NCBI GenBank assembly: GCA_964568925.1
Contig: CAZMSJ010000001.1
Location: forward strand, 1,115-65,114
Reading direction: 5' to 3'
Length of the DNA stretch: 64,000 nt
DNA from: an uncultured Gammaproteobacteria bacterium
GTDB taxonomy: Bacteria; Patescibacteriota; Microgenomatia; UBA8517
In this document: positions 1 through 64,000 of the stretch, piece by piece
Numbering within the stretch: the stretch's first letter is position 1
Layout: every line of letters begins with the position of its first letter
The notes under the pieces: generated by a model
Told to the model about the DNA's origin: nothing
The model's database searches: none
The model's input: the letters and a program-made list of their open reading frames with translations, nothing else
Made by a program: the position numbers and the translations under genes

Positions 1-485
1 ACTTTAAGACCAGCAATTTCACCAGCTTGTTTGGTTGCTTGTCGTTGTGCATCGTCAAAATATGCAGGAACAGTAATAACAGCTTGGGTAACAGTCTCAC
101 CCAAATAACTTTCAGCATCAGCCTTCAACTTCATCAAGACCTTTGCTCCAATTTCTTGTGGGGTATATACCTTTCCTTCAACATTAATTGCAGCAAGTCC
201 ATCTTTTGAGACAATTTCAAATGGAACCATATCTCGAGTTCGTTTGACTTCTGAGTCATCAAATCGTCGACCCATGAGTCTTTTTGCTGAAGCAATTGTG
301 TTTTTTGCATTCAAAATCATCTGACGTTTTGCAACGTCTCCGACTAAGTTTTTAACAGGTTCAACAACAGATGGAGTAATATTTCGTCCGGTGTCAGCTG
401 CTGGAATTACTTTTGGACTTCCAGCTTCCATAACAGACACAACAGAATTTGTTGTTCCTAAATCGATTCCAATAATTTTTGACAT
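1..485 (-). CDS. dnaK: Molecular chaperone DnaK, N-terminal ~161 aa (partial, continues left of window)
   Basis: Reverse-strand translation from ATG (complement at 483-485) reads [22 protein letters not shown]...[20 protein letters not shown], the Hsp70 N-terminal ATPase signatures. Operon position after hrcA-grpE. Confidence 0.85.
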
Positions 486-493
486 ATTTTTAA

Positions 494-979
494 TTAATTT
501 TTCTTATACACTTTCACTTTTGCGTACCGAATGACGGGACCATCAATAAATTTATACCCTGGAAGCGTTACCTCTGCAATTGTATCTTCATCATGTTCTT
601 CTGAAACAATTGTGTCTACTGCTTCACAGACCGTATGATCAAATATCATACCACTTTTAACCTCAATTTCAACTATTCCTTCATCCTTCAATGTGTCTTG
701 CAACACTTTCAAACTAATACCCAAACCTGCATCACCTAAGTGGCGTTGTGCGTCTGCAATCATATCAAAGATTGGCAAAAACCGAGTGATAAAACGTTTG
801 GTGATCATATCAATCATTTCACTTCGTTCACGATCAACTCTTTTTCTTAAATTTTCATAATCAGCCAGTGCTCGTGCTAATTGCATCTTCACGTTATCAA
901 GTTCAGAAGGAGTAATAACTTCTGTTTCTTCTTGAATAATTTCTTCTTCTTGTTTGGTCTGACTTTTCTTGTCGTTCAT
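494..979 (-). CDS. grpE: Nucleotide exchange factor GrpE
   Basis: ORF track 494..1066. Likely internal start MNDKKSQ at 979 to avoid overlap with hrcA. Acidic N-term, coiled-coil and the ENLRKR...VKVYKKN GrpE pattern. Sits between hrcA and dnaK. Confidence 0.75.
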
Positions 980-995
980 AATTTTAAAATTAAGA

Positions 996-1730
996 TTACG
1001 CTGTTTGGCTGAGAGCTTCCTGAGCAAGTACTCCGAAATATCGAACGGTTGGAATGACTTGGGCATAGTTTAAACGAAAAGGCCCGACCACGCTAACTGC
1101 AAAATCATGATTGTTTGCACGGAACTTTGTTGCAACAATTCCAATAGGTGCCAAGTAGTCCCAACCCATCTCTTCACCAAACAAAACTTCAATTGGTGAA
1201 ACACCAGTTAGTCTTTCAAAAAAGAGCTCTTTCATAAAGCGCTCCTTTTCAAAGGATGCGAAAAGGTGCTGACACACTAAATAGTTAGCAAATTCTGGAT
1301 TGACGAACAAATTTGAATGCCCATATTGCCAAACAGAACCATCATCCATTGTAGAAATTGCAAATGCGTGCGTGTTTTGCGACAACATTTGTGTAATTTC
1401 TCGCATCAATCGATCTACATTTTGTCTTGAAGAATTAATTTGTTGTTTTGCACGAACTTCTTCAGCCAAACCAATCTTTTTCTCATCCATTAACTGACTG
1501 ATGTAAAACTTCATTGCAATTGGGGTTGGAACACGACCTGCGGAGGTGTGTGGCTGCTTTAAGTACCCTAAGGTGGTTAAGTCTGCCATTTCATTTCGAA
1601 TGGTCGCAGGAGATACGCCCAAGTTATATTTCTTTTCTAAGGCAAGAGAACCAACAGGCTCTGCTGTTTCTAAATACTCATCAATCAAAGCCTTTAATAT
1701 ATGTGTCTGACGAGGTGAAAGTCCTTCCAT
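996..1730 (-). CDS. hrcA: Heat-inducible transcription repressor HrcA
   Basis: N-terminal LSPRQTHILKALIDEYLETAEPVGSLALEKKYNLGVSPATIRNEMADL matches the HrcA wHTH signature. First gene of the hrcA-grpE-dnaK operon. Confidence 0.85.
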   Translation of the reverse strand: MEGLSPRQTHILKALIDEYLETAEPVGSLALEKKYNLGVSPATIRNEMADLTTLGYLKQPHTSAGRVPTPIAMKFYISQLMDEKKIGLAEEVRAKQQINSSRQNVDRLMREITQMLSQNTHAFAISTMDDGSVWQYGHSNLFVNPEFANYLVCQHLFASFEKERFMKELFFERLTGVSPIEVLFGEEMGWDYLAPIGIVATKFRANNHDFAVSVVGPFRLNYAQVIPTVRYFGVLAQEALSQTA

Positions 1731-1733
1731 ACT

Positions 1734-1760
1734 CTGGCACTATCCTACATCGAGTGCTAA
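1734..1760. promoter_or_regulatory. CIRCE-like inverted repeat (HrcA operator) at hrcA 5' end
   Basis: Minus-strand reading TTAGCACTC-gatgtagga-TAGTGCCAG. Left half is a perfect CIRCE half-site, the spacer is 9 nt, the right half matches 5/9. Confidence 0.4.
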
Positions 1761-1850
1761 TTCATGTCAAGACCTTCTGTAAGGTTATTTTTGACTTAAA
1801 AACTGAGGTAGAATATAATATAGGTAGGCATTTTTATAAGGAGGATCGCT

Positions 1851-2345
1851 TTGATTCCGTTAAAATTTCCTCGTGTTTTTGATGGTGACTTAGTTGCATT
1901 AAGTGAACTTCGACTGGTATTGAGGATGGAACCGTTTGAATGGGAACTCAAGATGCTACCTCTGCTCTACATCAGTAACGAGTATTTGCTGCATAACCAA
2001 ATTAAGATTGTGCAAAGAGATACCGGTAAAATGGAGCTGCTTGATGGTAATAATCCCAATATTGCCACCAGACTAAAATCAACATTTGTTGAAAACTCGG
2101 TTCTCATAGACAAAGTTCTCGCAGAAAGGATCATAAAGGCTCGAGATGCCGGCGTCCGCTCATTTTTAAAAAGACTCACACAAAACATGATTCCGAATTC
2201 GAGCTGGAACGACGTCATAACATTCGAATCTGAAGGGACACGCCAATATGCATGTGCAATTGGAATAAATGCGGCAGGTCATGAGGTTACTAATCCACAA
2301 CACAATTTTTCGACGCACGAGAAGTTACGATTGTTTCAGACCTGA
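1851..2345 (+). CDS. Hypothetical protein (164 aa), divergent from hrcA
   Basis: Intact ORF followed immediately by a strong rho-independent terminator. No recognisable motif. Confidence 0.35.
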   Translation: MIPLKFPRVFDGDLVALSELRLVLRMEPFEWELKMLPLLYISNEYLLHNQIKIVQRDTGKMELLDGNNPNIATRLKSTFVENSVLIDKVLAERIIKARDAGVRSFLKRLTQNMIPNSSWNDVITFESEGTRQYACAIGINAAGHEVTNPQHNFSTHEKLRLFQT

Positions 2346-2350
2346 CAGTA

Positions 2351-2379
2351 GGGCGGCTTTAATAAGCCGCCTTTTTTTC
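2351..2379 (+). terminator. Rho-independent terminator
   Basis: gggcggctt-taat-aagccgcc stem-loop followed by TTTTTTT. Confidence 0.6.
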
Positions 2380-2921
2380 TACTCTCCTCGATATATTCGT
2401 AATTGAGCAGTTGCCACCCCAATGACATAGGGCTTGAGTTCATTTTTCCCCTTGGCTTGAAACACTTCGCAGGTATGAAAACGCAGATATCCAGTAACTT
2501 CTGGCCCAATAACAATCTTCTGTTTTCCACACTCCCGGAGAGAGACAATTGTCAGTGATTCATAGTCAACAGGGTTTGCCCGAGATTTCCTCATCAAATC
2601 GACAAACGATTCATCAGTTGGGGACTTGGGAGCTACCAGAATATGCTGGGTCGCAGTCATGATCCCAAAATGCTCAACAGGTGAAAAATAATTGCACTGA
2701 ACTTGAATACTCCCTAAACAGACAACCCCGTCATAAAAAGCCAATTGATATTTCAAGGTTGTGTGTGTGAAAGAAAAGTCAATGGCGCCACTGGTTACTT
2801 TCTTCAAGCTAAACGATCGAATCGAGGGAATCGTAGATAGATCATGTGAATGAACGGTCAAATGAGCGGTCAAAAGAGCCTCCTTCTTGGGTCTTACGAG
2901 CCACAAGTATATCAAAAACAA
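2379..2921 (-). CDS. Hypothetical protein with N-terminal TM segment (180 aa)
   Basis: ORF only. Hydrophobic N-terminus MFLIYLWLV. No family recognised. Confidence 0.3.
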   Translation of the reverse strand: MFLIYLWLVRPKKEALLTAHLTVHSHDLSTIPSIRSFSLKKVTSGAIDFSFTHTTLKYQLAFYDGVVCLGSIQVQCNYFSPVEHFGIMTATQHILVAPKSPTDESFVDLMRKSRANPVDYESLTIVSLRECGKQKIVIGPEVTGYLRFHTCEVFQAKGKNELKPYVIGVATAQLRIYRGE

Positions 2922-2950
2922 AAACAGGCAGAAAAAGACAGTGAGATTAA

Positions 2951-4651
2951 CTAGAGAGAAGAGTCTTGTGTTGGGGTATTAATAGGCTCAGTTTCACGAG
3001 CAGGTCGAGGAAACGCACGACTTTTAATAACCTTAATGAATACTTGTAATTCCTCACTCTGCAAGAGAGCTGCAACCAACAGGTAAATGCAGATACCAGC
3101 GAGGGCGGTTAACACCGTTAACACAATCAAATTTCCGGTATAGCGAGTATCCAAAACAAAGCGTTCAAAATTAACTCCCATATCGATCGTGTTCATGAAA
3201 GAGAGGCGCTTTACCCAAACAGAACGGTCAAATGTTTTCAAAATCATAAACATTGAAACACCAGAAACGGTTGCAGCAATAAGGCTCTTGGCAATTGGTG
3301 CAACTGAAAACAGAGCACCATCATGCAATTTTCGAGCCAGTAGTACGTATAAGCTTCCAATCTGAACAGCACCTGACAGCGTGTTAGCCAAAGCTAATGA
3401 CCAGACAGGCAGATGGAAAACAAACACACAAATCATTTGGATGATCACAGTTAAAACAACATCGATAATGGCAAATTTAACTGGCGTCTTTGTGTCATGT
3501 AACGCATAGAAAGCACGGGAGATAAGCATTAAAGCTGCCTGCAGAGGAATACCGATTGCGTAAGCTGAGAGTGCGAGTCCTGTTTGAATCGTTGCTTGCC
3601 AATCAAACTTGTCTGCACCAAAGAGCAGACGAACGGCAGGGACACGAAGAACAATTAAAGTGCTAGCAATTGGAATGACAAAAAACATCATTTGGTTCAA
3701 GGTTGAAAGAAACGTTTTTCGAAATGCAACATGATCATCAGCCTGTCGAGTAAGCGTTGGCAGAGCTGCTTTTGCGAGTGAAACCCCTAAGAGGGTTACC
3801 GGAAAAGCCTGCAGAGAACCAGCAAGAGTTAAATATGTGTATGAGGCGGTTGAGGTAAGAGATGCAAAAAAGAGCTCTGAGGTTTTCAGTAACTGTAAGA
3901 TTCCTAATTCAAGCATTCGAGGAGCTGCAAGCTTCCCAACCTTTCTCACTCCATCATCAATATGGAGCTTTCGAGTAAAACGAAAACCTAATCGATACGC
4001 AAACGGCAGCTGAATACCAAGGTGCGCAAATGCGCCAATCACAACACCCAAGGCTGGGGCATACAACCCAAGTTGAGGAGTTAATAACACGGTTGTGATG
4101 ATAATACCTAAGTTATAAAAGAGCGGAGCCAAGGCAGGGATAAAGAAGCGACGAGAAGATTCAAGGACCCCAGTCACCACATAACTGACCACAAAGATAC
4201 CCTGGGCCATAAAGAGAATACGGGCAACACTTGCGATGACAACAGTTTCAGGCTCAGAGAAACCTGCGGCAATGAAACTATAGAGAGGAAATGCGAACAG
4301 ACTAAATAGAATGGCCAGAGGCAAAAAGACCAAGACCCCAATATTTACTACTTTTGAGGCAATGTCCCATGCTTCCTTCGGATCCTTTTTAAGAGTTGAG
4401 GTCACAACTGGGATAAATGCTGAGGAGAAAACACCTAAGGCTAAAACCTCAAACAAAAGATCTGGGAGTCGAAAAGCAGCAAAAAACATTGCATACTCTG
4501 TTGGGTTAAAGTAGGAAAGGAGGATTCGTTTGCTCACAAAACCGAGCACTTGAGACAGAACAACCATGCTCATAATGACGAATGCAGCACTCATCACTGA
4601 AGATTGAGGCTCAGTAAAGATTTTTTTGCCCCTTCCGAATATTTCTCTCAT
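2951..4651 (-). CDS. murJ: Lipid II flippase MurJ/MviN
   Basis: Polytopic membrane protein. N-terminal LSQVLGFVSKRILLSYF...AFRLPDLLFEVLALGVFSSAFIPVV is the MurJ signature. ORF track extends to 4702; the start is probably an internal Met. Confidence 0.75.
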   Translation of the reverse strand: MREIFGRGKKIFTEPQSSVMSAAFVIMSMVVLSQVLGFVSKRILLSYFNPTEYAMFFAAFRLPDLLFEVLALGVFSSAFIPVVTSTLKKDPKEAWDIASKVVNIGVLVFLPLAILFSLFAFPLYSFIAAGFSEPETVVIASVARILFMAQGIFVVSYVVTGVLESSRRFFIPALAPLFYNLGIIITTVLLTPQLGLYAPALGVVIGAFAHLGIQLPFAYRLGFRFTRKLHIDDGVRKVGKLAAPRMLELGILQLLKTSELFFASLTSTASYTYLTLAGSLQAFPVTLLGVSLAKAALPTLTRQADDHVAFRKTFLSTLNQMMFFVIPIASTLIVLRVPAVRLLFGADKFDWQATIQTGLALSAYAIGIPLQAALMLISRAFYALHDTKTPVKFAIIDVVLTVIIQMICVFVFHLPVWSLALANTLSGAVQIGSLYVLLARKLHDGALFSVAPIAKSLIAATVSGVSMFMILKTFDRSVWVKRLSFMNTIDMGVNFERFVLDTRYTGNLIVLTVLTALAGICIYLLVAALLQSEELQVFIKVIKSRAFPRPARETEPINTPTQDSSL

Positions 4652-4702
4652 TGCTTGCCATTCTAACGTGAAACATGTATACTCACAAACAGCTAAATTC
4701 AT

Positions 4703-4942
4703 ATGCCAGTAATTGAAAACGCCAAACGAGCCCTCCGGGGTTCAGAAAGAAAGAGAATCATGAACGACCTCACTCGTACAAAGTTTGAGGTAGCTGTTCG
4801 TGTTGCTAAAAAAGAGAAGACTGTTAAGGCAGTTTCTGAAGCATTCTCTCAAGTTGATAAAGCTGCAAAAAAGAATGTAATGCACAAAAATCGAGCTTCT
4901 CGAATCAAAAGTAGACTCGCAAAGCTCATTGCTTCTAAATAA
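4703..4942 (+). CDS. rpsT: 30S ribosomal protein S20
   Basis: 79-aa basic protein, MPVIENAKRALRGSERKR...NRASRIKSRLAKLI, typical S20. Confidence 0.8.
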   Translation: MPVIENAKRALRGSERKRIMNDLTRTKFEVAVRVAKKEKTVKAVSEAFSQVDKAAKKNVMHKNRASRIKSRLAKLIASK

Positions 4943-5007
4943 CTCCTCGTTTCCACCCTGTTTTTACGTATCCTTTCTTTGCTATGATGGAGTAGTCGAT
5001 ACTGTCT

Positions 5008-5580
5008 ATGGCTGCCCAAAAGAAAAGATCACTGATTAACTTGCTCCCGTCTGATGACTATCCAGATACCCTGGGTGGAAGAATTATTGCGTGGCTTTTG
5101 ACCACATTCCGCTTCATGGTCATTGCAGTTGAGTTAGTTGTTATCTCCGGATTTCTCTTTAGATTCTTCCTTGATACCCAAAATGCAGACCTAACTGACG
5201 AGATAAATCAGAAAAAGGCACTGATTAGCTCATACCTTCCATTTGAAAATGAATTTAAAAAGACACAAAAGCAGCTCACGACCTTTGTAACCTTTGCCAA
5301 TGAAGCAAATACCTCAGAGCCAATCTTTACGGCGATAGCCGCTAAAATTCCAGAAAACATTAAAATCTCAGCCTTCTCTCAAACAGGGCCTTTGGTTAAC
5401 CTCCGTGTGACAAGTAACTCAGAACCTTCAGTTGCAGGATTTGTTGCAGACTTACAAAAAGATGAACGTTTTGCAAACACCTTAATTTCCCAAATCGAAA
5501 ACCGTGGAGCAACTGCGGCAGTTACCACGTACACAATAGAAATTAATGTAAAAGAGAAAGGAGCTCAAAATGGCAGCTAG
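5008..5580 (+). CDS. pilN: Type IV pilus assembly protein PilN-like
   Basis: N-terminal INLLP motif, then a single TM, then a coiled-coil periplasmic domain. Confidence 0.55.
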   Translation: MAAQKKRSLINLLPSDDYPDTLGGRIIAWLLTTFRFMVIAVELVVISGFLFRFFLDTQNADLTDEINQKKALISSYLPFENEFKKTQKQLTTFVTFANEANTSEPIFTAIAAKIPENIKISAFSQTGPLVNLRVTSNSEPSVAGFVADLQKDERFANTLISQIENRGATAAVTTYTIEINVKEKGAQNGS

Positions 5581-6217
5581 ATGGGGTTCTGACAATCAAC
5601 TATACAAACGATACATTGCAGAGCTTGTGAATTTGTATGGAACACGATCTGATATACGAGCATTCACTGAAGTAATTTTGTCTGTCATTGCTATCTTTGT
5701 TTTTGGTGTCTTTGCACTCAGACCGACATTAACAACAATCGGTGGACTCACAACAGACATCTCACAAAAACGAGATACCTTGGCACAAATGGACCAAAAG
5801 ATAACAAACATCGCGACAGCTCAAAGTTTGTATGACTCACAAAAAACAAATATCGATCTGTTGCAAATTGCCGTTCCAACCACTCCAAGTGTCTTTGAGT
5901 ATTTAGGACAAATAGAACTCGTTGCCAAAAAGGATGGAGTGCAGATGACTTCATTAACAACAGAACGTGTTCCACTTCTTGGAGAAACACCAGTGGCACC
6001 TGTTGAAGCACAACCAAAGGAGGTAACAGATTCATCAGTTAACTTTGCGGTTACCTTCACCGGAACATATGCAGGTCTCTTTCAAACTCTTTCAGATATC
6101 GAGCATCTTCGAAGACCAAATCTTTCAAAGAACGTCTTTATGAGTAGTGAAACAACACTTACCGGAACGGTGATTACCCTGACAATAACAGGAACAGTGC
6201 CGTATATTAAAAACTAA
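5570..6217 (+). CDS. pilO: Type IV pilus assembly protein PilO-like
   Basis: Follows the pilN-like gene with overlap. N-terminal TM plus coiled-coil topology typical of PilO. Confidence 0.4.
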   Translation: MAARWGSDNQLYKRYIAELVNLYGTRSDIRAFTEVILSVIAIFVFGVFALRPTLTTIGGLTTDISQKRDTLAQMDQKITNIATAQSLYDSQKTNIDLLQIAVPTTPSVFEYLGQIELVAKKDGVQMTSLTTERVPLLGETPVAPVEAQPKEVTDSSVNFAVTFTGTYAGLFQTLSDIEHLRRPNLSKNVFMSSETTLTGTVITLTITGTVPYIKN

Positions 6218-6218
6218 T

Positions 6219-6434
6219 ATGCAAAGTACAAAATACATGCCAAAAAGTTTGAAGTTAATTCTTGCGTTAACACTTATTACCACCTTTTCGTGGATTGGAT
6301 TTGATGTATATCGATCGTTTACTCAACTGCCTCCTCCAATTGTCTCAGCAGAAATCTTGGCACCAGTTGACCCAACATTAAATGTGGATATTTTAAATGC
6401 ACTACCAAACAGGGTATATTTAAATAATCAATAA
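6219..6434 (+). CDS. Small membrane protein (71 aa)
   Basis: ORF with a hydrophobic N-terminus LKLILALTLITTFSWIGF. Translationally coupled position after the pilO-like gene. Confidence 0.3.
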   Translation: MQSTKYMPKSLKLILALTLITTFSWIGFDVYRSFTQLPPPIVSAEILAPVDPTLNVDILNALPNRVYLNNQ

Positions 6435-7781
6435 ATGAAGAAATCTAGAATTCCTACAGTCATCGGTGTTTTTACTCTCGTCATAGGCGTTGCCGTGGGT
6501 GTGTTTGCCGTTAATCAAACCCAATCATTTAGACTCGGTGCCTCTCCTGAAACAACTCCACAAGATGTTCAGATCTCAAACATTCAAGATAAGTCTGCAA
6601 CAATTACATGGAAGACAGATAAAGCAGTTGTCGGCAGTATTGTCTGGGATGAAACAGCAAATGTTTCAAAGGCAGCTGCAGACGGAACAAGTTTAAAAAA
6701 TCTTCACTCAGTAAACCTAACCGGGCTTACCCCAGGAAAGAGATATTACTTTAAGATTATTTCTTCAAACGCAACGTACTCAAACAGTGGATCCCCATGG
6801 ACATTTGATACCCAAGCAAAGGTCCCAACAAAGACGCAAGTGTTAACAGGTTCTATCTTAACGGCGACCGGACAACCAGCTGCAAATGCTCAGGTGTTTG
6901 TTTCTTCTGCAAATATGGCACTCTTGTCAGGCACCACAACTGATAGTGGAAACTGGACAGTTACTGCTCCTATTGCATCAGATGCACTCTTAAAGGAAAC
7001 CATTGATATCTTTGTACAAGGTGGAACCGAGGGAATTGCATCAGCTCAGATTAACTTTAAAGATGCACAAAACACTCCTCCAATCACGATGGGGAAGACT
7101 CACGACTTTAGAGGTACTGCAGCAATTAACAACAGTAATCAACCAGAGTCATCTCTCTCACTTCCAGTTACCCAAACAACAAGTAAGCAATCCGGTTTTG
7201 CAGTTGAAGAGACCAAGACTACCAAATCAACAACCGTTGACCTAAAGAGTATTAAAGACAAAGAACAAGTCTTCACAAAGAAGCCTGAGTTTTTTGGAGA
7301 TGGTACCCCAGGTACGTCAATTACCATTACTGTTCACTCTACTGCTGTTGCAACACAAACACTTAAGATTCCATCAAGTGGAAGCTGGAGATGGAGCCCT
7401 TCAACACAACTTGAAGAGGGTGCTCATACAATCACCATTACCTGGAAAGATGCTGCAGGAATTTTAAGAACGTTAACGAGAAACTTCACCGTAAGTGCTG
7501 CTGACAATACATCACTTGCATTTGAATCTACCCCTTCTGGTTCTACTGCTACACCAAAAGCAACTGCAACACCAAAGGCCACGAAGACTCCAACACCAAC
7601 CGTTGAGCCAACATCAACACCATCTGCTACACCAGTGGCAACAAAGACTCCTCGACCAACAGCAACACCGGCATCAACGTCAGCGTTACCTGAAGCTGGA
7701 GTAGCTGAAAACACCTACATACTTCTTGCTGCAGGTTTTGCACTCATTGCTGCATCGTTCATCATTTTTAAGAAGGCCTGA
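6435..7781 (+). CDS. Secreted surface protein with FN3-like domain, Thr/Pro-rich stalk and a C-terminal LPEAG sorting signal
   Basis: Signal/TM at N-term. ATITWKTDKAVVGSIVWDE...GKRYYFKI is an FN3/PAP-N-like motif. C-terminus is ATPKATATPKATKTP... then LPEAG + hydrophobic span + KKA. Confidence 0.5.
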   Translation: MKKSRIPTVIGVFTLVIGVAVGVFAVNQTQSFRLGASPETTPQDVQISNIQDKSATITWKTDKAVVGSIVWDETANVSKAAADGTSLKNLHSVNLTGLTPGKRYYFKIISSNATYSNSGSPWTFDTQAKVPTKTQVLTGSILTATGQPAANAQVFVSSANMALLSGTTTDSGNWTVTAPIASDALLKETIDIFVQGGTEGIASAQINFKDAQNTPPITMGKTHDFRGTAAINNSNQPESSLSLPVTQTTSKQSGFAVEETKTTKSTTVDLKSIKDKEQVFTKKPEFFGDGTPGTSITITVHSTAVATQTLKIPSSGSWRWSPSTQLEEGAHTITITWKDAAGILRTLTRNFTVSAADNTSLAFESTPSGSTATPKATATPKATKTPTPTVEPTSTPSATPVATKTPRPTATPASTSALPEAGVAENTYILLAAGFALIAASFIIFKKA

Positions 7782-7786
7782 CAATC

Positions 7787-8542
7787 ATGGACCAATCTAC
7801 GAACGCGGTATCACCGTTTCCTACAATAAACCCTCCGGCTCCAACAACTACGATCGTTTCTCAAAGTAAACCTGGTGGAGTAAATAAAAAGATGATTGGT
7901 GCCATCATTGGTATTGTTTTATTAGTTATTGGTCTTGTGAGTGGATTGTTTTTAGTAAGTCAAAGACAACAGTTTCAGCAAAAAGCATGGGACTGCAGTA
8001 AGTATCACTTTGTAATGACCAAAGAGGGACAAATTACAGCGGTAAACGACAGTACCAATAGTGAACCACTTCAACAGGCGGACGTTTATATAAACAATGC
8101 AAAGGCGACAACACTTGATGTACCAGCTCTAAACCCTGGACAATCAGCAGTGATTGGACAAGTAACCGTGCCAGTAAGTGGAACATTTAGTTGGGAAGTA
8201 CGAGGACTCGCTGACTGTTCTTCAACCGGAAGTTTCACGGCACAAGAAACAGCAAAGTGCGTTGACATCAAAGCATATGACGACAAGTGGACAGTTTTAT
8301 CTGCAACAGAACTTACAAACTTAAAGGCAGGAAGTGTTGTGAGGTTTGCAGTAACTGGAAGTACATCAACTGGTGCATTTTCAAAAGCTCGATTCAAAAT
8401 AAATGGTGTTGTTGGTACTGAAGTAACAACAAAGAGACCAGCATCAGAAGATTTCTATACTGAATATACCGTTCCAAAAGGAACAACAACATTTACGATT
8501 TCAGCTGAGCTGTTTCACAACACCTTTAATAAGTGGTTTTAA
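7787..8542 (+). CDS. N-terminally anchored secreted protein (251 aa)
   Basis: TM at residues ~35-58 then a beta-rich extracellular domain. Part of the surface-protein gene run. Confidence 0.4.
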   Translation: MDQSTNAVSPFPTINPPAPTTTIVSQSKPGGVNKKMIGAIIGIVLLVIGLVSGLFLVSQRQQFQQKAWDCSKYHFVMTKEGQITAVNDSTNSEPLQQADVYINNAKATTLDVPALNPGQSAVIGQVTVPVSGTFSWEVRGLADCSSTGSFTAQETAKCVDIKAYDDKWTVLSATELTNLKAGSVVRFAVTGSTSTGAFSKARFKINGVVGTEVTTKRPASEDFYTEYTVPKGTTTFTISAELFHNTFNKWF

Positions 8543-9795
8543 TCCCTATGAAAAAATTCATATCAGAAAACAAATTAGCAGTTGGAGGAATTGGTATAAC
8601 AGCAGTTCTCGCCTTTGTTGCAGTCTTTACCGCACTTCGCTTGTACTCTCTTCGTGCTCCTAATGCACCTGAAAGTAATCCAGGCGCAACTGATCTTCAG
8701 TGTCAGAACGGAGACCAAAATCGAGATCAAAACATGTGGCTTATTTGTGAATGTCCAAATGGATGTACACAAAAATGTGACACCTCAGCCGGTGGCGGTG
8801 GCTGTGGTTGGGTATGTGATCAAAATTGTCGACTTGTTCCTCGAGGGACAAACCCACAAGGGCAATGTACTCAAACTGATTATGTTCATGATGGCACCAG
8901 CAATTATTGTGGTGTAGCAAACATTAGCTGTGGCACATCATGCCAAGGAGGCGGTTCTACTCCGGTACCGACCCCAAGGGGGCTTTGTGATAACAGTTGT
9001 ACAACCGATGCTGATTGTGAAGCAACAAGCCCAACAGGTGCTCAATTAACATGTAATACGACTCTCAAGAAATGTGTAAATAAATTATGTCCAAACGATA
9101 CAATTCCTGGCAATAACTGCGACTGTAAAACAGCGGTACAACAATGTGGCCAGCCATGTGGTGGTGGATATCCACTTTGTGGTGCAGGATTCACCTGTGT
9201 CTATACAAAGGGGCCAACCTGTGTTGCTTCAAGTGTGGCGAACCCAACAAGTTATTGTGTGCCACAGCCGCAAGCACCAGGCTATTCATTTGCAAACTGT
9301 GTTTCACGAGACAAACTTAATTCATATCTTGTAAAGGGAACGAAGACTGTCTTTACTCCAGCGGAAGTTCTTGAAGCATGTAGTCCACAAGCGACATCTA
9401 CGCCAACAGCAACACCAACATCGACTCCTGACATTGTTACGATGGCATGTACCGCTCTTACCTTTACCTTAACAACTGCAACAGGAACCCCAACAGCTAC
9501 TGCCACGGCCACAGCAACTGCTACGGCAACCGCCACAGCCACCGCTACTGCGACTGCGACATCTACCGCTACGGCCACAGCAACTGCTACGAGTACCGCG
9601 ACAAGTACTCCTGTGGCAACAAGTACACCGACTGGAACTTCAACGGCAACGCCACGAGTAACAAACTCACCAATTGCAAAGGCAACAGAATCACCAACAC
9701 CATCACTTCCAAATGCAGGCGTTGCGTGGCCTACAATTCTCACTGCTACAGTTGGAATTCTCTTAATGGGGCTTGCGATCTTCCTCGCAATGTAA
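8533..9795 (+). CDS. Cys-rich secreted protein with (TA)n low-complexity stalk and C-terminal LPNAG sorting signal
   Basis: >40 Cys in CxxC/CxC patterns (CECPNGCTQKCD...). Run of TATATATATATATATATATATST. C-terminal LPNAG + TM. Confidence 0.5.
   Translation: MVLIPMKKFISENKLAVGGIGITAVLAFVAVFTALRLYSLRAPNAPESNPGATDLQCQNGDQNRDQNMWLICECPNGCTQKCDTSAGGGGCGWVCDQNCRLVPRGTNPQGQCTQTDYVHDGTSNYCGVANISCGTSCQGGGSTPVPTPRGLCDNSCTTDADCEATSPTGAQLTCNTTLKKCVNKLCPNDTIPGNNCDCKTAVQQCGQPCGGGYPLCGAGFTCVYTKGPTCVASSVANPTSYCVPQPQAPGYSFANCVSRDKLNSYLVKGTKTVFTPAEVLEACSPQATSTPTATPTSTPDIVTMACTALTFTLTTATGTPTATATATATATATATATATATATSTATATATATSTATSTPVATSTPTGTSTATPRVTNSPIAKATESPTPSLPNAGVAWPTILTATVGILLMGLAIFLAM
9493..9612 (+). repeat. 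Imperfect hexanucleotide (GCNACN) tandem repeat encoding the (Thr-Ala)n tract
   Basis: About 20 tandem 6-nt units visible directly (acagctactgccacggccacagcaactgctacggcaacc...). Confidence 0.6.
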
Positions 9796-9913
9796 AAGTC
9801 ACTTTACTTCTTTTTCTTTCGTGAAGGTATCTGCCTTTTCTTCACAGATATTGAGTGTCAAATTACACAGCTAATATTGTTAATCTTTCCTAAATGAAGA
9901 AACTCACTGGTGG

Positions 9914-12370
9914 TTATCTCCAACTTGGAAGCCAGTAATACGATTCGTTTAACCAGAGAGGAACAGGGAGACCAGTTAATCGTGGGAAGAAATACAAGAA
10001 CACAACGCCAGCAATAATTAAGAATGGAAGTATGAGTTTTGGTGAACGAGATAGACAATAGGCAAGACTAATACAAAGGAACGGAACAGCTGGAAAATAA
10101 TGATACAAAAACATAATACGAGGAGAGAATGCCCATGGCATAAACAGACCTGCATAGGACGCAACTACGAGTGCCGCGGACTTACTTTTGTCCTTCAATG
10201 CATACCAGGACGTAAGAAAGATTGACGCCAATCCTCCCCAAAAGATAATCGGATTCCCCATCGCATAAATATTTGAAATAACACCATTATGTTCACCACT
10301 GGTGTAGAGCCAAATTGGTCGACCTAATACTGGCCAACTCCACCACGGAGAACTGAATGGATGAGTTGCAACAAGTCCGGTGTGATACCACCAAATTTGT
10401 TTCTGCATTCCCCAAAAAATATCGAACGTATGTCCCGAGGTAAACATAAAGAGATATGAACCAATGTAGATGGCAACGGGAATAATAAGGAACGAGAGAT
10501 ATGAAATTTTTATTCTTTTTTGTTTCAGAATAAAGGTGACAACAAGGATTGGTAGCAACCACAACGTCGTCCATTTTGCAGAAGCTGCTAAACCTAATGC
10601 GATTGAAGCAAACACAATTTTATTTTTCAAAAATAAAATAATTGTAAGAAGCAGGAAGAAGACGAGATAGATATCATTCATTCCAATACGACTTAAGACT
10701 AGGGCCAAACCATCGAGACTAAAGAGAAATGCAGCAAGTAACGCAACCTTTTCTTTCTTAAATAATTCCTTTGTTAGGGCATAGACCAAATACACACTCC
10801 CCGTTCCAAAAAGTGCAGCAGGCAAACGCCATCCAAAACTTGTTTCCCCTACCAAAACCATCGACATAACCATCGCAAGTTTTGCAAACGGTGGATGGGT
10901 CCATTCATATGCAAACCCTTCAGGACTTTCATTCCACCATTCCCACACCTTTATATTTCCATGCAACATTTGTCGAGCTGTGAAAGCATGGTATACCTCA
11001 TCAAAGTATTCATGTTCAGGAGATACCAGAGCAAATAAACGGGTAGACAACGCCCACACAAGAATCACTACAAGGAGAATTTTTGCCGTCTTGTTTGAAA
11101 TATCTTTCGCAAAAACTTTTGGCTCAGGGCTTGAAAGGAATGCTTTAACGTAGCCTACCAAACCGCCGACACGACTGGCTTTGATAAAGCCAATAAAAGA
11201 CTTTGTTTTTTCTTCTTGCAAGACAATCACAAGAGACATGATATTAAGCAAAATAAAAAAGAAAATGAGAAGCGGTGAATAGCTCTCTTTAAAATTCTCT
11301 GTAATCCAGATAAAGGCATAGTTCATATTTGCGATGTATACAAAAGACAACAGCACATAGGAGATTAAAAGCTCTGTGGAAATTGCAGCCAGTGGAGCAA
11401 GTGCCACTATTGCTGGAAGTAAATGTCTCTCATGCATACGAGTGAAGAATAAAAAGTTTGCGAGAAACAGGAGGACAAGCATTTTTATTGATGACAATTG
11501 TCGATCTCCCTTTTGTTTACGAAATTGTATGTAGCCAACAAGAGACACAAGACCAAACAGCAAGTAGCCCAAGTATTTATTGGTAAACAGGCTTGCTCCT
11601 TCTGGTTTCCAAAATCCAAAGAGCCCCCAAAAATTAAATGCGTTTACACTTCCATATGGATATTGGTTTAGGGTTACACCAAGTCGTTCAAAGATAAACG
11701 TGACGATGTTTTGTCCATTTGAAAATGGGAAAAACAAAAGGAGGAGAACCCCCGTTGCAACGAGGACAAAAACAATCTTTTGTTTAAAACTTTTTTGTAA
11801 AAAGAGGGGAAGAAGAACCAAACCAGTTAACGCCGCTTGTGGTTTTATTGCGGAACCAATTGAAAGAAAGATTGCTGAGAGAATTACACTTGATTCAAAA
11901 CTCACGACACTTGCTAAGGAAAACAGAACGGTCAAAATATCAACTTGTCCCCACAGAGTAGAGTTAGCAATCGTTGCTGGGTTAAACCATACAAGAACAG
12001 CACCAAACAATGCTTTGTCTGGATACTTTTTCTTCAAGATATAGTAGGTCGTTAAACCAGCAAATATGTCTGCCGTAATTGCTGGCAATTTATATAAAAC
12101 TACCGTTGGTATTCCGATTGACTCGATGCCAGACAGAAATGACAAGACATATAAATATCCAGGCAAGTAATCACTCCAACTGGTGTAAAACATTGAAAAG
12201 CCATTCGTGGTAAGTGAATGTGCCCATGCAATAAACGTATTTTGATCTAGTAGCAGGGTCCCAAACTGTGCAAGTATAATGCGAAGCATGAAGGCACTAA
12301 TGGCGAGCAAAAAGACCCGGAGGATAGTAGGTCCGCTTGTTGTTTTTTTCTTCTTTTTCATCATATTCAA
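9914..12370 (-). CDS. Large polytopic membrane glycosyltransferase, GT39/GT83 (PMT/ArnT)-like, apparently two fused membrane modules
   Basis: 818 aa with >20 predicted TM segments. YxxxA/DE-rich loops typical of lipid-linked sugar transferases. 5' end overlaps the divergent gene 12279..13478, so the exact start is uncertain. Confidence 0.45.
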   Translation of the reverse strand: MNMMKKKKKTTSGPTILRVFLLAISAFMLRIILAQFGTLLLDQNTFIAWAHSLTTNGFSMFYTSWSDYLPGYLYVLSFLSGIESIGIPTVVLYKLPAITADIFAGLTTYYILKKKYPDKALFGAVLVWFNPATIANSTLWGQVDILTVLFSLASVVSFESSVILSAIFLSIGSAIKPQAALTGLVLLPLFLQKSFKQKIVFVLVATGVLLLLFFPFSNGQNIVTFIFERLGVTLNQYPYGSVNAFNFWGLFGFWKPEGASLFTNKYLGYLLFGLVSLVGYIQFRKQKGDRQLSSIKMLVLLFLANFLFFTRMHERHLLPAIVALAPLAAISTELLISYVLLSFVYIANMNYAFIWITENFKESYSPLLIFFFILLNIMSLVIVLQEEKTKSFIGFIKASRVGGLVGYVKAFLSSPEPKVFAKDISNKTAKILLVVILVWALSTRLFALVSPEHEYFDEVYHAFTARQMLHGNIKVWEWWNESPEGFAYEWTHPPFAKLAMVMSMVLVGETSFGWRLPAALFGTGSVYLVYALTKELFKKEKVALLAAFLFSLDGLALVLSRIGMNDIYLVFFLLLTIILFLKNKIVFASIALGLAASAKWTTLWLLPILVVTFILKQKRIKISYLSFLIIPVAIYIGSYLFMFTSGHTFDIFWGMQKQIWWYHTGLVATHPFSSPWWSWPVLGRPIWLYTSGEHNGVISNIYAMGNPIIFWGGLASIFLTSWYALKDKSKSAALVVASYAGLFMPWAFSPRIMFLYHYFPAVPFLCISLAYCLSRSPKLILPFLIIAGVVFLYFFPRLTGLPVPLWLNESYYWLPSWR

Positions 12371-13478
12371 ACTTACGTCTGGTGGCGATACTCCATATAA
12401 CTATTTTGTGAGATTAGCTGACGCCTTTGCTCATGGCCGATTATACCTCAAGAATAGTGAACCATGGTTATCGGAATTAATTCCAACAGATTCAGGTTAC
12501 TTTGTACCATATTCTCCATTTCCTGCAATAATCGCTCTGCCCTTTGTTTTCCTCTTTGGTGATTTCTCACAAACAACAATAACAAACCTTGTTGGTGCAA
12601 CGATTCCCCTTTCGATGTATCTACTCGGACGAAGAAAGGGTATGAATGCTTCTTCTCTCGTCTTCCTTACGCTCTTAACTGGTATTGGTACGATCCTTTG
12701 GTTTGAGTCAGCGGTTGGTTCAACTTGGTACTTTGGACAAGTAACGGCCGCTGCATGTCTTATGTGGGCAATATACGCGGCTACTACACAAAAATTCCCA
12801 CTCCTTGTTGGTGCACTTGTCGGAGCTGCATATATGTCGAGAGTTCACACCATTTTCTCACTTCCCTTTTTTGTCTATCTTTTAAAAGATGTTTTCTATA
12901 AAGAAAACAAAATACAATGGAAACCAGTTTTTCTCTTTGCCACTGGGCTTTCACTTTTTCTCGTCACAAACGCTTGGTATAACTTTGCCCGCTTTGGAGT
13001 TATCTGGGACCGCGGATATCTCTTAATTCCCGGGGTACTTGAAGAACCATGGTTTTCCAAAGGCATCATTCACTACTCCTATATCCCAAAGAACCTTCAT
13101 ACCTTGTTCCTTTCAATGCCAGTAATCATTCAGACACCTCCATACATTCAACCGTCGTGGTTTGGATTATCTATTCTTATTACAACTCCAGTGTTTCTCT
13201 TTGCAATGAAAGCACGAGCAAAAAGATGGGATATACGACTATCCCTCCTTTCGGTTCTTTGTATTGGAACCTTTGTCTTAATGCACGGCAATAACGGGGG
13301 CACTCAGTTCGGAGTGCGATATGCCATCGACTTTTATCCATTCCTCTTTTTTATCTTGATGGACCTCTTTCACACAAAGAAACCATCAACCATAGCTTGG
13401 GTGTTACTGATGATTGGAATACTCATCAATACCTGGGGAGTACTCTGGATCAACTTCTTTCACTGGGTGAGCTTCTAA
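12279..13478 (+). CDS. Membrane glycosyltransferase, GT39/GT83 (ArnT/PMT)-like
   Basis: N-terminal YNYFVRLADAFAHGRLYL, a DE..Y-type motif of ArnT/PMT-family loop 1. About 10 TM segments. Confidence 0.45.
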   Translation: MRSMKALMASKKTRRIVGPLVVFFFFFIIFKLTSGGDTPYNYFVRLADAFAHGRLYLKNSEPWLSELIPTDSGYFVPYSPFPAIIALPFVFLFGDFSQTTITNLVGATIPLSMYLLGRRKGMNASSLVFLTLLTGIGTILWFESAVGSTWYFGQVTAAACLMWAIYAATTQKFPLLVGALVGAAYMSRVHTIFSLPFFVYLLKDVFYKENKIQWKPVFLFATGLSLFLVTNAWYNFARFGVIWDRGYLLIPGVLEEPWFSKGIIHYSYIPKNLHTLFLSMPVIIQTPPYIQPSWFGLSILITTPVFLFAMKARAKRWDIRLSLLSVLCIGTFVLMHGNNGGTQFGVRYAIDFYPFLFFILMDLFHTKKPSTIAWVLLMIGILINTWGVLWINFFHWVSF

Positions 13479-13517
13479 AGGCAAATTGGTTGTACCAAGA
13501 TAAGGAAAGAAGGTACA

Positions 13518-13943
13518 ATGAATATCATGAATCCTGCTGTCCAGGAAGCTGCGTCGACGAGTGCACACGCCGTGCCTCACACTCCGTTTGTCCTCATTGT
13601 TGAGGACGATCTTCTCCTCTCAAAAATGTATGCAGAAAAGTTTGCAATCGATGGATTCTTTACACAAGTTGTCCATGATGGAGAAAGCGCTCTTGCGACG
13701 ATTAAGGCAAAGCTTCCTGATTGTGTACTCCTTGATCTTCACATCCCAAAAATTGATGGCCTTGAAGTAGTAACGAGAGCAAAGGCAGAGCTCGGGGTAA
13801 TTCCGCCCTTTATTGCGCTAACCAACATTGCTGAAAAAGAGAGACGAGACCAAGCAATGGCATTGGGGGTTCGTGAATACTTAATTAAAGCAATGCTTAC
13901 TCCTGAACAGGTTGTGCAGAAGGTGAAGCAAGTATTGAGTTAA
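13518..13943 (+). CDS. Single-domain response regulator (CheY-like receiver)
   Basis: VLIVEDD...LLDLHIPKIDGLEV...ALTN...A is the receiver-domain pattern. The phospho-acceptor Asp is in LLDLHIP. Confidence 0.7.
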   Translation: MNIMNPAVQEAASTSAHAVPHTPFVLIVEDDLLLSKMYAEKFAIDGFFTQVVHDGESALATIKAKLPDCVLLDLHIPKIDGLEVVTRAKAELGVIPPFIALTNIAEKERRDQAMALGVREYLIKAMLTPEQVVQKVKQVLS

Positions 13944-15009
13944 CCCATTCGTGAACACTACTCCAGTTTCCAGCCTTTGGAAGAAAGATAAACTGTTTGT
14001 TTGGTGCCTTTTTTAACGGTGGTGAATAGAGATAGGTGGAGTCAATTACGTGTGTTGCAAGTGTTCCTCTGTTTTTCAGTAAAAACCGAGCAAGGACTGC
14101 CCCTTCTTCAGGCAAAATATCTGTTTCAATTGATGAAAACACCGCATCTCGTACTGCTATGATTCGAGGAATTGAAGTCATCGTCTCAACGGACAAGGCT
14201 TTTGATTGAATTGCTGAGATAACTTCTTGCTGCCGCGCTGCTCGTGCAAGATCATTCCCTTCATTGGGGTCAAGAGAGTGCCGGGAGCGGACATATTTTA
14301 AGGCAGTAACACCATCCATATGAGTAACCCCTTGGCTAAAAGTAATTGTTTCGTATCGACAAGCAAACGTTTTGTCCCCGTTACACGGGTCATTCTCTTT
14401 TCCAAAGAGAGGATATCTGTTGTCAGTGAAACCTTTGGAAACAGTAACATCAACCCCACCTAATGCGTCTACTATTCCAATAAAGCCACTGTAATCAAGA
14501 ACTGCCGCATATTGAATTGGGAACCCTACTACTACTCGTGCCTCTTGTTTGGCCAGAGAGAACGCTTCAATACGCCCTTTTTCCCGTCCCACAAGGTATG
14601 CGTGATTAATCTTAGCCTTCAGGGTTTCTGACCAAATATCACGTGGTATAGAGATTAAATTAATGGTGTTTTTCTTCTGATCAAACACAGCAACAATCAT
14701 CGTATCTGTTAAGTTTGGTGTGTCGTTTAAGATGCCACCTCTTCCCAGGAGAAGAATTGCAGTTTTTCCATCAACTTGACTTACACCATAATCAGGCAAG
14801 GTGAGAAATGATGTTAATAACGAGATACCTTGGCCATCAGTTACTTTTTGAAAAAAGAAAACTCCGACAAGAGTGATAACCAGAAGGACCAGCGTTACGC
14901 TCAAAAAAATCTTTTTCCAGAGTCCTGTTCGCGAAACTTTTACTGGTTCAGCTTCTCCCTCTTTGGGTGTGGTAACCTCTTTTGCATGAGATTTTTTCAT
15001 TTTTTTCAT
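13897..15009 (-). CDS. LytR-CpsA-Psr (LCP) family cell-wall glycopolymer transferase
   Basis: TM anchor then LLGRGGILNDTPNLTDTMIVAVFDQKKNTINLISIPRD, the LCP core motif. ORF extends to 15129 but MKKMKK at 15009 is the more plausible start. Confidence 0.7.
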   Translation of the reverse strand: MKKMKKSHAKEVTTPKEGEAEPVKVSRTGLWKKIFLSVTLVLLVITLVGVFFFQKVTDGQGISLLTSFLTLPDYGVSQVDGKTAILLLGRGGILNDTPNLTDTMIVAVFDQKKNTINLISIPRDIWSETLKAKINHAYLVGREKGRIEAFSLAKQEARVVVGFPIQYAAVLDYSGFIGIVDALGGVDVTVSKGFTDNRYPLFGKENDPCNGDKTFACRYETITFSQGVTHMDGVTALKYVRSRHSLDPNEGNDLARAARQQEVISAIQSKALSVETMTSIPRIIAVRDAVFSSIETDILPEEGAVLARFLLKNRGTLATHVIDSTYLYSPPLKKAPNKQFIFLPKAGNWSSVHEWVNSILASPSAQPVQE

Positions 15010-15121
15010 AAGGAGTTCTTCTCGTCTTCTCTCATGATAATTGTACCGTGACAAAAGTGCTTTGCCATAGTCACTGACAAAAAGGTTAGCCAAGTACGAG
15101 AAAACAGTGTATTGTAATTCG

Positions 15122-16942
15122 ATGAGCATAGACCTAACAACACTAAACGAACAACAGAGAAAAGCCGTAACACATGAAGGAAGCCATTTACTCGTTTTAG
15201 CCGGAGCAGGGAGTGGAAAAACACGAGTCCTTACCTTTCGCGCAGCCTACTTACTTGAAGAGAAGAAAGCTGAACCTCAAGAAATGCTTCTGTTAACCTT
15301 TACCAACAAAGCAGCAAAAGAGATGAAGGAACGCATCATGGCATTAACGAGTCACATGCCATACTTTGCAGGTACGTTTCATAGTTTTGCTGTAAAACTT
15401 CTTCGCGTAGAAGGAAAGCACCTTGGACTCTCAGATCACTTCGTGATCTACGACACAGATGACCAAAAGGACCTTATTAAAACAATTCTTGATGATCAGA
15501 ATATTAATCCTGATTCATACAACCCAAATGCACTGCTGGCTCAAATTGGTGAGGCAAAGAATGAAATGATGTCACCGACTGAATATGCAGCAATTGCCAG
15601 AGGAGAGTTTCAAGAAGTAGCTGCACGCGTGTATGCCCTCTATGAGGAGTATTTAAAAAAGGCACAAGCCTTGGACTTTGATGATTTGTTAATCAAGTCA
15701 GTGCAATTACTTTCAGACCACAAAGAAGTGAGAGATCGATGGCAAAACAGATTGAAGTACGTTTTTGTCGACGAATGGCAAGACACCAATAAAATTCAAT
15801 ATAAGCTCGTTAAGTTACTGGTTGGAACAAAAGGATTTGTAACAGCAGTAGGTGACGCCAGTCAATCTATTTATGGATGGCGTGGAGCAGACTATCGAAA
15901 TGTAAATTACATCACCCGTGATTATCCAAACATTACGGTTATAAACATGGAACAGAACTACCGTTCAACCCAAACAATCCTCACGGCAGCAAACGCTATT
16001 ATTTCAAAAAACACCAGTCACCCAATCTTGGACTTATGGACTGAGAATGCACAAGGGGAACGAATCAAACTCTACAAGGCTGAAAGTGGACTTACAGAAG
16101 CAAGCTTTGTTGTTAAAAAAATTAAGGAGTTGGTTAAAACTGGTTACACCTATCAAGATGTTGCAGTTTTATATAGAACAAACTCACAATCTCGTGTCAT
16201 TGAAGAGTCGCTCTTGCATGATGGTATTCCCTACACCCTCGTTGGTGGTACAAAGTTTTATGAGCGCGCTGAAATCCGAGATGTCTTATGCTACTTACGG
16301 CTCTTAACAAACCCGAGTGACACTGTCTCCCGTGCACGAGCTGAGAAAATTGGTAAAAAGAGACTTGCTGCTTTTGAGGAATATCAAAAGAAGGCTGATA
16401 TCACAAAATCAACAATCACCCTCTTAGATGATGTAATTCGAGTAACGACTTACCTTGATAAATTTGCTCGTGATAGTGAAGAGAATCAAAGTAGACTAGA
16501 AAACATTAAAGAACTTCGATCAGTTGCATCAGAGTTTCCTATTATTTTGGAATTTTTAGAAAACGTTGCCTTAGTTGAAGCACAGGAAACAAAACATGCT
16601 GATGACCAAAATGCAGTGACGTTAATGACGTTGCACTCGGCAAAGGGTCTCGAGTTTCCAGTTGTCTTTATGGTTGGAATGGAAGAAGGGTTGTTCCCTC
16701 ATTCCCGAGCATTGTGGGACACCAATCAACTGGAAGAAGAACGTCGACTTGCCTACGTCGGGATAACACGAGCAAAAGAAGTACTATTTTTAACCTATGC
16801 AGACAGGCGTCTCTACTTTGGACAGAGATCCAGTAACCCACCATCTCGATTTTTAATCGACCTTCCACAAAAGTTGGTTGATGCCTCAGAAAATTTCACA
16901 CGAGTTAAGCCTTCATACGACTTTGAAAACGAAGGGTACTAA
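15122..16942 (+). CDS. ATP-dependent DNA helicase, UvrD/PcrA/Rep family
   Basis: Walker A GAGSGKTRVLT. Motif II VDEWQDTN. Motif V/VI TLHSAKGLEFPVVFMVG...RLAYVGITRAK. Confidence 0.8.
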   Translation: MSIDLTTLNEQQRKAVTHEGSHLLVLAGAGSGKTRVLTFRAAYLLEEKKAEPQEMLLLTFTNKAAKEMKERIMALTSHMPYFAGTFHSFAVKLLRVEGKHLGLSDHFVIYDTDDQKDLIKTILDDQNINPDSYNPNALLAQIGEAKNEMMSPTEYAAIARGEFQEVAARVYALYEEYLKKAQALDFDDLLIKSVQLLSDHKEVRDRWQNRLKYVFVDEWQDTNKIQYKLVKLLVGTKGFVTAVGDASQSIYGWRGADYRNVNYITRDYPNITVINMEQNYRSTQTILTAANAIISKNTSHPILDLWTENAQGERIKLYKAESGLTEASFVVKKIKELVKTGYTYQDVAVLYRTNSQSRVIEESLLHDGIPYTLVGGTKFYERAEIRDVLCYLRLLTNPSDTVSRARAEKIGKKRLAAFEEYQKKADITKSTITLLDDVIRVTTYLDKFARDSEENQSRLENIKELRSVASEFPIILEFLENVALVEAQETKHADDQNAVTLMTLHSAKGLEFPVVFMVGMEEGLFPHSRALWDTNQLEEERRLAYVGITRAKEVLFLTYADRRLYFGQRSSNPPSRFLIDLPQKLVDASENFTRVKPSYDFENEGY

Positions 16943-16946
16943 AAAG

Positions 16947-16970
16947 CCCCTCCGGGCTAACCCGGAGAGG
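16947..16970. terminator. GC-rich hairpin after uvrD-like gene
   Basis: cctccggg-ctaa-cccggagg stem with an A/T run on the 5' side. Could terminate either strand. Confidence 0.35.
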
Positions 16971-17345
16971 AGAGACATGCATGAGCTTCTTCTAACAATT
17001 TTTTCAGTTCAGACGACAAATGTGGTTCGTATACCTCGCCAACATATACGTCTGCCATAGGCACCTGGTGTGGACTATATAAATCTACCCACCAAACATC
17101 ATCGATAAATACCTGAATCGTACAATTTTCTTGCCAGCACCTGAGAATTTTTCCAAGCTTTTGAATAGGAATTGGGTGTCCTTGTTTGTGAAACCAAAGG
17201 GAAACAACAACTATATAGGCAACAACCTCAATATCTGAAAGCCACATCGCATTAAGCTCCTTTCAGTGCAGTTTCAACAAGTATAGAGGCTGACATAGCC
17301 AAACACAAGCTATAGGTGAAAACTGATCGTGTTAGAATAATTTCA

Positions 17346-18281
17346 ATGACTGTTACGAAAGAAGAACTAAACGCAGTAGCTACACACCCATTGCAAACAT
17401 GGGAATGGGGTGAGTTCCGAAAAAAGTGGGGCAACCAGGTTGTTCAATTCCCATTTGGCCAGTTGACCGTCCACAAACTTCCCATCCTTCCGTTCTCAGT
17501 TGCCATTTTTGAGCGTGGAACAAAACCGACAAGCGAAATACTTACAACATTAAAAGAGTATGCCAAAAAGCATCAAATTCTCTTTATTAAGCTTGAACCA
17601 AACATAGAACAAGACAGCGAAACGGTGAAGCTACTTACCTCCTTTGGTGCAGTTGCCGGCAAGACACTGTTTACCCCAACTACTTTTCTTCTTGATATAA
17701 CCAAGTCTGAAGAACAGCTACTTCAAAGTTTTCACCCGAAAACTCGATATAACATTCGATTAGCTTCCAAAAAAGGAGTAGTGGTCTCCGTTGATAACAG
17801 TGAAAAAGCATTTGAAACGTATTGGAAGTTAACTAAGGAGACGACAAAAAGACAAGGATTTTATGCACACACAAAGAGATACCACGAACTCATGTGGAAT
17901 ACATTGCACCCTGCTGGAATTGCACATTTGTTAACAGCTACCTATGAAGGCGAGACACTAGCCACATGGGTACTGTTTTTATGGAAAGATACCCTCTATT
18001 ACCCATATGGGGCATCAACTGATACTCATAAAAATGTAATGGCCCCAAACCTCATGATGTGGGAAGCAATTCGATTTGGGAAAAAGCATCATGCAAAAAC
18101 ATTTGATCTGTGGGGACGAGAACCTGGGAAAGGATTTACAAAATTTAAAGAAGGATATAACCCAGAAATATTTACCTTTATTGGAACGTGGGACCTTGTT
18201 TGTTCTCCATTGTATTGGCTCTACCGGGCTGCCGAATATCTTCGATGGAAACTTCTCAAATTAAAGGCAAAGGCACACTAA
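17346..18281 (+). CDS. FemAB-family peptidoglycan interpeptide-bridge aminoacyltransferase-like protein
   Basis: Size, tandem arrangement and a GNAT-like core (WEWGEFRKKWG...YAHTKRYHELMWN) resemble FemX/FemAB proteins. Assignment from memory of family features. Confidence 0.5.
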   Translation: MTVTKEELNAVATHPLQTWEWGEFRKKWGNQVVQFPFGQLTVHKLPILPFSVAIFERGTKPTSEILTTLKEYAKKHQILFIKLEPNIEQDSETVKLLTSFGAVAGKTLFTPTTFLLDITKSEEQLLQSFHPKTRYNIRLASKKGVVVSVDNSEKAFETYWKLTKETTKRQGFYAHTKRYHELMWNTLHPAGIAHLLTATYEGETLATWVLFLWKDTLYYPYGASTDTHKNVMAPNLMMWEAIRFGKKHHAKTFDLWGREPGKGFTKFKEGYNPEIFTFIGTWDLVCSPLYWLYRAAEYLRWKLLKLKAKAH

Positions 18282-18302
18282 TACACAATCTGACTTGAGA
18301 GT

Positions 18303-19109
18303 ATGGATATTAGACAAACGAAAACATATGGAGCCTTTTTAACCGGTATTGGGTGGAAGGTAAAAAGGGAAAAAGGTACACAGATCTTTTTTAAAAAAAT
18401 CCCCATCATTGGCTCTGCAATGAAAATACAACGAACAGATGATTTTAATATTAAAGACGTACTTACCCTTGCCAAAGAGCATCATGTGTTTCAGATAATC
18501 ATTGAACCAAAGAGTGACCTTCACACGAAAGAACTATCTGAACATGGATTTTCACTTTCAAAAAGCACATTCCTTCCGAGTAAAACTGTTCAAATTAATT
18601 TAGACCAATCACTTCCTTCAATTTTGTCTCATATGAAGAAAGATGCCAGATACTCGATTAAGAAATCGAGCTCTTGTGTCATCAAAGAATGCACTGACAC
18701 CCAAACCTTTCGAAATGCATGGAGACAAGCGGTTGCACACAGACGACATGTACTACCGATGCATGACCTTGACGCTCTGAGAAAGGCATTTGGAAGCGAT
18801 CTGATCTATCTCTTAAATGAAGACCACACTTCAGGTGGAATGTTTTTAAAAGCAGACAAAACTGTCTATTACTGGGCTGGGTTTACAACACAAGGAGCAC
18901 GAAAGACACTTGTGCAGTATCAGGTAATCTGGAAGGCAATTAAGTGGGCTAAGGAGAAGAGGGCAACGACCTTTGATTTTGAAGGGATATACGATGAGAG
19001 ATTCCCCAAAAAAGATTGGCTTGGGTTTACCCATTTTAAAAAAAGTTTTGGAGGAGAAGAAGTTTCTTTTCCTGGGTGTTATACAAAATCAAGAATTCCC
19101 TTCTTTTAA
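18303..19109 (+). CDS. Second FemAB-family-like protein
   Basis: Paralogous organisation directly downstream. Similar size and composition. Confidence 0.45.
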   Translation: MDIRQTKTYGAFLTGIGWKVKREKGTQIFFKKIPIIGSAMKIQRTDDFNIKDVLTLAKEHHVFQIIIEPKSDLHTKELSEHGFSLSKSTFLPSKTVQINLDQSLPSILSHMKKDARYSIKKSSSCVIKECTDTQTFRNAWRQAVAHRRHVLPMHDLDALRKAFGSDLIYLLNEDHTSGGMFLKADKTVYYWAGFTTQGARKTLVQYQVIWKAIKWAKEKRATTFDFEGIYDERFPKKDWLGFTHFKKSFGGEEVSFPGCYTKSRIPFF

Positions 19110-19120
19110 AGCACAAGAAA

Positions 19121-19143
19121 AGGGCCAGCTATGCTGGCCCTTT
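19121..19143 (+). terminator. Hairpin terminator after FemAB-like pair
   Basis: agggccagc-tat-gctggccct, perfect 9-bp stem, then tttggg. Confidence 0.45.
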
Positions 19144-19597
19144 GGGCAAATGGTTTTTAAATAATAATGTTTTAGGCTGCTCAGGTCATAATGACCTCCT
19201 CTTTAATCGGTGTGAGCGGCTTAAGCCGTAGGCAAAAATTTACAAGTAGCCAAGGAAAACCCTAACAAAAAAATCCTTCCTTGCACACCTGTGCATTTCT
19301 TAACGGTAGGAGTACTATATCACCCATCTTATATTTTGTCAAATAGGGATATTTTTTGAGGGTAAAAATAAGGGGAGAGGGGTTGCCTCTCCCAAATTTA
19401 CTGGCTGGAAGCGCTAACACGAAGGTTAAAAAACAAGCTTCCTCGGCCACATACTGCGGCGAATGAGTCCTGTGCGCCTTAACCCTTTATGGTCAACAGA
19501 CTTGGCGTACATTTTGGGATCACCGTCCTTTCATTCACCGGATGATAGGTGTATTTATACGGCCAAGACAGACACACGTCAAGAGTGGAAAACAGAT

Positions 19598-22477
19598 TTA
19601 ATGATCTTTCTTGCTTGCAAAGGACTGCGCACAGTATGGAGCAAATTCACACTCATTACAGAAAAAGTTTCCAGAACAACTAAAATCGCTTTCTTCAATT
19701 TGGCGACGCCACTCAAGTATTTCTTTTCGTGCTTCAGCCAGTTGTTGCATGGTTCTTTTGGTCTTAATTACTCGCAGTGGATCAAAATAAATTAATGTTA
19801 AATCAACAGAGTCAGGGGACACACCAAATGGCTTTTCGTATATCTCGGTTGCAGCCAGGGCATATATTGAAAGCTGGAGACTCTGATCTGCCTCTTTCTG
19901 AGTCATTGCATTAGCACCTGTTTTATAGTCAATAATTTCAATTCCGGTCGCTGTTTTTTGTATCCGGTCTATTACTCCGCCAACTTTTAAATCATCTATT
20001 TTAATTGCAAAAGGTGTTTCTACTCCTAAGGTTGTGGCCTCAGGTTCATAGAGCTCATCGACAAAGGTATCTATAAAGGTAGTAGCTCTCTGAAACATTT
20101 CTAACTCATGCTTTTTATTTAAATACCCTTCTCGTATCCAGTTTTTCTCTAAAATGTTTTTTCGTGCTTCAGCTACGGTAATTTGAGACTGATCTGTATA
20201 GAGATCTTTTAAGATTGCATGAAAGCTTGTACCAAAACTCTGCGCTGCTGTAGGCGCTGAAGGGAAGTTCATGATGTAGTGCAATTTATAGTGCAACGGA
20301 CACATTTTAAATGTTTCAATTTGTGAGAATGATAGGTAGGAAATAGAAAGCTTTTTACTGGTAACCTGTTGTTTCTCTACAGAAATTGAAGATTTATCAA
20401 GTGGTTTTCGTGAGGTTCTTGTGTGACTGTCTTCACTCCCCAGTGCTTCAGAAACAAAAATAGATACTTTCTTCTCTCGCTTTGCGTCTCCATAGAACTT
20501 GGCTGCAGTTAAGTATAAGTGGTCTTTGGCTCGAGTCATTCCGACATAAAACAATCGTCTTTCTTCTTGTAAATGAAAGTCACCTGAGGGGAGTGTCTCA
20601 GCAACTAGATCATCTGGAATTGGAATCTGCTCTTTGCGATCAGTACCTGGAAAACGAAGACTCACTAAATTAACAAGAAAGACTACGGGGAACTCAAGTC
20701 CCTTAGACGAGTGCACCGTCATGATTTTAACGGAATCATCATCTGACCAATCAATTTCAGCTGCAGATGGTGACTCACCTAAATCCATTTGTAGAACTAT
20801 CCAATTTAAAACATCCGCAACAGTAGCCTTTGGCATGTTTGTTTCGTATGCACGAATTTTTGCAAAAAATTTAGCGATATTTGAGGCCCTAGCTTCCCCT
20901 TCTGGAGAGGCATCTTTAAGAAGATAACTAAGCACTCCGACACGCTTCATATATTCATATAAAATCTCACCAGCTTTTGCGCTCGAAGTTTTCGCAATAT
21001 CAACGTATATTCCTGAAAGAAAATTGGCTATTTTTTCTCTCGAAGAAGGTGAGATTGACAACTCGTCACTATTTACAACAAGTGTTTCAAATAATGTGTC
21101 ATTATTTTTTCTCGCAAATGATGCAACACGAGCGACATCAACTGGATCAATTTCCAGTTCTTTTGAAACAAGCAATTCATAAAGTGCTTGAGAATCATGA
21201 ACGTTTACGAGTACTTTTAAGTAACTAATAAGCTGCGTTATTTCTGGCTGTTCAAAGAGCTTACCTGGCCCTAAAAATTGATATGGAATTCCTGCACCTT
21301 GAAGTGAATTAATAAAGGCAGCGGCGTGGCTATTTGCACGAACTAAAATTGCAAAATCTTTGTAAGAATATTCCGACAATAATTCAGATATCTTTTCGGT
21401 AACAAAATCAGCTTCCTCCTCAGCCGTTTGTAGCAATGAAAATTGAACAATGCCAGTCCCTTCTCGACTTGCGACAAGTCGCTTATCAATGTGCTCAAGG
21501 GCTTCGAGTCGATCAGGGTTATTGTGTTCAATAGCGTCATGTGCCCGATCTAGGATAAGCTGCAAACTTCTGTAGTTTTGTGTCAGGGTAACAAGCTTGA
21601 CGTTTTCAAAGTTTTTTCTGAAAGACAAAACGTTAGATACTGCAGCTCCACGGAAGCGATAGATTGATTGGTCATCGTCAGCCACAACAGTAATGTTTCC
21701 TGCAGTTCCTGATATCTGTTTAACTAATTCATTCTGTGCAAAGTTTGTGTCTTGAAACTCATCAACAAGAATATATTTAAACTTCTTTTTGTATTCTTTT
21801 AGTACATTGGGACGTGAACTAAAGAGTTCAATTGTTTTTACAATTACGTCACCGAAATCCATTAAAGAATTCCTAATTTTTAATTGGTCATAGGCAACAT
21901 ATGCGTTTGCAAGTTCGAGGTATTTTTCTACTTCTAAACGATCTTCATCTGCTTCATATGTTTCCTGCACTTTTGACTGTGCCCAGGATAGATACGTTTT
22001 AGGAAGAATATTCTCATCCTGAAGACGAGAGAAGTGAGTAAGGAGGCCAAAGAGAAACTTTGTAGGGTTTCCAAGTGGTCGAAAATAATTTAGTCCAAGA
22101 TCAAATATGTGAGTTGTAAGAAGATCAATTGACTCAGCGGTTGTCATTAATCGATAGGAAGGGTCAAGACCAATATGAATAGCACTCTCGCGAAGAATAC
22201 GATCACAGAAGCCATGGAAGGTCATTACCCACATAGTGGAGTACCCCAAGGGGAGTGCTTCATCTATTCTCATCTCCATCTCCTGAGCTGCCTTTTCAGT
22301 GAAGGTTAATGCAAGTATTTCACTCGGAGATGCAAGTTTTTGGGTGACTAAGTACTTAACACGTTCAGTGATAACGGTAGTTTTTCCTGTTCCTGCACCA
22401 GCAATGATTAATAGTGGACCATCTTTGTGGGTAATGGCTTCTGTTTGAGCTTGATTCAGTTTCTTCTCTTCTGACAT
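19598..22477 (-). CDS. UvrD-like helicase fused to C-terminal PD-(D/E)XK (RecB/Cas4-type) nuclease with 4-Cys cluster (AddA-like helicase-nuclease)
   Basis: GAGTGKTT Walker A, DEFQDTN, MTVHSSKGLEFPVVFLV. C-terminal GVIDRI...EIIDYKTG and CSGNFFCNECEFAPYC. Confidence 0.75.
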   Translation of the reverse strand: MSEEKKLNQAQTEAITHKDGPLLIIAGAGTGKTTVITERVKYLVTQKLASPSEILALTFTEKAAQEMEMRIDEALPLGYSTMWVMTFHGFCDRILRESAIHIGLDPSYRLMTTAESIDLLTTHIFDLGLNYFRPLGNPTKFLFGLLTHFSRLQDENILPKTYLSWAQSKVQETYEADEDRLEVEKYLELANAYVAYDQLKIRNSLMDFGDVIVKTIELFSSRPNVLKEYKKKFKYILVDEFQDTNFAQNELVKQISGTAGNITVVADDDQSIYRFRGAAVSNVLSFRKNFENVKLVTLTQNYRSLQLILDRAHDAIEHNNPDRLEALEHIDKRLVASREGTGIVQFSLLQTAEEEADFVTEKISELLSEYSYKDFAILVRANSHAAAFINSLQGAGIPYQFLGPGKLFEQPEITQLISYLKVLVNVHDSQALYELLVSKELEIDPVDVARVASFARKNNDTLFETLVVNSDELSISPSSREKIANFLSGIYVDIAKTSSAKAGEILYEYMKRVGVLSYLLKDASPEGEARASNIAKFFAKIRAYETNMPKATVADVLNWIVLQMDLGESPSAAEIDWSDDDSVKIMTVHSSKGLEFPVVFLVNLVSLRFPGTDRKEQIPIPDDLVAETLPSGDFHLQEERRLFYVGMTRAKDHLYLTAAKFYGDAKREKKVSIFVSEALGSEDSHTRTSRKPLDKSSISVEKQQVTSKKLSISYLSFSQIETFKMCPLHYKLHYIMNFPSAPTAAQSFGTSFHAILKDLYTDQSQITVAEARKNILEKNWIREGYLNKKHELEMFQRATTFIDTFVDELYEPEATTLGVETPFAIKIDDLKVGGVIDRIQKTATGIEIIDYKTGANAMTQKEADQSLQLSIYALAATEIYEKPFGVSPDSVDLTLIYFDPLRVIKTKRTMQQLAEARKEILEWRRQIEESDFSCSGNFFCNECEFAPYCAQSFASKKDH

Positions 22478-22494
22478 GACACAGTAGTATACCA

Positions 22495-22523
22495 TTGACT
22501 TTTACCTTGCTATGGGTTATAAT
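22495..22523 (+). promoter_or_regulatory. Consensus-like sigma70 promoter (TTGACT-17-TATAAT) for SPFH gene
   Basis: ttgacttttaccttgctatgggttataat. Confidence 0.5.
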
Positions 22524-22642
22524 AATGCCCGCACATTTAAATCTTTCGTCCCCAAAAGGGAGATGAGAAAAGAATTATTTAATTCTTCTTTTTTCTCCCC
22601 TTTAAAAAGGGGGCGTTTATATAGGTCAATAAGGAGAATGCG

Positions 22643-23761
22643 ATGAGTAACTATCAAGGTGGTTCGGGTGTTTCAGCCTCGACTAAGGTCGGTGGAGTAA
22701 TCGCAGGCATCGTCGTAATTGTTGGTATTTTATGTATTGTGGTGTTCCCAAGTATCTTTGGGTACATTTTTCACAGCGTCGATGCAACTGAAATCGGAAT
22801 AAAAATCCACAATGGACAGGTCGACGAAATTCTCGGCCCCGGCATCTACACTGAACCCTTTGCCTTTTTCACGGACATTGTTAACGTGAAGGTGAATGGT
22901 ATCAATTTCCTGGCGGAAGATCCCGAAGTATTAACGAAGGATTTTCAGCGAATTGGAGTCCAGGTATCTGGACAGGTTTTTCGACCAACAATCGGAAGTA
23001 TGGATGTTAAGAAATGGTCACAATATCGAAGCATCTATTTGAACGATACAGATCTTGATGCAGTCATCCAATCACAATCTAAGCAGGCGATGAAAGTCTG
23101 TGTTGGAGGCAAAACATTTCAAGATGCAGCAGTTGGTGCAAGTCGCAACGACTTGCGCGAATGCATTGATAACGAACTGACAAAGCTAACCGCAGATATT
23201 GGACTTGTTATACAAAATCTGGTTGTGCCAGATATTATTCTGAGCGAACAATCGAAACAAAATCTTGATGCCCTTACAAATTCACGCCAACAAACAGCAC
23301 TTGCTCAGCAAGATGCCGAAAAGGCTGTTGCTGATGCTGCTCGTGATCTGGCTGTAAGTCAGGGACAGATTCAAGTAGAGCAAGGCAAAATCCAAGAGAC
23401 GCTGCGTCAAGAAACGATCTCAGCAGATCTTGAGAAACAAAAGACCGAAGCTCAACTTGCAGTCATTACTGCGGCAAAAGAGAATGAGCTTTTCATTGCG
23501 CAGAAAAATCTTGAAATTGCAGAGGCTAACTTACAAGTAGCTGAAGTAGATGCGCGATCCAAGGTTGCAGCCGAGGTAGCACGAGCAAAGATTATTGAAA
23601 CTAATCCTGCTTATGGTATTTACTTGCAGGCTGTTGCATACGCAGAAGCGTTGAAAGATGCGACACTGACTATGATTCCAAGTGGATCAAATCCGTTTTT
23701 CATGTTCGGGAATGGTCAAACACCATCCGTTTCAATACCAACAGATTCCGGTTCTAAATAA
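22643..23761 (+). CDS. SPFH/band-7 (flotillin/HflK-like) membrane protein with long coiled-coil C-terminus
   Basis: N-terminal TM. GIKIHNGQVDEILGPGIYTEPFAFFTDIV is an SPFH-type core. Ala/Gln/Glu-rich coiled-coil tail. Confidence 0.55.
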   Translation: MSNYQGGSGVSASTKVGGVIAGIVVIVGILCIVVFPSIFGYIFHSVDATEIGIKIHNGQVDEILGPGIYTEPFAFFTDIVNVKVNGINFLAEDPEVLTKDFQRIGVQVSGQVFRPTIGSMDVKKWSQYRSIYLNDTDLDAVIQSQSKQAMKVCVGGKTFQDAAVGASRNDLRECIDNELTKLTADIGLVIQNLVVPDIILSEQSKQNLDALTNSRQQTALAQQDAEKAVADAARDLAVSQGQIQVEQGKIQETLRQETISADLEKQKTEAQLAVITAAKENELFIAQKNLEIAEANLQVAEVDARSKVAAEVARAKIIETNPAYGIYLQAVAYAEALKDATLTMIPSGSNPFFMFGNGQTPSVSIPTDSGSK

Positions 23762-23779
23762 CTGGAAATTGGAGTTTAA

Positions 23780-23959
23780 ATGGCTGCTCGATTGTTGCCA
23801 CTTATCTTACTCGTTTTATCGATATTTCTAATTGGGAAGTATGGATACGAGCTGGTAAATCATGTTAATAAACACCGAACTCGAGGGGACTGGGTAATTG
23901 TGGTTTTTATCAGTATTGTAGTACTGATCGCAATTATGTCCCGCATCAATCAGACCTAA
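23780..23959 (+). CDS. Small membrane protein (59 aa), below ORF-track length cutoff
   Basis: ATG at 23780 preceded by ggag. MAARLLPLILLVLSIFLIGKYGYELVNHVNKHRTRGDWVIVVFISIVVLIAIMSRINQT. Followed by a terminator. Confidence 0.3.
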   Translation: MAARLLPLILLVLSIFLIGKYGYELVNHVNKHRTRGDWVIVVFISIVVLIAIMSRINQT

Positions 23960-23962
23960 ACG

Positions 23963-23998
23963 CAGAGCCCTTCACACACAGTGTGGAGGGTTTTTTTA
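23963..23998. terminator. Bidirectional rho-independent terminator
   Basis: cccttcacacacagtgtggaggg stem-loop followed by TTTTTTT. Lies between convergent genes. Confidence 0.55.
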
Positions 23999-24004
23999 TT
24001 GTAG

Positions 24005-25024
24005 TTATTCAATTAGTGGTGTTTCTTTCTTCTCTAAATTCTTCGTTTGTGTAATCTTTTGCCCTAGAGAAGTAAACCCGGTTAACACCGTTGTCATCAT
24101 ATTATTTGCATTCACCATATGCTTCTGAAGTGTCCCCAAGTTCTCTTCAACTTTTCCATAGTCTTTCTGTATTGCACGCAGAGACGCGAGTATTTCTTTT
24201 GCTTGTGCTTCCACCTTTTGCCCTTCAAAACTCATCAAAATCGCTTTTAGGTATGCATAGAAGGTTGTTGGGGAAACAGGAAGAACCCGCTTTTCTCCTG
24301 CATAATCAAAAAGAGTAGCACTGTTAACAACTTCATAATAGACTGCCTCACTTGGTACATACATTAATGCATAATCAATCGTACCTTCGTCAGTTAAAAT
24401 GTACTTTCTTGAGATTGCATCAATATGCAATTTAATATCTCGTTCAAATTGTTTTCGAAGCCCTGCTTGTTCTTCATCAGTTTGGGCAGCCATCATCTTT
24501 TGAAAGTTTTCCATTGGAAACTTTGAATCAATAGGAATAAAGCCGCCACTGGTTTTAACCAATGCATCTACTTTTTCACCAGAACGGAAAGCATATTGCA
24601 AGAAGTATGAATCCTTTGGGAGGGATTGAGACAGAAGCTCTTTTAATATGTGTTCACCTAAGTTACCTCGAAGCTTTGGGCTTCGAAGAAACGACTGCAG
24701 GTCTTTCATTGACCGTCCAATCTCACTCATCTCACCAACGTTTCTTGAAACATCTGACAAAAGTCGTGCTGTCTGATCTAGTCGTGAATTAAGTGACTCA
24801 CTATTTCGAGATAAATTTTCAAGTAACATCCTGCGATCTGAACCGGAGGACTCTTGCAACATTCTCATGATTTCAATCATTTCAGGTGAAGAGGTATTCT
24901 TTCGATTTACTAAATATGCAATGACAGAGAAGCCAACAATAAGTATGATGAGGAAAAGAATTTCCATGAAACCCATTATACCGTTCTCAAGCAAAATACA
25001 AAAAAGACATGAGACGTTAACCAA
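24005..25024 (-). CDS. rmuC: DNA recombination protein RmuC
   Basis: N-terminal TM, long coiled-coil, C-terminal YALMYVPSEAVYYEVV RmuC-domain motif. Confidence 0.6.
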   Translation of the reverse strand: MVNVSCLFCILLENGIMGFMEILFLIILIVGFSVIAYLVNRKNTSSPEMIEIMRMLQESSGSDRRMLLENLSRNSESLNSRLDQTARLLSDVSRNVGEMSEIGRSMKDLQSFLRSPKLRGNLGEHILKELLSQSLPKDSYFLQYAFRSGEKVDALVKTSGGFIPIDSKFPMENFQKMMAAQTDEEQAGLRKQFERDIKLHIDAISRKYILTDEGTIDYALMYVPSEAVYYEVVNSATLFDYAGEKRVLPVSPTTFYAYLKAILMSFEGQKVEAQAKEILASLRAIQKDYGKVEENLGTLQKHMVNANNMMTTVLTGFTSLGQKITQTKNLEKKETPLIE

Positions 25025-25339
25025 GAGAAGATACTTCTACCCAGCACTCTTTCTTGATTTTGTCTTGTGGACATTGGTTGCCCTAACCATTGTTGGAACA
25101 AACCCTGACACTCTCTGGGCTAAAATCTTCTTTTTCCTCTTTCTGTTTCTTGCTCTGTTTCTGTTTCTCGCTTTAATCTTTGACAACTCACGACGTGGAA
25201 TCTTAATTACTCTATCAATAACAATTTTTCTCTTCCTTCGTATTTTGGGAGTAGGGACACTGGTTAATGCACTGCTACTTATTGCAATTGGTATTGCAGC
25301 CGAAATGTACCTAAAATCTCCGTGATATACTGCCAACTA

Positions 25340-25720
25340 ATGACAAGGAATTCAAAAATACAGGTAAATACACACCTAAAAAGAGAAATTGAAAGAGGAT
25401 TTGTAAAGACACTGTCAGACTTAAAATCAGTAGAACAATTGAGTGTCTTTGTTCACGACTTCTTCTCAGAGTCTGAGATTGAATCAATGACAAAACGGCT
25501 CGCCATTGCCTATTGGCTAAAAAAGGGCAGAAGTTACCGAAATATCATAGATAACTTAAAGGTAAGTGCCGCAACCGTTGCCTCAGTCCAAGAATCTATG
25601 AATAAAGAAGGCTTCAAATTAGCCCTAAAACAGCTTGAGGCTGAGGAATGGGCAAACAAGTGGAGTGAACGCATTAAAAGGATCGTTAAAACCTCCCCAA
25701 AACAACACCCCATAACTTGA
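25340..25720 (+). CDS. TrpR-like (YerC/YecD family) DNA-binding protein
   Basis: LSVFVHDFFSESEIESMTKRLAIAYWLKKGRSYRNIIDNLKVSAATVASV matches the Trp-repressor-like family. Confidence 0.55.
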   Translation: MTRNSKIQVNTHLKREIERGFVKTLSDLKSVEQLSVFVHDFFSESEIESMTKRLAIAYWLKKGRSYRNIIDNLKVSAATVASVQESMNKEGFKLALKQLEAEEWANKWSERIKRIVKTSPKQHPIT

Positions 25721-25783
25721 CTTTTTAGCCTTTTTGAGGTACAATAAAGTACTTATTTTGCAGATAGATCAAGGAGTCTTCAA

Positions 25784-26167
25784 ATGACTGACTATAGCAA
25801 GATTGCGAATGCCGCAGAGTATTTTTTGGAGCTGGCATCTGAAGCCTTCAATCGTGTGATTGAAGCACGAAGTATTGTATGGGCAAACGCCCAACCCAAA
25901 ATTGATTTTAAAAGAATGCCACTTCTGGAAGGGGCGTTCTCGGGTCTTTTTTACCCAGATAAGGGTTTTAATATCTTGGTTATTTTTGACCAAGACAATG
26001 GAGGGTACACGACTTACCGTGTACTAACCCAAGTTGGCAAGGAGTATTTTCTCGCCACGATCAAGATCGATGACGAGAACGTCATCGGAGTTGAAGTGGA
26101 AGCATCGAGCAGCCCACTCGTGTATGAGAGGTTTGCGTTCAGACACGGAATGTGGGTAGTCGTCTAA
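25784..26167 (+). CDS. Hypothetical protein (127 aa)
   Basis: ORF with RBS-like caaggag upstream. No family recognised. Confidence 0.35.
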   Translation: MTDYSKIANAAEYFLELASEAFNRVIEARSIVWANAQPKIDFKRMPLLEGAFSGLFYPDKGFNILVIFDQDNGGYTTYRVLTQVGKEYFLATIKIDDENVIGVEVEASSSPLVYERFAFRHGMWVVV

Positions 26168-26242
26168 CCTCTTTTTTGACCCTCCGCATGTCGGGGGGTT
26201 CATTTTGTGCTAAAATACCCTCACTATAGTACGTTTAAGACT

Positions 26243-27658
26243 ATGAATAAAAAATTCTATATAACCACAACCTTGCCCTATGTAAATGCAGACCCACACA
26301 TTGGTTTTGCTTTAGAGATTGTGCAAGCAGATGTCATTGCCAGAATGAAAGCAATTGAAGGGTTTGATGTCTTTTTTAATTTTGGAACAGATGAACATGG
26401 ATTGAAAATCTTCAGAAAAGCTCAAGAGCAACACATTGACCCAAAAGAGTACTGTGATGCTTTTGCCGCTAAATTTGATGAACTTAAAAAGGCACTAAAC
26501 CTCTCATACAACAACTTCATTCGTACAACAGATCCACATCACCTGTCAGCTGCTCAAGAGTTTTGGCGAAGATCAAAAGAAAATGGAGACATCTATAAAA
26601 AGGACTATGAAGTAAAATACTGTGTTGGTTGTGAACTTGAAAAAACTGACTCAGAACTTGTAGAGAATAGATGTCCGTTGCACCCAAATCAAGAAATTGA
26701 AATTATTCATGAAGAAAACTACTTCTTCCGCTTCTCAAAGTACCAAGAACCGCTTCTTGCCTTCTATAAAGAACACCCTGATTTTGTAATACCAGCTTTC
26801 AGACAAGCAGAGATTACAAAGTTTGTATCAGAAGGACTTTCTGACTTTAGTATCTCTCGACTGAAATCAAAAATGCCGTGGGGAGTGGATGTACCAGATG
26901 ACAGTGAACATGTTATGTATGTGTGGTTTGATGCATTAATTAACTACATCTCTGCCCTTGGTTGGCCAGAGAACACAGAGAAGTTTGAAAACTTTTGGCC
27001 AGGGCTACAAGTTGCAGGGAAAGACAACTTGAGACAACAAACAGCTATCTGGCAAGCAATGCTCATGTCAGCAGGTCTCCCAAACTCAAAGCAGGTGTTT
27101 ATTCATGGATTCATCACCGCAAATGGACAGAAGATGAGTAAAAGTTTAGGGAATGTGGTAAACCCCTATGAAATCGTCGAAAAATACGGAACTGATACCA
27201 CTCGATACTATTTATTAGCCAAAGTAAGTCCAGTTGAAGATGGTGACTTTACAAAAGAAAAGTTTGAGGAAGCATATACAGCAGATCTAGCCAATGGTCT
27301 CGGGAACTTAACCAGTCGTGTAGCCAAAATGGTACAAAATGCAGGACTATCTGTGCCCTTGGTTACTCTTTCCACAAGCCCAGAGGTTATTAAACACGTA
27401 GAGGCGTATGAATTTGATAAAGCCTTGTTTTCTATCTGGGAGAGGATTCGAGAGTGCGACAAACTCATTAACGAAAAAGAAGTCTGGAAACTTGCCGGGA
27501 CTGAGCAAAAAGAGGTACTTAGTAAGCTTGTTACTTCAATTCGACAGATTGCCTTTGATTTGCAAGCGTTCCTTCCTGAAACAGCTCAAAAAATTGGGGA
27601 TCAATACAATACAGAGTCAGTCCAGTCTGGTAACCCTCTTTTCCCAAGACTACAATAA
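26243..27658 (+). CDS. metG: Methionine--tRNA ligase
   Basis: HIGH motif (PHIGFALE) and KMSKS (KMSKSLGN). Class I anticodon-binding tail. Start taken at MNKKFYITT. Confidence 0.85.
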   Translation: MNKKFYITTTLPYVNADPHIGFALEIVQADVIARMKAIEGFDVFFNFGTDEHGLKIFRKAQEQHIDPKEYCDAFAAKFDELKKALNLSYNNFIRTTDPHHLSAAQEFWRRSKENGDIYKKDYEVKYCVGCELEKTDSELVENRCPLHPNQEIEIIHEENYFFRFSKYQEPLLAFYKEHPDFVIPAFRQAEITKFVSEGLSDFSISRLKSKMPWGVDVPDDSEHVMYVWFDALINYISALGWPENTEKFENFWPGLQVAGKDNLRQQTAIWQAMLMSAGLPNSKQVFIHGFITANGQKMSKSLGNVVNPYEIVEKYGTDTTRYYLLAKVSPVEDGDFTKEKFEEAYTADLANGLGNLTSRVAKMVQNAGLSVPLVTLSTSPEVIKHVEAYEFDKALFSIWERIRECDKLINEKEVWKLAGTEQKEVLSKLVTSIRQIAFDLQAFLPETAQKIGDQYNTESVQSGNPLFPRLQ

Positions 27659-27671
27659 ACATACCCCACCC

Positions 27672-29165
27672 ATGATAAATAGATTTATCAATAACCATGA
27701 AAAGGGAGTGCTTCGTGCCCTCGAAATTTTGCCAGGTTTTGTGTCTTGGAACTTAATTCTTTTTCCATACTGGGGTATCTTTGTCATCCCCAACGCCGTT
27801 GCCTATTTTATTCTTCTGTTTAACATCTATTGGTTCTATCAGTCCTTAACCATTGCCTTAACGGCAACCATCTCTCATTTGCGTATTCAAGCCTCGATGA
27901 ATTTTGATTGGATGGGTGACAATCAAAGTTTCCCTGACTTAGATGAAGTTCGACATTTAGTCATTATCCCAACATATAAAGAACCTCTCAAAACTCTTGA
28001 GCGAACATTCCAATCATTAGCTGATCAGGATCTACCTACCAAGCACATTGTTCCGGTCCTTGCGATGGAGGCCAAAGAACCAGAAGAAGATCGAAACATG
28101 AAAGTTGCTGCACTCAGAAAACAATTTGGTCATCTGTTTCCAGAATTTACGGTTACGGTACACACCTTGTCAGAAGGGGAAATCGTCGGAAAGGCAAGTA
28201 ACGAGCGATATGCCGCAATCTGGATGAAGAAGCACTATATAGATGAGAAGAAAAAAAACATTGACTACGTAACAGTGACCAGTTGTGACGCAGATCATGT
28301 GTTTCATAAAAAGCATTTTGCCTGTCTTACCTTCAAATTTTTAGATAACCCAGATAGATATCGACGATTCTGGCAACCAGCAGTACTTTTCTACAATAAT
28401 ATTTGGGAAATCCCAGCAATTACTCGGGTGCCTAACACTTTTATGTCTTTGTGGAACTTGTCTCAACTTCCTCGACGAGACAGACTTATTAACGGACAAA
28501 ACTATTCACTTTCATTTAAATTGTTGTCTGAAGTTGATTATTGGGATGCAGATAAAATTCCAGAAGATTGGGGAATATTTTTTAAGTCGTTTTACAAAAT
28601 GGGGGGAGGTATTGAAGTTGAACCAATTTATTTGCCTCTCTACACCGATGCTGCTCAATCAACAACAACATGGAAAACAATTAAGAATCAGTATGAACAA
28701 TTAAAGAGATGGGCATGGGGTGCCTCAGACGATCCTTGGATTATTAAAAACTATTTCACAACACCAAACGTTCCGTTCTTTGACAAAACAATGAGACTTA
28801 TTACTGTTATCTGGGCACACTTTTTGTGGCCTGTTAACTGGTTTATCATTACCATTGGGTTAACCGTTCCAACCCTTCTAAATCCAGCATTTGGTCGAAC
28901 AACCCTTGGCTACATGGTTCCTCAGATTTCTTCCTTTGTCTTAACCATAGGCTTAAGTTTCTTAATCGTGCTTTTAGTCCTTGATAGTATCTATAAGCCA
29001 AAGAGACCAAAGAACTTCCCATTGTGGAGAGCCGTTATCATGCCACTCGAGTTTGTATTGATGCCAATCACTGGTTTTATCTTTGGGGCACTTCCAGGAC
29101 TTGATGCACATACCCGCTTAATGCTTGGCAAATATATCGAGTACAAGGTCACAGAAAAAGTTTGA
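27672..29165 (+). CDS. GT2-family membrane glycosyltransferase (cellulose synthase/NodC-like processive type)
   Basis: D, DxD (SCDADH) and QxxRW (QLKRWAWG) motifs with N- and C-terminal TM helices. ORF track start 27408 overlaps metG; MINRF at 27672 preferred. Confidence 0.6.
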   Translation: MINRFINNHEKGVLRALEILPGFVSWNLILFPYWGIFVIPNAVAYFILLFNIYWFYQSLTIALTATISHLRIQASMNFDWMGDNQSFPDLDEVRHLVIIPTYKEPLKTLERTFQSLADQDLPTKHIVPVLAMEAKEPEEDRNMKVAALRKQFGHLFPEFTVTVHTLSEGEIVGKASNERYAAIWMKKHYIDEKKKNIDYVTVTSCDADHVFHKKHFACLTFKFLDNPDRYRRFWQPAVLFYNNIWEIPAITRVPNTFMSLWNLSQLPRRDRLINGQNYSLSFKLLSEVDYWDADKIPEDWGIFFKSFYKMGGGIEVEPIYLPLYTDAAQSTTTWKTIKNQYEQLKRWAWGASDDPWIIKNYFTTPNVPFFDKTMRLITVIWAHFLWPVNWFIITIGLTVPTLLNPAFGRTTLGYMVPQISSFVLTIGLSFLIVLLVLDSIYKPKRPKNFPLWRAVIMPLEFVLMPITGFIFGALPGLDAHTRLMLGKYIEYKVTEKV

Positions 29166-29183
29166 TGATGGTATAGTGAATGC

Positions 29184-30641
29184 ATGAGATTTCGTCTTCC
29201 AACGTGGTTACTTCTTCTGTTTATTGGTATCTTTTTGCTTCGTATACCATCACTCTTTGAACCCTACTATTACGGTGACGAAATGATCTATTTAGTCTTA
29301 GGTCAAGCAGTTCGTCGTGGGCTTGTCTTATATAAAGATGTCCATGACAACAAACCACCGTTGTTGTACTTTGTTGCAGCTATCTCTGAAAACCTCTTCT
29401 GGTTCCGTGCCATTCTTACCGCCTGGGTTATAGCCAGCACCTTTCTCTTTTGGAAACTGGCCAATACCTTCTTTCTTAAAAACAAACGAATCGTAACGGT
29501 TGCAACAATCTTTCTTGCAGTTTCCTCAAGTCTTCCTATTTTTGAAGGGCACATTGCAAACGCAGAACTTTTTATGATGCTGCCAACGCTTGGTGCGTTT
29601 TTGGCTCTTTCGACACAAACAACAAACAAGAGACTCATTATTTCAGGGCTCATGTTGTCTGTTGCTGCTTTATTTAAAATACCAGCAGCCTTTGATGCCT
29701 TTGCGCTTCTTGCTCTCATTGTGATCAATGAATATGAAAAGAAGTCACCATCACTAAAAAGAATTGTGCTGTCTGTTTCTCTTTTCTCTGTAAGCTTTCT
29801 CTTGCCACTGGCTGCAAGCGTTCTCTATTACGTTTTAAAGGGGGCTGGGAGTGAATACTTGGTGGCAGCATTCCTGCAAAACATTGGATATGTGTCTTCA
29901 TTTAGACCACAAGACAAGGTAGAACCTTTTTGGGTTAAAAATGCACCTCTCCTGATCCGCTTTGGACTGATGAGTCTTTCAATTGGGGTTTTGTTTTTCC
30001 TGAAGAGGAAACTCTCGAAACCATTTGTCATTTCCTTCATATGGCTTGCAACCTCATTATTTGCAATTACATTGTCTGAGCGACCATACCCTCACTATTT
30101 TATTCAAGCAATCCCAGCCATTGCACTATTAATTGGACTTCTTGTTGCAAGCAAACGAATGGAGCAGGCATATACCGTTATTCCTCTCTGGGCAGCCAGT
30201 ATCGTTTTGCTCTATTACCATTTTTGGTATTATCCAATTCCACCAGTCATGACACGATTTGCCTCACTTGTAACTAGAGAGGTAAACACTGAGTCATATC
30301 GAGCAAGCTTTGGAGAGAATGTAAACCAGACCTATCATCTGTCTCAATTTATACAAGAAACGATTCAACCAAATGAACGTATTTTTGTATGGAAAGATAG
30401 TGCACCGGTATATGCATTGTCCAGGCACTTGCCACCAAACAAGTACACAGCGGGATATCATATCGATGATTTCTCTTCTCCTGAGAAAACACTTGAGATG
30501 CTTACAAAAGAGAAACCATCAGCCATCATTTTATTACCAAACGCACCAACCATTCCAAATCTTTCAACACTGCTTTCTAAAGAATATTACCTTCTCCAAC
30601 AAATAGATGGTGCAGAAGTGTGGAAAAAGCGTACCTCGTAG
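29184..30641 (+). CDS. GT39/GT83 (ArnT/PMT)-like membrane glycosyltransferase
   Basis: YYGDEMIYLVLGQAV...KPPLLYF loop-1 motif and >10 TM helices. Confidence 0.5.
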   Translation: MRFRLPTWLLLLFIGIFLLRIPSLFEPYYYGDEMIYLVLGQAVRRGLVLYKDVHDNKPPLLYFVAAISENLFWFRAILTAWVIASTFLFWKLANTFFLKNKRIVTVATIFLAVSSSLPIFEGHIANAELFMMLPTLGAFLALSTQTTNKRLIISGLMLSVAALFKIPAAFDAFALLALIVINEYEKKSPSLKRIVLSVSLFSVSFLLPLAASVLYYVLKGAGSEYLVAAFLQNIGYVSSFRPQDKVEPFWVKNAPLLIRFGLMSLSIGVLFFLKRKLSKPFVISFIWLATSLFAITLSERPYPHYFIQAIPAIALLIGLLVASKRMEQAYTVIPLWAASIVLLYYHFWYYPIPPVMTRFASLVTREVNTESYRASFGENVNQTYHLSQFIQETIQPNERIFVWKDSAPVYALSRHLPPNKYTAGYHIDDFSSPEKTLEMLTKEKPSAIILLPNAPTIPNLSTLLSKEYYLLQQIDGAEVWKKRTS

Positions 30642-30653
30642 TACAATAGGGAG

Positions 30654-31007
30654 ATGAAAAGAATCTCAGTCCGCTTGATCTCTCACAAAAAAACAGTGGT
30701 TACGATCCTTGTGGTGAACCTCACGATGATACTCACGGTTTTCCTTTTTGCTCGATATCTGCCTCCAGAGGTACCATTGTTTTTTGGCCGTCCAAGTGGT
30801 GCAAGTCAACTCGTGTCCTCATCAAGCTTAATTATTCCACCGCTGTTGGCCATTGGCTTAATTGCAATCTGCACCGGAATCAGTCAACTTTTGAAAGATG
30901 AGTTTATCGATAATATGATTGTAGGGATATTAACCGTTGTAACCCTGCTTTCAACTCTCGCGATTGTTAATATTTATCATCTTGTGGCAGTTATACCATT
31001 TTTGTGA
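30654..31007 (+). CDS. Small polytopic membrane protein (117 aa)
   Basis: Three predicted TM segments. Translationally coupled to the next gene. Confidence 0.3.
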   Translation: MKRISVRLISHKKTVVTILVVNLTMILTVFLFARYLPPEVPLFFGRPSGASQLVSSSSLIIPPLLAIGLIAICTGISQLLKDEFIDNMIVGILTVVTLLSTLAIVNIYHLVAVIPFL

Positions 31008-32083
31008 ACCAATACTTTCTACTACATATCGTTTTGCCTTTTCTGGTAACAGCTGCGATCTCATATGCAGTAACACCTCTTGTTATCTCTCTTGCATGGA
31101 AAATAGGGATTATCGATGATCCAAAAAAAAGTAGTCACCCAAAAACGATACATACGAAACCAATTCCTCGTGGGGGAGGGCTCGCCATTGGGATAGCGCT
31201 CTTTGTGGCAAGTCTTATCTTTCTTCCCTTAAATGGTCATTTAAAAGGCATCCTGTCTGGAGCCCTCATTTTGGTTGTGATGGGATTAATTGATGACAAG
31301 AAGAACTTAAATCCGTATTTAAGGCTACTTGTCCAATTTGTAGCAGCTGCCTGTCCAATTATTGCTGGTATCGGTATTTCCTATATATCAAACCCAACAG
31401 GAGGAATCATTGACGTATCAAACCCACAACTATCATTTGAGTTGTTTGGACAAACAAGAACGCTCTGGATCTTGTCTGATCTATTTGCTCTTTTGTGGAT
31501 TGTTACATTAATGAACTTTATAAACATGGGAGCCAAGGGGGTAGCAGGGCAGCTAACCGGAGTTGTCATGATCGCAGCACTCTTTATTGCAGTCCTTTCA
31601 CTTCAATACTCAGCAGACATTGCTGAGTGGCCAGTAACGATTCTCTCAGCAATTACTGCTGGTGCATTTGCTGGCTTTTTACCATTCCATGTAGAGCCAC
31701 AAAAAATTATGCCAAGCTTTGCCGGCAGCAACCTCGCAGGTTTTATGCTTGGAGTGTTATCTATTTTAACAACGACAAAAGTCGGGACACTGGCAGTGGT
31801 TTTAGCTGTTCCGTTAATTGATACTTTCTACACGGTTATTCGACGAATACTGCAAGGCAAATCTCCCGTCTGGGGGGACCGAGGTCATTTGCATCACAAA
31901 CTCCTTGATCGTGGATGGAGTACCAATCGCATTGCATATTTTTACTGGGCAGTAACAGCAACACTTGGAATAGTGAGCTTGTATTTGAATACTGGAATGA
32001 AGTTACTTACAATACTCCTAATAGGGGTAACCTTAGCCATCTTCCTTATATGGATTCAATTGAAAAAACGATCTTCGGATTAA
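31004..32083 (+). CDS. Polyprenyl-phosphate N-acetylhexosamine-1-phosphate transferase (MraY/WecA family, GT4)
   Basis: IIDDPKK...H near the N-term, LMNFINMGAKGVAGQ resembling the NxxNxxDGxDGL motif, and 10-11 TM. Confidence 0.6.
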   Translation: MNQYFLLHIVLPFLVTAAISYAVTPLVISLAWKIGIIDDPKKSSHPKTIHTKPIPRGGGLAIGIALFVASLIFLPLNGHLKGILSGALILVVMGLIDDKKNLNPYLRLLVQFVAAACPIIAGIGISYISNPTGGIIDVSNPQLSFELFGQTRTLWILSDLFALLWIVTLMNFINMGAKGVAGQLTGVVMIAALFIAVLSLQYSADIAEWPVTILSAITAGAFAGFLPFHVEPQKIMPSFAGSNLAGFMLGVLSILTTTKVGTLAVVLAVPLIDTFYTVIRRILQGKSPVWGDRGHLHHKLLDRGWSTNRIAYFYWAVTATLGIVSLYLNTGMKLLTILLIGVTLAIFLIWIQLKKRSSD

Positions 32084-32985
32084 TACGTGTTGCTCGACCA
32101 GTACACTGGACAAAAAATATTGCCGTGTTTGCTGGTATTGTTTTTGCAGGACAATTATTTGAGAAAGCCCAAATGACACGTGTGATTGAAGCCTTCATTA
32201 CGTTTTGTTTGGCTTCCAGTGCAACCTATGTAATTAATGATATCCTAGATCGAGGTCGTGATCGTATGCACCCGATTAAGAAGCATCGACCAATTGCATC
32301 AGGTGTCATCTCAATTCCACTTGCCTTGGCGTTTGCCTCGGGCCTCGTTTTGTCATCACTGTTCTTAGCCTCAAGAATTTCAGATCTCTTTACCTTCATG
32401 ATTTTAGGTTACCTTCTGTTGCAAGCGGCATATTCACTCTATTTAAAGCACATAGCGGTTGTAGACATTATGGTTATCGCGACCGGCTTTGTATTACGTA
32501 TCTATGCCGGAGCCTACATCATCGATGCACATCTCTCTGTTTGGTTTTTATTGTGTGTCATTTCAACTGCATTGTTCTTGGCATCAGGAAAACGAAGAGC
32601 AGAGCTCGGTGCAATAGGGGCAACTGGAGAAACAAGAAAGAGTTTAGTGGGGTACAACAAAGAAGCATTAAATTCCTATGTAACGATGTTCGGCAATGCG
32701 TCTTGGATGAGTTGGGCACTCTTTACCTTTTTTGAGTCACCACGGGCGAGTGAGCCATTGGTTTTGTTCTTGTCTGAAATTTCAAGAACAACAACAATTA
32801 ATAAATTACTCATGATCACAATACCTGTGGCCATTTTTGGAATCATGAGATATCAAGGACTGATTTCAAGTGAGAGAACTGAGGCTCCTGAAAAGATACT
32901 CTTAAAAGATGTGAGTTTAGTAACTGCAATCGCTATCTGGGTAGGAATTGTTTTAATTGTCTACTACGGTGGAGTTACTGGATAG
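32050..32985 (+). CDS. UbiA-family prenyltransferase (decaprenyl-phosphate phosphoribosyltransferase-like)
   Basis: NDILDRGRDRMHPIKKHRP is the Asp-rich UbiA motif. 8-9 TM. Start taken at MDSIEK to avoid overlap. Confidence 0.6.
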   Translation: MDSIEKTIFGLIRVARPVHWTKNIAVFAGIVFAGQLFEKAQMTRVIEAFITFCLASSATYVINDILDRGRDRMHPIKKHRPIASGVISIPLALAFASGLVLSSLFLASRISDLFTFMILGYLLLQAAYSLYLKHIAVVDIMVIATGFVLRIYAGAYIIDAHLSVWFLLCVISTALFLASGKRRAELGAIGATGETRKSLVGYNKEALNSYVTMFGNASWMSWALFTFFESPRASEPLVLFLSEISRTTTINKLLMITIPVAIFGIMRYQGLISSERTEAPEKILLKDVSLVTAIAIWVGIVLIVYYGGVTG

Positions 32986-33796
32986 AAGCAGAGGGTGAAC
33001 TATATTTCTCCTGAATCCACCCTGAAATCTCCTGAGAATATATCTTAATAAAAAGGTTTTTCTCATCTCGATCAAGCACTTCAACTTGTTTTCCTGAGGC
33101 TATTTGTCCAACTTCCTTTGCATACAGGTTAGGTGATTCATAGACCTGGACCTTGCTTCCAGGTGCCTTTTTTATAACAGCAAATGAGGTCTCCTCTGAT
33201 CTAACAAATACAGGGGAGGGGGAGGACAAGGCCGACAGCTCTACATAAACTGTTAAGTCATATCCTGATTGTGCTTGTATATCTACATTTTTGACTTCAA
33301 AATCATCTCTCTTGATTGCAATGGTGTGAACTCCAGGAGTTGTAACAAAGCGAACTGGAAGCCTTTTCGGTGAATTTCCATCCAAAGAAACTTCGGAATC
33401 TGCAGGTTTTGTGACCACCGTAATACTAGCCTCAGAATTGACTTTTTTCTGAAACGATATGATCTCGGTTGAGGTTAAATACGTTTTTTGAGAAAACTTA
33501 TGTCGCACAATAGTTTTAACTTGGGGAGTGAGGGGGAGGGCTACTTCGTAGGGGAGGAGCTGGCTGTCTTCAGCTACTAACGTTAATGTTTGTGTTGTTG
33601 TTTCAAGGTCTGTTGCCTCGTATGGTGTCATCCCTTTGTAGACCCCGTTTAGGTATACCTTGGCCTTCACACTCGTTGTAACGGTAACCCCAGCCCGAAA
33701 ACCCGAAGAAAAACCTATAACATAAATGAGGATTGCTGCAGAGGCAATAAGAGGGATACCACCCAAGAGAAGAGTGCGACGACGTAGTAGTGTCAT
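32975..33796 (-). CDS. Membrane-anchored PEGA-like/beta-sandwich domain protein
   Basis: N-terminal TM, then KAKVYLNGVYKGMTPYE (PEGA-like) and repeated beta-rich modules. Weak assignment. Confidence 0.3.
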   Translation of the reverse strand: MTLLRRRTLLLGGIPLIASAAILIYVIGFSSGFRAGVTVTTSVKAKVYLNGVYKGMTPYEATDLETTTQTLTLVAEDSQLLPYEVALPLTPQVKTIVRHKFSQKTYLTSTEIISFQKKVNSEASITVVTKPADSEVSLDGNSPKRLPVRFVTTPGVHTIAIKRDDFEVKNVDIQAQSGYDLTVYVELSALSSPSPVFVRSEETSFAVIKKAPGSKVQVYESPNLYAKEVGQIASGKQVEVLDRDEKNLFIKIYSQEISGWIQEKYSSPSASIQ

Positions 33797-34006
33797 GTAT
33801 CAAAGTCTAGCAAAGCGCGTATCTATTCACAAACAACCCCACAACACGTTTTCGGTATTTCTTTTGCTTAATCATAATCACTCTCCATTTGTTACTGATA
33901 AATATGTCTTATAATTATACTTTCTTTTCACGCACACCCCATATTTCTTTCACGTTAGTTATCCACAATTTCGTTCTCTCTCCCCTTCACCTGTCCTACA
34001 TGCTTT

Positions 34007-34801
34007 TTGTACCAAGGTTCTGTGCATTCATGTAGAATAAATACACATATGTATTTGTTTGAACTTGCCCTGGTTGTTCTGTCATTCCTTGGAATCCTTG
34101 GTACTCCAATTTATCTCTTTTTAAGAAGCAAGATGGTAAAAGCAGACTTTTCTTACTCGAAAAGACATATATTTAAGGTAGTTTTGCTGCATTTAGCCAC
34201 AATGGTAGCGGTTACCCTCCTCCATGCAATGATTCTCCTTTCAATGCTTAATACCAAAGAATCAATCTCACCAGTTAAATTACAGTACTTTGTAGCTCAA
34301 ATTATCTTGCTAGCTGTCGCCCTCTATGGTGGTGGCATGTATGTAACCTGTATCCTCGTTGAACACTTTGCAGCTCCGAACACGAAAGATGGTCTTCTCC
34401 TTAAAAAAACACTGAGACTGCTGCATGGCCCTGCAAGTCATTTACTCTTTGAATTGGCTTATTTGCTTGCCTTCTGGAACATAGCAGCAATACAGCAAGA
34501 TTTACTCCTCCCAGGTACTCCTCCACTCTTTCCCTTCTTTAACTTGTTAGGTATTGCAGTTGGTGCAGGATTTGTTTTTGCAACAATTGGGAATGGCACG
34601 TATGTATTGTTTCTTTTATGTGAAGTATTCCTTCTCCCCTTCTGCTGGTCTCTCGTTCAAAACACAACAAGCGGAGGAGTGTACACCTGGGGGTTTATGA
34701 CTGCCTCAATAACGGGAGCACTGGCTTTTATAACAATAAGAGCACTCTTGGGCAAAAAGATACTCCTCTATCAACCAATAAACCTGTTTGAGCGAAACTG
34801 A
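34007..34801 (+). CDS. Polytopic membrane protein, hypothetical
   Basis: Seven to eight hydrophobic segments. No motif recognised. Confidence 0.35.
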   Translation: MYQGSVHSCRINTHMYLFELALVVLSFLGILGTPIYLFLRSKMVKADFSYSKRHIFKVVLLHLATMVAVTLLHAMILLSMLNTKESISPVKLQYFVAQIILLAVALYGGGMYVTCILVEHFAAPNTKDGLLLKKTLRLLHGPASHLLFELAYLLAFWNIAAIQQDLLLPGTPPLFPFFNLLGIAVGAGFVFATIGNGTYVLFLLCEVFLLPFCWSLVQNTTSGGVYTWGFMTASITGALAFITIRALLGKKILLYQPINLFERN

Positions 34802-34814
34802 AGAGATGTTTCTT

Positions 34815-34890
34815 TGGAGGCCAGAGCGGGAGTCGAACCCGCGCATAACGGTTTTGCAGACCGTCGTGTTAACCACTTCACCATCTGGCC
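34815..34890 (-). tRNA. tRNA-Cys (GCA) with encoded CCA end
   Basis: Reverse complement folds as a 76-nt cloverleaf: GGCCAGA acceptor, anticodon stem ACGGT/ACCGT with loop CUGCAAA, T-arm GCGGGTTCGACTCCCGC, and a 3' TCCA. Confidence 0.8.
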
Positions 34891-34944
34891 GAAAAACACG
34901 TAAGACTATTGTACCAGAAATGCTGCTTAATCAGCTAAAAACTT

Positions 34945-34955
34945 GTGATATAATC
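34945..34955 (+). promoter_or_regulatory. Extended -10 promoter element TGaTATAAT
   Basis: Directly upstream of the stem at 34959. A divergent minus-strand TGgTACAAT lies at ~34900-34910 for tRNA-Cys. Confidence 0.4.
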
Positions 34956-34958
34956 CCC

Positions 34959-35072
34959 GGTAGAGTCGAGCCAAACCTGTGAAGTCCTGGATTCCTTGCA
35001 CTAAAGAACGAGACGGTCCCCCTGGCACCTGGCATACCTCGAATTACCCAACGTAAGTGAGGCTCGACTCTC
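34959..35072 (+). ncRNA. Candidate structured 5' leader or small RNA (long-range 11-bp closing stem) upstream of zinc-ribbon gene
   Basis: agagtcgagcc at 34961-34971 pairs perfectly with ggctcgactct at 35061-35071. Starts ~5 nt after the extended -10. No known RNA family recognised. Confidence 0.25.
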
Positions 35073-35110
35073 ACTTTACAACACACTCCATTATCCTGTA
35101 TAAAGACTCT

Positions 35111-35350
35111 ATGGAAGAGACACAAAATCCAAAGATTAAATTCATTTGTCCAAACGATGGTGAAGTTTCCCAAGACGATGTTGTGTTTCTCTGTAACGTC
35201 TGTTCAGCTGATCAGATTAAAGAAGTTGATGGTCTCTATATCTGTAAGCAATGCGAAAAGACAGCAAATCCCCTTGAATGTCGTATCTGTGGTTCTAAAG
35301 ATGTGAAGATGCATGCACCTCACATTGATCTTCCAACAGACAAGAAGTAA
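35111..35350 (+). CDS. Double zinc-ribbon mini-protein (80 aa)
   Basis: CPNDG...CNVCS and CKQCEK...CRICG give two CxxC...CxxC pairs. Start chosen at MEETQ. Confidence 0.45.
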   Translation: MEETQNPKIKFICPNDGEVSQDDVVFLCNVCSADQIKEVDGLYICKQCEKTANPLECRICGSKDVKMHAPHIDLPTDKK

Positions 35351-35393
35351 CCCCTTATCTTTCCTTTCCCCCAACTCTTTGCTACAGTGAGCT

Positions 35394-35861
35394 ATGGAAG
35401 AGAAAACAAAACAAGAAGAAGCAAAACAAGCACCAAAGTATCCGCCACAAGAAATACGTGTTTTCCCTTCTGAAAGTAGTGAGATAAAAGCAAAAGTAGA
35501 AGGATACAACCACTTACGAGATAGGCTCAGGGTATCAACCCCTCAGGAAGTTATAACGAATACTGACAAGGATAAAGAAACAGAGAAGTTCATCCGTTTT
35601 ATTCGAGAATTAGCAACCAGTGGTGAGGCAAATCAGCAAGAAATCCTTGGAAGGATAAAAGGTAAAGGAGATGAGGAGTTACTAGGTGTTGTGAGTGAAA
35701 TTGTTCACGGTTTAGATGTAGATGCCCAAGTAGCTCTGACACAGGGACAGCAATTAGCAGCAGAGAGACAGGCACAAGTTCAAATGGCAACACAAACAGA
35801 ACAGCCTAAAACCATATGGGAGAAAGTAAAAAGCAAACTCTGGACACAAAAAGCTGCATAA
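35394..35861 (+). CDS. Hypothetical acidic/coiled-coil protein (155 aa)
   Basis: ORF with a terminator immediately after. No family recognised. Confidence 0.35.
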   Translation: MEEKTKQEEAKQAPKYPPQEIRVFPSESSEIKAKVEGYNHLRDRLRVSTPQEVITNTDKDKETEKFIRFIRELATSGEANQQEILGRIKGKGDEELLGVVSEIVHGLDVDAQVALTQGQQLAAERQAQVQMATQTEQPKTIWEKVKSKLWTQKAA

Positions 35862-35866
35862 AAAAA

Positions 35867-35891
35867 GGCCAAGGATAAAATAACCTTGGCC
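35867..35891. terminator. Bidirectional terminator
   Basis: ggccaagg-ataaaataa-ccttggcc flanked by A-runs on both sides, between convergent genes. Confidence 0.55.
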
Positions 35892-35904
35892 CTGAAAAAG
35901 AAAC

Positions 35905-36222
35905 CTATTGAGCGAAACCATATTGTTTAGCAACCTTTAAAGCAAGCTCGAGTTCTTTCATATCATCGGTTGTTCCCCGAGCAGCAATATCACGGAGTTG
36001 CGTGATCTTCTTTACAACAATCTTACTTGCATGTGTTGAACGAGGGTTCACATCAAAACGAGCTTTAAATCTTTCAATCATCAGTGTCTCCTCTGCACTC
36101 TTTCGTGACTTTGCACGAAGAACAAAAACAAAGAGGACAACTGCAAAGAAAAGTACTACTGGCACGGTCATGATATTTCCTTTCCTTAAACTCCCTTGTG
36201 CAAGATAGTGTAAATATAACAC
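35905..36222 (-). CDS. Small membrane-anchored protein
   Basis: MTVPVVLFFAVVLFVFVL TM then a charged tail. Confidence 0.3.
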   Translation of the reverse strand: MLYLHYLAQGSLRKGNIMTVPVVLFFAVVLFVFVLRAKSRKSAEETLMIERFKARFDVNPRSTHASKIVVKKITQLRDIAARGTTDDMKELELALKVAKQYGFAQ

Positions 36223-36261
36223 GAAGTATTGTCTTTGTCAAGCCTTTTGTCTCCCCTAAAC

Positions 36262-36290
36262 TTGACTTTTACCCCCTTTTTACATATAAT
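36262..36290 (+). promoter_or_regulatory. Consensus sigma70 promoter TTGACT-17-TATAAT upstream of M23 peptidase
   Basis: cttgacttttaccccctttttacatataat. Shares the 12-mer ttgacttttacc with the promoter at 22495. Confidence 0.5.
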
Positions 36291-36371
36291 TGAGTTCTCG
36301 CTTAAGGTTATACTTATGCGATTTTTGTTGTCTCTTAAACCTCGGGAAACCTGCTCCTGACCGGGGACACT

Positions 36372-37082
36372 ATGAGAAAACTCACCCTCAATCTGCCCCA
36401 AGGGTACCGTATCGACCTTAAAATGGTTAAAGTACGGGACGTTGCCCTCGTGGCCGAACCTTTTATTCCCCGAGTTCGACACATTAAAGCCTGGAAGAAT
36501 GGAAATAAAGTCTCCCGTATCTTCCGCCACATGTTTGAGCACAAACGCCTAAATCGCGTGCTTGGAACCAATTTGGCAGCTGTAGCCATTGCGACTTCCA
36601 TTTTGCCTCATGCTGGGGCTACCTCTTTCGTTGAAACGAACCCAGAAATCATTAGTATGGTGACCTCAACCATGAAAACTGAGCACGGACTACAAAACCC
36701 GTTGGCTACTATTAAAATTAACCAAGGGTTCTTTAGCTACCACCCAGGAGTTGACCTTGGAGCCCCAACTGGGACCCCGGTTAAGTCTATTATGGCTGGA
36801 CGTGTTGCCGTCGTTCTCCACGTAAAGTATGACTACGGAAACCACATTATTATTGACCATGGAAATGGTATTACCTCTTTGTACGCTCATTTGTCTAAGA
36901 CATTTGTAACTGAAGGGCAAACGGTTAACCTTGATACCGTTATTGGTGAAGTTGGTTCAACTGGGCACTCAACAGGGCCTCATTTGCATTTGGAAGTACG
37001 AAGTTACAACAAGCCATTAAACCCATTTAGTGTGTTACCGTTGAAGGGATCAGGCTCAAACTTCACTTCGATCCTGCAGTAA
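36372..37082 (+). CDS. M23/LytM-family peptidoglycan endopeptidase
   Basis: HPGVDLGAP...D and YGNHIIIDHGNG...GSTGHSTGPHLHLEV are the HxxxD and HxH zinc-ligand motifs. Confidence 0.7.
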   Translation: MRKLTLNLPQGYRIDLKMVKVRDVALVAEPFIPRVRHIKAWKNGNKVSRIFRHMFEHKRLNRVLGTNLAAVAIATSILPHAGATSFVETNPEIISMVTSTMKTEHGLQNPLATIKINQGFFSYHPGVDLGAPTGTPVKSIMAGRVAVVLHVKYDYGNHIIIDHGNGITSLYAHLSKTFVTEGQTVNLDTVIGEVGSTGHSTGPHLHLEVRSYNKPLNPFSVLPLKGSGSNFTSILQ

Positions 37083-37791
37083 CCACAATGTCCCATTTGC
37101 TGTCTGTAGACAGCGCTTTGCCAACCTCAACTGAATAGTCTCGAGAAAGAGACTTTTTAAGGATAGCAACCACATCAGCTGAGACTTTGTCAGTGGTTTG
37201 GATAATGGTGTCAGTGTAGTTAAAACTTGAAGCGTTTCCTGTGGTACCTACCTTAAACCCTGCATTTTCAAGCAAAGCCTTAATCTTGCCAGCTCCCCCA
37301 ATCTGACCACTTCCATTTAAAACACTTACTTTGAATGCTGCCAATACGTCAGCACTTACCGCAACAGGCGTTGGTGTAGCTGAAACAGTAGGAGTTGCTG
37401 AAACAGTTGGGGTACTGGTTGGTGTAGCCGTTTGGGTTGGTGTTTCTTGCTTTACTCCTGTTACATATACATACACCCCACCAGAGATAAATCCGACAAC
37501 CAATGCAGTGATAATCGTTATCACAAAGAGAAGCTTCATATTCATCTTGTCTTGTGACACTTCAGTGTGACCAGTCGTTATTTCAGCAAGTAACTCTTTG
37601 GCTCGATCATGACTAACTTCTTTCGACACAACCTCTGGAGTTTCTTTGTGATGATGCACATGAGGTGCTTCTTCTTCAACATGTCGCTTTGGCATCTCTG
37701 GAGGAGAAACCACAACTTCTTCTTTCACTGAAGGGCTATCTTCGACAATTTCTTCTATAACAGGACGAATCCTCCGCTTTGTTTCGGGCAT
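37063..37791 (-). CDS. LytR_C (cell-envelope-related attenuator C-terminal) domain protein with Thr/Pro linker
   Basis: TM, then TQTATPTSTPTVSATPTVSATP linker, then VSVLNGSGQIGGAGKIKALLENAGFKV. Confidence 0.5.
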   Translation of the reverse strand: MPETKRRIRPVIEEIVEDSPSVKEEVVVSPPEMPKRHVEEEAPHVHHHKETPEVVSKEVSHDRAKELLAEITTGHTEVSQDKMNMKLLFVITIITALVVGFISGGVYVYVTGVKQETPTQTATPTSTPTVSATPTVSATPTPVAVSADVLAAFKVSVLNGSGQIGGAGKIKALLENAGFKVGTTGNASSFNYTDTIIQTTDKVSADVVAILKKSLSRDYSVEVGKALSTDSKWDIVVTAGSK

Positions 37792-38020
37792 ACCTCATTG
37801 TATAGAAAAATAACTCTCTTTGACAACGGGAAAACAAAAAAATCTCCCCGACATGGTGTCCGGGGAGAAAACTCCTACCATTTGCGAATCTTTTTTCCAC
37901 TCTCTTTCAGAAGTGCGACCCAGGTCCCACATTTCTTTGAAAGGGTGATACACGTTTCAACAACATCACGAGTACCAAATTGTTTTTTCTTCACAAGGAA
38001 ACTCCTTCTTTATTAAAAGG

Positions 38021-39649
38021 TTAGTAGTCCATTCCACCCATATTTGGGTTTGCGGCTTGTGCCTTTTCAGGCTGAGGGATTTCAGCGACAAGAGCTTCTG
38101 TTGTTAAGACCATCATGGCAACTGATGCAGCATTTTGAAGTGCTGAACGAGTTACCTTCAATGGATCAAGAAGACCAAAGGCAAGCATTGAGCCAAATTC
38201 ATTGGTCAGTACGTTATAACCGAAATCCGTCTCTTTTGATTCCTCAACTTTTCGCAAAATGTATCCGTCATCTTCTCCTGCATTTTTAACAAGCATTCGA
38301 ACAGGATTTTCGAGAGCTTCGTAAACGATATCGATACCAACTTGTTCATCACGAACTTTACTGGTTACCTTGTGTAATACTTTTCGTGCCTTGAGAAGTG
38401 CTACTCCACCACCAGGCAAGACACCTTCTTCAATTGCAGCTTTAGTTGCACCAACGGCATCCTTTACTCGTTCTTTCTTATCATTTAATTCAACTTCAGT
38501 TGCAGCACCAACACTGATGACTGCTACCCCACCAGAGAGCTTTGCAAGTCTTTCTTCTAATTTTTCTCGATCAAAATCACTGGTTGTGTCTTCGATTTGT
38601 CGCTTAATCAATTTAATTTTAGAACTAATGGTGTTTTTGTCTCCCTTTCCACCAATAATTCTTGCAGAATCTTTCCCTGCCCACACCTTGTCAGCACGTC
38701 CAAGATCTTCAATTTCAACTGACTCAAAAGTGCGTCCTGTGTCATCAGAAATAACAGTTCCGCCCGTCAAATCGGCAATATCAGACAAGAGGTCTTTTCG
38801 TCTGTCACCAAAGCCTGGGGCCTTAATAGCCAATACATTAAACGCACCACGAAGTTTGTTTAAGACAAGAGTGGTGAGTGCTTCACCTTCGATGTCATCA
38901 GCGATGATAACGAGGGTTTTACTTACCTTCACAAATTTCTCAAGGAATGGAAGAAGATCTTGTACTGAAGCAATCTTTTTATCAGTCAAGAGAATGTATG
39001 CATTTTCAATTTCTGCTTCCATTCTTTCAGGATTTGTTACAAAGTAAGAAGACATATATCCTCGATCAAATTCCATACCTTCTTTATATTCAATTTCAAT
39101 TTCAAGTCCTTTACCTTCTTCAACGGTTACCACTCCATCACGACCAACTTGCTTTAAGGCTTCTGCAATTTTCTTTCCAATTGCTTCGTCACCAGCTGAG
39201 ACCATAGCTACCTGCTCGATTTCTGCTTCAGACTTAATTGGCTTTGCCATCGTCTTAAGTTCTGCAACAACTGCAGCAACAGCTTTTTCCATTCCTTTTT
39301 TAATAATCATTGGGTTAGCACCAGCTGTTACGTTTCTCATACCAGCGACACTCATGGTTGAAGCGAGGAGCGTTGATGTCGTTGTTCCGTCACCGGCTGC
39401 ATCGTTTGTTTTTGAAGAAGCTTCTTTTACAATTTGGGCACCCATGTTTTCAAATGGATCAGCAAGTTCAATTTCTTTTGCAACAGAAACACCATCATGA
39501 ATAACTGCTGGTGCTCCCCACTTTTTCTCAATAGCAACGTTACGTCCTTTTGGTCCAAGGGTTGTAACAACTGCCTTACTTACTGCTGCTATTCCATTCA
39601 AGAGTGCCTTTCGTGCGTCATCTCCGTATTTAATTTGTTTTGCTGCCAT
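38021..39649 (-). CDS. groL: Chaperonin GroEL (Cpn60)
   Basis: MAAKQIKYGDDAR...AAVEEGVLPGGGVALL...GGMDY. Confidence 0.9.
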   Translation of the reverse strand: MAAKQIKYGDDARKALLNGIAAVSKAVVTTLGPKGRNVAIEKKWGAPAVIHDGVSVAKEIELADPFENMGAQIVKEASSKTNDAAGDGTTTSTLLASTMSVAGMRNVTAGANPMIIKKGMEKAVAAVVAELKTMAKPIKSEAEIEQVAMVSAGDEAIGKKIAEALKQVGRDGVVTVEEGKGLEIEIEYKEGMEFDRGYMSSYFVTNPERMEAEIENAYILLTDKKIASVQDLLPFLEKFVKVSKTLVIIADDIEGEALTTLVLNKLRGAFNVLAIKAPGFGDRRKDLLSDIADLTGGTVISDDTGRTFESVEIEDLGRADKVWAGKDSARIIGGKGDKNTISSKIKLIKRQIEDTTSDFDREKLEERLAKLSGGVAVISVGAATEVELNDKKERVKDAVGATKAAIEEGVLPGGGVALLKARKVLHKVTSKVRDEQVGIDIVYEALENPVRMLVKNAGEDDGYILRKVEESKETDFGYNVLTNEFGSMLAFGLLDPLKVTRSALQNAASVAMMVLTTEALVAEIPQPEKAQAANPNMGGMDY

Positions 39650-39660
39650 AGGTATAAAAA

Positions 39661-39960
39661 TTATTTAACAATTGCCAATATATCATCAAACTTTACAAAC
39701 AAATAGTCATGTCCATCGATTTTAACTTCGTTTCCACCCCATTTTTTATAAATTACAACATCATCTACTTTCACAGGAGACTTTTTAACGGTACTGTTAT
39801 CAGTTGTTTCATCTGCACCAACAGCGAGTACTGTTCCTTTTTGTGGTTTGTCTGCTGACTTCTCTGGAAGATATATTCCTGAAGCTGTTTTTGTTTCAGA
39901 TTCTACTTGCTCAATAATCAAGTGACCTGGTGTTGGAGTTAGGTTTAATTTCTTTGCCAT
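39661..39960 (-). CDS. groS: Co-chaperonin GroES (Cpn10)
   Basis: MAKKLNLTPTPGHLIIEQVESETKTASGIYLPE... Confidence 0.85.
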   Translation of the reverse strand: MAKKLNLTPTPGHLIIEQVESETKTASGIYLPEKSADKPQKGTVLAVGADETTDNSTVKKSPVKVDDVVIYKKWGGNEVKIDGHDYLFVKFDDILAIVK

Positions 39961-39989
39961 AGCCTTGTGTTGGTATTATTACTACTTTG

Positions 39990-40016
39990 TTAGCATTCGT
40001 CAATCCCCATTGCTAA
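39990..40016. promoter_or_regulatory. CIRCE element (HrcA operator) upstream of groES
   Basis: TTAGCATTC-gtcaatccc-CATTGCTAA, 8/9 and 7/9 matches to TTAGCACTC-N9-GAGTGCTAA. A TTGACA-17-TTAGAAT-like promoter lies upstream on the minus strand. Confidence 0.55.
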
Positions 40017-40084
40017 TTTCTTTCGAAAACTATTCTAAGACATAAGAAATTATTATGTCAATATGTTTTTTAGGCACAAAAAAA

Positions 40085-40104
40085 GGAGAGGTGTTACCCT
40101 CTCC
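40085..40104 (-). terminator. Rho-independent terminator (minus strand) closing the island's left-hand gene
   Basis: ggagagg-tgtta-cctctcc. On the minus strand it is followed by TTTTTTTT. Confidence 0.55.
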
Positions 40105-40110
40105 ACAACA

Positions 40111-40485
40111 CTAGCCACCCCAACTAAGAAACAAGAATATTAAACCTGAGATTCCGAATTTAACCGGATCAACAATCCCAAGTGTTGGGCTAAATGCCCC
40201 AATCATGATGTGAATCAACGCACCATGAATAATGATTCCCAAACCAACAGCCAAGGTGACAAATACAACAATGCATCCACAGCCGAGGCCCGCTTCTGTG
40301 CGTGCAATAACGGCAACAATGAGCAAAACTACGCCAACGATGAAGATGATCACACCAACGGTGGATAATCCATCATAAATGCTGGCAACTTTATTCAGAA
40401 AGTCATACACGCCAGCGGCACTGCTCATGTTTGTGCCAGTACCAGCAACTGATATAAACGCAACAATCAGGATTATCAGAGCCAT
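40111..40485 (-). CDS. Small polytopic membrane protein (124 aa), own promoter and terminator
   Basis: Three to four TM segments. GC higher than the genome background. Confidence 0.4.
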   Translation of the reverse strand: MALIILIVAFISVAGTGTNMSSAAGVYDFLNKVASIYDGLSTVGVIIFIVGVVLLIVAVIARTEAGLGCGCIVVFVTLAVGLGIIIHGALIHIMIGAFSPTLGIVDPVKFGISGLIFLFLSWGG

Positions 40486-40522
40486 TTTTACCCTCTTCCT
40501 TAGGAAAAATTTGCTGCAGAGT

Positions 40523-40551
40523 ATAATAACACATTATTGTTATGGGGTCAA
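40523..40551 (-). promoter_or_regulatory. Putative promoter TTGACC-17-TATTAT (minus strand)
   Basis: Reverse complement reads ttgaccccataacaataatgtgttattat, ~35 nt upstream of the 124-aa gene. Confidence 0.4.
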
Positions 40552-40642
40552 ATAAGATGAAGTAATATCAAGGACATAGAACTCACCATTGTGGTAAGCG
40601 CGACTGCTCTTCACGCCCACCACAATAGTGAGAAAAATAGAA

Positions 40643-40667
40643 AGAGGCGGATGTTTAGTCCGCCTCT
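40643..40667 (-). terminator. Terminator of island module A
   Basis: agaggcgga-tgtttag-tccgcctct. The minus strand has a T-rich tail after it. Confidence 0.5.
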
Positions 40668-40675
40668 ACGTTAGT

Positions 40676-41251
40676 CTAGAGCGTTGCCTGTAGCACACCC
40701 ATAAACTTTTCAATCAATACCTTTGCCTCCGACGCAAACATCATCGTTGTGTTTGCATCACAGACAAACCCGTTTCCGTCACTGTCATAAGACCATGCCC
40801 ATTCAGGCACAGGCATATTGACAATCCGTTCCGGCAATTCTACTTCGATATTGTTACTGCCCAGTCCTTTAAAAAACCGGGGTTCAATTCTTCCTGATGA
40901 AGAAACAGCTCCTGAAAGGGACGGCTGGTAGACTAGCTTACCGTCTACAATTTTCTCGTACCAAATGACCTTGGCGGGTTTGTCAAAAATCTGACCTGCG
41001 TAGCGAGGAAAAGGTTTGCGCTCTTCCATAAACAGGCCGCGAGAAACGACTATTTCTTCAGTCTCTGGCCCCCATTTGGATAAAACCGCATATAATAGTC
41101 CACTTCGCATCTGGAAATGCGGGTGTTTACCAACATCTGTAATGAAGACCAAATCGGCGGCTTTCGCAGCACGCTGAACCTCTTCATATGTCAACAACTG
41201 TTCTGCAGGACGGTTCTCTTTTATGAAATCATTCAATTGTTTGCTGTACAT
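40676..41251 (-). CDS. Island protein, member of a local paralog family (191 aa)
   Basis: The C-terminal ~105 aa aligns with the 157-aa protein at 43878..44351 (LPERIVNMPVPEWAWSYDSDGNGFVCDANTTMMFASEAKVLIEKF vs FPEPVVTLPIPRWVKVWVHGDYGACDAGAESIQMFKSEAERLATEF). Confidence 0.45.
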   Translation of the reverse strand: MYSKQLNDFIKENRPAEQLLTYEEVQRAAKAADLVFITDVGKHPHFQMRSGLLYAVLSKWGPETEEIVVSRGLFMEERKPFPRYAGQIFDKPAKVIWYEKIVDGKLVYQPSLSGAVSSSGRIEPRFFKGLGSNNIEVELPERIVNMPVPEWAWSYDSDGNGFVCDANTTMMFASEAKVLIEKFMGVLQATL

Positions 41252-41382
41252 CTTGCTCTCCTGTTAGTTGGGTTAACTATTAATAAAATATAGATTACTT
41301 TTGATACTTAAAATATTTTTTTTAAATACGAACGGAAAATAAATATATGGTGACGGAAGTAGTTCCGCCACCATTTTTTTGA

Positions 41383-41874
41383 TTAGCTCGGAAGCCAAAA
41401 ACCTTCGCGACGAGCTTTCCGAACAAACGAAATAGCTAAGAACACATCGAGTGAGCGGCTGCTATCCACCCACTCACCTTTAAAGAGGTTCTCTAGTTTG
41501 AGGGTGAAATCGTCTCCCCCCTTATCAGATAGCGTCAACCGATATTCGGTCACGCCAATTGATTGGGGGAAACCCGCAACTTTGAAACTTACAGACTCAC
41601 CGGCCTGCAGTTTCATCGCAGGAATTACGGTGACAAGTGCTTCATCAAACGAAGCAAAGGCTTCAACTTTCCACCAATTGGTACTAATGGCTAGAAGATT
41701 CCCTTCCTCGTCCTCCAAGGCACGATACACGATAAAGTCAGGTGACGGACAGACGTTAAGTTCTTTTGCCTCCTCCAAAGCATCATTTAGCGAATTTGCT
41801 TTCAAATTCACTCGAACCTCATTGTCACCTAGTTCGATCCAGTTCCCAAAGATAACTCCAACATAGGACGGCAT
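41383..41874 (-). CDS. Island protein (163 aa), N-terminus resembles N-terminus of the 157-aa paralog
   Basis: MPSYVGVIFGNW vs MPKPAFVSLGNL, and ...KVAGFPQ...KGG vs VVAGFQVKENKGG. Weak similarity. RBS aaggagaagaatc identical to that of gene 42384..42623. Confidence 0.4.
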   Translation of the reverse strand: MPSYVGVIFGNWIELGDNEVRVNLKANSLNDALEEAKELNVCPSPDFIVYRALEDEEGNLLAISTNWWKVEAFASFDEALVTVIPAMKLQAGESVSFKVAGFPQSIGVTEYRLTLSDKGGDDFTLKLENLFKGEWVDSSRSLDVFLAISFVRKARREGFWLPS

Positions 41875-42010
41875 GATTCTTCTCCTTATTAATCAAAGCT
41901 CATGTAGCTTATAAATTGAAATGCCTCACACAAAAGATATGTTTATATCTTCTGGGTGAGGCACTTTTACTCTCACAACATTCAAACAAGATTTAAATGC
42001 TGAATTGAGT

Positions 42011-42029
42011 CCCCCACATGAAGTGGGGG
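42011..42029 (-). terminator. Conserved intra-operon hairpin (copy A)
   Basis: cccccac-atgaa-gtggggg with conserved flanks gaattgagt...tatttt.agacg shared with the copy at 44466. Confidence 0.45.
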
Positions 42030-42052
42030 CTATTTTAGACGAAGAGATCAGT

Positions 42053-42352
42053 CTACTTCCAACCTAAATCCCAGCCATACCCATTTGCTGAGTATCTAGG
42101 TTTGCGGACTGTGCCGTCCGAAAGGACAAAAATCGGAGCGTTTAAAGTAGAGTCCCACTCTACTTTCATTACTTCAAGCTCCGCAGGCTTCGTTTGCGCA
42201 CAAACCACCATTTGAACAGACTTGATTGCGGCCCAATCCTCCGCAGTTGGACCTGCGGTCGGATGCTGGTCAGCCGAAAGTGTTTCGGCAGCTTTAAAGG
42301 CAAATTCCAAAACCTTTAAAAGCGCATTATTATCAACAGTTATCTGGCCCAT
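42053..42352 (-). CDS. Island small protein (99 aa)
   Basis: ORF between the leader gene and the conserved hairpin. No family recognised. Confidence 0.4.
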   Translation of the reverse strand: MGQITVDNNALLKVLEFAFKAAETLSADQHPTAGPTAEDWAAIKSVQMVVCAQTKPAELEVMKVEWDSTLNAPIFVLSDGTVRKPRYSANGYGWDLGWK

Positions 42353-42383
42353 GATATCTCCTTATCCTATATGTAAAATTAAA

Positions 42384-42623
42384 CTAATTATCCAGCCATT
42401 CAAAAAATCTCATAGCGGGGTAAATGGCAAGAATCCCCCCAAAAAGTCCGATAAAATTGAGATTCATCGGTAAAAACATTACCGCAAATCCAATACCCAA
42501 CAAAATTGGGGATCCGATCGCGATAATGGAAATAAGAAATGCACGGGCAATCTCCCCTTCAGGGTGCCCAGTAGGTACAACTGGGAAAAACTTTTTCCAA
42601 ATTTGGCGAATTTTAATACTCAT
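42384..42623 (-). CDS. Island small membrane protein (79 aa), first gene after conserved leader A
   Basis: Two TM segments. Start preceded by aaggagaagaatc and the 14-bp palindrome. Confidence 0.4.
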   Translation of the reverse strand: MSIKIRQIWKKFFPVVPTGHPEGEIARAFLISIIAIGSPILLGIGFAVMFLPMNLNFIGLFGGILAIYPAMRFFEWLDN

Positions 42624-42643
42624 GATTCTTCTCCTTGTGAGTT

Positions 42644-42657
42644 GGGCTCATGTGCCC
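42644..42657 (-). promoter_or_regulatory. Conserved leader/operator motif A: near-palindrome GGGCACATGAGCCC ~10 nt upstream of RBS
   Basis: 12/14 self-complementary. The identical 14-mer is at 44908-44921 in the same position relative to another operon start. Confidence 0.45.
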
Positions 42658-42723
42658 ATATGGATTTAGATTTCTTTTGATATTTAAAAGATTTTTAAAT
42701 ATGAAAGAAAAGTAAAAATTGTA

Positions 42724-42745
42724 GGGGAAGGTTGGCTCCTTCCCC
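42724..42745 (-). terminator. Terminator after the 305-aa gene
   Basis: ggggaagg-ttggct-ccttcccc. On the minus strand it is followed by acaattttt. Confidence 0.5.
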
Positions 42746-42758
42746 CAAAAACAATGAA

Positions 42759-43676
42759 CTACTTAATCAGGTGTTTCGAAACAATCTCGACAACCTGCTC
42801 GATTTTCAGGGTGCTATTTATACCCTGAGGGCTGCCACCAATCGTCGGCGAACCACCCCAACCGGCTTCCAATGCCGAAAGCTCAGTAAAAGCTGCCTTT
42901 AGGTCCAGGTACCCAGCTTCATACTGGCTTACCGTGAACTTTGAGTGCTTAGGCCCACCTTGGAATGAAAACTCACGATTCAAGGCAACGACGACCGGCG
43001 CTAACGAATATCCCACCATCGTCGCTGCGCGGTGAGTCGAAACGACTACCGCAATCTTTCCTTCAGTGCGATGAGTGATCGCACCACTTTCAAGAGCGGC
43101 GATCATGTCGCTGCGCTCTTTATCAACCTGTGCGCGGTATGCGCAAGGTTCCTCGCCAGTCAAGAGCCATTTTTCCATCCAGGCGACACGATCTGCAATT
43201 GCGACTTTGAAGTCTGCAACCGCTGCGGCAATCGCCGCCAGTTCGCGTGTATCTGACGCGCTGGCGTTCTTCTCAGGCCACGGGTTTTCCGTAGTAGGCA
43301 GTGGCTTCACGCCTGCCCAATGGCCACGAGCAAACTTATCGGCAGCTGCTACTCGGAGAATCCGAGCGACGGCTGCGGCAGAAAACTGCCCATTGCGGGA
43401 ACGAATTTCCAGAAGGGCCATTGCTCCAATAGAATCCAGGTCGGCACGAACTGTGACCAGGGTCGATCCCTCAACCGGCAACTCTACTGTCAGGGCTGCT
43501 TCAATTGCAGCCTGATCTGCGTTTTGTCCGCTGTGCTGGGGGTCAAGGTTCCCCAAACAGCACTGCGCAGCCAAGGCAGGAATCGTTACCTCAACACCAA
43601 AGGTGTTGGGACCAACTAGCAAGGCATTTGCCTCAGTACCAACAGGACGGGGGTCAAGGATTCCAAATTTAAACAT
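42759..43676 (-). CDS. GC-rich uncharacterised protein (305 aa), Ala/Gly-rich, no TM
   Basis: Intact ORF. GC ~55% in sampled 60-mers against ~35% in the flanks. Motifs CCLGNLDPQH, VRADLDSIGAMALL, GWGGSP. No confident family assignment. Confidence 0.5.
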   Translation of the reverse strand: MFKFGILDPRPVGTEANALLVGPNTFGVEVTIPALAAQCCLGNLDPQHSGQNADQAAIEAALTVELPVEGSTLVTVRADLDSIGAMALLEIRSRNGQFSAAAVARILRVAAADKFARGHWAGVKPLPTTENPWPEKNASASDTRELAAIAAAVADFKVAIADRVAWMEKWLLTGEEPCAYRAQVDKERSDMIAALESGAITHRTEGKIAVVVSTHRAATMVGYSLAPVVVALNREFSFQGGPKHSKFTVSQYEAGYLDLKAAFTELSALEAGWGGSPTIGGSPQGINSTLKIEQVVEIVSKHLIK

Positions 43677-43877
43677 GATTTCTCCACTGCTCTTGGGGTT
43701 GAACTTTTGTCAACACATCCTTTTGGCAGCGCGGATAGGCGCCATCGATTGCGCCCTCCAAGCTGCCATCAACAGAGAAAGAACGGTTTGGAGAGAAAAA
43801 TGTTTCTATCAATCTTGAATTTCTTCAAAACTGATTTGAAACAGGGGAAGATAATGAACCTTCCCCTAATTTGTCTA

Positions 43878-44351
43878 CTAAATGAGTTTTTTAAGCTCAT
43901 TCGTGAACTCAGTTGCGAGACGCTCGGCCTCTGACTTAAACATTTGGATAGATTCGGCACCTGCATCGCAGGCACCGTAATCCCCGTGTACCCAAACTTT
44001 CACCCAACGAGGTATCGGTAGGGTTACGACAGGTTCTGGGAATGAAACTTCCACCGCAGGGTACCCTGCCGCTTCCAAGACTCCAGGGATAATGCCTGGG
44101 GCGTTATGGTAAAACCCCAATGTAGGGGTATAACGAACGACGCCCAACTGAGCATCGATTTCTGCATTCCACGAAAAAGTAATACCCGAGTCAACCTGCC
44201 AAGTCTCACCCCAAGTGGCGGTGATAGACAACCCTCCTTTATTTTCTTTAACCTGGAACCCCGCCACTACAGCAGCAATTTTCAAATTACCAAGAGAGAC
44301 AAATGCAGGCTTCGGCATGTTGTTCGAGACGAAAGATGATAGTGTAGACAT
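43878..44351 (-). CDS. Island protein, paralog family member (157 aa)
   Basis: See 40676..41251. The true start may be MPKP at 44318. Confidence 0.45.
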   Translation of the reverse strand: MSTLSSFVSNNMPKPAFVSLGNLKIAAVVAGFQVKENKGGLSITATWGETWQVDSGITFSWNAEIDAQLGVVRYTPTLGFYHNAPGIIPGVLEAAGYPAVEVSFPEPVVTLPIPRWVKVWVHGDYGACDAGAESIQMFKSEAERLATEFTNELKKLI

Positions 44352-44465
44352 TTAAGACCCCTTATTACTTGATTAAATACAAAATTTCAAAACAGATTGT
44401 GTTTACAATATTTATATTTAATGCTCTCACAAACTTGAAACTCGCATTTCAAATTTGAATTGAGT

Positions 44466-44484
44466 CCCCCACACAAGGTGGGGG
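44466..44484 (-). terminator. Conserved intra-operon hairpin (copy B)
   Basis: cccccac-acaag-gtggggg then atttttct on the plus strand. Flanks are conserved with copy A. Confidence 0.45.
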
Positions 44485-44518
44485 ATTTTTCTAGACGGAG
44501 CCTCAGATATAAGCCCTT

Positions 44519-44887
44519 TTATTGAGAAATATCAGGAGGAAGTGGATATCCTCCGTGCTCCTCCATTTTGCTATCAGGAGACGCCGCAATAGCAGCGTCA
44601 ATTCGTTCACGCGCATTTAAGCTGAGGGAGAGCTCACGCAGGTTCATCTTCTTGATGTATCTGCGGTCAACGAGAATATCATTGCGAAGAGCATCATCTG
44701 CCCAAACAATGATACCCGGCTCATCACTTGGCGTGCTTCCTTCAAGCATTGCATACACCAAAATTAACGCTGGCCGGCGCCCACCGACGCACTTTTTCTC
44801 AAGATCAAAAACTCGAACACCGCTTTCAGAGATCTGAACCTTGTAACGGCCAACCACAACTACCTGCTCGTTTGAATTCTGTGCCAT
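44519..44887 (-). CDS. Island small protein (122 aa), first gene after conserved leader B
   Basis: ORF. Start preceded by aaggagaaaaatc and the 14-bp palindrome. Confidence 0.4.
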   Translation of the reverse strand: MAQNSNEQVVVVGRYKVQISESGVRVFDLEKKCVGGRRPALILVYAMLEGSTPSDEPGIIVWADDALRNDILVDRRYIKKMNLRELSLSLNARERIDAAIAASPDSKMEEHGGYPLPPDISQ

Positions 44888-44907
44888 GATTTTTCTCCTT
44901 AATGAGT

Positions 44908-44921
44908 GGGCTCATGTGCCC
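44908..44921 (-). promoter_or_regulatory. Conserved leader/operator motif B (GGGCACATGAGCCC)
   Basis: Identical to the 14-mer at 42644. A putative -10 TATACT lies 7 nt upstream on the minus strand. Confidence 0.45.
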
Positions 44922-44932
44922 TAAATTTAGTA

Positions 44933-44974
44933 TATCTACCTAATAAACCACTAACATGGGCTAGTAGGTAGATA
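44933..44974. repeat. 10-bp perfect inverted repeat tatctaccta/taggtagata with 22-nt spacer overlapping the module-B promoter region
   Basis: Read directly from the sequence. Confidence 0.4.
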
Positions 44975-45359
44975 CACTGGACCACATAACTGAGCTTGAA
45001 ATAGGTATTTTGAGGCTAATAATGAAGTGAAACACACATATTGTGCTTAAAAACGAGCTTAGTTAGCCTCATTTTTGAGTTCAAGAGCAGTTATGTGGCT
45101 CAAAACCTCGCTTGTAGGCGGGTTTTTTATAATGAGCTTTTTATGTGAATGAGCAGAATCCACTTACCTCTTCTCTGACTTTCGATAACTTATAATACAC
45201 CCCAAACCTATATTTGTCAAGTGGCAATGACAAATAATACTAAACCCTATCTCACAAACTACCCATTATTTGTACTCAAAAACAGGGGTGGATATCTACA
45301 TTCTTTCGCGTATGTCAAAACGTGTTGACAATTATTTTTAAACAGACTATTCTATATAA

Positions 45360-46148
45360 ATGATTGATGAAACGCTCAAAAAGATTGGATTATCAAACGA
45401 AGAAACTGAAGTGTATCTCTCTCTTCTAAACTCCGGGACCGCCAATGCCTCACAAATTGCTAAGCAGACGTCTGTAAAAAGAACAAATGTCTACAATATT
45501 TGCGATAGTCTTATTACGAAAGGACTTGTAACAAAGAAGGCTCTTGCTCGAGGCATGGCATTTACTCCACTATCTCCAGATCACCTTTCGCCACTAGCAA
45601 TTCAACTTGAACAACGAATACAAAATGCAATGACAAGCTTGGAAAATATTCTACCTTCACTTAAAGAGCAATATAAATTAATTGATGAAAGACCAATCAT
45701 TACTGTCTATGAAGGAATTGAAGGTTTAAAGAAAATTTACAAAAACATATTGGAGGAAAAAGATGATATTCTTCTTCTCCGCTCATACTATGATGATAAA
45801 AGAATAGATCTTGATGCAATTGTAATGGCGCAAATTAAAAATCAAGTGAAAAGCGGTATACACGTTCGAACAATAACTCCATTGGAGAATGCAACAAAGG
45901 AAGTTTTTTTTAAGCACGATACCCCTAATTTAGTAAAACGACATATCATTCATTCAACACAATTTGAACTTCCCTCACAAATTATTGTCTATAAAAATAA
46001 AGTAGCAATGATTTCACTGAAAAAAGATATTGTAGCTACTCTCATTGATAACAAAGACATTAGTGACACATTTCGAATGCTCTTTGATTTTATGTGGGAG
46101 AAAACAGAGAAAGAACATGAAGAGATTGTGGCTGAATGGAAAGATTAA
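45360..46148 (+). CDS. TrmB-family transcriptional regulator
   Basis: N-terminal wHTH LGLSNEETEVYLSLLNSGTANASQIAKQTSVKRTNVYNICDSLITKGLV is the TrmB signature. C-terminal effector domain. Confidence 0.6.
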   Translation: MIDETLKKIGLSNEETEVYLSLLNSGTANASQIAKQTSVKRTNVYNICDSLITKGLVTKKALARGMAFTPLSPDHLSPLAIQLEQRIQNAMTSLENILPSLKEQYKLIDERPIITVYEGIEGLKKIYKNILEEKDDILLLRSYYDDKRIDLDAIVMAQIKNQVKSGIHVRTITPLENATKEVFFKHDTPNLVKRHIIHSTQFELPSQIIVYKNKVAMISLKKDIVATLIDNKDISDTFRMLFDFMWEKTEKEHEEIVAEWKD

Positions 46149-48196
46149 AGTGAAGTTTTCCATCCAAGGGCCTTCGGTATTTTTTGTGTAAATCGCTTAA
46201 ACACTTCTTTATTTGACAACCCTTTTTCAAATAAGCCTTGCGTATGGTGTGATAGTCCGAGCTGTTGAAGTTTGTTAACAAAATCAGAGCCCCGAGTTCC
46301 AATATCAAGTGACAAGCCGTATTCATCACAATCAAGTCGTAGATTCACTTTCTTTCCTTCAGCTGACGCAGTGACCCCTAATCGTGATTGACCAGTTTCA
46401 TACTCCTCATCAACTGCCTCTGGTCGAACCGTAAAGGTAACACGAGATGAATCAGAAAAAACATACCGTGCTGAAACACTTGCGTGTTTCTCATCTAATT
46501 TAATTCCAGGATCTTCATGAAATGAAACAACGCCTTCTCCAGAAAAGCCGTTTGAAGCTGAATCAAGTGCTTTTGTGTATAAAGACATCGTGTCGAGTGC
46601 TTCAGTTACTCCTTCTTGCCCAAATTCTGTTGCAAGTAAAATAAAATGTTGTGACCTATATGCAAACGATTGTTTCATTCTCTCCAAAATTATCCGGTCG
46701 GTGTTTGACATGAGTTTTGTTGATTGTAATTTTTCAGTAAGTGTATCTACAAACCGATTTGAAGCATTTCGAATCTTTGTGTACTGCTCAATAACATTTT
46801 TTTGAATATCAGGTGACTGATTTGTTAAATGTAAAACACGGATATCAAGCTCTCCATTTAGATAGGCATCTGCAAAAAGTTGAGCTGAGTCTGGTGCAGT
46901 TTCTAATAGTTCACGTGCTCTGGAATCACCTTTTTTATCTAAGTCCTGAACAAGTAGCATCGCACTTATCTGCTCTGCTGGACTCAAATCAGTAAAGGAA
47001 GATCGCCCTTCTGAACTTAAGCTCGTGCGAAAATCCATAAGTGTTTGAACATGGTCACCAATCATAATCCTATCTTTTCTGGCTCCGCCATGATCCACAA
47101 AAAATGAACCTAATTGTGAAGGGTTAATGACATCAAATGAACCTTGTGGAACAAGCGTAAATGAACGATCTTCTCCTTTGTCATAGGTTATATGGCAATT
47201 TCTCATATTTTCGCTACTTACATGAGCACGAAAAGCGCAACGAACTTCACCATTTACTGATACTGCATATTGATCCTGATAAATTTTAACGACATCTCCA
47301 TCTTTATATTGTGATCCAATAGAGAATCTACGATTCCCAATATTAATTCTCCCATCTTTTGAAACTTTCCGTACCTCAACATCACGATTATGCTCTGAAA
47401 AGTCTTCGACCGAAAGCAATTCATTGCTTTCCCAAAATGTACCTTTCTCTTCCATAAACTTCGTGGGATTATCCCAATTTACATTGTCTGTACCACCTCC
47501 ACGTATTCCTTGACGTACAAACCACGCACCGGATAGCCGCTGTCTGCCTGCCTCAGGATTTCCTGGAATTGCATCCACAAACAAAACTCCACCCTCATTA
47601 CGTCTTCCATTTGCTCTCGCATATACCTCATATGGAATGGCTATATCAAGAAGCGAGGTTTTAGCTGCAAAATCAGACTCAACTGTGGGGTGTCTCCTAT
47701 CCCAATCCATAGGTCGTTCCCACATGCGAATATAGTGATCATTTTTATGCTTAGCAAATGTTTCTGGGGAAAACCCTTCCTTTTCGCTTGGAACAAAAAA
47801 CAGATTTCTCTTCTCAGAGGGTATTGATCCATCAAGGGCTTTAACCGTAACGGGTATCCCTTTAAAGGTCCAATATAATATTTCTGAAGGAGAAAGTGCT
47901 GTCTCTGTATAGTTTATAAGCTCTTGTGCTGAAGTCTTTAGATATGTTTTACGCTTTACGAATGAACCTTCTTTGTTTGTAAAGCCGCGAGTCAGGTAAT
48001 CAAGGTGATTAATAACAACAGAGTCAATATTATTTTGGTCATCTCTTTTAACTTCCAAAAAGCCACGTTGTTGAAAATTGGAGAGCGTTACCTCTTGTAA
48101 TCGCTGTAGTTCGGGATCTTCTGGCCGAGGTATAATTTCTGTTTCAAGAGGCTTCCTTATTTCTGTTTCTATTCTTGGTATTTCGTTATTTTCCAT
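46145..48196 (-). CDS. Large cytoplasmic protein of unknown function (683 aa), last gene of SBP-NTase operon
   Basis: Intact ORF, no TM. 11-nt gap to the upstream gene. No recognisable catalytic motif. Confidence 0.5.
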   Translation of the reverse strand: MENNEIPRIETEIRKPLETEIIPRPEDPELQRLQEVTLSNFQQRGFLEVKRDDQNNIDSVVINHLDYLTRGFTNKEGSFVKRKTYLKTSAQELINYTETALSPSEILYWTFKGIPVTVKALDGSIPSEKRNLFFVPSEKEGFSPETFAKHKNDHYIRMWERPMDWDRRHPTVESDFAAKTSLLDIAIPYEVYARANGRRNEGGVLFVDAIPGNPEAGRQRLSGAWFVRQGIRGGGTDNVNWDNPTKFMEEKGTFWESNELLSVEDFSEHNRDVEVRKVSKDGRINIGNRRFSIGSQYKDGDVVKIYQDQYAVSVNGEVRCAFRAHVSSENMRNCHITYDKGEDRSFTLVPQGSFDVINPSQLGSFFVDHGGARKDRIMIGDHVQTLMDFRTSLSSEGRSSFTDLSPAEQISAMLLVQDLDKKGDSRARELLETAPDSAQLFADAYLNGELDIRVLHLTNQSPDIQKNVIEQYTKIRNASNRFVDTLTEKLQSTKLMSNTDRIILERMKQSFAYRSQHFILLATEFGQEGVTEALDTMSLYTKALDSASNGFSGEGVVSFHEDPGIKLDEKHASVSARYVFSDSSRVTFTVRPEAVDEEYETGQSRLGVTASAEGKKVNLRLDCDEYGLSLDIGTRGSDFVNKLQQLGLSHHTQGLFEKGLSNKEVFKRFTQKIPKALGWKTSL

Positions 48197-48205
48197 AGTT
48201 ACATT

Positions 48206-49006
48206 CTACACTGAAATAACCCCATTCTTCTCTAGGCGCTTCATAACGACATCACCCCAATCAAATGGATGGAAATAAGCAAAATGGAAAGAAAAGACCT
48301 CTCGTGTCACTTTGTGATTCATATAGATAACTTGAAAGTAATATGCCAATACATTCAGTGGTATCAATAAAAACAAAAGACTCTGAGATACAAATGCTTT
48401 TGCTCTTCTAATTGTAATGGCGTTTGGCCAGTACGATAAAACCCATTTATTAGAAGATAGCCACCTCTCAAATGTATTTTTTTTATTGATGAGTGGAATT
48501 ACTTGGGCAACCTCGTGGGCGGTATAGGCATTACGTGGCATACAAGGTAAAGCAAGAGACTTTTCATCTAGCCAAACATTCAAACAAATCCGATCTTTTT
48601 CATCTTTCATAGAGGCTCTCCTCATCTTTACGCCAGAAGCAAGTAACAATAGAAGTGAAATGGCTCGTGTAATCCACAGAGAATGGGCACTCGTTATGAT
48701 CATGAAATCAATATCACTGGTTTCTTTTGCATTCTCCATTGCAAGGGAACCAGTAACACCAACAAACAAAATTGTAGGAATGTGTGAGAGAATTTTTGCA
48801 GCTTTTCGTGCAATCAAGAGCTTCTGCTTTTGAATTGCATCAAGCTTGTTTTGTTCACTCTTACTTAAGGGGGAAAGGTGTGGAGTTACGCTACCAGTTC
48901 TAAGTGTCAACTTGTCTCCGGCAGTCCACCGATGCAAGTTTTTCTTCGACAAATGAAAAGAAAAAAATGAATGATAGATAATTGAGATGCTGTCAGAAGA
49001 TTTCAC
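48206..49006 (-). CDS. Pol-beta-superfamily nucleotidyltransferase
   Basis: GVTGSLAMENAKETSDIDFMII matches the hG[GS]x9-13Dh[DE]h minimal NTase motif. Confidence 0.55.
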   Translation of the reverse strand: MKSSDSISIIYHSFFSFHLSKKNLHRWTAGDKLTLRTGSVTPHLSPLSKSEQNKLDAIQKQKLLIARKAAKILSHIPTILFVGVTGSLAMENAKETSDIDFMIITSAHSLWITRAISLLLLLASGVKMRRASMKDEKDRICLNVWLDEKSLALPCMPRNAYTAHEVAQVIPLINKKNTFERWLSSNKWVLSYWPNAITIRRAKAFVSQSLLFLLIPLNVLAYYFQVIYMNHKVTREVFSFHFAYFHPFDWGDVVMKRLEKNGVISV

Positions 49007-49009
49007 ACC

Positions 49010-50683
49010 TTACTTCTTAACAGCTGGAGGAGGAGCAATCAAGCGGAACTGGACTAATACGCTTTGAACACCGGCTGAAACCGTTTCGAGTACTGATTTT
49101 CCATCAGAAGCTGATGAGCCATTCATTGCGTTTACCCCATCTTCAAAATACTTAGATAGTTGTGAATTAATTCCAGATTGACCATCAAATGTTCGACTAG
49201 CCAAGTACCAACTCTTTGCATTTGTAGCAGTTGCAATTACGCCGTTTACCAATGGATCTGAAGCAATAAGCTCCTGCATATCTCGTCGTGGGTAGAGAGC
49301 TCCAAATGCTCGTACTGCTGTGGCGTTCTTGTACATCTTGGTCAAAGACTCTTTCTCAGACAAGAACTTCAAGAATTTCCAAGCCTCAGTTGAAACTTTA
49401 CTCTGAGAGTTAACACCTTCTACCCAATAGGTTGCGTATGCAATATCAGGGTCCTCTGCTGTTGCCTTTGGAAGTTGTGGAACAGGAACAACACGGAACT
49501 TTAAGGTAGGATTTTGCTGTCTAATTTCATGTGCTCTCCATGAAGGTCCGATGTACATTGCAACTTTTCCTGAAGCAAAGGCAATAGTTGAAGTTGGGAG
49601 GGTGTCATTCCACACACCATATTGCTTAGAGAAAGCAGTGTAGAACTTTAATGCTTGAATTGCGTTCTCCCCTGTTGGGTTTTTTAGGTCCACGCCATTT
49701 TGAATCATCATTAAAGCCAAAATCTCTTGCCAGTTATCAACATTAGCTGTTGTTCCCAAAGAGACACCAGCTTGTTTAATAACCCCTGCTTCATCTTTAA
49801 CCGTCATCTGTTGTGCTAAATCACGAACGTCATACCAGGTAACTGGTGTTGTCTGTCCATAAGTTGTGAAAATATCTTCATTAATGTAGAGCCCTAATCC
49901 GTCATACATTAATGGAATACCAACAAAACCTGAACCTGCAGCAAGATCTGATACAACAACTGGATAGAAAGTCTGAGTAAACTCTTGTGCACTCATCACT
50001 GAAGACGGCATTGTTGAAAGTCGTGAAGAGAACATTGGTACCCAGGTATTGTGGAATCGGAAGATATCAGGTCCATCACCCTTAGCCAGTGCGTTTGTGA
50101 GTCGTTCTCGATAGTCTTCCTTTGACTGCTTTACATATTTAATTTCAACTCCTGGGTTCTTTGTCTGATATTCAGTAATAAGAGGAGTAATAATAGAATC
50201 ATCTTCCCAAAGGCTCCACCAGGTAATAGTGGTCTTTCCACCTGGTAACTTGACTCCTCCACTAATGGCCGCAAACACCCCAACAACACCAAGGACCAAA
50301 ACAAGTAAGAACACAATTATTGCGAGTAACTTCTTTGGGAATTTTCTGCTTGGTGCAATTACCGGTGGTGGTGGAACAGGACTAGCTGACTGAGGGAATG
50401 GAGAGGTCGGTTGTGAACTACTTTCTGTGTTCGCGTTTGCAAGCAAGTCAGCTGGTGGCATATTGCCTTCTAAAGAAACAGTTGGCTGTGATGGTTCTCC
50501 TGAAGGGGTCGGCTCAGGCATAGACATTGGTGATGGTGTGGCTGGCATTGGCTCAGCAGGAGTCGCTGACGTGGCTTCAGGTGTCATTGGTGTCATCGGA
50601 GTCATAGGCGCAGTTGGAGGCGCATCAAAAGACTGAGATACAAAAGGGGAACTAGATTGGTTGGCAGAATTCTTCGGATCCAT
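49010..50683 (-). CDS. ABC-transporter family-1 (sugar-type) substrate-binding protein with Pro/Thr/Met-rich N-terminal tract
   Basis: PMTPMTPMTPEATSATPAEP low-complexity tract, TM anchor, then ITWWSLWEDD...EYQTKNPGVEIKYV typical of cluster-B/family-1 SBPs. Confidence 0.6.
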   Translation of the reverse strand: MDPKNSANQSSSPFVSQSFDAPPTAPMTPMTPMTPEATSATPAEPMPATPSPMSMPEPTPSGEPSQPTVSLEGNMPPADLLANANTESSSQPTSPFPQSASPVPPPPVIAPSRKFPKKLLAIIVFLLVLVLGVVGVFAAISGGVKLPGGKTTITWWSLWEDDSIITPLITEYQTKNPGVEIKYVKQSKEDYRERLTNALAKGDGPDIFRFHNTWVPMFSSRLSTMPSSVMSAQEFTQTFYPVVVSDLAAGSGFVGIPLMYDGLGLYINEDIFTTYGQTTPVTWYDVRDLAQQMTVKDEAGVIKQAGVSLGTTANVDNWQEILALMMIQNGVDLKNPTGENAIQALKFYTAFSKQYGVWNDTLPTSTIAFASGKVAMYIGPSWRAHEIRQQNPTLKFRVVPVPQLPKATAEDPDIAYATYWVEGVNSQSKVSTEAWKFLKFLSEKESLTKMYKNATAVRAFGALYPRRDMQELIASDPLVNGVIATATNAKSWYLASRTFDGQSGINSQLSKYFEDGVNAMNGSSASDGKSVLETVSAGVQSVLVQFRLIAPPPAVKK

Positions 50684-50730
50684 ACAATTACGTAATCATT
50701 TTAGCGCACTATCCTGGTAATATACAAAGT

Positions 50731-52497
50731 ATGACAAAAGTGCCGACAAACAACAAGCATAAAAAGATTCGTGCAACTCACATTGGGGCACTAACGATCT
50801 CAGTTGCTTCAGCTTCTCTTGCCCTCTTTATTATTGTAACAGCAGGACGTGTGTATCCACAGATCTATGTAGAACAAATTCCCGTTGGTGGTCTTTCATT
50901 GAAAGACGCACAAACTGCTATTGAAAATGCTACCTTTGCTGACTCATACCAAGCAATTAAAATCACCGTGCGATCAGGAGAGGAAGTAAAAGACTTCATG
51001 ATTCCCCTTTCAGAGATTGACGCAGTGTATGACAGTAAAGAGACCGCAGTGGCTGCATATGAATATGGGAAAGATCAAGGACTTGTTCACCAAATTAACG
51101 TTGGCCTCTCTCTCCTTCGCGAACGAAAAACAATTCCCTTTGTTGTTTCATTTAATGAAACACTCTTAAAAGAAAAGATTGCCCAAATTGCAGAACAAGT
51201 TGGTGAACCACATACCATCCCCAAGCTAACCATTGTTGGTAATGAAGTCACTGTTATCGATGGAACAAAAGGAATAGAAATTAACCAAGAAGAACTTACC
51301 GCACAGATTGAAACTGCAATTAAAAAACACACCTTTACCCCTATTACGGTCGAAACGGTAGTCGTTGACCCAACACTTGATCCAATTTCAAAAAAAGCAT
51401 TTGAAGAGAAAGGAAAGGCACTCGTAGGAAAGACACTCACGATTACCTTTGATACTGGAAAAATAAAACGAAGTGCACAGGACCTCGCCACAATTATTTC
51501 TCCTGAAGGAGTGCAGCAAACGGCGCTGGCTACATTTACCAAAGACATAGCAGAGCTAATTAATAGACCAGTAACAAACCCCGTGTTCACATTTGAAAAC
51601 GGGAAGGTAAAAGAATTTAAGGCACCTGAACCAGGACTCGAAGTGAAAGAGAATGAAATGAAAGCTCTTATCGCACGATCAGTTGAGACACTCATTCAGT
51701 CTGATACAAAAGAACTATCAATTGAAGCCACTGTGAGTAAGACTAACCCAACTGGAAACATTTCAGACATTAATAGTTTTGGCATCACTGAACAGATTGG
51801 TGTAGGAAACTCAACCTATCGTGGATCAATCCCTGGTCGTATACACAATGTGGCATTGGCCGCTTCAAAAATAAATGGAACACTACTTGCACCAAATGAA
51901 ACCTTTTCATTTAACAAAGTGGTAGGTGATATTTCACAAAAGACAGGATTTCAGCAGGCATATGTCATCTCTGGGGGAAAAACAATTCTTGGGGATGGTG
52001 GAGGAGTATGCCAAGTATCAACGACGCTCTTTCGTGCAGCAATGAATGCTGGACTCCCAATTGTTGAGAGACGACCACATAGCTACCGTGTTGGCTATTA
52101 CGAACAAGATGCAGGACCAGGACTTGATGCAACGGTATTCTCACCTACAACCGATTTCAAGTTTACCAACGACACCGGTCACTATTTGTTAATTCAAGCA
52201 ACGGTTGATAGCAAGAAGACAAGCCTTACGTTTAAGTTCTATGGAACAAGTGATGGAAGAGTAGCTGAAGTAACCAAGCCAGTGATTACAGATCAAATTG
52301 CGCCGCCAGAGGATCTCTATGTAGATGACCCGACGCTAAAGGTTGGACAAACAAAACAGGTTGAACATAAAGCATGGGGCGGACGATCAACCTTTACCTA
52401 CACCGTTAAACGAAATGGTGAAATAGTTACACAAAAAAAGTTTGTGAGTGTCTATCAACCATGGCAAGCGGTGTATATGCGAGGAACGGCACTCTAG
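50731..52497 (+). CDS. VanW-like domain protein
   Basis: N-terminal TM. C-terminal GGKTILGDGGGVCQVSTTLFRAAMNAGLPIVERRPHSY is the VanW core. Confidence 0.6.
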   Translation: MTKVPTNNKHKKIRATHIGALTISVASASLALFIIVTAGRVYPQIYVEQIPVGGLSLKDAQTAIENATFADSYQAIKITVRSGEEVKDFMIPLSEIDAVYDSKETAVAAYEYGKDQGLVHQINVGLSLLRERKTIPFVVSFNETLLKEKIAQIAEQVGEPHTIPKLTIVGNEVTVIDGTKGIEINQEELTAQIETAIKKHTFTPITVETVVVDPTLDPISKKAFEEKGKALVGKTLTITFDTGKIKRSAQDLATIISPEGVQQTALATFTKDIAELINRPVTNPVFTFENGKVKEFKAPEPGLEVKENEMKALIARSVETLIQSDTKELSIEATVSKTNPTGNISDINSFGITEQIGVGNSTYRGSIPGRIHNVALAASKINGTLLAPNETFSFNKVVGDISQKTGFQQAYVISGGKTILGDGGGVCQVSTTLFRAAMNAGLPIVERRPHSYRVGYYEQDAGPGLDATVFSPTTDFKFTNDTGHYLLIQATVDSKKTSLTFKFYGTSDGRVAEVTKPVITDQIAPPEDLYVDDPTLKVGQTKQVEHKAWGGRSTFTYTVKRNGEIVTQKKFVSVYQPWQAVYMRGTAL

Positions 52498-52513
52498 ATG
52501 GTACAATGCGTGC

Positions 52514-53548
52514 ATGAATATTTTAGCAATCGAGACCTCTTGTGATGAAACTTCAGTCGCTGTTGTAAAGGATGGAGTAGATGTCCTCTCATTGTCTATT
52601 GCAAGCTCACAAGCACTTCACGCACAAAGTGGTGGAATCATTCCAGAGAAAGCTGCACGAAAACAAGTAGAGTACATGCTCCCAACACTCTCAGATGCAT
52701 TAAAAACTGCATTCCCCGACATTTCACCAAACGACAATCAATCATATTTTGATCAGATCGACAAAATTGCAGTGACCGTTGGTCCAGGACTCATTGGTTC
52801 CCTCTTAATTGGTGTTGAAACAGCAAAAACGTTAGCTACCTTGTACAACAAGCCCTTAATACCGGTAAACCATATGGAGGCGCACCTGTATGCAAATTGG
52901 ATTAATAAAAAAGAAGAGATTCCCCTCCCCTGCCTTGGCTTAATTGTGTCAGGTGGTCACACTGACATTGTATTAATTACTTCTCACACCGACATAAAAC
53001 GAATTGCAGGAACACGTGATGATGCGGCAGGAGAATGTTTTGATAAGTGCGCTCGCCTCTTGGGACTTGGCTATCCTGGGGGACCGGCAATTGGCAAGGC
53101 TGCAGAACTTTTTATGAAGGAGAACAAAGAGAAGAAACTTACATACTTCCCTCGTGCCTTGTCTCACGACCAAACACTTGATGTCTCCTTCTCAGGACTC
53201 AAGGCTGCAGTCTCTCGAGAAGTTGCTGCTCACTCTGAGGCAGACAAAAATGAATTAGCTGCTGAGATTCAAGAAGCTATTATAGACACCTTACTTACTA
53301 AGTTTGAGTTAGCTATGAGGTTATACAAAACTTCGTCTGTTTTGATTTGTGGCGGGGTTACGGCGAATTCCAGACTCCGTGAAAAATTTACCAAAATGAT
53401 TGCCAGACTCACCCCTCAATTACAGGCTTACATGCCAGATATTTTGTATTGCACCGATAACGCCGCCATGGTTGGAGCACGTGCATTTTTTAGCCCCGAA
53501 ACAATGCCAGTTGCTTCTGTTTCAGCAAATCCAGAACTTCATTTCTAA
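52514..53548 (+). CDS. tsaD: tRNA N6-adenosine threonylcarbamoyltransferase TsaD (Kae1/YgjD)
   Basis: MNILAIETSCDETSVAVV...VSGGHT...LCGGVTANSRLRE. Confidence 0.8.
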   Translation: MNILAIETSCDETSVAVVKDGVDVLSLSIASSQALHAQSGGIIPEKAARKQVEYMLPTLSDALKTAFPDISPNDNQSYFDQIDKIAVTVGPGLIGSLLIGVETAKTLATLYNKPLIPVNHMEAHLYANWINKKEEIPLPCLGLIVSGGHTDIVLITSHTDIKRIAGTRDDAAGECFDKCARLLGLGYPGGPAIGKAAELFMKENKEKKLTYFPRALSHDQTLDVSFSGLKAAVSREVAAHSEADKNELAAEIQEAIIDTLLTKFELAMRLYKTSSVLICGGVTANSRLREKFTKMIARLTPQLQAYMPDILYCTDNAAMVGARAFFSPETMPVASVSANPELHF

Positions 53549-53780
53549 CCAATTGCAGCTGCAGTTAGAGGTTATTCTTCGCATATGTACATAGTGTTCT
53601 TTCACGAACATATTCCAACACGGGTAAAAGCGCCACAGATTGGTAAGTACAAGAAAATGAGAGTGGTTAAAGAAAAAGAATGAATGAGGGGTAGCTGTGA
53701 GGCGTCAGAAGAAACAAACAAAAGAGAAAGGGATTGTCTGTGTAGGGAAAAGTAAAACGAAGAAAATGGAGAAAAACAAA

Positions 53781-53806
53781 AAGAAGCCGGTATTATTTGG
53801 CTTCTT
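53781..53806 (-). terminator. Terminator of rplY (minus strand)
   Basis: aagaagcc-ggtattattt-ggcttctt. The minus strand is followed by ttgtttttctcc. Confidence 0.5.
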
Positions 53807-54434
53807 CAGTCTTTGTTTCAGTTGCTTCAGCTACAGGAGCTTCAGTCGCTGCAGGTGCTTCTTCAATGACTACTTCTTTCTGTGGTGCTTCGATCTTAAC
53901 AACAATCAAATCAGCATCAGTCAAAATTTCAACTTGCTTACTGTCCCCTGCAATATCTTTAACAAAAATTGCTTGGTCAACTTCTACAAGTGAAGTAATA
54001 TCGACGTCAAAATGATCTGGAAGTTCTGTTGGAAGAGCTTCAACTTCAATCTCGTCAATCTGTTGCATCAAGTTTCCGATTCCACTCTTTACTGCAGGGG
54101 ATTCTCCAATAACGTGTACTGGAACGGTAGCTTGAACCTTTTCCTTCAAGTTAACTTTGTGGAAGTCAATGTGGATTGTTTCACCAGTGATTGGGTGAAT
54201 TTGGAATTCAGTAACAAGAACAGGATATGTTTTGTCGTTAACGACAATATCAATAAGTCCAGTTTCTCCTGCAACTTTAAATACTTTCTTAAATTCCTTG
54301 AGGTTAACAGTGATTGCTTCTGACTCAATTCCCTTCGCAAAAATATTAGCTGGTACCAAACCTTCCTTGCGAAGGTTTTTAACAGCTCGCCCTACGATGG
54401 TTCGCTTTTCTGCTGTAATTGTTTGTCGTGTCAT
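53793..54434 (-). CDS. rplY: 50S ribosomal protein L25/general stress protein Ctc
   Basis: MTRQTITAEKRTIVGRAVKNLRKEGLVPANIF...IHPITGETIHIDF. Confidence 0.75.
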   Translation of the reverse strand: MTRQTITAEKRTIVGRAVKNLRKEGLVPANIFAKGIESEAITVNLKEFKKVFKVAGETGLIDIVVNDKTYPVLVTEFQIHPITGETIHIDFHKVNLKEKVQATVPVHVIGESPAVKSGIGNLMQQIDEIEVEALPTELPDHFDVDITSLVEVDQAIFVKDIAGDSKQVEILTDADLIVVKIEAPQKEVVIEEAPAATEAPVAEATETKTEEAK

Positions 54435-56572
54435 TTTTGTAGATTAAATATCTTACTGTCCGTAAGTGACGTATTATAAACGCCTACCCCCGCTGCGGTC
54501 AAGGAAAGCGTAAAAGGTGCTACCCCTGGCTGCTTAATCCAGTAGATTTGAGCTCGATTTTGTGGAGACTTGATTGACCAGTGAAAGCGAATTTCTGCCG
54601 TCTCCCCTGCTTCTACCGTCAAAAGTGCCCCCGCTGAGAGGTATTTCTCCTCGTGAGAGAGGTCAGGAATAACGGACCCGACCTTCTGTCGAGAGTTCAC
54701 TTTGATTGAGGTAACACTCGCCTCCTTTGGCAAAAGGAACCGTATGTAGCTTTTGTATGATTCATTTCCTTTGTTTTCATACCCTCCTGCGTGAGTCAGT
54801 GACAAAACAACATCTCCAGTCACACTGTCCCCTTCTTTAGCTACCGTCTCAGTAATCGTTCTACTAATATACGGATTTACCTTGTTTACCCCAACGTTTG
54901 CTTCAATAATCTGGTGAACGATAGAATTACAGCCTTCACCACAGCTTCCCTCTCGAAATGAACCAGACAATTGTGCGGTATCAATTGCTGACTCAAGACC
55001 ACTATCTGCAAACCACACCATGATCTCACGTGCACGGATCTGCTGATCAAGCTTTTTAGCCAGTTCAAGCATTTGTGGTCGTGAAAGGTTTGAAAGAGCG
55101 ATCATCACTGACTCTGAAAGAGCTGACAGATACGTCTTTTTGCGAATTGAGCCTGGGAAAAAGGTGTCCCCTCCTCGTCGTTCAAGCATTTTGTATAAGT
55201 TCTCTGCTGTCACTTCATCCTCTTCCCAGCCAACGGGATGCACAGGACCAGTTACGCTAAGGACTTCTGCAAGTACTCGAGTGTTTACGGCAATGATTGC
55301 GTCAGGCTTCACATCAATCGCCTTTTGCAAAAACCAACTAATGCGCGTTGCGGTACTTGGGAAATCGATATCCCAATTGGCGTCTCTCATATGCCAACTC
55401 GCCTCTTTCAAGTATTCAGAGATGGCAAAGGGAGGTTTTACATATCCATTAATCTTCCCATCAGCGTCGTAGACATCCTGAATTTCCTTGGAAATGACTC
55501 TCCCCGATTGAACCGTAACTAATTGATATGAACCAAAAAATCCACCGGTTGGGCGAAGCTCTGCTGCGTTTTGAAACATAATCATGTAGGTAAACGGTTT
55601 CCCCTGTCCAGCAAGCGTGCCAGCCTCTTTGGCCAATCCCTCTGCTGCCGGGAGAAATGAGAGAAGGTAGGGAAGATCTGCCTTTTGATTAATAATGCTT
55701 GCTGAAAGGACTTCTCCTCCGTTAGCTAAGAGAAATGAACCATCATGGTAGAGAGAAGACAAAAGAGGTGCGACACGTGCTCCCGTGTCTTTCCAATCAA
55801 TAGGGTTGCCGGAAAAGTAGTTGTGTGCAAGAGTTTCAATCTGGGTAAGTAACACCACACCAGTTCTTGTTACCTGAGCAGCTGAGGAGGAGAGGGCAGA
55901 GAGCGAAAGAAAGTAGGTGATCTGTGGCTTTAGAACAGGAAGCACTGTCAAGGGAGTCATGGTTAAGCGAGAAACAGAAGCAGCACTGGTTGAGAGTGAC
56001 GTTAAGCGTGTTGAGAGCGTGGTGTGATCTGGCAGTGCCTTAAGCGATAAGTACAACGACCCGACAGATACGCCGAGACTGACAAAGGGAATTGATAGGG
56101 AAACGAGAAGCACAAGAACTGCATAGATAAAGGGCTTTAAAGGTATGTGTTTTGTTTTGCTCCTTTGTTTGGTAACTGGTACAACAGGAGCCGCAACCTG
56201 ACGAGCAACCTCTGGGAGAGGAAGAATACGTGGCGTACCGATGACTACTTCTTTTAAATGTTTAAAGCCAAAGAGAGAACGGGTGGCAAGTTGATACTCT
56301 GATTCAGTTGGGTCTGCTCCAATAAGTAACACAGAAACAGTAGATGGAAGACTCGTGTGATCTATTGTTTCGTCTCGAAAGTGGGGAAGGATCAGTAAAA
56401 CGGGCGCGCCGGCAGGAACTAAAGAAAGGGCCGAGGCTTCAAGGCAAACAAAGACATCATGAGGCTGATGCTCAATATGTGCGGTATATGCCTTGAGTTC
56501 AAAATGACGACTTAAGTGATGTAAGAAGCCAAGCTGAAACGCGTGTTTTTCACCCACAAGATACAGATGCAT
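54431..56572 (-). CDS. Large membrane-anchored extracytoplasmic protein, DUF4012-like (assignment from memory, tentative)
   Basis: TM near residue 140. MFQNAAELRPTGGFFGSYQLV motif. Overlaps rplY by 4 nt. Confidence 0.35.
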   Translation of the reverse strand: MHLYLVGEKHAFQLGFLHHLSRHFELKAYTAHIEHQPHDVFVCLEASALSLVPAGAPVLLILPHFRDETIDHTSLPSTVSVLLIGADPTESEYQLATRSLFGFKHLKEVVIGTPRILPLPEVARQVAAPVVPVTKQRSKTKHIPLKPFIYAVLVLLVSLSIPFVSLGVSVGSLYLSLKALPDHTTLSTRLTSLSTSAASVSRLTMTPLTVLPVLKPQITYFLSLSALSSSAAQVTRTGVVLLTQIETLAHNYFSGNPIDWKDTGARVAPLLSSLYHDGSFLLANGGEVLSASIINQKADLPYLLSFLPAAEGLAKEAGTLAGQGKPFTYMIMFQNAAELRPTGGFFGSYQLVTVQSGRVISKEIQDVYDADGKINGYVKPPFAISEYLKEASWHMRDANWDIDFPSTATRISWFLQKAIDVKPDAIIAVNTRVLAEVLSVTGPVHPVGWEEDEVTAENLYKMLERRGGDTFFPGSIRKKTYLSALSESVMIALSNLSRPQMLELAKKLDQQIRAREIMVWFADSGLESAIDTAQLSGSFREGSCGEGCNSIVHQIIEANVGVNKVNPYISRTITETVAKEGDSVTGDVVLSLTHAGGYENKGNESYKSYIRFLLPKEASVTSIKVNSRQKVGSVIPDLSHEEKYLSAGALLTVEAGETAEIRFHWSIKSPQNRAQIYWIKQPGVAPFTLSLTAAGVGVYNTSLTDSKIFNLQK

Positions 56573-56732
56573 ACTTCTATCTTACGAGCGGGAAACGTGG
56601 ACAGCAAGGAGATGCATGTGGAAGGGTACCTTTTATTATTTCCGTTTTTTGAAGCGGAAGTGGAAATATGAAGTTAGACAGGGCTCGTGAAACTTTCAAC
56701 GTGACAGAATTTTGCCATTCGGTAATTGTTTT

Positions 56733-57137
56733 TCAGGCTGCTGCGTCCATTGTTTGGTTGACAAGAAGATCCGCTTGGGTGTTTTCATTCCGAAAAACGT
56801 GGCGGTAATCAACTGGAACGTTTAACTCTCTTTCATATGACTTAATCTTTTGAACAAGAGGCAAGAGGAGTGGACTTTTGATTTTATAGATCCCTTTCAT
56901 TTGTTTCACAACCAATTCTGAATCAAGAACAAAGTGGACAGATGTAATGTCTGACTGTGTTTTTATCCATTCAAAAGCAGTAAGGACTGCAGTGTACTCT
57001 GCAACGTTATTTGTTGTAATTCCAAGGAACGTTCCTTTTGAAAAGATTTCAGTGCCATTGTGAAGAGCAACAAAAGCACATGCAGCAGGACCAGGGTTTC
57101 CTCTTGAGCCTCCGTCACAGTGAATAACAATATCCAT
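56733..57137 (-). CDS. rnhA: Ribonuclease HI
   Basis: MDIVIHCDGGSRGNPGPAACAFV...NNVAEYTAVLTAFEW. Confidence 0.7.
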   Translation of the reverse strand: MDIVIHCDGGSRGNPGPAACAFVALHNGTEIFSKGTFLGITTNNVAEYTAVLTAFEWIKTQSDITSVHFVLDSELVVKQMKGIYKIKSPLLLPLVQKIKSYERELNVPVDYRHVFRNENTQADLLVNQTMDAAA

Positions 57138-57153
57138 AGGCCCCCAGTATAAA

Positions 57154-58326
57154 TTAGACGACCTTCGTTGACGAGGGGGAAGAAGTAAGCCCTGCAAGAA
57201 GAGATAATGCAAGTACAGGCTGCAAAAGAGAGACCAAGTAATGGTCAGACAAACCAATTGTCATCACGGTTAAAACAAGTATTGCGACATGGAGTCGTGC
57301 GTGAAGAAGAACCCTCATCATGGTTAAGCACAAAACAAGTAACCCACCAATTCCCAGCTCAAGTGCTGTAATGAGAAAGATATTATGCACCGGCTGGATG
57401 AGAGTGCGAGGAGAAAAGAGAATTCCGGCCCCAAAGCCAACACCAAATGGATGATTGGCAAAGGTGATTAAAGCTCTGTGAGCTAAAACGAGTCTCTCGG
57501 CAATCTCTTTTGGATAAAAAGCGAGCACTGGAACCATCCCTGACACAATTGAGGCACAAAGGAAAAGCAACACACTTAACGAAAGGAGTGGACGTGGAAG
57601 CTTCTTTGAGAGAAGTATCCATACAGGAATCAAGAGAAGTGCCACCCATACCGTTTGAGAGAAGGTGAGTGAAATAACAACTGACAAGAGAAGAATTGAA
57701 ACTATTCTTTCGTTTCGTGAAAGAAAAGGGAAAAGGCCAAGAACTAACAAAAGATATGTTCCAGCCAAAGCATTAGGATGAGGGAATGTGGCATAGGGGC
57801 GAAGGTAGTCGACACCAAACAATGAAACGAGCGCAATACCAGGGGTGCTTGTTGAGAGTGGTCTTTCACCTAAGAGCACAAAAACACCTCCAACTGAGTG
57901 TTTGAGTAAAAATTGTAAAACAGTTAGTAGGGCAACAAGAAAGAAACTAGCTACAAAGGGTGTGGTGACCAAGGTAATTGCACGATCACGAGTACTTCTT
58001 ACGTACCAAAAGAGAAGACAAGCAGAAAACAAAATTGGAAGACGTGAAAGAGTAACAAGCGGATTGGTTGAAAGGAACGGAAGGAGACTAAGGAGGACCA
58101 GAATGGCTAGCTTTGGGAAAACAAATCGTTTGGTAAATAAAAGCTTCTCTTCAATGAGAAAGGTAAAAAAGGTTAGGACAAGTAATATTTGAGAAAAATA
58201 GAGTGTTGGGGAGAGGTAATCAATTCGGATTCCAAAAATAAAAGCCCAATCAGGCCAAAAATGTAATGCAAGTTGAGAGGGGAGAAAGAAAACAAAGATT
58301 AAAAAGAGTTTTTCGTGGAGTTTCAC
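57154..58326 (-). CDS. O-antigen ligase (WaaL)-like polytopic membrane protein
   Basis: About 11 TM, with a large loop near the C-terminal third. Confidence 0.4.
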   Translation of the reverse strand: MKLHEKLFLIFVFFLPSQLALHFWPDWAFIFGIRIDYLSPTLYFSQILLVLTFFTFLIEEKLLFTKRFVFPKLAILVLLSLLPFLSTNPLVTLSRLPILFSACLLFWYVRSTRDRAITLVTTPFVASFFLVALLTVLQFLLKHSVGGVFVLLGERPLSTSTPGIALVSLFGVDYLRPYATFPHPNALAGTYLLLVLGLFPFLSRNERIVSILLLSVVISLTFSQTVWVALLLIPVWILLSKKLPRPLLSLSVLLFLCASIVSGMVPVLAFYPKEIAERLVLAHRALITFANHPFGVGFGAGILFSPRTLIQPVHNIFLITALELGIGGLLVLCLTMMRVLLHARLHVAILVLTVMTIGLSDHYLVSLLQPVLALSLLAGLTSSPSSTKVV

Positions 58327-58829
58327 TTTGCTCGTACAACGAGATATCGATTTTCACCTTCGCCTTCACTTTCGGTGATCAAATCAGCTTCTTTAGACAA
58401 TGCAGTATGAATAACTCGTCGTTGTGCAGCATTTAAGTTATAGAGGTGTTGTGCCTCTCCACTGTTTCGAGCTCTGTCTGCTGCTTGTTCTGCGAGAGAA
58501 ACGAGGTAATCTTCGTGCTTTTCTTTCCAGCCAGCGATATCAACACTGACTCGTACCCATTCTCCAGTTGCTTGCTTAACAGCCATTCCGAGGAATGATT
58601 GAATTGCCAAGAGAGTAGCACCATGTGCACCGATTAAAAGACCAGCTTCTTCTGAAGTAATCACAACAGTTACCACTTCACCTTGTTCATCTGTTGTTGA
58701 ATTAACCTCAAAGGTTGCTTCAACTTTCAATAAATCAAAGAGAGAAGTGATTGTCTTTTCGACGAATGATTTTGTGTCTGTCTTGCTCATTTCAAGGGGA
58801 GTATACCATACCGGTCTGCGAGGTGTCAC
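58323..58829 (-). CDS. jag: RNA-binding protein Jag/KhpB (KH + R3H)
   Basis: GLLIGAHGATL (KH GxxG) and a C-terminal R3H-like QRRVIHTAL. Sits after yidC. Confidence 0.6.
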   Translation of the reverse strand: MTPRRPVWYTPLEMSKTDTKSFVEKTITSLFDLLKVEATFEVNSTTDEQGEVVTVVITSEEAGLLIGAHGATLLAIQSFLGMAVKQATGEWVRVSVDIAGWKEKHEDYLVSLAEQAADRARNSGEAQHLYNLNAAQRRVIHTALSKEADLITESEGEGENRYLVVRAK

Positions 58830-58898
58830 GCATAAAAACTATTATAGTAACCTCAAGTATGTTTACCCTCACGAAATTTTATCCATGAGGGTAGCTTT

Positions 58899-59150
58899 CT
58901 ATTTCAGGAACAAACTTGCAGCGTCTTCCTTCGAGATCTGTTTCCAAGTAAGCGCTGTCATACGTCTTCCGTGTACCCAGCTCATAAAAATCTCACTTCT
59001 TAAGGAAGCCTGCCACGTTTTGGCATCTTCACCTTCTAAACATTCTATCGTGCCATCTTCAAATTCCATGAGAACTCGTTTGAGCTTTACTTGAGGTACC
59101 TCACGATCGTCATCATCTGGAACAGTACCCATTATCAGATCACTATCCAT
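58899..59150 (-). CDS. Small acidic hypothetical protein (83 aa) inserted between yidC and jag
   Basis: ORF only. Confidence 0.25.
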   Translation of the reverse strand: MDSDLIMGTVPDDDDREVPQVKLKRVLMEFEDGTIECLEGEDAKTWQASLRSEIFMSWVHGRRMTALTWKQISKEDAASLFLK

Positions 59151-59229
59151 TTTAGAGCCTCCTTACAACAAAACGATGAGGAATAGTATCAAATGAATTA
59201 AGTAGGTTGAAGAGCTAATACCGTAACTG

Positions 59230-60051
59230 TTATGAACGTGCAAAGTAAGTCTTTGCTTTGTGAACCCAAGGAGTGAGTCCGCCCCATCCAAACATTTGGT
59301 ACTGAGTATATGCTTGCATGATTGAAAAGATGAACCAGTAGAGTGCAAGTCCTGAAGGGAACCCAACACCAACAAGGATGGTCATTAATGGGAATGTGTA
59401 AATCATTGATGATTGCATTGCTACCTGGAAGTCATCAGATGACTCTTTTGTTTTTTCAGCTACCTGCTTTTCCTTTTCAACCATTGGCATTGAAATCTTT
59501 GCAGACAAAAATTGAACTAAGGCTGCAAGAAGAAGGAGTGGACCAGGAAGTGGGAATGGCAATCCTTGTATAACAAACTTATCAGGCTGGGTAATGTCCA
59601 AGTACAAGAACTTGGTGTTTAATGTCTGTCCTTCCAAGAACTTTAATGGAGCGTACAACAAGTTGTTAATTGATTCAGTCACAGCGCCATGGCTTGAAAG
59701 AACACTCGTAAATACACGGAACAAAGCAATTAAGATAATAATCTGTAAAAGATAAGGAAGGCAGCCTGCACCTGGGTTAATTCCTTTTTCCTTATATAAA
59801 TCTGCTTGAGCTTTTAAAAATCCTTGTTTGTCGTCTTTGTACTTTTTCTTCAGTTTGTTAACAAGTGGAGTAATATCCTTCATTTTTTTAGCGTTAGCTA
59901 AATATGGTTTTTGAAGCGGTTGACTCACAAAACGCAAGAAAATAGAGAATCCAATGATCGCGAGTCCGAGGTTTCCACCAAGAATACGATAGAAAACAAT
60001 CAAACCGTTAGTAAGTGGTGCGGTCAATAGCAGCGTAAAAATATCTCCCAT
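59230..60051 (-). CDS. yidC: Membrane protein insertase YidC/Oxa1
   Basis: Short Gram-positive-type YidC with conserved TM core, QPLQKPYL...PGAGCLP. Confidence 0.75.
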   Translation of the reverse strand: MGDIFTLLLTAPLTNGLIVFYRILGGNLGLAIIGFSIFLRFVSQPLQKPYLANAKKMKDITPLVNKLKKKYKDDKQGFLKAQADLYKEKGINPGAGCLPYLLQIIILIALFRVFTSVLSSHGAVTESINNLLYAPLKFLEGQTLNTKFLYLDITQPDKFVIQGLPFPLPGPLLLLAALVQFLSAKISMPMVEKEKQVAEKTKESSDDFQVAMQSSMIYTFPLMTILVGVGFPSGLALYWFIFSIMQAYTQYQMFGWGGLTPWVHKAKTYFARS

Positions 60052-60056
60052 ATTGG

Positions 60057-60278
60057 CTATTGTACAGGGTCATAGCCAGATCTGCCACCGGGGCGGCAGG
60101 AAACAAATCGTGCGATACCCATTCGAAGTCCTTTTATTGCACCATACTTTTGGATGGCTTGATATGAATATTCTGAACAGGTTGGGGTGAACCTGCACGT
60201 GTGACCGAGGAAGAATACAAAGAGAGGAGAGAGGATTGCTTGATAGATTCGAATAAGAAAGAGAAGAAGGAACTTCAT
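60057..60278 (-). CDS. yidD: Membrane protein insertion efficiency factor YidD
   Basis: CRFTPTCSEYSYQAIQKYG...RCRPGG. Confidence 0.75.
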   Translation of the reverse strand: MKFLLLFLIRIYQAILSPLFVFFLGHTCRFTPTCSEYSYQAIQKYGAIKGLRMGIARFVSCRPGGRSGYDPVQ

Positions 60279-60625
60279 TGAGCTTTGGTTAAGCCAGCTG
60301 CAATTAAAGCATCACGTACTTCAGTCATGACCGCGTTAGCGTATGCACGAAGAATTGTGTTTTTTGGTAAATAGACACAGTCATATCCAGGTTTTAAGTA
60401 CACCAGATTGTGTCGTGTTGCCTCGGATAAGACTCTCTTAATTCGATTTCGGTCTGAGGCAAGCTTGGTTACCTTTGTTGGGATAACAAAGCCAAAACGA
60501 CACGGTTTATTGTCGCGGCGGTCTAAAAAGGAAAGGGTGAAGTTTGCACTGACAAAGCGTTTTCCTGAATCACGAACGGCATCAAAATCAGAAGATTCGG
60601 TTAATCTAAACTCGCTTGCAAGCAT
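60275..60625 (-). CDS. rnpA: RNase P protein component
   Basis: Basic 116-aa protein between rpmH and yidD. Confidence 0.7.
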   Translation of the reverse strand: MLASEFRLTESSDFDAVRDSGKRFVSANFTLSFLDRRDNKPCRFGFVIPTKVTKLASDRNRIKRVLSEATRHNLVYLKPGYDCVYLPKNTILRAYANAVMTEVRDALIAAGLTKAQ

Positions 60626-60655
60626 AAAAAGTAGATAAAAAAGAGAACAGGAAGC

Positions 60656-60808
60656 TTAGTGAGTAGCGGTTACGGCAATTCGGACTCGTCCTTTTGCTCG
60701 TCGTCGCTTTAAGACTTTTTGTCCGTCATGATCTGCCATACGAGCACGAAAACCGTGCACCTTGACTCGTCGGCGTTTACTTGGTTGGTATGTTCTCTTC
60801 ATTGCCAT
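60656..60808 (-). CDS. rpmH: 50S ribosomal protein L34
   Basis: Manual translation gives [50 protein letters not shown] (50 aa). Below the ORF-track cutoff. Confidence 0.8.
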
Positions 60809-60837
60809 AGCGGTATTGTACTAAAGAAACGGTCAAA

Positions 60838-61602
60838 ATGGAAGTGTGGTACTATTTTGCCAGAAAAATGTATGAACGAGGCGAGATAACCAGACGTGAG
60901 TTTTTACAGATTGCAGCCACTGGTGCAGTCTGTGGACTGCTGCCTGACATAGAAATTAAACAAGAGATTAAGGCTCCGGTTGATACGATTCTTCAGGGGA
61001 ATGAGGACATGTTTGGATCAGACATTATTCTTACAATAGATGACTGCGCCTCACGAGAGCATACTCGTGGCATATTTGAAACAATACGGTCAGTTGGTGG
61101 TACGGCAACATTCTTCCCTAACACTGACTACATAACAAAAGGAGAGGAAGACTCTCTCTTGTGGAAAGAGATACTCGCAAGTTGCTGTGAGATTGGGTAT
61201 CACACAAGGCACCATGATAAAGATTTGTCAGCACATGAACTTGCCCAAGATTACAAAAACTTCTGTGTAGAGATAAATAAACTTGTAGGAACAGATGTAT
61301 CAATTAGCCTGGCACGAGCACCATATGGAAACTGGACCACTGACTGGATGAAGTTTACTGAGAAACAAGGGCTAATAAATGTTCTCTGGAATTTTGTTCC
61401 TAATAAAGATCAAGTTACCCTTAACTACTTTGATGCGGTTTTGCATAGCAAAAAGGGGGGACACATCGTACTTGTTCATCCTCGAGCCTTTGATGACACC
61501 TGGATATCCACACACATTGAAGGACTTGCCGAGCTTGCCGCTCGTGACGGGGGAGCACTTCGTTCAGTCTTAGCTGACCACACGCAACAAAACTCCGGTT
61601 GA
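60838..61602 (+). CDS. Polysaccharide deacetylase (NodB-homology) with Tat-like signal
   Basis: RREFLQIAATGAV, then LTIDDCA and EIGYHTRHHD NodB motifs. Confidence 0.5.
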   Translation: MEVWYYFARKMYERGEITRREFLQIAATGAVCGLLPDIEIKQEIKAPVDTILQGNEDMFGSDIILTIDDCASREHTRGIFETIRSVGGTATFFPNTDYITKGEEDSLLWKEILASCCEIGYHTRHHDKDLSAHELAQDYKNFCVEINKLVGTDVSISLARAPYGNWTTDWMKFTEKQGLINVLWNFVPNKDQVTLNYFDAVLHSKKGGHIVLVHPRAFDDTWISTHIEGLAELAARDGGALRSVLADHTQQNSG

Positions 61603-61607
61603 CGAAT

Positions 61608-61616
61608 TGTGGATAA
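61608..61616. promoter_or_regulatory. DnaA box (TGTGGATAA) in dnaA promoter region
   Basis: Perfect complement of TTATCCACA. Overlaps the GTG start proposed by the ORF track. Confidence 0.4.
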
Positions 61617-61716
61617 GTGGGGTACAAAGAAGGCAACTCCTGCCCAACTTGTAAGAAAAGAGACACAAAAGAACCTTTCCTTACAAACATGTCGTTCCCT
61701 TAGATTTTTGTTTCCT

Positions 61717-63099
61717 ATGATTAAACCTGATAAAGACGCAATTTGGAAAGAAGTTTTAAACTCTGTACGAGTTTCTGTATCTACTCCTATTTTTAATACG
61801 TGGATTTCACAAACACATCTGGACTCACTTCGAAAGCTTGACCAAAAAAGATATATGGCTGAAATTGGTTGTAACTCAACCTTTGTTAAAGCTACCGTTG
61901 AGCAGCGATATTTTGGTCTTCTTCAAGATGCATTAATTAAAGCCTTAGGGAGTCACTGCGACATGACCTTCGTTATTAAAGCTGATCCAACTCGTGCAGC
62001 ACAGAAGATGGACCTCACCGCAACTCTTTTTGAAGAGAAAGAAATGAGTGAACAGTTTTTAGAGAAAGTTGCATCATCACGTTTGCGTCCTGGTTTTACC
62101 TTTGAATACTTTGCTGTTTCTGGAAGTAATCAAATGGCATGGGCTGCAGCTGACGCGGTGGCTAATAGACCAGGTAGTGCATATAACCCATTAGTTATCT
62201 GGGGTGGGGTTGGAGTTGGCAAAACACATTTAATGCATGCCGTTGGGCACACCTTGCTCTCTAAAGATTTAAGTTTAAAGATACTCGCGTGCACGGCAGA
62301 AGACTTTACCAATGACATCGTTGAAGGTATTCGCAATAAGTCTATGCAAAAGGTACGAGAGAAGTATCGAAAGCTTGATGCACTCTTTATAGATGATATT
62401 CAATTTATCGCCGGCAAAGACACAGCCCAAGAAGAATTCTTCCACACGTTTAATACGGTGACCTTGGCTGGAGGACAAATTATTTTAACCAGTGATAGAC
62501 CACCTCATGAAATTGAAAAGCTTGAAGATCGTTTAAAGAGTCGATTTGAAGCAGGTATGATTGTTGATATTGCTGAGCCTGATTTTGAACTTCGTTGTGC
62601 AATTGTCCAAATTAAGTCAGAAGAAAAAGGATTGCACTTGGCATCTGATATGGTGCAATTAATTGCAGGAAATGTCGAAAGTGCCCGAAAAATCGAAGGA
62701 TTCTTGACTCGTCTTGGTTCTGAAGTGAAGCTTAAGAATGCTCCGGTTACGGAAGAACTTGTTAAATCAGTTATCCAAAAGAGTGGAGGAGCCGTTGGAC
62801 AAGATTCTATAAAGAAGCTCTATTCAACAGACGCGGTTATCGATGCGGTATGTAAACACTACAATATTAGTAAACGATCACTTTTAGGGGAGGGGAGAAC
62901 CAAGATGATTGCACAACCCAGGCAAGTACTTATGTATATTTTAAGAATTGAGATGGGACTTCCCTTTGAAGAGGTAGGAAGACTCCTTGGAGGACGTGAT
63001 CACACGACGATTATGCATGGTGTGGAAAAGATAACAGCGTTGGCCTCAACAGATATCCACATTCGTGAGGATATCTCGGGGATAAAGGCAAACGTATAA
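61717..63099 (+). CDS. dnaA: Chromosomal replication initiator DnaA
   Basis: Domain I-like MIKPDKDAIWKEVLNSV. Walker A GVGKTHLMHAVG. Domain IV helix-turn-helix. ORF track start at 61609 is GTG. Confidence 0.85.
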   Translation: MIKPDKDAIWKEVLNSVRVSVSTPIFNTWISQTHLDSLRKLDQKRYMAEIGCNSTFVKATVEQRYFGLLQDALIKALGSHCDMTFVIKADPTRAAQKMDLTATLFEEKEMSEQFLEKVASSRLRPGFTFEYFAVSGSNQMAWAAADAVANRPGSAYNPLVIWGGVGVGKTHLMHAVGHTLLSKDLSLKILACTAEDFTNDIVEGIRNKSMQKVREKYRKLDALFIDDIQFIAGKDTAQEEFFHTFNTVTLAGGQIILTSDRPPHEIEKLEDRLKSRFEAGMIVDIAEPDFELRCAIVQIKSEEKGLHLASDMVQLIAGNVESARKIEGFLTRLGSEVKLKNAPVTEELVKSVIQKSGGAVGQDSIKKLYSTDAVIDAVCKHYNISKRSLLGEGRTKMIAQPRQVLMYILRIEMGLPFEEVGRLLGGRDHTTIMHGVEKITALASTDIHIREDISGIKANV

Positions 63100-63102
63100 T
63101 GG

Positions 63103-63300
63103 GCATAAGTGGACAGTAGGCCCGCATTTATCCACTTATCCACAAATTAAACGATTCTTTCCACAATTTTGTCCACAACCGTGTAAACTCGAACTGTTGA
63201 TAACTTTGATGAGGCTGTTTGCGGCGGAGTGTCCACTTATCCACTGACTCTACTACTGCTACTACTATTTTATATATATACAAAGGGGAGAACTCACCTT
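63103..63300. promoter_or_regulatory. oriC: DnaA-box cluster plus AT-rich unwinding element between dnaA and dnaN
   Basis: TTATCCACT 63128, TTATCCACA 63136, TTGTCCACA 63169, GTGTCCACT 63229, TTATCCACT 63237, an inverted box at ~63109, and tattttatatatatac at 63268-63285. Confidence 0.6.
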
Positions 63301-63369
63301 TTAGCAAAGTATGTGGACAAGTAAAAGACTAACTAGCAAAGAGACAGTGAGAGGCTCTATACTCGAAAA

Positions 63370-64000
63370 ATGAAATTTACCGTACTTCGAAAAGACTTTG
63401 CTAAAGTAGTATCGTTTGCAAGCAGATTCGTTTCACCACGTGTACAACTTCCAATACTTTCTAATATTTTAGTAACGACTGATAAAACAAAACTTGTTAT
63501 TCAAGCAACGAACCTCGAGATGTCCTTCTCTACTACCATAGGAGCCCAAATAGAAACGGAAGGATCAATCGCACTTCCTGCACGAGTACTCTCTGACCTT
63601 GCAAGTCATATGAGTGGGGAAAGTTTAACGGCGGAGATTGTGAAAGAATCATTAACTCTAACCGCTGAAGGATTCTCTTCTCAGATAGCAGCTCTAAACG
63701 CTCGCGATTTTCCACCGATTGCAACAACTCTTTCAGAACAAGCGGTTACTCTTCCTGAAACATTTATTCATGCGATTAATCACTTGTTGTTTGCAACCAG
63801 TACCGATGAAGCAAGACCTGTGTTAACTGGTATTTTGTTTTTAGTAACTGAAAATGGATTAACGTGTGTGTCCTCTGATGGATTCCGATTAAGTAAATAT
63901 GAATTAGAGATCTCTGAGGACGCAATTACGGCGCTTGGCGTAAATGATCGGTTCATCATCCCGAAGACCGCCTTGAGCGAATTTGTGAAGTTAGCAGGGG
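63370..64000 (+). CDS. dnaN: DNA polymerase III beta sliding clamp (N-terminal part, continues beyond window)
   Basis: MKFTVLRKDFAKVVSFASRFVS...LVIQATNLEMSF... Confidence 0.8.
   Translation, partial: MKFTVLRKDFAKVVSFASRFVSPRVQLPILSNILVTTDKTKLVIQATNLEMSFSTTIGAQIETEGSIALPARVLSDLASHMSGESLTAEIVKESLTLTAEGFSSQIAALNARDFPPIATTLSEQAVTLPETFIHAINHLLFATSTDEARPVLTGILFLVTENGLTCVSSDGFRLSKYELEISEDAITALGVNDRFIIPKTALSEFVKLAG

Follow-up and report, generated by a model that had tools for sequence, protein, structure and literature searches.

The window analysed here (the whole 64,000-nt stretch of DNA) belongs to a host genome that in our reading is a member of the Patescibacteria (Woesebacteria-like). At 40111-44940, among ordinary housekeeping genes (groESL, MurJ, UvrD, TsaD), it carries an island of eight supported open reading frames (ORFs): p122, p157, p305, p79, p99, p163, p191, and p124. 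The original prediction had counted nine genes on a single strand; all are indeed on the minus strand, but eight ORFs are supported. From the divergent regulator gene downward, and with L063 denoting a near-identical strain, the features are:

45360-46148, plus strand: TrmB-family regulator (262 aa), divergent from the island; wHTH, long helix, and PLD/Nuc-like C-terminal domain (TrmBL2-like)
45313-45330, no strand: palindrome TGTCAAAACGTGTTGACA (TGTCA-N8-TGACA), candidate TrmB operator overlapping the -35 box of the TrmB promoter
45215-45232, no strand: second TGTCA-N8-TGACA palindrome, candidate TrmB operator overlapping the -35 box of the main island promoter
45192-45220, minus strand: sigma-70-like promoter (TTGACA-17-TATTAT) of the first island transcript, called as a consensus match at 11/12 positions
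44888-45185, minus strand: structured 5' leader before p122, about 300 nt, containing a 12-bp long-range stem and two hairpins, one terminator-like and one of about 21 bp
44885-44921, minus strand: leader repeat copy B (GGGCACATGAGCCC, Shine-Dalgarno AAGGAGAA, ATG), 5' boundary of the exchangeable cassette
44519-44887, minus strand: p122, acidic orphan, content of the exchangeable cassette, replaced in L063
44418-44494, minus strand: hp1-hp2, first copy, 3' boundary of the cassette; G+C-rich hairpin (CCCCCAC/GTGGGGG), CUCA, 12-bp A/U-rich hairpin, GUGAGAG
43878-44351, minus strand: p157, of the p157/p191 family, whose conserved C-terminal domain spans about 100 aa
43798-43857, minus strand: degenerate hp1-hp2-like element or terminator after p157 (R1 23.4 bits, E 0.0055)
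42759-43676, minus strand: p305, the conserved core (305 aa), DHH/DHHA1-fold, putatively a metal-dependent phosphodiesterase; its family lacks a Pfam model
42722-42747, minus strand: intrinsic terminator after p305 (terminator scan)
42664-42719, minus strand: AT-rich, internally palindromic promoter-like repeat (repeats D4/D5, inverted repeat I5)
42621-42657, minus strand: leader repeat copy A (repeat analysis)
42384-42623, minus strand: p79, small basic protein predicted to span the membrane twice (90% identical in L063, dN/dS 0.17)
42053-42352, minus strand: p99, acidic orphan (84% identical in L063, dN/dS 0.24)
41964-42039, minus strand: hp1-hp2, second copy (R1 94.3 bits; fold z = -4.1)
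41920-41963, minus strand: long, nearly perfect hairpin preceding the p163 leader (fold z = -6.65)
41383-41874, minus strand: p163, acidic orphan, pI 4.6 (ORF call, L063 comparison)
41347-41374, minus strand: terminator after p163 (terminator scan)
41288-41346, minus strand: second copy of the AT-rich promoter-like repeat, before p191 (repeat analysis)
40676-41251, minus strand: p191, paralogue of p157 (sequence comparison)
40643-40667, minus strand: terminator after p191 (terminator scan)
40111-40485, minus strand: p124, hydrophobic membrane protein at the edge of the raised-GC3 region (100% identical in L063)

The higher GC that first marked this island is real (45.6% vs. 41.1% in the remaining window), but the range of 47-55% given for it was overstated: values above 50% are confined to 42.5-43.7 kb, which is the p305 gene (0.53-0.57 in 500-nt windows), and the island outside that gene lies at 41-47%. 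The low GC of the flanks was borne out (33-35% at 45.0-46.2 kb; 35% in groES). GC at third codon positions (GC3) is the stronger compositional signal, with 0.43-0.52 for the seven island ORFs that encode 90 aa or more and 0.40 for p79 vs. 0.35 ± 0.05 for the remaining 55 ORFs in the window (Mann-Whitney p = 3.7e-7); groEL, groES, the TrmB gene, and a 683-aa gene have values of 0.21-0.27. No integrase or transposase family matched any island ORF, the immediate neighbours also lack a recombinase domain, and the sole tRNA of the window is a tRNA-Cys at 34815-34890, so that within the window the borders are free of mobility genes and tRNAs, as had been predicted.

The conserved leader is present in two copies with 81% identity, and the 64 kb contain GGGCACATGAGCCC at exactly two places; its 14-bp palindrome is palindromic at 12 of 14 positions, and is thus imperfect. 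The longer leader of p122 is strongly structured (MFE -92 kcal/mol, z = -7.0 vs. shuffles), is 98% identical in L063, and has no match in Rfam. The CCCCCAC/GTGGGGG hairpin was likewise confirmed (2 matches vs. 0 in shuffles), the repeat reaching 45 nt at 80% identity. The first copy of hp1-hp2 scores 88.7 bits with covariance model R1 (fold z = -4.7), and across five copies the hp2 stem has no broken pair and four pairs changed on both sides. Both predicted terminators, after p191 and after p305, were recovered by the scan; p124 has its own promoter (40551-40523) and terminator (40104-40085), and p163 and p79 share an identical 16 nt across Shine-Dalgarno and ATG (repeat D3). The idea of two modules with paralogous proteins holds for the shared regulatory DNA and for p157 and p191 (33% over 89 aa, E 5e-9), but this is the sole detectable paralogous pair in the island, and leader-ORF-hairpin cassettes describe the layout better than a duplicated operon does. 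Each unit around p305 would consist of a leader (palindrome and strong Shine-Dalgarno), one or more ORFs, and hp1-hp2, the genes being small, mostly acidic, and lineage-specific. The p157/p191 family itself has 101 representatives at E <= 1e-3, and members adjoin p305 homologues in three other loci (L011, L052, L155).

Orthologues of seven of the eight ORFs are found in L063 (dN/dS 0.00-0.28). The flanks of the two strains are 98-100% identical while the island genes have diverged: dS is 0.66 in p305 and 0.42 in p157 vs. 0.02-0.16 in the flanks (dN/dS 0.12-0.28), a four- to fivefold excess of p305 over the flanks. Within the island, coding cores are 73-78% identical and intergenic elements 95-98%. 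In place of p122, L063 has an unrelated 126-aa ORF and a second cassette of about 165 aa, with homology stopping exactly at the ATG and resuming at hp1-hp2; in a third allele (L155), hp2 and GUGAGAG are kept and the hp1 stem is entirely different. From these three alleles we infer that cassettes are exchanged by homologous recombination, in which the conserved non-coding cassette ends would act as homology arms and imported DNA would replace or add cassettes; the island encodes no recombinase.

p305 is the one widely conserved gene of the island. The eight island proteins gave nothing at curated cut-off or meaningful E-value against Pfam, PHROGs, PADLOC (its defence-system models included) or NCBIfam (four proteins searched); the best family matches, with E 0.017-0.018, are at chance level. 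The original claim that no gene could be assigned to a known family nevertheless fails at the level of fold: on structure comparison p305 is a soluble, two-domain alpha/beta protein (DHH domain plus DHHA1 domain) without a transmembrane segment, that is, by its modelled fold, a divergent and previously unclassified DHH/DHHA1-fold enzyme. Motif I (DxD, then G-S/A) is present as the invariant R77, D79, D81, and G84 of VRADLDSIGAM, right after the strand at 72-75; the 70 residues upstream of DxD contain an invariant NxDPQH. The Asp-His-His tripeptide of motif III is absent, and the conserved D45-P-Q-H48 and H215-R216 may stand in for it. The DHHA1-like domain carries invariant G272-W-G-G-S276 and G281-S-P-Q-G285, with no His after the glycines (compare GGGH). 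Sequence profiles do not reach the fold: none of 41 family members matched PF01368 or PF02272, even at E <= 10, hhalign against a RecJ was negative (probability 0.3), and a PDB profile search returned nothing. Because the canonical tripeptide is absent, catalysis is not assured.

The p305 family occurs in 54 of the 185,579 species genomes scanned, and its occurrence does not track taxonomy: the protein of the window is 62% identical to a Paceibacter homologue vs. 56% to another from Woesebacteria. GC3 of the homologues stays at ~0.55-0.7 while that of their hosts ranges from 0.21 to 0.82, and it exceeds the host value in 14 of 18 loci (p = 0.0066). The position of the island in close relatives, whose general conservation was to count against the prediction, is kept only within the same species (L063-L065), and the flanks differ in all other variants. 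Deviant composition, patchy distribution, and between-strain variability, the marks of a genomic island, are thus all found here, and the foreign GC3, the rarity and host-independent GC3 of the family, and the strain divergence beside near-identical flanks uphold the prediction of an acquired accessory locus. Four alphaproteobacterial homologues (38-47% identical to p305) are CRISPR-associated: in L041, a CARF-PD(D/E)xK nuclease, the p305 homologue, Cas10 (E 7e-71), and type III-D Cas7 and Cas5 lie on one strand; in L040 and L042, the CARF nuclease is directly upstream of the homologue; and in L050, type III-D cas genes on the other strand are no more than about 8 kb away. To a distance of 8 kb, all Patescibacteria loci lack cas10, CARF, and cyclase genes, as do the examined parts of the window. 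Another homologue is carried by a phage contig with terminase and DnaB (L071), and L066 alone has an rve_3 integrase fragment, immediately downstream of the homologue. Many metagenome contigs end just downstream of a p305 homologue.

The TrmB gene, originally set outside the border, is instead the most conserved partner of the locus and probably encodes the regulator of the island, which it would repress. It is the only widely recurrent neighbour of p305 (36 distinct loci), the linkage recurring across Patescibacteria classes and being absent from roughly half of the loci. Its N-terminal TrmB-type wHTH is confirmed (PF01978, 55 bits vs. a cut-off of 25.6) and the PLD-like N-terminal subdomain of the effector-binding domain is present; the C-terminal sugar-binding subdomain is absent, the protein stopping after the PLD-like domain, and NCBIfam TrmB equivalogs match only residues 4-135. 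A CARF sensor as the C-terminus was rejected: the weak PADLOC CARF3/Csa3 matches cover mostly the HTH, and the C-terminal domain of the model is PLD-like. TGTCA-N8-TGACA occurs exactly twice in the window, once per -35 box (the TrmB promoter-like site lies at 45325-45353, plus strand). Of 28 related loci, 14 have it close to the start of the TrmB gene, where its density is 1.33 vs. 0.003 per kb elsewhere (~470-fold enrichment); as an operator it is a motif-based candidate that itself contains a -35-like half-site. In its wHTH, coiled helix, PLD-like domain, lack of the sugar-binding subdomain, and palindromic candidate target, the regulator resembles TrmBL2 of the Thermococcales; unlike TrmBL2 and TrmB there, it is bacterial (Patescibacteria), and the genes that it would control are not sugar-metabolism genes. 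The Thermococcales TGM motif is TATCAC-N5-GTGATA, from which the candidate operator also differs.

Published DHH enzymes, NrN and MAD, break down type III CRISPR messengers (PMC10600005, PMC8284326), and since relatives of p305 are encoded by phages and within type III CRISPR loci, p305 probably destroys a nucleotide alarm signal. NrN, a DHH-family phosphodiesterase of CorA-type type III-B loci, degrades SAM-AMP; p305 has no detectable sequence similarity to it and lacks the tripeptide that NrN requires (D85/H86/H87). The partners differ as well: CorA for NrN, a type III-D CARF-PD(D/E)xK nuclease for the alphaproteobacterial homologues, and TrmB, with no CRISPR gene, in the window. MAD of Sulfolobus is a DHH-DHHA1 nuclease that degrades the cyclic oligoadenylate cA4 (PMC8284326, PMC7841402), but it is archaeal and membrane-associated, whereas p305 is soluble and its family gives no Pfam match to DHH. 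Compared with the nanoRNases and cyclic-dinucleotide phosphodiesterases NrnA, PggH, and GdpP (sequence identity 6-12%), p305 has a reduced or rearranged N-terminal domain and a sporadic, mobile rather than core distribution.

With a confidence somewhat short of even, we favor a horizontally exchanged, TrmB-controlled accessory island that combines a nucleotide-signal phosphodiesterase, p305, with recombining orphan cassettes. The divergent regulator would anchor the island and probably control it; p305, as a predicted metal-dependent phosphodiesterase, would most likely hydrolyse a nucleotide-based signal, for example SAM-AMP, a cyclic oligoadenylate, or a linear product related to these, serving as an off-switch or, in phage-host conflict, as a counter-measure. 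No function could be assigned to the small island proteins. Of the three functions originally suggested, the link to defence is plausible, since homologues occur in phage contigs and, beside CARF nucleases, in type III-D loci. The other two, which take the island as a duplicated operon for either toxin and immunity or secreted effector and chaperone, are very improbable: the genes are small, variable, paired, and different between strains, and p79 and p124 are small membrane proteins, but signal peptides are missing from the soluble proteins, Pfam, PADLOC, PHROGs, and (four proteins tested) NCBIfam revealed no domain of a toxin, immunity protein, secretion factor, or chaperone, there is one paralogous pair only, and the conserved core has a nucleotide phosphoesterase fold.

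Housekeeping salvage, in which p305 would be an NrnA/Orn-like nanoRNase or pAp phosphatase recycling short oligonucleotides in a nucleotide scavenger, could account for its nearest structural neighbours, which include nanoRNases and PAP phosphatases (PggH, NrnA, 8a8k), for its purifying selection (dN/dS 0.12), for its ~60% identity across Patescibacteria classes, and for the housekeeping genes around the island; the small neighbours would then be lineage-specific genes with no connection to it, and amino-acid composition or expression level would explain the raised GC. We consider this unlikely, given the rarity of the family, the excess dS of p305 between near-identical strains, its host-independent GC3, the homologues in phages and inside type III-D loci, and the many metagenome contigs that break just 3' of a homologue. 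Doubtful, too, is a decaying phage or mobile-element remnant, a moron-like or anti-defence cluster whose p305 and acidic orphans are functionless leftover early genes. Promoter-like and terminator elements for each gene, foreign composition, small acidic soluble orphans, viral-contig homologues within arrays of small one-directional ORFs, and hammerhead and twister ribozyme-like elements flanking homologues in L009 and L001 all fit such an origin. Yet every ORF is intact and under purifying selection, the island has no phage hallmark gene, integrase gene, or PHROG match, and the recurrent TrmB linkage and conserved operator point to a maintained, regulated locus. The likeness to phage morons and acr-aca loci (small, acidic, fast-turnover orphans with their own promoters and terminators, deviant GC, and an adjacent conserved HTH regulator with an operator overlapping the promoter) has its limits: the island is chromosomal, between housekeeping genes and without a surrounding prophage, its regulator is TrmB rather than Aca, and no anti-CRISPR homologue was detected.

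A further reading, that Patescibacteria carry an integrase-free, integron-like cassette-exchange locus with a TrmB repressor, structured punctuation, and a messenger-degrading phosphodiesterase of a new DHH-like class, strikes us as improbable. As in integrons, small ORFs unrelated to one another form promoter-proximal arrays in which a conserved structured element delimits every ORF, and cassette content varies between close strains. Unlike integrons, the island has no IntI integrase and no attI, hp1-hp2 lacks attC R''/R' cores (RYYYAAC / GTTRRRY) on inspection, a conserved 5' leader gives each unit its own ribosome-binding site, and exchange would proceed by homologous recombination. If this reading were true, unrelated small genes would be captured and swapped between conserved punctuation elements (leader hairpin and hp1-hp2 here, hammerhead and twister ribozymes in other lineages) that double as RNA-processing insulators and recombination arms, and p305 would degrade an immune or symbiosis-related nucleotide messenger.

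The AT-rich promoter-like repeat, present at both 41288-41346 and 42664-42719, had gone unmentioned in the original prediction.

At the core of the island (40111-44940) lies the gene for p305 (42759..43676, minus strand; island ORFs are named by their length in amino acids), a protein with more than 670 homologous sequences, mostly 55-65% identical, from which 126 distinct variants were sampled. A 100% identical protein cluster exists, the named homologues belong to Woesebacteria, Moranbacteria and other Patescibacteria, and a Pfam domain is absent from all homologues found. In an alignment of 41 sequences, N43, D45, P46, Q47, H48, R77, D79, D81, D113, H215 and R216 are invariant, as is a glycine-rich C-terminal motif (GWGGS...GSPQG). 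The comparison list for p305 comprises TM1595, RecJ2, NrnA, GdpP and Cdc45, and a search of BFVD placed phage DHH hydrolases at the top. After strand 72-75 comes VRADLDSIGAM, a segment that resembles DHH motif I. There is no DHH tripeptide proper, and searches at the sequence level, including hhalign against RecJ, gave no link from the family to PF01368 or PF02272. Because of this combination, p305 is a sequence-orphan branch of the DHH/DHHA1 superfamily, recognizable by structure alone, and we infer that it is a metal-dependent phosphoesterase. If this reading holds, it defines a sizeable protein family without a Pfam model that is DHH/DHHA1-like by structure only, and because that family has ties to Patescibacteria, to phages and to type III-D CRISPR, it is a tangible candidate for a second-messenger-degrading enzyme of a new type.

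A scan of one genome per species across 185,579 species found 54 p305 loci, mostly in several classes of Patescibacteria, with some in Alphaproteobacteria (30-47% identity) and one on a Nesterenkonia contig. Five IMG/VR contigs carry homologues. One of them, L071, is a genuine phage contig that encodes a terminase and a DnaB helicase, and in L069 and L070 the homologue sits amid runs of small ORFs that all point one way. Type III-D CRISPR-Cas genes surround the homologue in four loci of Alphaproteobacteria.

Gene order at the alphaproteobacterial type III-D loci
L041, one strand: CARF-PD(D/E)xK protein (Card1/Can2-like), p305 homologue, Cas10 (E 7e-71), Cas7, Cas5, Cas7
L040 and L042: CARF nuclease directly upstream of the p305 homologue
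L050, opposite strand: type III-D cas genes, Cas7 directly downstream and Cas10 farther

Among DHH-family enzymes, NrN hydrolyses SAM-AMP (PMC10600005) and MAD degrades cA4 (PMC8284326), both type III messengers; it is mainly this precedent, together with the type III-D association, that leads us to propose a nucleotide signal as the substrate that p305 breaks down. Genes for Cas or CARF proteins were not found near any Patescibacteria homologue or in the examined parts of the window, where the surroundings are housekeeping. In our best model, the locus would be horizontally exchanged and under TrmB control; its fixed element would be p305, a new phosphodiesterase of DHH/DHHA1-like type whose target is probably a nucleotide messenger; and the orphan cassettes around it would turn over via recombination at structured boundaries that are conserved. 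Cassette arrays, DHH enzymes that degrade signals, and accessory or anti-defence loci tied to a regulator are known kinds; genuinely new is a sequence-orphan enzyme family with a candidate TrmB operator and a cassette architecture in Patescibacteria.

The p305 of the window is nearer to a Paceibacter protein (62% identity) than to another Woesebacteria one (56%). The GC3 of p305 homologues stays at ~0.55-0.7 while that of their hosts spans 0.21 to 0.82; it exceeds the host value in 14 of the 18 loci whose flanks hold sufficient genes for the comparison (Wilcoxon p = 0.0066) and falls below it in GC-rich ones. These values fit recurrent transfer from a compositionally distinct pool better than a local mutational bias, and GC-biased gene conversion as the source of the high GC is judged less likely than transfer because of the lower GC3 of the homologues in high-GC hosts. 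Directly downstream of the homologue in L066 (GC3 0.65; host GC3 0.21) is a fragment of an rve_3 integrase core (10140-10472). Several independent metagenome contigs (L073, L076-L081) stop 100-250 bp downstream of the homologue, which suggests a repeat or population heterogeneity there that breaks assemblies.

The island itself was originally described as having 47-55% GC and interpreted as an acquired accessory system; the observation was confirmed in part. Its GC is 45.6% against 41.1% in the rest of the window (window mean 41.5%); in 500-nt windows only 42.75-43.75 kb passes 50% (peak 0.57) and most of the island lies at 41-47%, so that the range first given is valid solely for the 305-aa gene. 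Third codon positions show the difference more clearly than overall GC: GC3 is 0.43-0.52 in the seven ORFs of the island that reach 90 aa or more vs 0.35 ± 0.05 in the 55 other ORFs of the window (Mann-Whitney p = 3.7e-7), and 0.21-0.27 in the immediate neighbors groEL, groES, TrmB and a 683-aa gene. The genes are all on the minus strand, as described, and eight of the nine proposed are supported, with no credible ninth. None of the eight has a meaningful match in Pfam, PHROGs or PADLOC, nor did NCBIfam give one for p305, p124, p191 or p163; a search for phage DNA similarity found none. Of the paralogy proposed between the two modules, a single pair remains, p157 with p191 (33% over 89 aa, E 5e-9). 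Terminators were detected at both 40643-40667 and 42722-42747, and the borders are indeed free of tRNA genes, the sole one in the window (tRNA-Cys) lying 5 kb off. The interpretation as an acquired accessory system is likewise supported in part.

Loci L063, L064 and L065 represent one near-identical Woesebacteria strain, whose flanking proteins are 98-100% identical to those of the window (dS 0.05-0.16). Divergence from L063 climbs across the island toward TrmB.

Protein identity of island ORFs to L063
p124: 100%
p191: 99%
p163: 93%
p99: 84%
p79: 90%
p305: 87%
p157: 81%

In this comparison dS is as high as 0.66 (p305) and 0.42 (p157) while dN/dS is 0.12-0.28; the island ORFs are therefore real genes under purifying selection, with alleles older than the genomic background, a pattern that marks them as imported. 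At the nucleotide level, identity is 73-78% in the coding cores and 95-98% in the intergenic regulatory stretches, the reverse of the usual pattern. At the position of p122, L063 carries an unrelated 126-aa ORF plus an extra unit (leader, ~165-aa ORF, hairpin), and homology between the two ends exactly at the ATG that closes the leader and restarts within the hairpin element. A third allele, L155, has a p305 that is 79% identical, preceded by a very divergent p157-family gene that is followed by a first hairpin (hp1) with a wholly different stem and then by the conserved CUCAA...hp2...GUGAGAG. An integron was considered and rejected, there being neither IntI nor attC cores. If the cassette reading holds, genes turn over in a cassette-like manner in reduced Patescibacteria genomes, between non-coding boundaries that are better conserved than the genes they enclose.

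The repeats at these boundaries are real. The conserved leader occurs at 42621-42657 and 44885-44921 (81% identical), with GGGCACATGAGCCC found exactly twice in 64 kb, and CCCCCAC-N5-GTGGGGG, within a 45-nt repeat, occurs twice vs zero in shuffles; an AT-rich repeat (42664-42719 and 41288-41346), 5' of the module-A leader and of p191, was absent from the earlier description. The 3' element that closes a cassette (hp1-hp2) forms two adjacent hairpins in all copies (fold z -3.4 to -4.7), and in a five-sequence alignment 0 of the 12 pairs of hp2 are broken and four have changes on both sides. Because a U-tract is absent, hp1-hp2 would be RNA-stabilizing or RNA-processing punctuation rather than a terminator. 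The only matches to a covariance model of it follow p122 and p99 and, with a weak score, p157, or lie in the sister strain; since it gave confident copies in this species only, and the leader pattern had 0 matches in JGI metagenomes, both sequences are lineage-specific. Strong folding is seen in the ~300-nt 5' leader that precedes p122 (MFE -92 kcal/mol, z = -7). Rfam returned only chance miRNA matches at E <= 1 in 39900-45500 and only the tRNA-Cys at gathering threshold in the whole window, which places the leader, hp1-hp2 and this 300-nt 5' UTR outside known RNA families.

Several smaller features accompany these elements. The 16-nt AAGGAGAAGAATCATG spans the Shine-Dalgarno and start codon identically in p163 (41872-41887) and p79 (42621-42636), and the corresponding stretch of p122 (44885-44900) is one position off; the CAUGAG within the palindrome could pair with a CUCA further downstream, or it could compete with the start region, a hint of control at translation. 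The stretch from the p191 terminator to the p124 promoter contains a hairpin (40584-40630) whose stem is 20 bp long. A further hairpin (45107-45122) has a better T-tail on the plus strand (TTTTTT) than on the minus strand, with a promoter-like site at 44996-45023 (plus strand); together they (44996-45130, plus strand) could give a ~100-nt antisense sRNA opposite the island 5' leader, or the hairpin could be a bidirectional terminator.

In other lineages the p305 homologue is accompanied by intergenic repeats particular to those lineages. In L009 a 115-nt direct repeat (7846-7960 and 8964-9078) flanks it; the downstream copy is hammerhead type III-like, with an intact CUGAUGA...GAAAC core (35.2 bits, less than the gathering score of 48.5; E 4.8e-5), and the upstream copy is a much weaker match (E 0.1). 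In L001 a twister-P1-like element (10506-10584; 50.5 bits, less than the gathering score; E 1.9e-8) directly follows the small-gene cluster behind the homologue. If these assignments hold, the recurrence of self-cleaving-ribozyme-like elements by p305 homologues points to a possible biological setting for ribozymes of this kind. Elsewhere in L001 (6800-7300), a stretch with many GAAA tetraloops and no Rfam match looks like structured RNA.

The small proteins of the island are acidic where soluble (pI 4.6-5.5), and two of them, p79 and p124, are membrane proteins. Among 5.8 billion proteins searched by word index, the sole match to p191 was its same-species orthologue. Its status as a pure orphan was overturned by an exhaustive profile search, which found 101 representatives of the p157/p191 family at E <= 1e-3, none with a Pfam domain, and so recasts p191 as a member of a divergent family without annotation; profile matches to giant Ig-repeat proteins are probably spurious. 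Because members directly adjoin p305 homologues in L011, L052 and L155, this family is a second, weaker recurring component of p305 loci, and tblastn and phmmer found no other small-gene homology between lineages.

The sole widely recurrent neighbor across the 126 distinct p305 variants is a TrmB-family gene (36 distinct loci), almost always divergent and 0.3-4 kb upstream, with a host-like GC3; it belongs to the p305 system. In the window (45360..46148, plus strand) its product matches the wHTH family PF01978 (E 7e-15) and is modeled (pLDDT 90) with a C-terminal domain of PLD/Nuc-like form and a long helix, a predicted TrmBL2-like architecture from which the sugar-binding subdomain is absent. 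Weak PADLOC matches had raised a CARF sensor in the C-terminus, an idea dropped because the modeled domain is PLD-like, as in TrmBL2. The palindrome TGTCA-N8-TGACA has exactly two copies in the 64-kb window.

Copies of TGTCA-N8-TGACA in the window
45215-45232: over the -35 box of the best island promoter match (TTGACA-17-TATTAT, 45220-45192, minus strand)
45313-45330: over the -35 box of the TrmB promoter match

Between -30 and +400 of the TrmB start it occurs in 14 of 28 distinct TrmB-linked loci (16 matches, 1.33 per kb), and the other ~358 kb holds only one match. From its sequence and placement it is a candidate operator for TrmB autoregulation and control of the island's first transcript. 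A full-text literature search gave no paper joining TrmB with Patescibacteria; if this reading holds, TrmB and TGTCA-N8-TGACA are a testable regulator-operator pair in these organisms. The TrmB -10 box ends ~7 nt before the ATG at 45360 (45325-45362), and the mRNA may be leaderless. Archaeal TrmB proteins are regulators of sugar ABC transporters. Convergent with trmB, and overlapping its 3' end by 4 nt, is an operon (46145-50683, minus strand) of a sugar-type ABC solute-binding protein (SBP_bac_1/8, 49010-50683), a 266-aa protein and the orphan 683-aa protein; TGTCA-N8-TGACA was not found near it.

Near distant p305 homologues, in MAGs of both Patescibacteria and low-GC Alphaproteobacteria, another conserved gene set was seen, of cysteine-desulfurase-like (Aminotran_5), unknown 390-aa, radical-SAM and adenylate-kinase-like genes.

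Position of the Aminotran_5/radical-SAM set relative to the p305 homologue
L034, 9134-12526: directly downstream
L055, 4593-8698: directly downstream
L058, 10674-14759: farther downstream; this locus also has a Zeta-toxin-domain protein
L029, 2512-5702: upstream, the set lacking its desulfurase-like gene

In the TrmB-less locus L004 (5508-6467 and 9211-9441) the p305 homologue is flanked on one side by csrA and on the other by a PemK-toxin/RNase H fusion gene, from which three small orphan genes separate it.

Follow-up and report, generated by a model that had tools for sequence, protein, structure and literature searches.

A module of two adjacent hairpins is repeated three times between unrelated, co-directional genes of a single small cluster in the 64,000-nucleotide stretch of DNA analysed here (the window), which comes from an uncultured, Woesebacteria-like bacterium. 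On the gene-sense strand it consists of a GC-rich hairpin of variable sequence (HP1), placed shortly after the stop codon of the upstream gene, and a conserved, covarying AU-rich hairpin (HP2); no sense-strand U-tract follows HP1 in copies A and B, and the spacers that carry the module are better conserved between strains than the genes around them. We favor, with a probability of about 40%, the view that the module may be an intercistronic mRNA processing and stability element of the gene-sense strand, a reading that draws on sequence patterns and on analogy with known systems.

The initial annotation had singled out a pair of hairpins of the type CCCCCAC-N5-GTGGGGG with shared surroundings. 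Both were located, at 42011-42029 and 44466-44484, and both flanks are common to them (on the plus strand gaattgagt on the 5' side and tatttt.agacg on the 3' side). In the 64-kb window the 16-mer GAATTGAGTCCCCCAC is present at two sites only, and a repeat finder returned the two copies, A and B, as direct repeat D1 with 45 nt and 80% identity. When the orthologous copy A of a related strain, L005, was compared with window copy B by blastn, 76% identity over 83 nt was obtained (E = 5e-8); thus the similarity is real and reaches beyond the stem. The conserved block on the sense strand measures about 80-85 nt and is made up of HP1 followed by HP2. The conserved flanks reported at the outset are therefore genuine, yet the extent of about 45 nt given for the element was too short, as a block of about 85 nt including the second hairpin is conserved. 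A covariance model built from six copies (R1) revealed a third copy in the window, D, with E = 6e-4. Copies A and B were thus correctly recognised, but they are not the full set. All three copies lie on the minus strand, A at 41969-42029 in the spacer from g99 to g163, B at 44424-44485 in the spacer from g122 to g157, and D at 43802-43867 in the spacer from g157 to g305, i.e. between 41969 and 44485 and within 2.7 kb. A second covariance model, restricted to HP2 (R2), scored B with 62.1 bits, A with 59.5 bits and D with 44.8 bits (E = 1e-10); beyond these three, the scan of the 64 kb with R2 gave no match better than E = 0.07. With three clustered copies in 64 kb the element is not a common attribute of gene ends in the window, and the earlier impression of an element inside operons, conserved beyond the needs of a terminator, was borne out.

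Table 1. Features of the cluster and of its spacers, with positions in the window.
Feature	Coordinates	Strand	Description
g122	44519-44887	-	upstream of copy B; strain-variable cassette
g157	43878-44351	-	between copies B and D; paralogue of g191
g305	42759-43676	-	downstream of copy D; predicted DHH/DHHA1-like phosphoesterase, widespread in Patescibacteria
g79	42384-42623	-	between g305 and g99
g99	42053-42352	-	upstream of copy A; no known family
g163	41383-41874	-	downstream of copy A; no known family; unrelated to g157/g191
g191	40676-41251	-	g157 paralogue
g124	40111-40485	-	before groES, groEL
Best candidate promoter of the cluster	45192-45220	-	TTGACA-17-TATTAT, 11/12 consensus; ~300 nt upstream of g122
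HP1 copy A	42011-42029	-	CCCCCAC-UUCAU-GUGGGGG, -13.9 kcal/mol; 23 nt past g99 stop codon
HP1 copy B	44465-44485	-	UCCCCCAC-CUUGU-GUGGGGGA, -14.5 kcal/mol; 33 nt past g122 stop codon
HP1 copy D	43843-43867	-	AGGGGAAGG-UUCAU-UAUCUUCCCCU, -15.0 kcal/mol; 10 nt past g157 stop codon
HP2 domain copy A	41969-42010	-	ACUC / 12-bp AU-rich CAGCAUUUAAAU-CUU-GUUUGAAUGUUG / GAGU; -13.0 kcal/mol
HP2 domain copy B	44424-44464	-	CUCA / CAAAUUUGAAAU-GCGA-GUUUCAAGUUUG / UGAG; GNRA loop; -13.8 kcal/mol
HP2 domain copy D	43802-43842	-	outer helix GUUUC/GAAAC, 12-bp stem AUCAGUUUUGAA-GAAA-UUCAAGAUUGAU
HP3 copy A	41921-41964	-	long hairpin, AAAC loop, U-rich run after; -25.5 kcal/mol
Pre-RBS hairpin and RBS block	41875-41909	-	AGCUACAUGAGCU and AAGGAGAAGAAUC, ahead of g163
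Rest of spacer D, structured g305 leader	43677-43770	-	GGCAGC..GGGCGCAAUCGAUGGCGCC..GCUGCC, then AAAAGGAUG..; conserved
Second spacer type, g305 to g79	42671-42746	-	canonical terminator-like hairpin and U-tract, then 19-bp AU-rich hairpin

All surrounding genes are encoded on the minus strand, in the order g122, g157, g305, g79, g99, g163, g191, g124, groES, groEL. Consequently the T-run noted 3' of the hairpin sits upstream of it, as an A-run, in gene-sense RNA. A partial intrinsic terminator, as the hairpin had been annotated, is not supported: the T-run is antisense to the genes, the sense strand of copies A and B continues after HP1 with ACUCAAUUCA (3 U in 10), and a consensus scan called no sense-strand terminator at either copy. 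The lone terminator-like call of that scan at the hairpins was on the plus strand, at 42011-42029 (copy A). Folding likewise differed between the strands. HP1 plus HP2 gave z = -4.0 and -3.9 in sense compared with -2.1 and -3.3 in antisense orientation, and the folding energies of the three spacers were -68 vs -50, -50 vs -38 and -78 vs -66 kcal/mol; plus-strand model scores reached merely 9-16 bits. No same-strand spacers in the 64 kb are longer or more densely structured than A and D (-0.38 and -0.39 kcal/mol per nt); the median same-strand gap is 43 nt.

HP1 starts 7-33 nt past the stop codon in all copies, the genes being co-directional throughout, and has a stem of 7-10 bp, a loop of 4-8 nt and an energy of -13.9 to -15.0 kcal/mol. 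Its arms vary between CCCCCAC, CCCCCAUA, CCCCGCAAA, GGCCGGUUU and GGGGAAGG, with a GC hairpin formed in each. Between the related lineages L009 and L015, whose upstream genes are homologous with 55% amino-acid identity, HP1 has kept its 7-nt loop and a stem of 9 bp, in which both partners have changed at 6 pairs. HP1 is conserved in structure alone, its sequence being free, and it is evolutionarily part of the upstream gene. In copy D it is followed by the moderately U-rich GUUUCAAAUCAGUUUUG, which is borderline as a U-tract (GUUUCAAAUC). Short ORFs through HP1 were considered as a coding explanation and discarded, as they are not conserved between copies.

HP2 begins 0-1 nt after HP1. It is composed of a 12-bp AU-rich stem and an outer helix of 3-5 bp (CUC(A)/(U)GAG) over a 3-4 nt bulge, which amounts to 15-19 bp broken by bulges of 1-4 nt, and it is flanked by the conserved CUCAAUUCA and UGAGAG. 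Covariation was analysed in an alignment of six distinct variants, which come from about four closely related lineages and share ancestry. In this alignment 98.8% of the cells are paired, compared with 22-55% when the partners are slid. Five pairs are altered on both sides among the six related variants, and each of three stem positions occurs with three different pair types. Covariation extends to the outer helix (C-G to U-A), and in copy D this helix is lengthened to GUUUC/GAAAC. No shuffle out of 500 reached the observed covariation score, a comparison with little power for six related variants, and RNAalifold, run independently, gave the same structure. Because the variants are few and related, the covariation counts are supportive, but not statistically decisive. 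Wobble pairs are distributed asymmetrically, with 12 G·U cells on the sense strand, which are A·C on the opposite strand, vs a single C·A. The loops are 3 or 4 nt long and in three variants are the GNRA tetraloops GCGA, GAGA and GAAA. Judged from this alignment, covariation together with the strand bias of the G·U pairs is indicative of selection on a folded single strand, namely that of gene sense. HP2 with its flanks is conserved in sequence and structure and belongs to the leader of the downstream gene. As HP1 travels with the upstream gene and HP2 plus flanks with the downstream leader, the element is composite.

Protein look-ups led to three related lineages carrying the module. One of them, a Candidatus Woesebacteria MAG (L005-L008), is syntenic from TrmB to groEL and has, besides A', B' and D', a further copy, C. 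The second, L009, has copies B'' and D'', and L015 has a more divergent copy E upstream of a g305 homologue. Between strains spacers A and D are 95-98% identical, the flanking genes 77-92% and their third positions 58-86%. For the window and L005 the identities are 98.3% for spacer A (3 differences in 178 nt), 97.5% for spacer D and 94.8% for the spacer from g305 to g79, compared with 85% for g99, 90% for g79, 92% for g163, 85% for g157 (third positions 71%) and 84% for g305 (third positions 67%); the background genes groEL, groES and TrmB are at 96.8%, 98% and 97.5%, respectively. In L009 g157 is only 77% identical to the window (third positions 58%, first plus second positions 86%), yet identity is about 95% for spacer B between CUCAAUUC and the RBS and for the part of spacer D up to GCUGCCAAA. 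Thus no other sequence in the locus is as well conserved as its noncoding spacers. The cluster genes, whose dN is far below dS, look like old, purified alleles. An encoded peptide was considered as the cause of spacer conservation and rejected, because the 47-codon ORF of spacer D is frame-shifted in L015.

The differences in gene content between strains are found at the module. Homology between the window and L005 ends at the start codon of g122 and resumes inside HP1 of copy B at 44472. The variable segment contains g122 in the window and two unrelated genes (126-aa and 162-aa) in L005, with copy C and a duplicated leader between them. The genes upstream of the module are mutually unrelated (g99, g122, L5_126 and L9_78/L15_184), and so are those downstream of it (g163, g157, L7_162 and g305). 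Furthermore, the homologous upstream genes L9_78 and L15_184 have different partners on the downstream side of the module, g157 or g305. Gene-content breakpoints between strains hence coincide with HP1.

The remainder of the spacers is structured, too. Smaller equivalents of HP3 exist in copy B (44396-44409) and in copy C of L005, and the sequence after HP3 reads CUGUUUUG in copy B, CUUUUGUG in copy A and CUGUUUGUU in copy C. A pre-RBS hairpin (GGGCACAUGAGCCC or AGCUACAUGAGCU) precedes the shared ribosome-binding block AAGGAGAA, and a 16-nt RBS block (repeat D3) is common to g163, g79 and g122. The g305 leader in spacer D covaries in L015. The spacer module from g305 to g79 has a paralogue at 41304-41374, between g163 and g191.

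Canonical terminators with hairpin and U-tract were called by the consensus scan after g305, g163, g191 and g124. Because those after g305 and g163 look canonical, it is uncertain whether the cluster forms one transcript. The scan detected no consensus promoter on the sense strand of spacers A or B; internal promoters were dismissed, as no -35/-10 geometry is conserved across the copies. A gene for a TrmB-family regulator, divergently transcribed, adjoins the cluster, and the same adjacency is seen in three lineages (the window, L005 and L021). A domain scan of the island and the neighbouring genes found no recombinase or integrase within about 10 kb. Elsewhere in the window, an apparent 1.2-kb gap between genes, at 26168-27407, is covered by a 483-aa ORF.

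Searches of Pfam, PHROG, PADLOC and NCBIfam with the eight island proteins gave no matches. The sole island gene that is assignable is g305, a DHH/DHHA1-type phosphoesterase by predicted fold: its structure model (pLDDT 91) matched NrnA, pApA phosphodiesterase, PAP phosphatase and RecJ with a Foldseek probability of 0.99, and its invariant motifs NLDPQH, RADLD and GGSP fit the DHH/DHHA1 fold. More than 670 relatives of g305 occur across Patescibacteria. The g157/g191 family is small, with 107 distant representatives among 1.84 billion proteins. The g157 model gave no fold match in the PDB, and the fold of g157 and g191 is not recognisable. These data bear on three further statements of the initial annotation. 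Its analogy to bacteriocin, precursor-peptide and toxin-antitoxin operons found no support in any of the four databases, nor in the predicted fold of g305. The position ahead of paralog-family genes applies to g157, a paralogue of g191, but not to g163, which is unrelated to the g157/g191 family (hhalign probability 0.1%) and shows no kinship to g157 by blastp either. The downstream RBS context AATAAGG.G is indeed common to both copies.

The module was absent from the genome, metagenome, viral, phage and plasmid collections searched, outside about four related lineages. The exact hairpin pattern had 0 matches in GTDB representative genomes and IMG/VR. A pattern of the flanks with HP2 left free had one match in JGI metagenomes (L014) and 0 in viral contigs; L014 was discarded as a chance match inside a coding region, devoid of a hairpin. 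Likewise, no phage or plasmid record was matched by the spacers in blastn, and a protein-guided genome scan with g305 gave no further copy. At g305 homologues with 62-67% identity the element was absent by both models, R1 and R2. Several spacers at distant g305 loci display a GC hairpin lacking a U-tract with a second long hairpin directly after it. The lineage look-up returned only two non-self relatives of g157, and the 184-aa upstream gene family had no relatives beyond itself. With Rfam at the gathering score the lone match in the window was a tRNA, and a permissive scan of the island yielded sub-threshold, chance-level matches alone. A purine riboswitch in the g122 leader was rejected; the match was full-length, but lay below the threshold (25 bits vs 37) and had core mismatches. 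A literature search found no description of the module.

How could such a module work? The strong promoter at 45220-45192 probably drives transcription of the cluster from g122 to g191. The polycistronic mRNA would be cut at or beside the junction of HP1 and HP2, or within HP2. The upstream message would then end in HP1, which would protect its 3' end, and the downstream message would start with a structured 5' end, HP2 serving as recognition or 5' structure. Stability and expression of neighbouring genes might in this manner be uncoupled, similar to selective RNA processing and stabilisation (SRPS). The same RNA might also have a co-transcriptional role upstream of the terminators that follow g305 and g163, e.g. 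in pausing or in the control of read-through. A processing element accounts for the strand, the pair of hairpins, the structure-only conservation of HP1 and its companionship with the upstream gene; it also accounts for the missing U-tract and promoters and for the exceptional structure density of the spacers. Among the readings offered by the initial annotation, its alternative of an RNase processing site fits best. Whole-spacer conservation of 95-98%, loops and linkers included, is not explained by simple stabiliser hairpins, for which structure is all that is needed. This conservation keeps two other readings alive, a recombination linker and a DNA operator or promoter.

Four rival explanations were weighed against processing. 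A weak intrinsic terminator or attenuator in gene direction, where HP1, possibly with the AU-rich HP3 and its U-rich tail, would stop some of the polymerases and leave upstream genes expressed above downstream ones, seems unlikely to us. In its favour, the GC hairpin HP1 is stable (-14 to -15 kcal/mol) and directly follows stop codons, copy D continues with the moderately U-rich GUUUCAAAUCAGUUUUG, and HP3 is followed by U-rich sequence in copies B, A and C (CUGUUUUG, CUUUUGUG, CUGUUUGUU). Yet the sequence after HP1 in copies A and B contains only 3 U in 10 and was not called on the sense strand, canonical hairpin-plus-U-tract terminators are used elsewhere in the cluster, and termination does not explain a covarying HP2 with conserved flanks. 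That the module acts as DNA, with HP1 terminating the upstream gene and the palindrome of HP2 serving the downstream gene as operator or internal promoter, bound e.g. by the adjacent TrmB-family regulator, we regard as quite unlikely. It would fit the TrmB-family gene adjoining the cluster in the window, L005 and L021, the AT-rich palindrome that also follows the terminator in the other spacer type of the cluster, and HP2 of copy B being composed of near-palindromic TTCAAATTTGAA-like units. On the other hand, no consensus promoter is conserved across the copies, and an arm spacing of 3 or 4 nt with half-sites that differ by compensatory change within one genome is unlike selection by a dimeric protein. 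RNA is indicated by the GNRA loops and by the wobble asymmetry (12 G·U, 1 C·A), and the candidate TrmB operator at the divergent promoters, TTGTCA-N8-TGACAA at 45214-45233, is unrelated to HP2.

It appears similarly improbable that the near-identical spacers are recombination linkers, i.e. constant cassette junctions serving as homology anchors or recombinase sites for the exchange of unrelated genes between strains, and conserved by homogenisation instead of an RNA function. The breakpoints described above speak for such a role, as window and L005 cease to be homologous precisely at the start codon of g122 and are homologous again from within HP1 of copy B, one gene is replaced by two genes and an extra module, and the module connects the homologous L9_78 and L15_184 with g157 or g305; so do spacers 95-98% identical that enclose genes with third positions of 58-71% and dN much lower than dS. 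Yet the domain scan found neither a recombinase nor an integrase within about 10 kb, the integron attC cores RYYYAAC and GTTRRRY are absent from the stem bases of all copies, and covariation with strand-specific G·U pairs suggests selection on a folded single strand. About four lineages are too few to count exchange events. Highly improbable is a function in antisense, where HP1 and the T-run would end plus-strand transcription or a small antisense RNA over HP2. After HP1 the plus strand reads CTATTTTAGA in copy A and ATTTTTCTAG in copy B, copy A is called by the scan, and a weak plus-strand promoter-like site (9/12) is located at 41916-41943. However, orthologous or paralogous copies (B', C and E) have not retained the T-run, a 9/12 promoter match is at chance level (12 found vs 9.2 expected), HP2 folds worse on the plus strand because G·U pairs become A·C mismatches, and the low plus-strand model scores also argue against it. 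A wider proposal combines roles: the spacers may be linkers of an integrase-independent cassette array in a CPR bacterium, which would punctuate the mRNA and at the same time anchor gene exchange. We consider it doubtful, but it would account for junctions conserved at 95-98% next to old, divergent or non-homologous genes between them.

To our knowledge, almost nothing is known about the organisation of transcription and mRNA decay in CPR/Patescibacteria. The locus offers a compact, well-defined test case for both. If the proposed role in processing and stability is true, the module would serve this lineage of tiny genomes as a portable "punctuation mark" in polycistronic mRNAs; should cassette exchange be true, it would represent a new route to gene-content variation. 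Under either reading the label "terminator-like hairpin" is wrong on strand grounds alone.

The processing reading has its closest parallels in Clostridium. In the cip-cel operon of C. cellulolyticum, transcript ratios are determined by 3' stem-loops between the genes, where processed sites are found (PMC4423207), and such stem-loops co-evolve with the upstream gene according to a preprint (bioRxiv 10.1101/2021.06.12.447814). Like SRPS, the module has a stable stem-loop directly after the upstream gene in a co-directional operon, its hairpins are orthologous across related species, and its spacers are more structured than other intergenic regions; a 3' stem-loop that moves with its upstream gene is also shared, according to the preprint. 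Unlike SRPS, it has a second hairpin that covaries and is conserved in sequence and at its flanks; moreover, the genes between which it is repeated are unrelated and less conserved than the whole spacers, and it is described here from sequence.

HP1 resembles an intrinsic terminator in its GC-rich stem of 7-10 bp, its loop of 4-8 nt and its proximity to the stop codon. It differs in that copies A and B lack a sense U-tract and that the T-run is on the opposite strand and not conserved among copies. RNase III processing hairpins are mostly paired over about two helical turns and often contain an internal loop. In phages T7 and T3 RNase III sites of the R1.1 type are similar irregular hairpins with internal loops between the genes of a polycistronic transcript, and cleavage leaves a protective 3' hairpin. 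The module, too, is a family of irregular hairpins between genes; yet the HP2 duplex is only 15-19 bp, and there is no phage context (no PHROG matches). REP and BIME elements are imperfect palindromes in intercistronic positions, and REPs stabilise upstream mRNA, e.g. in malE-malF. The imperfect palindromes repeated between cistrons are alike. REP, BIME or MITE families have many dispersed copies in a genome; in the 64 kb covered here the module has three, within 2.7 kb. Its copies have diverged by compensatory changes and are not near-identical. Unlike a MITE, it is flanked by no terminal inverted repeats or target duplications beyond its own stems, and its 5' boundary varies among copies. 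An integron attC site was also considered and rejected, with no core motifs at the stem bases and no adjacent IntI-type tyrosine recombinase. The put RNAs of HK022 consist of two stem-loops that act in cis on the nascent transcript as antiterminators, upstream of terminators. The module shares with them two stem-loops 0-1 nt apart, terminators downstream and paralogous copies with compensatory changes, but it has no sequence similarity to them, its HP1 is free to vary, and three copies are found in one operon. Taken together, an intercistronic stem-loop element is a known category, and the particulars of this module are new: a variable hairpin joined to a covarying conserved hairpin, repeated between unrelated genes, conserved above the level of these genes and situated at gene-content breakpoints.

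Besides the two-hairpin module, the island spacers contain other repeated elements, whose coordinates are listed in the table. The block preceding the ribosome-binding site (pre-RBS block) consists of a hairpin, GGGCACAUGAGCCC, followed by ACUCA..AAGGAGAA.AAUC AUG, and the same block lies upstream of the 162-aa gene of L005, the syntenic Candidatus Woesebacteria locus. A second repeated spacer type combines a terminator-like canonical hairpin and U-tract with a subsequent AU-rich hairpin of 10-19 bp; where its copies differ, the sense strand again allows G·U pairing.

Features of the island and their counterparts in related loci
Feature	Window position	Strand	Counterpart
Pre-RBS block, repeated, 5' of g79 and g122	42621-42657, 44885-44921	-	
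Pre-RBS block variant AGCUACAUGAGCU, 5' of g163	41872-41909	-	
Second repeated spacer type, 5' of g191 and g79	41288-41374, 42664-42746	-	
Conserved structured leader immediately 5' of g305	43677-43790	-	L015 680-772
g305	42759-43676	-	
g122 leader, 308 nt, from the strong promoter TTGACA-17-TATTAT to g122	44885-45192	-	
Inverted repeat TTGTCA-N8-TGACAA	45214-45233		
Strain-variable slot	44519-44887		L005 3742-4787

Two long inverted repeats lie in the g122 leader, which is highly structured with a folding energy of -92 kcal/mol (z = -5.3). Positions 44924-45023 matched the purine riboswitch over its full length, albeit below threshold (25 bits vs 37). Two -35-like hexamers, one from each of the divergent TrmB and island promoters, stand in opposite orientation and together form the shorter inverted repeat listed in the table. 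This repeat is a candidate operator, predicted to be recognized by the TrmB-family regulator.

The strain-variable slot is occupied by g122 in the window, while L005 carries unrelated genes of 126 and 162 aa at this place. Away from the slot, the proteins of the window and L005 become steadily more alike, with identities of 81% for g157, 83% for g99, 87% for g305, 90% for g79, 93% for g163, 99% for g191 and 100% for g124.

The metagenome contig L014, a chance hit, is unrelated to the two-hairpin module. The contig is very AT-rich, and over the whole locus in-frame TAG codons break the long reading frames of its minus strand; the sequence suggests a phage-like genome with stop-codon recoding.

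The leader of g305 has the layout GGCAGC..GGGCGCAAUCGAUGGCGCC..GCUGCC, then AAAAGGAUG.., and its inner stem shows covariation (CAUGGCAAUCGAUGGCCAUG) in L015, a locus of a related lineage. The spacers 5' of distant g305 homologues are unusually long with 460-690 nt. The g305 leader is a possible cis-regulatory RNA controlling a nucleotide phosphodiesterase.

Similar layouts were seen in more distant lineages. In L021 (8382-10000), a g305 homologue, a small gene and a divergent TrmB gene are arranged as in the island; this locus also has a leader of 1 kb and its own spacer motif, GGATACTCAAAACGGGTTG, which is repeated in two spacers. Spacers of L023 (1459-1627, 4884-5049) and L025 (2136-2329), which belong to clusters containing distant g305 homologues, carry a GC hairpin without a U-tract and a second long hairpin directly after it, i.e. 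the layout of the module with no sequence similarity to it. One of these spacers reads ACUC...GAGAG.

The g305 gene is the highest-GC kilobase of the window (52% vs ~41%). Some homologues are adjoined by mobile-element genes (L018 and L020, whole loci; L016, 10140-10472), i.e. TraX, a DnaG zinc ribbon, a Toprim primase, a serine recombinase and an rve_3 fragment.

No match for g305 was found in Pfam or NCBIfam, and more than 670 relatives with ~60% identity are present across Patescibacteria. The predicted structure of g305 (pLDDT 91) is DHH/DHHA1 phosphoesterase-like and akin to NrnA, pApA phosphodiesterase, PAP phosphatase and RecJ. The gene appears to represent a widespread CPR enzyme family without annotation.

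Follow-up and report, generated by a model that had tools for sequence, protein, structure and literature searches.

A conserved hairpin and Shine-Dalgarno leader ahead of unrelated genes in a hypervariable array of an uncultured Woesebacteria genome

The 14-mer GGGCACATGAGCCC stands twice in the 64-kb window (the whole stretch of DNA that was analysed, 64,000 nucleotides), and its sequence context indicates that this repeat is no coincidence but belongs to one conserved, selected leader common to several transcription units, which makes common expression control of these units plausible. In our preferred reading, to which we give about an even chance, the 14-mer would be the stem-loop core of a portable RNA leader acting as a 5′ stabiliser or insulator and carrying a Shine-Dalgarno (SD) sequence.

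The original prediction had described an identical near-palindrome with 12/14 self-complementarity, and both points are borne out: exact matches lie on the − strand at 42644–42657 (copy A) and 44908–44921 (copy B), and both sites also score on the + strand with 2 mismatches each. With up to 2 mismatches allowed, the window contains these two sites and no more, against a chance expectation of 0.15 matches, and the observed count was reached in 0 of 100 shuffles; GGGC-N6-GCCC likewise has no further site in the window. Copies scattered inside coding regions, which would have spoken against a regulatory role, were looked for and none was found. Both copies are preceded by CTAAAT and A/T-rich −10-like hexamers and followed by ACTCA and then AAGGAGAA[G/A]AATCATG, all as predicted, except that the ribosome-binding site (RBS) block begins exactly 7 nt past the motif and not about 10. 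The ATG of copy A opens a 79-aa ORF (42384–42623) and that of copy B a 122-aa ORF (44519–44887). The RBS block has three occurrences in the window, the third (41872–41887) behind a diverged motif termed copy C, and in every copy the SD AAGGAGAA-N4/5-ATG sits 7–8 nt past the hairpin. The leader features are as follows.

44908–44921, − strand: leader hairpin of copy B, GGGC-ACATGA-GCCC, before the 122-aa ORF (exact match)
44885–44907, − strand: copy B spacer ACTCATT, SD AAGGAGAA, AAATC and ATG
42644–42657, − strand: leader hairpin of copy A, before the 79-aa/99-aa gene pair (exact match)
42621–42643, − strand: copy A spacer AACTCAC, SD AAGGAGAA, GAATC and ATG
41896–41910, − strand: diverged leader hairpin of copy C, AAGCT-ACATG-AGCTT (AAGCTACATGAGCTT), before the 163-aa ORF
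41872–41895, − strand: copy C spacer TGATTAAT and AAGGAGAAGAATCATG, with the same RBS block as copy A
41265–41279, − strand: different small hairpin TAGTT-AACCC-AACTA (TAGTTAACCCAACTA) at the equivalent position in the leader of the 191-aa gene

Strain comparisons reveal strong conservation of these elements. The copy B hairpin is unchanged across strain variants L001–L008 and L013, and its SNPs are confined to the spacer (T to A in L008 and L013), with none in the motif or SD. Relative to L013, copy A differs at 0/14 and copy C at 0/15 motif positions; copy A has one strain SNP in the spacer (C to G) and none in the RBS block. In total, 29 motif nt and 32 RBS-block nt are identical between the window and L013, whereas array intergenic regions overall differ by 3.3%. 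A further exact copy precedes an extra 162-aa gene in L013 and L015. In L018/L019, another species whose TrmB is 59% identical, GGGCACTTGAGCCC stands at the equal 7-nt offset from the SD before the first array gene, in L018 within an intergenic region of ~700 nt that is otherwise unalignable with the window; the motif is thus kept upstream of related modules, the absence of which had been named as an argument against selection. The GGGC motif is missing from L017, L020, L022 and L025, and other lineages carry their own, different repeated leaders.

The window has at least three motif-type leaders, all within a 5-kb array, with none in the other 59 kb; sister strains have four. This array of an uncultured Woesebacteria (CPR) bacterium occupies a groES-[array]-trmB slot conserved in ~8 lineages, and contains cassette-end hairpins.

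40111–44887, − strand: hypervariable small-gene array, 122, 157, 305, 79, 99, 163, 191 and 124 aa (g122 and so on below)
44466–44484, − strand: cassette-end hairpin T1, CCCCCAC-N5-GTGGGGG then ACTCAATTCA, where L013 homology resumes
42011–42029, − strand: cassette-end hairpin T2, then ACTCAATTCA, behind the 99-aa ORF; paralog of T1

Array proteins gave no matches in Pfam, PHROG or PADLOC, and no HTH/RHH domains were found among them; g122 and g191 are orphans, and g305 has a DHH/DHHA1-like fold. The motif leader precedes six mutually unrelated ORFs in the window and its relatives: pairwise comparison of those next to the motif found no similarity, and the first gene behind it is different in every genome. 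One such gene, L018_129, has a homolog in L017 without the motif. The sole paralogs among the array ORFs are g157 and g191 (E = 8e-9), and module duplication as the cause of the repeat was rejected on this ground, the motif-led ORFs being unrelated. A post-hoc regular expression for a common protein segment, φ-VD-xxx-L-xx-φ-L, matched exactly the motif-led proteins, but was mostly unsupported by leave-one-out HMMs, which backed just the pairing of p126 with g99 (E ~3e-4 to 6e-4), while g122 was marginal and p162 and g163 were unrecovered. An origin from a phage, plasmid or defence island was rejected as well, with no PHROG, PADLOC, phage- or plasmid-database matches and no viral-contig match.

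Homology between the window and L013 ends at 44883, just past ATGGC, and resumes at 44472 in the T1 hairpin; in place of g122, L013 has two other ORFs, an unrelated one of 126 aa and then, past a T hairpin and a motif leader, the one of 162 aa. As shown by this alignment, the ORF swap begins right after the leader ATG and ends at CCCCCAC-N-GTGGGGG-ACTCAATTCA. The strains compared are 93–96% identical, with ORF content replaced between the leader ATG and the cassette-end hairpin. The array ORF bodies differ by 8–16% between strains and the linkers by ~3%, giving a mosaic divergence profile with peaks of 14–30% inside ORFs and 0–5% at each linker. Array ORFs have a dS of 0.22–0.66 against a baseline of 0.12–0.16; with their dN/dS at 0.12–0.28, positive selection was rejected and the high divergence taken to reflect deeper alleles. 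The linkers repeated within the array comprise terminators, promoter-like regions and RBS blocks. Neither membership of a hypervariable array nor the position of the leader at an ORF-replacement boundary between strains had been part of the original prediction.

Transcription of the array was analysed through its promoters, terminators and neighbouring hairpins, together with the divergent regulator gene.

45360–46148, + strand: TrmB-family regulator gene (Pfam PF01978, 7e-15), divergent from the array
45325–45353, + strand: promoter of the trmB-like gene
45313–45331, palindromic: another TTGTCA-N7-TTGACA site, overlapping the −35 of the promoter that belongs to the trmB-like gene
45215–45233, palindromic: TTGTCA-N7-TTGACA over the P1 −35 (perfect site), candidate TrmB-like operator
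45192–45220, − strand: P1, strong sigma70-type promoter TTGACA-17-TATTAT facing the array (11/12 match)
44929–44978, − strand: large hairpin with 22-nt arms directly upstream of copy B (z = −4.1)
42671–42711, − strand: promoter-like region with an A/T-rich inverted repeat, ahead of copy A
41919–41966, − strand: large hairpin with 22-nt arms upstream of copy C (z = −6.5)

The −35 region of P1 is conserved across species. In a promoter scan the only sites to score were P1 and the promoters of g124 and groES, with no sigma70-type site at the internal linkers, where A/T-rich regions and −10-like hexamers are present. Among 8 leaders, these hexamers end 4–7 nt ahead of the stem in 4, overlap the stem in 2 and are absent in 2; they are weak or stem-overlapping in 4/8. 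Given the missing sigma70-type internal promoters and the weak or overlapping −10 boxes, the leader hairpin may not be 5′-terminal, or may be only partly transcribed. The hairpin at 44929–44978, which is not conserved in L018, has two positions that are G-U on the − strand and A-C on the + strand, and such G-U pairs between P1 and copy B indicate − strand transcription. Canonical U-tract terminators lie 3′ of g305 and g163, so that downstream cassettes need promoters of their own. The cassette-end hairpins have no U-tracts; T1 and T2 are 80% identical over 44446–44490 and 41991–42035, and L013 has two more, one with a compensatory CCCCCAT/ATGGGGG change. The leader hairpin itself, with 4 bp and no U-tract, is unlikely to be a terminator. 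The two modules or operons originally proposed give way to a larger set of motif-led genes, most of which, judging from these signals, form transcription units of their own, each equipped with terminator-like hairpins.

A short 5′ hairpin had been offered originally as the alternative to an operator, and the evidence favours it over a DNA operator on the strength of compensatory stem changes in copy C, an SD distance that is fixed while the −10 distance varies, and non-homologous hairpins exchanged at the same position in homologous leaders. Copy B is predicted to fold into a 4-bp GC stem with a 6-nt loop (−7.6 kcal/mol) and copy A into a hairpin of −8.5 kcal/mol, the GGGC copies spanning −7.3 to −8.9 kcal/mol; for copy C a 5-bp stem of −3.3 kcal/mol is predicted. 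Copy C keeps the loop/core ACATGAGC and alters the stem on both sides (GG..CC to AA..TT, GGGC/GCCC to AAGCT/AGCTT), the covariation evidence consisting essentially of this one diverged paralog and one bulge-compensated ortholog, with few independent changes. The motif-to-SD distance is constant at 7–8 nt, whereas that from the motif to the −10-like hexamer ranges between −3 and +7 nt, and the copies share no homology upstream of the motif. The 42671–42711 region has homologs before the 191-aa gene and in two L018 leaders, and leaders sharing it carry four different hairpins at one position: GGGC..GCCC, TAGTT..AACTA (before the 191-aa gene), TGTTGGA..TCCAACA and, in L018_95, a 7-bp stem with a bulge. 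In the L018 ortholog of the 191-aa gene, TGTTGGA-ATA-TCCAACA replaces TAGTT-AACCC-AACTA. Across −50 to −11, array leaders are more structured than non-array ones (median −5.35 vs −3.75 kcal/mol; ≤ −5 in 60% vs 25%; P = 0.008), an enrichment of modest size among leaders that are not independent of each other. The loop of the leader hairpin is conserved as strongly as the stem.

These features suggest how a leader of ~37–45 nt could work, in the order GC-clamped hairpin, ACTCA, 7–8-nt spacer, consensus SD AAGGAGAA, 4–5 nt and ATG. The element belongs to the conserved non-coding linkers of a cassette array in the groEL-groES-[array]-trmB slot, fixed in a Woesebacteria lineage, and would act in the mRNA. 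If cassette transcription begins at the −10-like box a few nt upstream, the GC hairpin would lie at or near the mRNA 5′ end, as we propose, and together with a perfect SD 7–8 nt downstream it could serve as a 5′ stabiliser and structural insulator, protecting the message against 5′-end-dependent decay and keeping the RBS accessible regardless of the attached ORF or the upstream sequence. As a by-product, the conserved linkers would provide homology for ORF exchange by recombination, as PeSL (promoter-early stem-loop) cassettes do in T4-type phages, and the conserved loop ACAUGA would leave room for a specific RNA-binding factor. Several observations run against this mechanism: a pure stability hairpin does not need a conserved loop, the stem has only 4 bp, a near-palindrome at +1 to +14 looks like a repressor operator too, and a block duplicated from one ancestor, without selection, could also account for the identical orientation and spacing.

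The rival account at the DNA level, in which a dimeric non-TrmB repressor binds half-sites GGGCAC and GAGCCC around a 2-bp centre and co-represses the cassettes at the transcription start, appears unlikely. It would explain the 12/14 dyad symmetry, the presence of three to four identical copies in one genome, a centre as conserved as the arms, and the motif's position a few nt 3′ of −10-like hexamers in several leaders; the single change in the other species also falls at the dyad centre, where many repressors tolerate variation. However, copy C alters both half-sites symmetrically with 1 extra nt, so that binding of the same protein would be lost while the hairpin is kept, and in L018 the orthologous copy-A leader has 3–4 mismatches, yet retains a stem; both half-sites are altered in L018_95 as well. 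The motif also keeps a fixed spacing to the SD block and is not tied to a particular promoter sequence. No DNA-binding protein is recognisable in the array, autoregulation by the first motif-led gene is excluded since that gene differs per genome, and the only recognisable regulator, the TrmB-like protein, also occurs in motif-less lineages. The original prediction had named this neighbour as a candidate for binding the 14-mer and co-regulating the modules; the idea of common control stays plausible through the shared leader, but TrmB as its agent is extremely improbable. Its gene is close to and divergent from the array, the trmB-array linkage is kept in all lineages, and orthologs with 48–66% identity keep the same neighbourhood. 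Against this, perfect TTGTCA-N7-TTGACA sites, of which the window has exactly two, overlap the −35 of both divergent promoters, and a version of this palindrome stands beside trmB in 9/9 lineages, including L017, L020, L022, L025 and L027 that lack the GGGC motif. The TrmB sites that have been characterised, for instance TACT-N-AGTA and TATCAC-N5-GTGATA, are A/T-rich dyads, which resemble the TTGTCA palindrome and not the GC-rich 14-mer. The TrmB-like regulator more plausibly binds TTGTCA-N7-TTGACA at the array promoter.

Passive homology, by which the motif would have no regulatory role and would descend from recent duplication or gene conversion, serving at most as a recombination anchor, strikes us as rather improbable. 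Linkers are indeed repeated within the array, ORF replacement is bounded by them, and other lineages carry different repeated leaders of their own; yet motif and SD are conserved while the 7-nt spacer varies among paralogs and strains, the motif survives in another species amid an unalignable intergenic region, and copy C retains base pairing through double changes. Very doubtful, too, is a hairpin read by a specific factor, either for nut/boxB-like antitermination of P1 transcripts or as an endoribonuclease processing or 5′-end-defining site. Such a factor would fit a loop, ACAUGA, that matches the stem in conservation, the ACTCA found after either hairpin type, the position of copy B ~265 nt downstream of strong P1 behind hairpins, and the absence of U-tracts from the cassette-end hairpins; however, no N-like protein, boxA-like element or RNase was identified, U-tract terminators follow g305 and g163, and the loop differs by one base in L018 and by at least three in L018_95.

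Other readings were considered and set aside. The motif had no Rfam match, the best nearby being a weak full-length hit to Purine (RF00167) at 44924–45023 with 25 bits against a gathering score of 37; a purine riboswitch was rejected, with the riboswitch's P1 and P2 mismatched, U22 replaced, a better fold for the hairpin with 22-nt arms, and absence from the orthologous L018 leader. A start-codon sequestration switch, in which loop CAUGA pairs with UCAUG (the minimum-free-energy fold for copies B and C), is unlikely: CATG is self-complementary and would pair in this way almost by default, and the L018 loop, CUUGA, leaves the stem intact but no longer allows this pairing. By eye, a putative + strand RNA ending at the 45107–45122 terminator could form an 8-bp bulged duplex with the motif, but this sRNA pairing is not conserved in L018 and was taken as chance. 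Wider searches with ACATGAGC-N7-12-AGGAGAANAATCATG in GTDB representative genomes, which do not include the source genome, returned 4 matches, all unrelated; GGGCACATGAGCCC-N5-9-AAGGAG gave 1 chance match inside a high-GC CDS in JGI metagenomes and 0 matches in IMG/VR. A leader covariance model was dropped, since copy C is aligned out of register by MAFFT and a stem of 4 bp contributes little information.

The genomes of CPR bacteria are tiny, with almost no characterised regulation and many orphan genes. The leader, whose function is inferred from sequence, would represent a compact, selected, non-coding standard expression module before otherwise unrelated genes, and offers itself as a candidate 5′ UTR/RBS part with which to express genes in CPR or related systems. 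It lies in a hypervariable slot, syntenic across species, in which ORFs are exchanged or replaced and linkers persist; the adjacent regulator has a conserved candidate operator distinct from the leader.

Among known systems, the aprE, ermC and cryIIIA leaders show that long mRNA can be stabilised by a hairpin or a strong SD located upstream, at its 5′ end or close to it (PMC3997798). The array leader resembles these stabilisers (aprE, ermC and cryIIIA STAB-SD in B. subtilis, ompA/papA in E. coli; PMC3997798) in having a short, stable hairpin, putatively close to the 5′ end, followed by a consensus SD; they are portable and stabilise heterologous ORFs fused behind them, and by analogy the array leader, placed before unrelated ORFs, may do likewise. 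It differs in its conserved loop, which stabilisers do not need. The upstream homology box of Borrelia burgdorferi erp genes likewise places a conserved promoter, operator and leader before highly diverse allelic coding sequences that are co-expressed and diversified by recombination (PMC10016077). There the conserved region runs into the lipoprotein leader peptide, on cp32 prophages with the regulators BpaB, BpuR and EbfC, whereas conservation in the array ends at the ATG. Integrons share head-to-tail small, mostly orphan ORFs in one orientation, hairpins conserved in structure and variable in sequence, and strain-variable content; however, no integrase was found among the neighbouring ORFs or called genes, the array hairpins lack R″/L″-L′/R′ organisation and GTTRRRY/RYYYAAC cores, each array cassette carries a leader and RBS at its 5′ end, and exchange looks homology-based. 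The boxB of lambda nut resembles the array hairpin in size and shape, with a 4–5-bp G/C stem and a conserved 5–6-nt loop. A place near the start of transcripts that must cross several terminators would be another common feature, but the array hairpin comes without boxA or N-like protein, in several copies and at a fixed spot beside the SD.

A close parallel in layout is offered by PeSLs, the mobile regulatory cassettes found in T4-type phages (Arbiol et al. 2010, PMC2839356; Comeau et al. 2014, PMC4122927), which combine an A/T-rich region, a promoter, a G/C-tract stem-loop (in one subclass just past the −10), SD and ATG before ORFans, and bound indels between close relatives. Recombination between PeSL modules gives rise to mini-circles. 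Unlike PeSLs, the array lies in a cellular CPR chromosome, in a slot conserved across species and with no phage genes by PHROG matches; its internal linkers have no recognisable sigma70 −35/−10 consensus pair, its small hairpin is probably too short for a terminator and has no U-tract, the termination-like hairpins being separate, and its leaders share no sequence similarity with PeSLs. In both, short modules are repeated between genes, with an A/T-rich region, a −10 box (in the array a −10-like hexamer), a G/C stem-loop, and an SD and start at the 3′ edge; both stand directly ahead of ORFans in a hyperplastic region and bound insertions, deletions and replacements between close relatives, and by analogy each array module may supply expression signals to whichever ORF adjoins it. 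Tentatively, and with less confidence than in the leader itself, the leader hairpin and the cassette-end hairpin could be seen as the two ends of PeSL-like mobile regulatory cassettes, making groES-[array]-trmB a recombinase-free shuffling locus where unrelated ORFs are swapped by homologous recombination and the whole locus is switched by the TrmB-like regulator at P1. If the linkers do act like phage PeSLs, mobile regulatory cassettes would extend from T4-type phages to a cellular chromosome and would provide a concrete mechanism for the trial and swap of orphan genes in streamlined episymbiont genomes.

In a motif scan of the 64-kb window, the 14-mer GGGCACATGAGCCC, a GGGC-N6-GCCC near-palindrome, occurs exactly on the minus strand at 42644–42657 (copy A) and 44908–44921 (copy B), bearing out the original prediction of an identical near-palindrome ahead of both RBSs. 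These are the only sites at up to two mismatches, against a chance expectation of 0.15, a count that no shuffle reached. Both copies match themselves on the opposite strand with two mismatches, giving a 12/14 dyad. Allowing three mismatches added just two unrelated sites, and GGGC-N6-GCCC did not recur elsewhere in the window. Directly 3′ of both copies lies ACTCA, and AAGGAGAA[G/A]AATCATG begins 7 nt past the motif, closer than the ~10 nt predicted, opening the 79-aa ORF (g79, 42384–42623) and the 122-aa ORF (g122, 44519–44887). The 16-nt RBS block is present three times in the window, the third (41872–41887) serving the 163-aa ORF (g163) and preceded by a diverged copy C, AAGCTACATGAGCTT (41896–41910). 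Copy C retains the core ACATGAGC, and its stem is altered on both sides, from GGGC/GCCC to AAGCT/AGCTT, so the predicted hairpin is preserved. A large hairpin with 19–22-nt arms lies upstream of each motif copy (z = −3.3 to −6.5), and the leader of the 191-aa gene (g191) has an A/T-rich upstream part homologous to that of the copy-A leader.

Elements of the array and its upstream region (window coordinates)
41265–41279: small hairpin TAGTT-AACCC-AACTA in the g191 leader, in the same place as the motif but different in sequence
42011–42029 and 44466–44484: CCCCCAC-N5-GTGGGGG-ACTCAATTCA hairpins, after the 99-aa (g99) and 122-aa ORFs, respectively
42759–43676, minus strand: 305-aa gene (g305), with locally raised G+C (52% vs ~41%)
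43677–43770: GGCGC/GCGCC leader before g305
45192–45220: P1, a sigma70-type promoter toward the array, 11/12 consensus match
45215–45233: perfect TTGTCA-N7-TTGACA palindrome overlapping the −35 of P1
45313–45331: perfect TTGTCA-N7-TTGACA palindrome overlapping the −35 of the trmB promoter

All eight genes of the island (40111–44887) are on the minus strand, and none matched Pfam, PHROG or PADLOC. Among 5.8 billion proteins, g122 and g191 each form one cluster; the source annotation is Candidatus Woesebacteria. The 157-aa gene (g157) and g191 are paralogs. Only g305 has a deep family (696 homologs), with neither a Pfam nor an NCBIfam match. Its AlphaFold model (pLDDT 95.9) matches DHH/DHHA1 phosphoesterases (pApA/pGpG phosphodiesterases, GdpP, RecJ and NrN), and it may represent a so far uncharacterised family of phosphodiesterases acting on oligonucleotides or second messengers. 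Loci of about eight lineages were gathered via orthologs of trmB, the divergent TrmB-family gene. The order groEL–groES–[array of small orphan genes]–trmB–large ORF–NTase–SBP is kept in every locus that extends far enough and the array content differs, indicating that the island is a hypervariable slot maintained across species rather than a one-off insertion. Nearby, a 266-aa protein (48206–49006, minus strand) weakly matches the candidate defence families PDC-S09 and PDC-M05A in PADLOC (E ~5e-4), and its orthologs weakly match NTP_transf_2/Polbeta in Pfam.

The window is collinear with three strain contigs, L013, L014 and L015. Of these, L013 aligns at 95.8% identity over its positions 1–3746 (window 48628–44883) and at 92.6% over 4816–10612 (window 44472–38669), with unrelated sequence in between: g122 in the window; in L013, a 126-aa ORF (p126) and then, behind a cassette-end hairpin and one more exact motif leader, a 162-aa ORF (p162). 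The 5′ breakpoint falls directly 3′ of the leader ATGGC and the 3′ breakpoint at the CCCCCAC/GTGGGGG hairpin. The public call for p162 (L013 4272–4787) is 171 aa, starting at an ATG within the loop of the hairpin; initiation downstream of the consensus SD yields 162 aa, matching the L015 call, and the longer version is an annotation artefact due to the motif. Within the collinear part, coding regions (g157, 15.3%; g305, 16.2%; g99, 14.7%; g79, 9.6%; g163, 7.7%) differ far more than the non-coding linkers between them (1.7–6.1%; overall 32/956, 3.3%), and no differences fall in the motifs or RBS blocks, of which this part has two each. A 100-nt divergence profile peaks at 14–30% within each ORF and falls to 0–5% at every linker, with control intergenic regions at 1.3–5.7%. 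Synonymous divergence is 0.22–0.66 in these diverged ORFs versus 0.12–0.16 in trmB, g683, groEL and g191. With a dN/dS of 0.12–0.28, this excess is due to deeper-diverged alleles, brought in by ORF-wise recombination or replacement, rather than to positive selection. The comparison presents the linkers as a constant scaffold and the ORFs as exchangeable parts. The C-terminus of p126 (L013 3742–4122) and the N-terminus of g99 (42053–42352) have a helical segment of ~45 aa in common (IIVDEEQLRQLLSFAEYAR... vs ITVDNNALLKVLEFAFKAA...; leave-one-out HMM E ~3e-4 to 6e-4), possibly a module common to otherwise unrelated cassette proteins.

The two cassette-end hairpins of the window are 80% identical over 45 nt; L013 carries two (~4141–4160 and ~4802–4823), loops range from N5 to N8 over all copies, and one copy shows a compensatory CCCCCAT/ATGGGGG change. 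They are followed 3′ by (A)CTCAATTCA, and a U-tract is absent on the gene strand; T-runs lie on the opposite strand in both window copies. The ACTCA pentamer is found 3′ of cassette-end and leader hairpins alike.

L018/L019 represent another species, with a TrmB of 59% identity. Their first large array gene has GGGCACTTGAGCCC-TCTCATA-GAGGAGAAATATCATG in front of it, with the stem whole, one loop base changed, spacing equal, and CTCA and SD retained; the rest of the ~700-nt intergenic region is unalignable except for a block near P1. The 129-aa product behind this leader (L018_129) is unrelated to g122 and p126. It shares 44% identity with the first gene in L017, which has a leader without the motif, so the motif is a property of the leader and not of a gene family. 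Six ORFs behind it (g122, p126, p162, g79, g163 and L018_129) have no detectable pairwise similarity, with the caveat of the ~45-aa segment that p126 has in common with g99. The L018 ortholog of the copy-A leader, before a g99 homolog, has diverged to GGGCCTATGTGCCA, predicted to fold as a bulged 7-bp stem (−6.2 kcal/mol). A second leader type, the GC hairpin GGCGC-AATCGATG-GCGCC followed by CGCGCTGCCAA (CTGCCAA type), recurs in L018 (2572–2660) before an unrelated 171-aa ORF, with one compensatory change relative to the window (GGCAC/GTGCC); CTGCCAA-type leaders were also found in L022 and L025. A third, CAATCAATTTTRCTCTCAAAATAAYTTGAGGGTAATGAGATTAGAACATTAAAGGAGAA (CTCTCAAAATAAYTTGAGGG...), has two copies each in L020 (~983–1060, ~1656–1740) and L025 (~1861–1940, ~2625–2700), preceding mutually dissimilar ORFs. 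With other lineages carrying their own repeated leaders, re-use of a few leader types emerges as a general property of these arrays. GTDB representatives (source genome absent), JGI metagenomes and IMG/VR yielded no further related motif copies, and no Rfam family matched.

The TrmB-family regulator had been proposed as a candidate for binding the 14-mer. This found no support: the only two perfect TTGTCA-N7-TTGACA sites in the window overlap the −35 elements of the two divergent promoters, and a version of the P1 palindrome, TTGTCAAG-N5-WWTDACA, lies beside trmB in 9/9 lineages, GGGC-less ones included. This palindrome is therefore the likely candidate operator of the TrmB-like regulator, and the 14-mer is most improbable as its site. 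Downstream of P1 (~45080–45122, partner arm 44982–45000), an invariant 17-mer CCCGCCTACAAGCGAGG and GAGCCACAYAACTGCTCTTGAA are kept across three species (also L013, L018/L019 and L026), the rest of the intergenic region being unalignable. On the plus strand the CCCGCCTACAAGCGAGG element folds into a hairpin that resembles a terminator, containing two G-U pairs and followed through by a T-run; the long hairpin enclosing it shows T-A to C-G covariation and one G-U workable on the minus strand only. Rfam gave no match to this region, which is possibly an unannotated leader RNA, an antisense RNA pair or a tiny plus-strand ORF (MWL[KRI][TA]SLVGG...). A weak full-length purine riboswitch match (RF00167; 44924–45023, minus strand; 25 bits vs gathering score 37) was rejected as spurious, being better explained by the 22-nt-arm hairpin and unconserved in the orthologous L018 leader.

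Whether the motif works as RNA or DNA was weighed from its pattern of change. Copy C keeps its base pairing by double changes and the L018_95 leader by a bulge, and homologous leaders place four different hairpins at one position, which counts for an RNA element. The motif–SD distance is fixed at 7–8 nt, that to −10-like hexamers spans −3 to +7 nt, and sequences upstream of the copies are mutually unrelated. Immediately ahead of the SD, array leaders show stronger structure than non-array ones (median −5.35 vs −3.75 kcal/mol; 60% vs 25% at ≤ −5 kcal/mol, P = 0.008, the leaders being non-independent). A decent −10-like hexamer, in 4/8 leaders, ends 4–7 nt ahead of the stem, so the hairpin would be 5′-terminal, with a strong SD nearby. 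Such an arrangement is the classical 5′ stabiliser architecture (near-5′ hairpin and strong SD) of the aprE, ermC and cryIIIA leaders (PMC3997798). Against an RNA leader stand the stem of only 4 bp, the lack of a sigma70-type promoter in internal linkers by promoter scan, and a loop conserved as strongly as the stem. This last feature, like a dyad near +1, would suit a DNA operator bound by a repressor other than the TrmB-like protein, which we consider unlikely; preserved pairing and the fixed SD distance favour the short 5′ hairpin, the other possibility originally raised, and we give an RNA-leader mechanism an even chance.

Our functional statements on the motif all derive from sequence. 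The motif is real and under selection, and forms one visible piece of a larger feature, the conserved linkers for expression within a cassette array that is hypervariable and recombines. Lambda boxB is presumably a partial analogue of the leader hairpin. Integron arrays are another partial analogue, with neither an integrase nor an attC signature found here, as are the erp loci of Borrelia with their 'upstream homology box' (PMC10016077). In literature searches, no account of such a system in CPR bacteria turned up. By analogy, the closest counterpart comes from T4-type phages, whose PeSL cassettes are repeated modules of an A/T-rich promoter, a G/C stem-loop and SD/ATG that sit upstream of ORFans in hyperplastic regions, delimit the indels that distinguish close relatives and bring about the shuffling of modules (PMC2839356, PMC4122927). 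The linkers have the same logic and most of the anatomy. Unlike PeSLs, they occupy a syntenic slot on a cellular chromosome, have no recognisable sigma70 −35/−10 pair and keep the small leader hairpin separate from the terminator-like hairpins. Given these three differences, we liken the linkers to PeSLs, as which they would work, rather than classing them as members.
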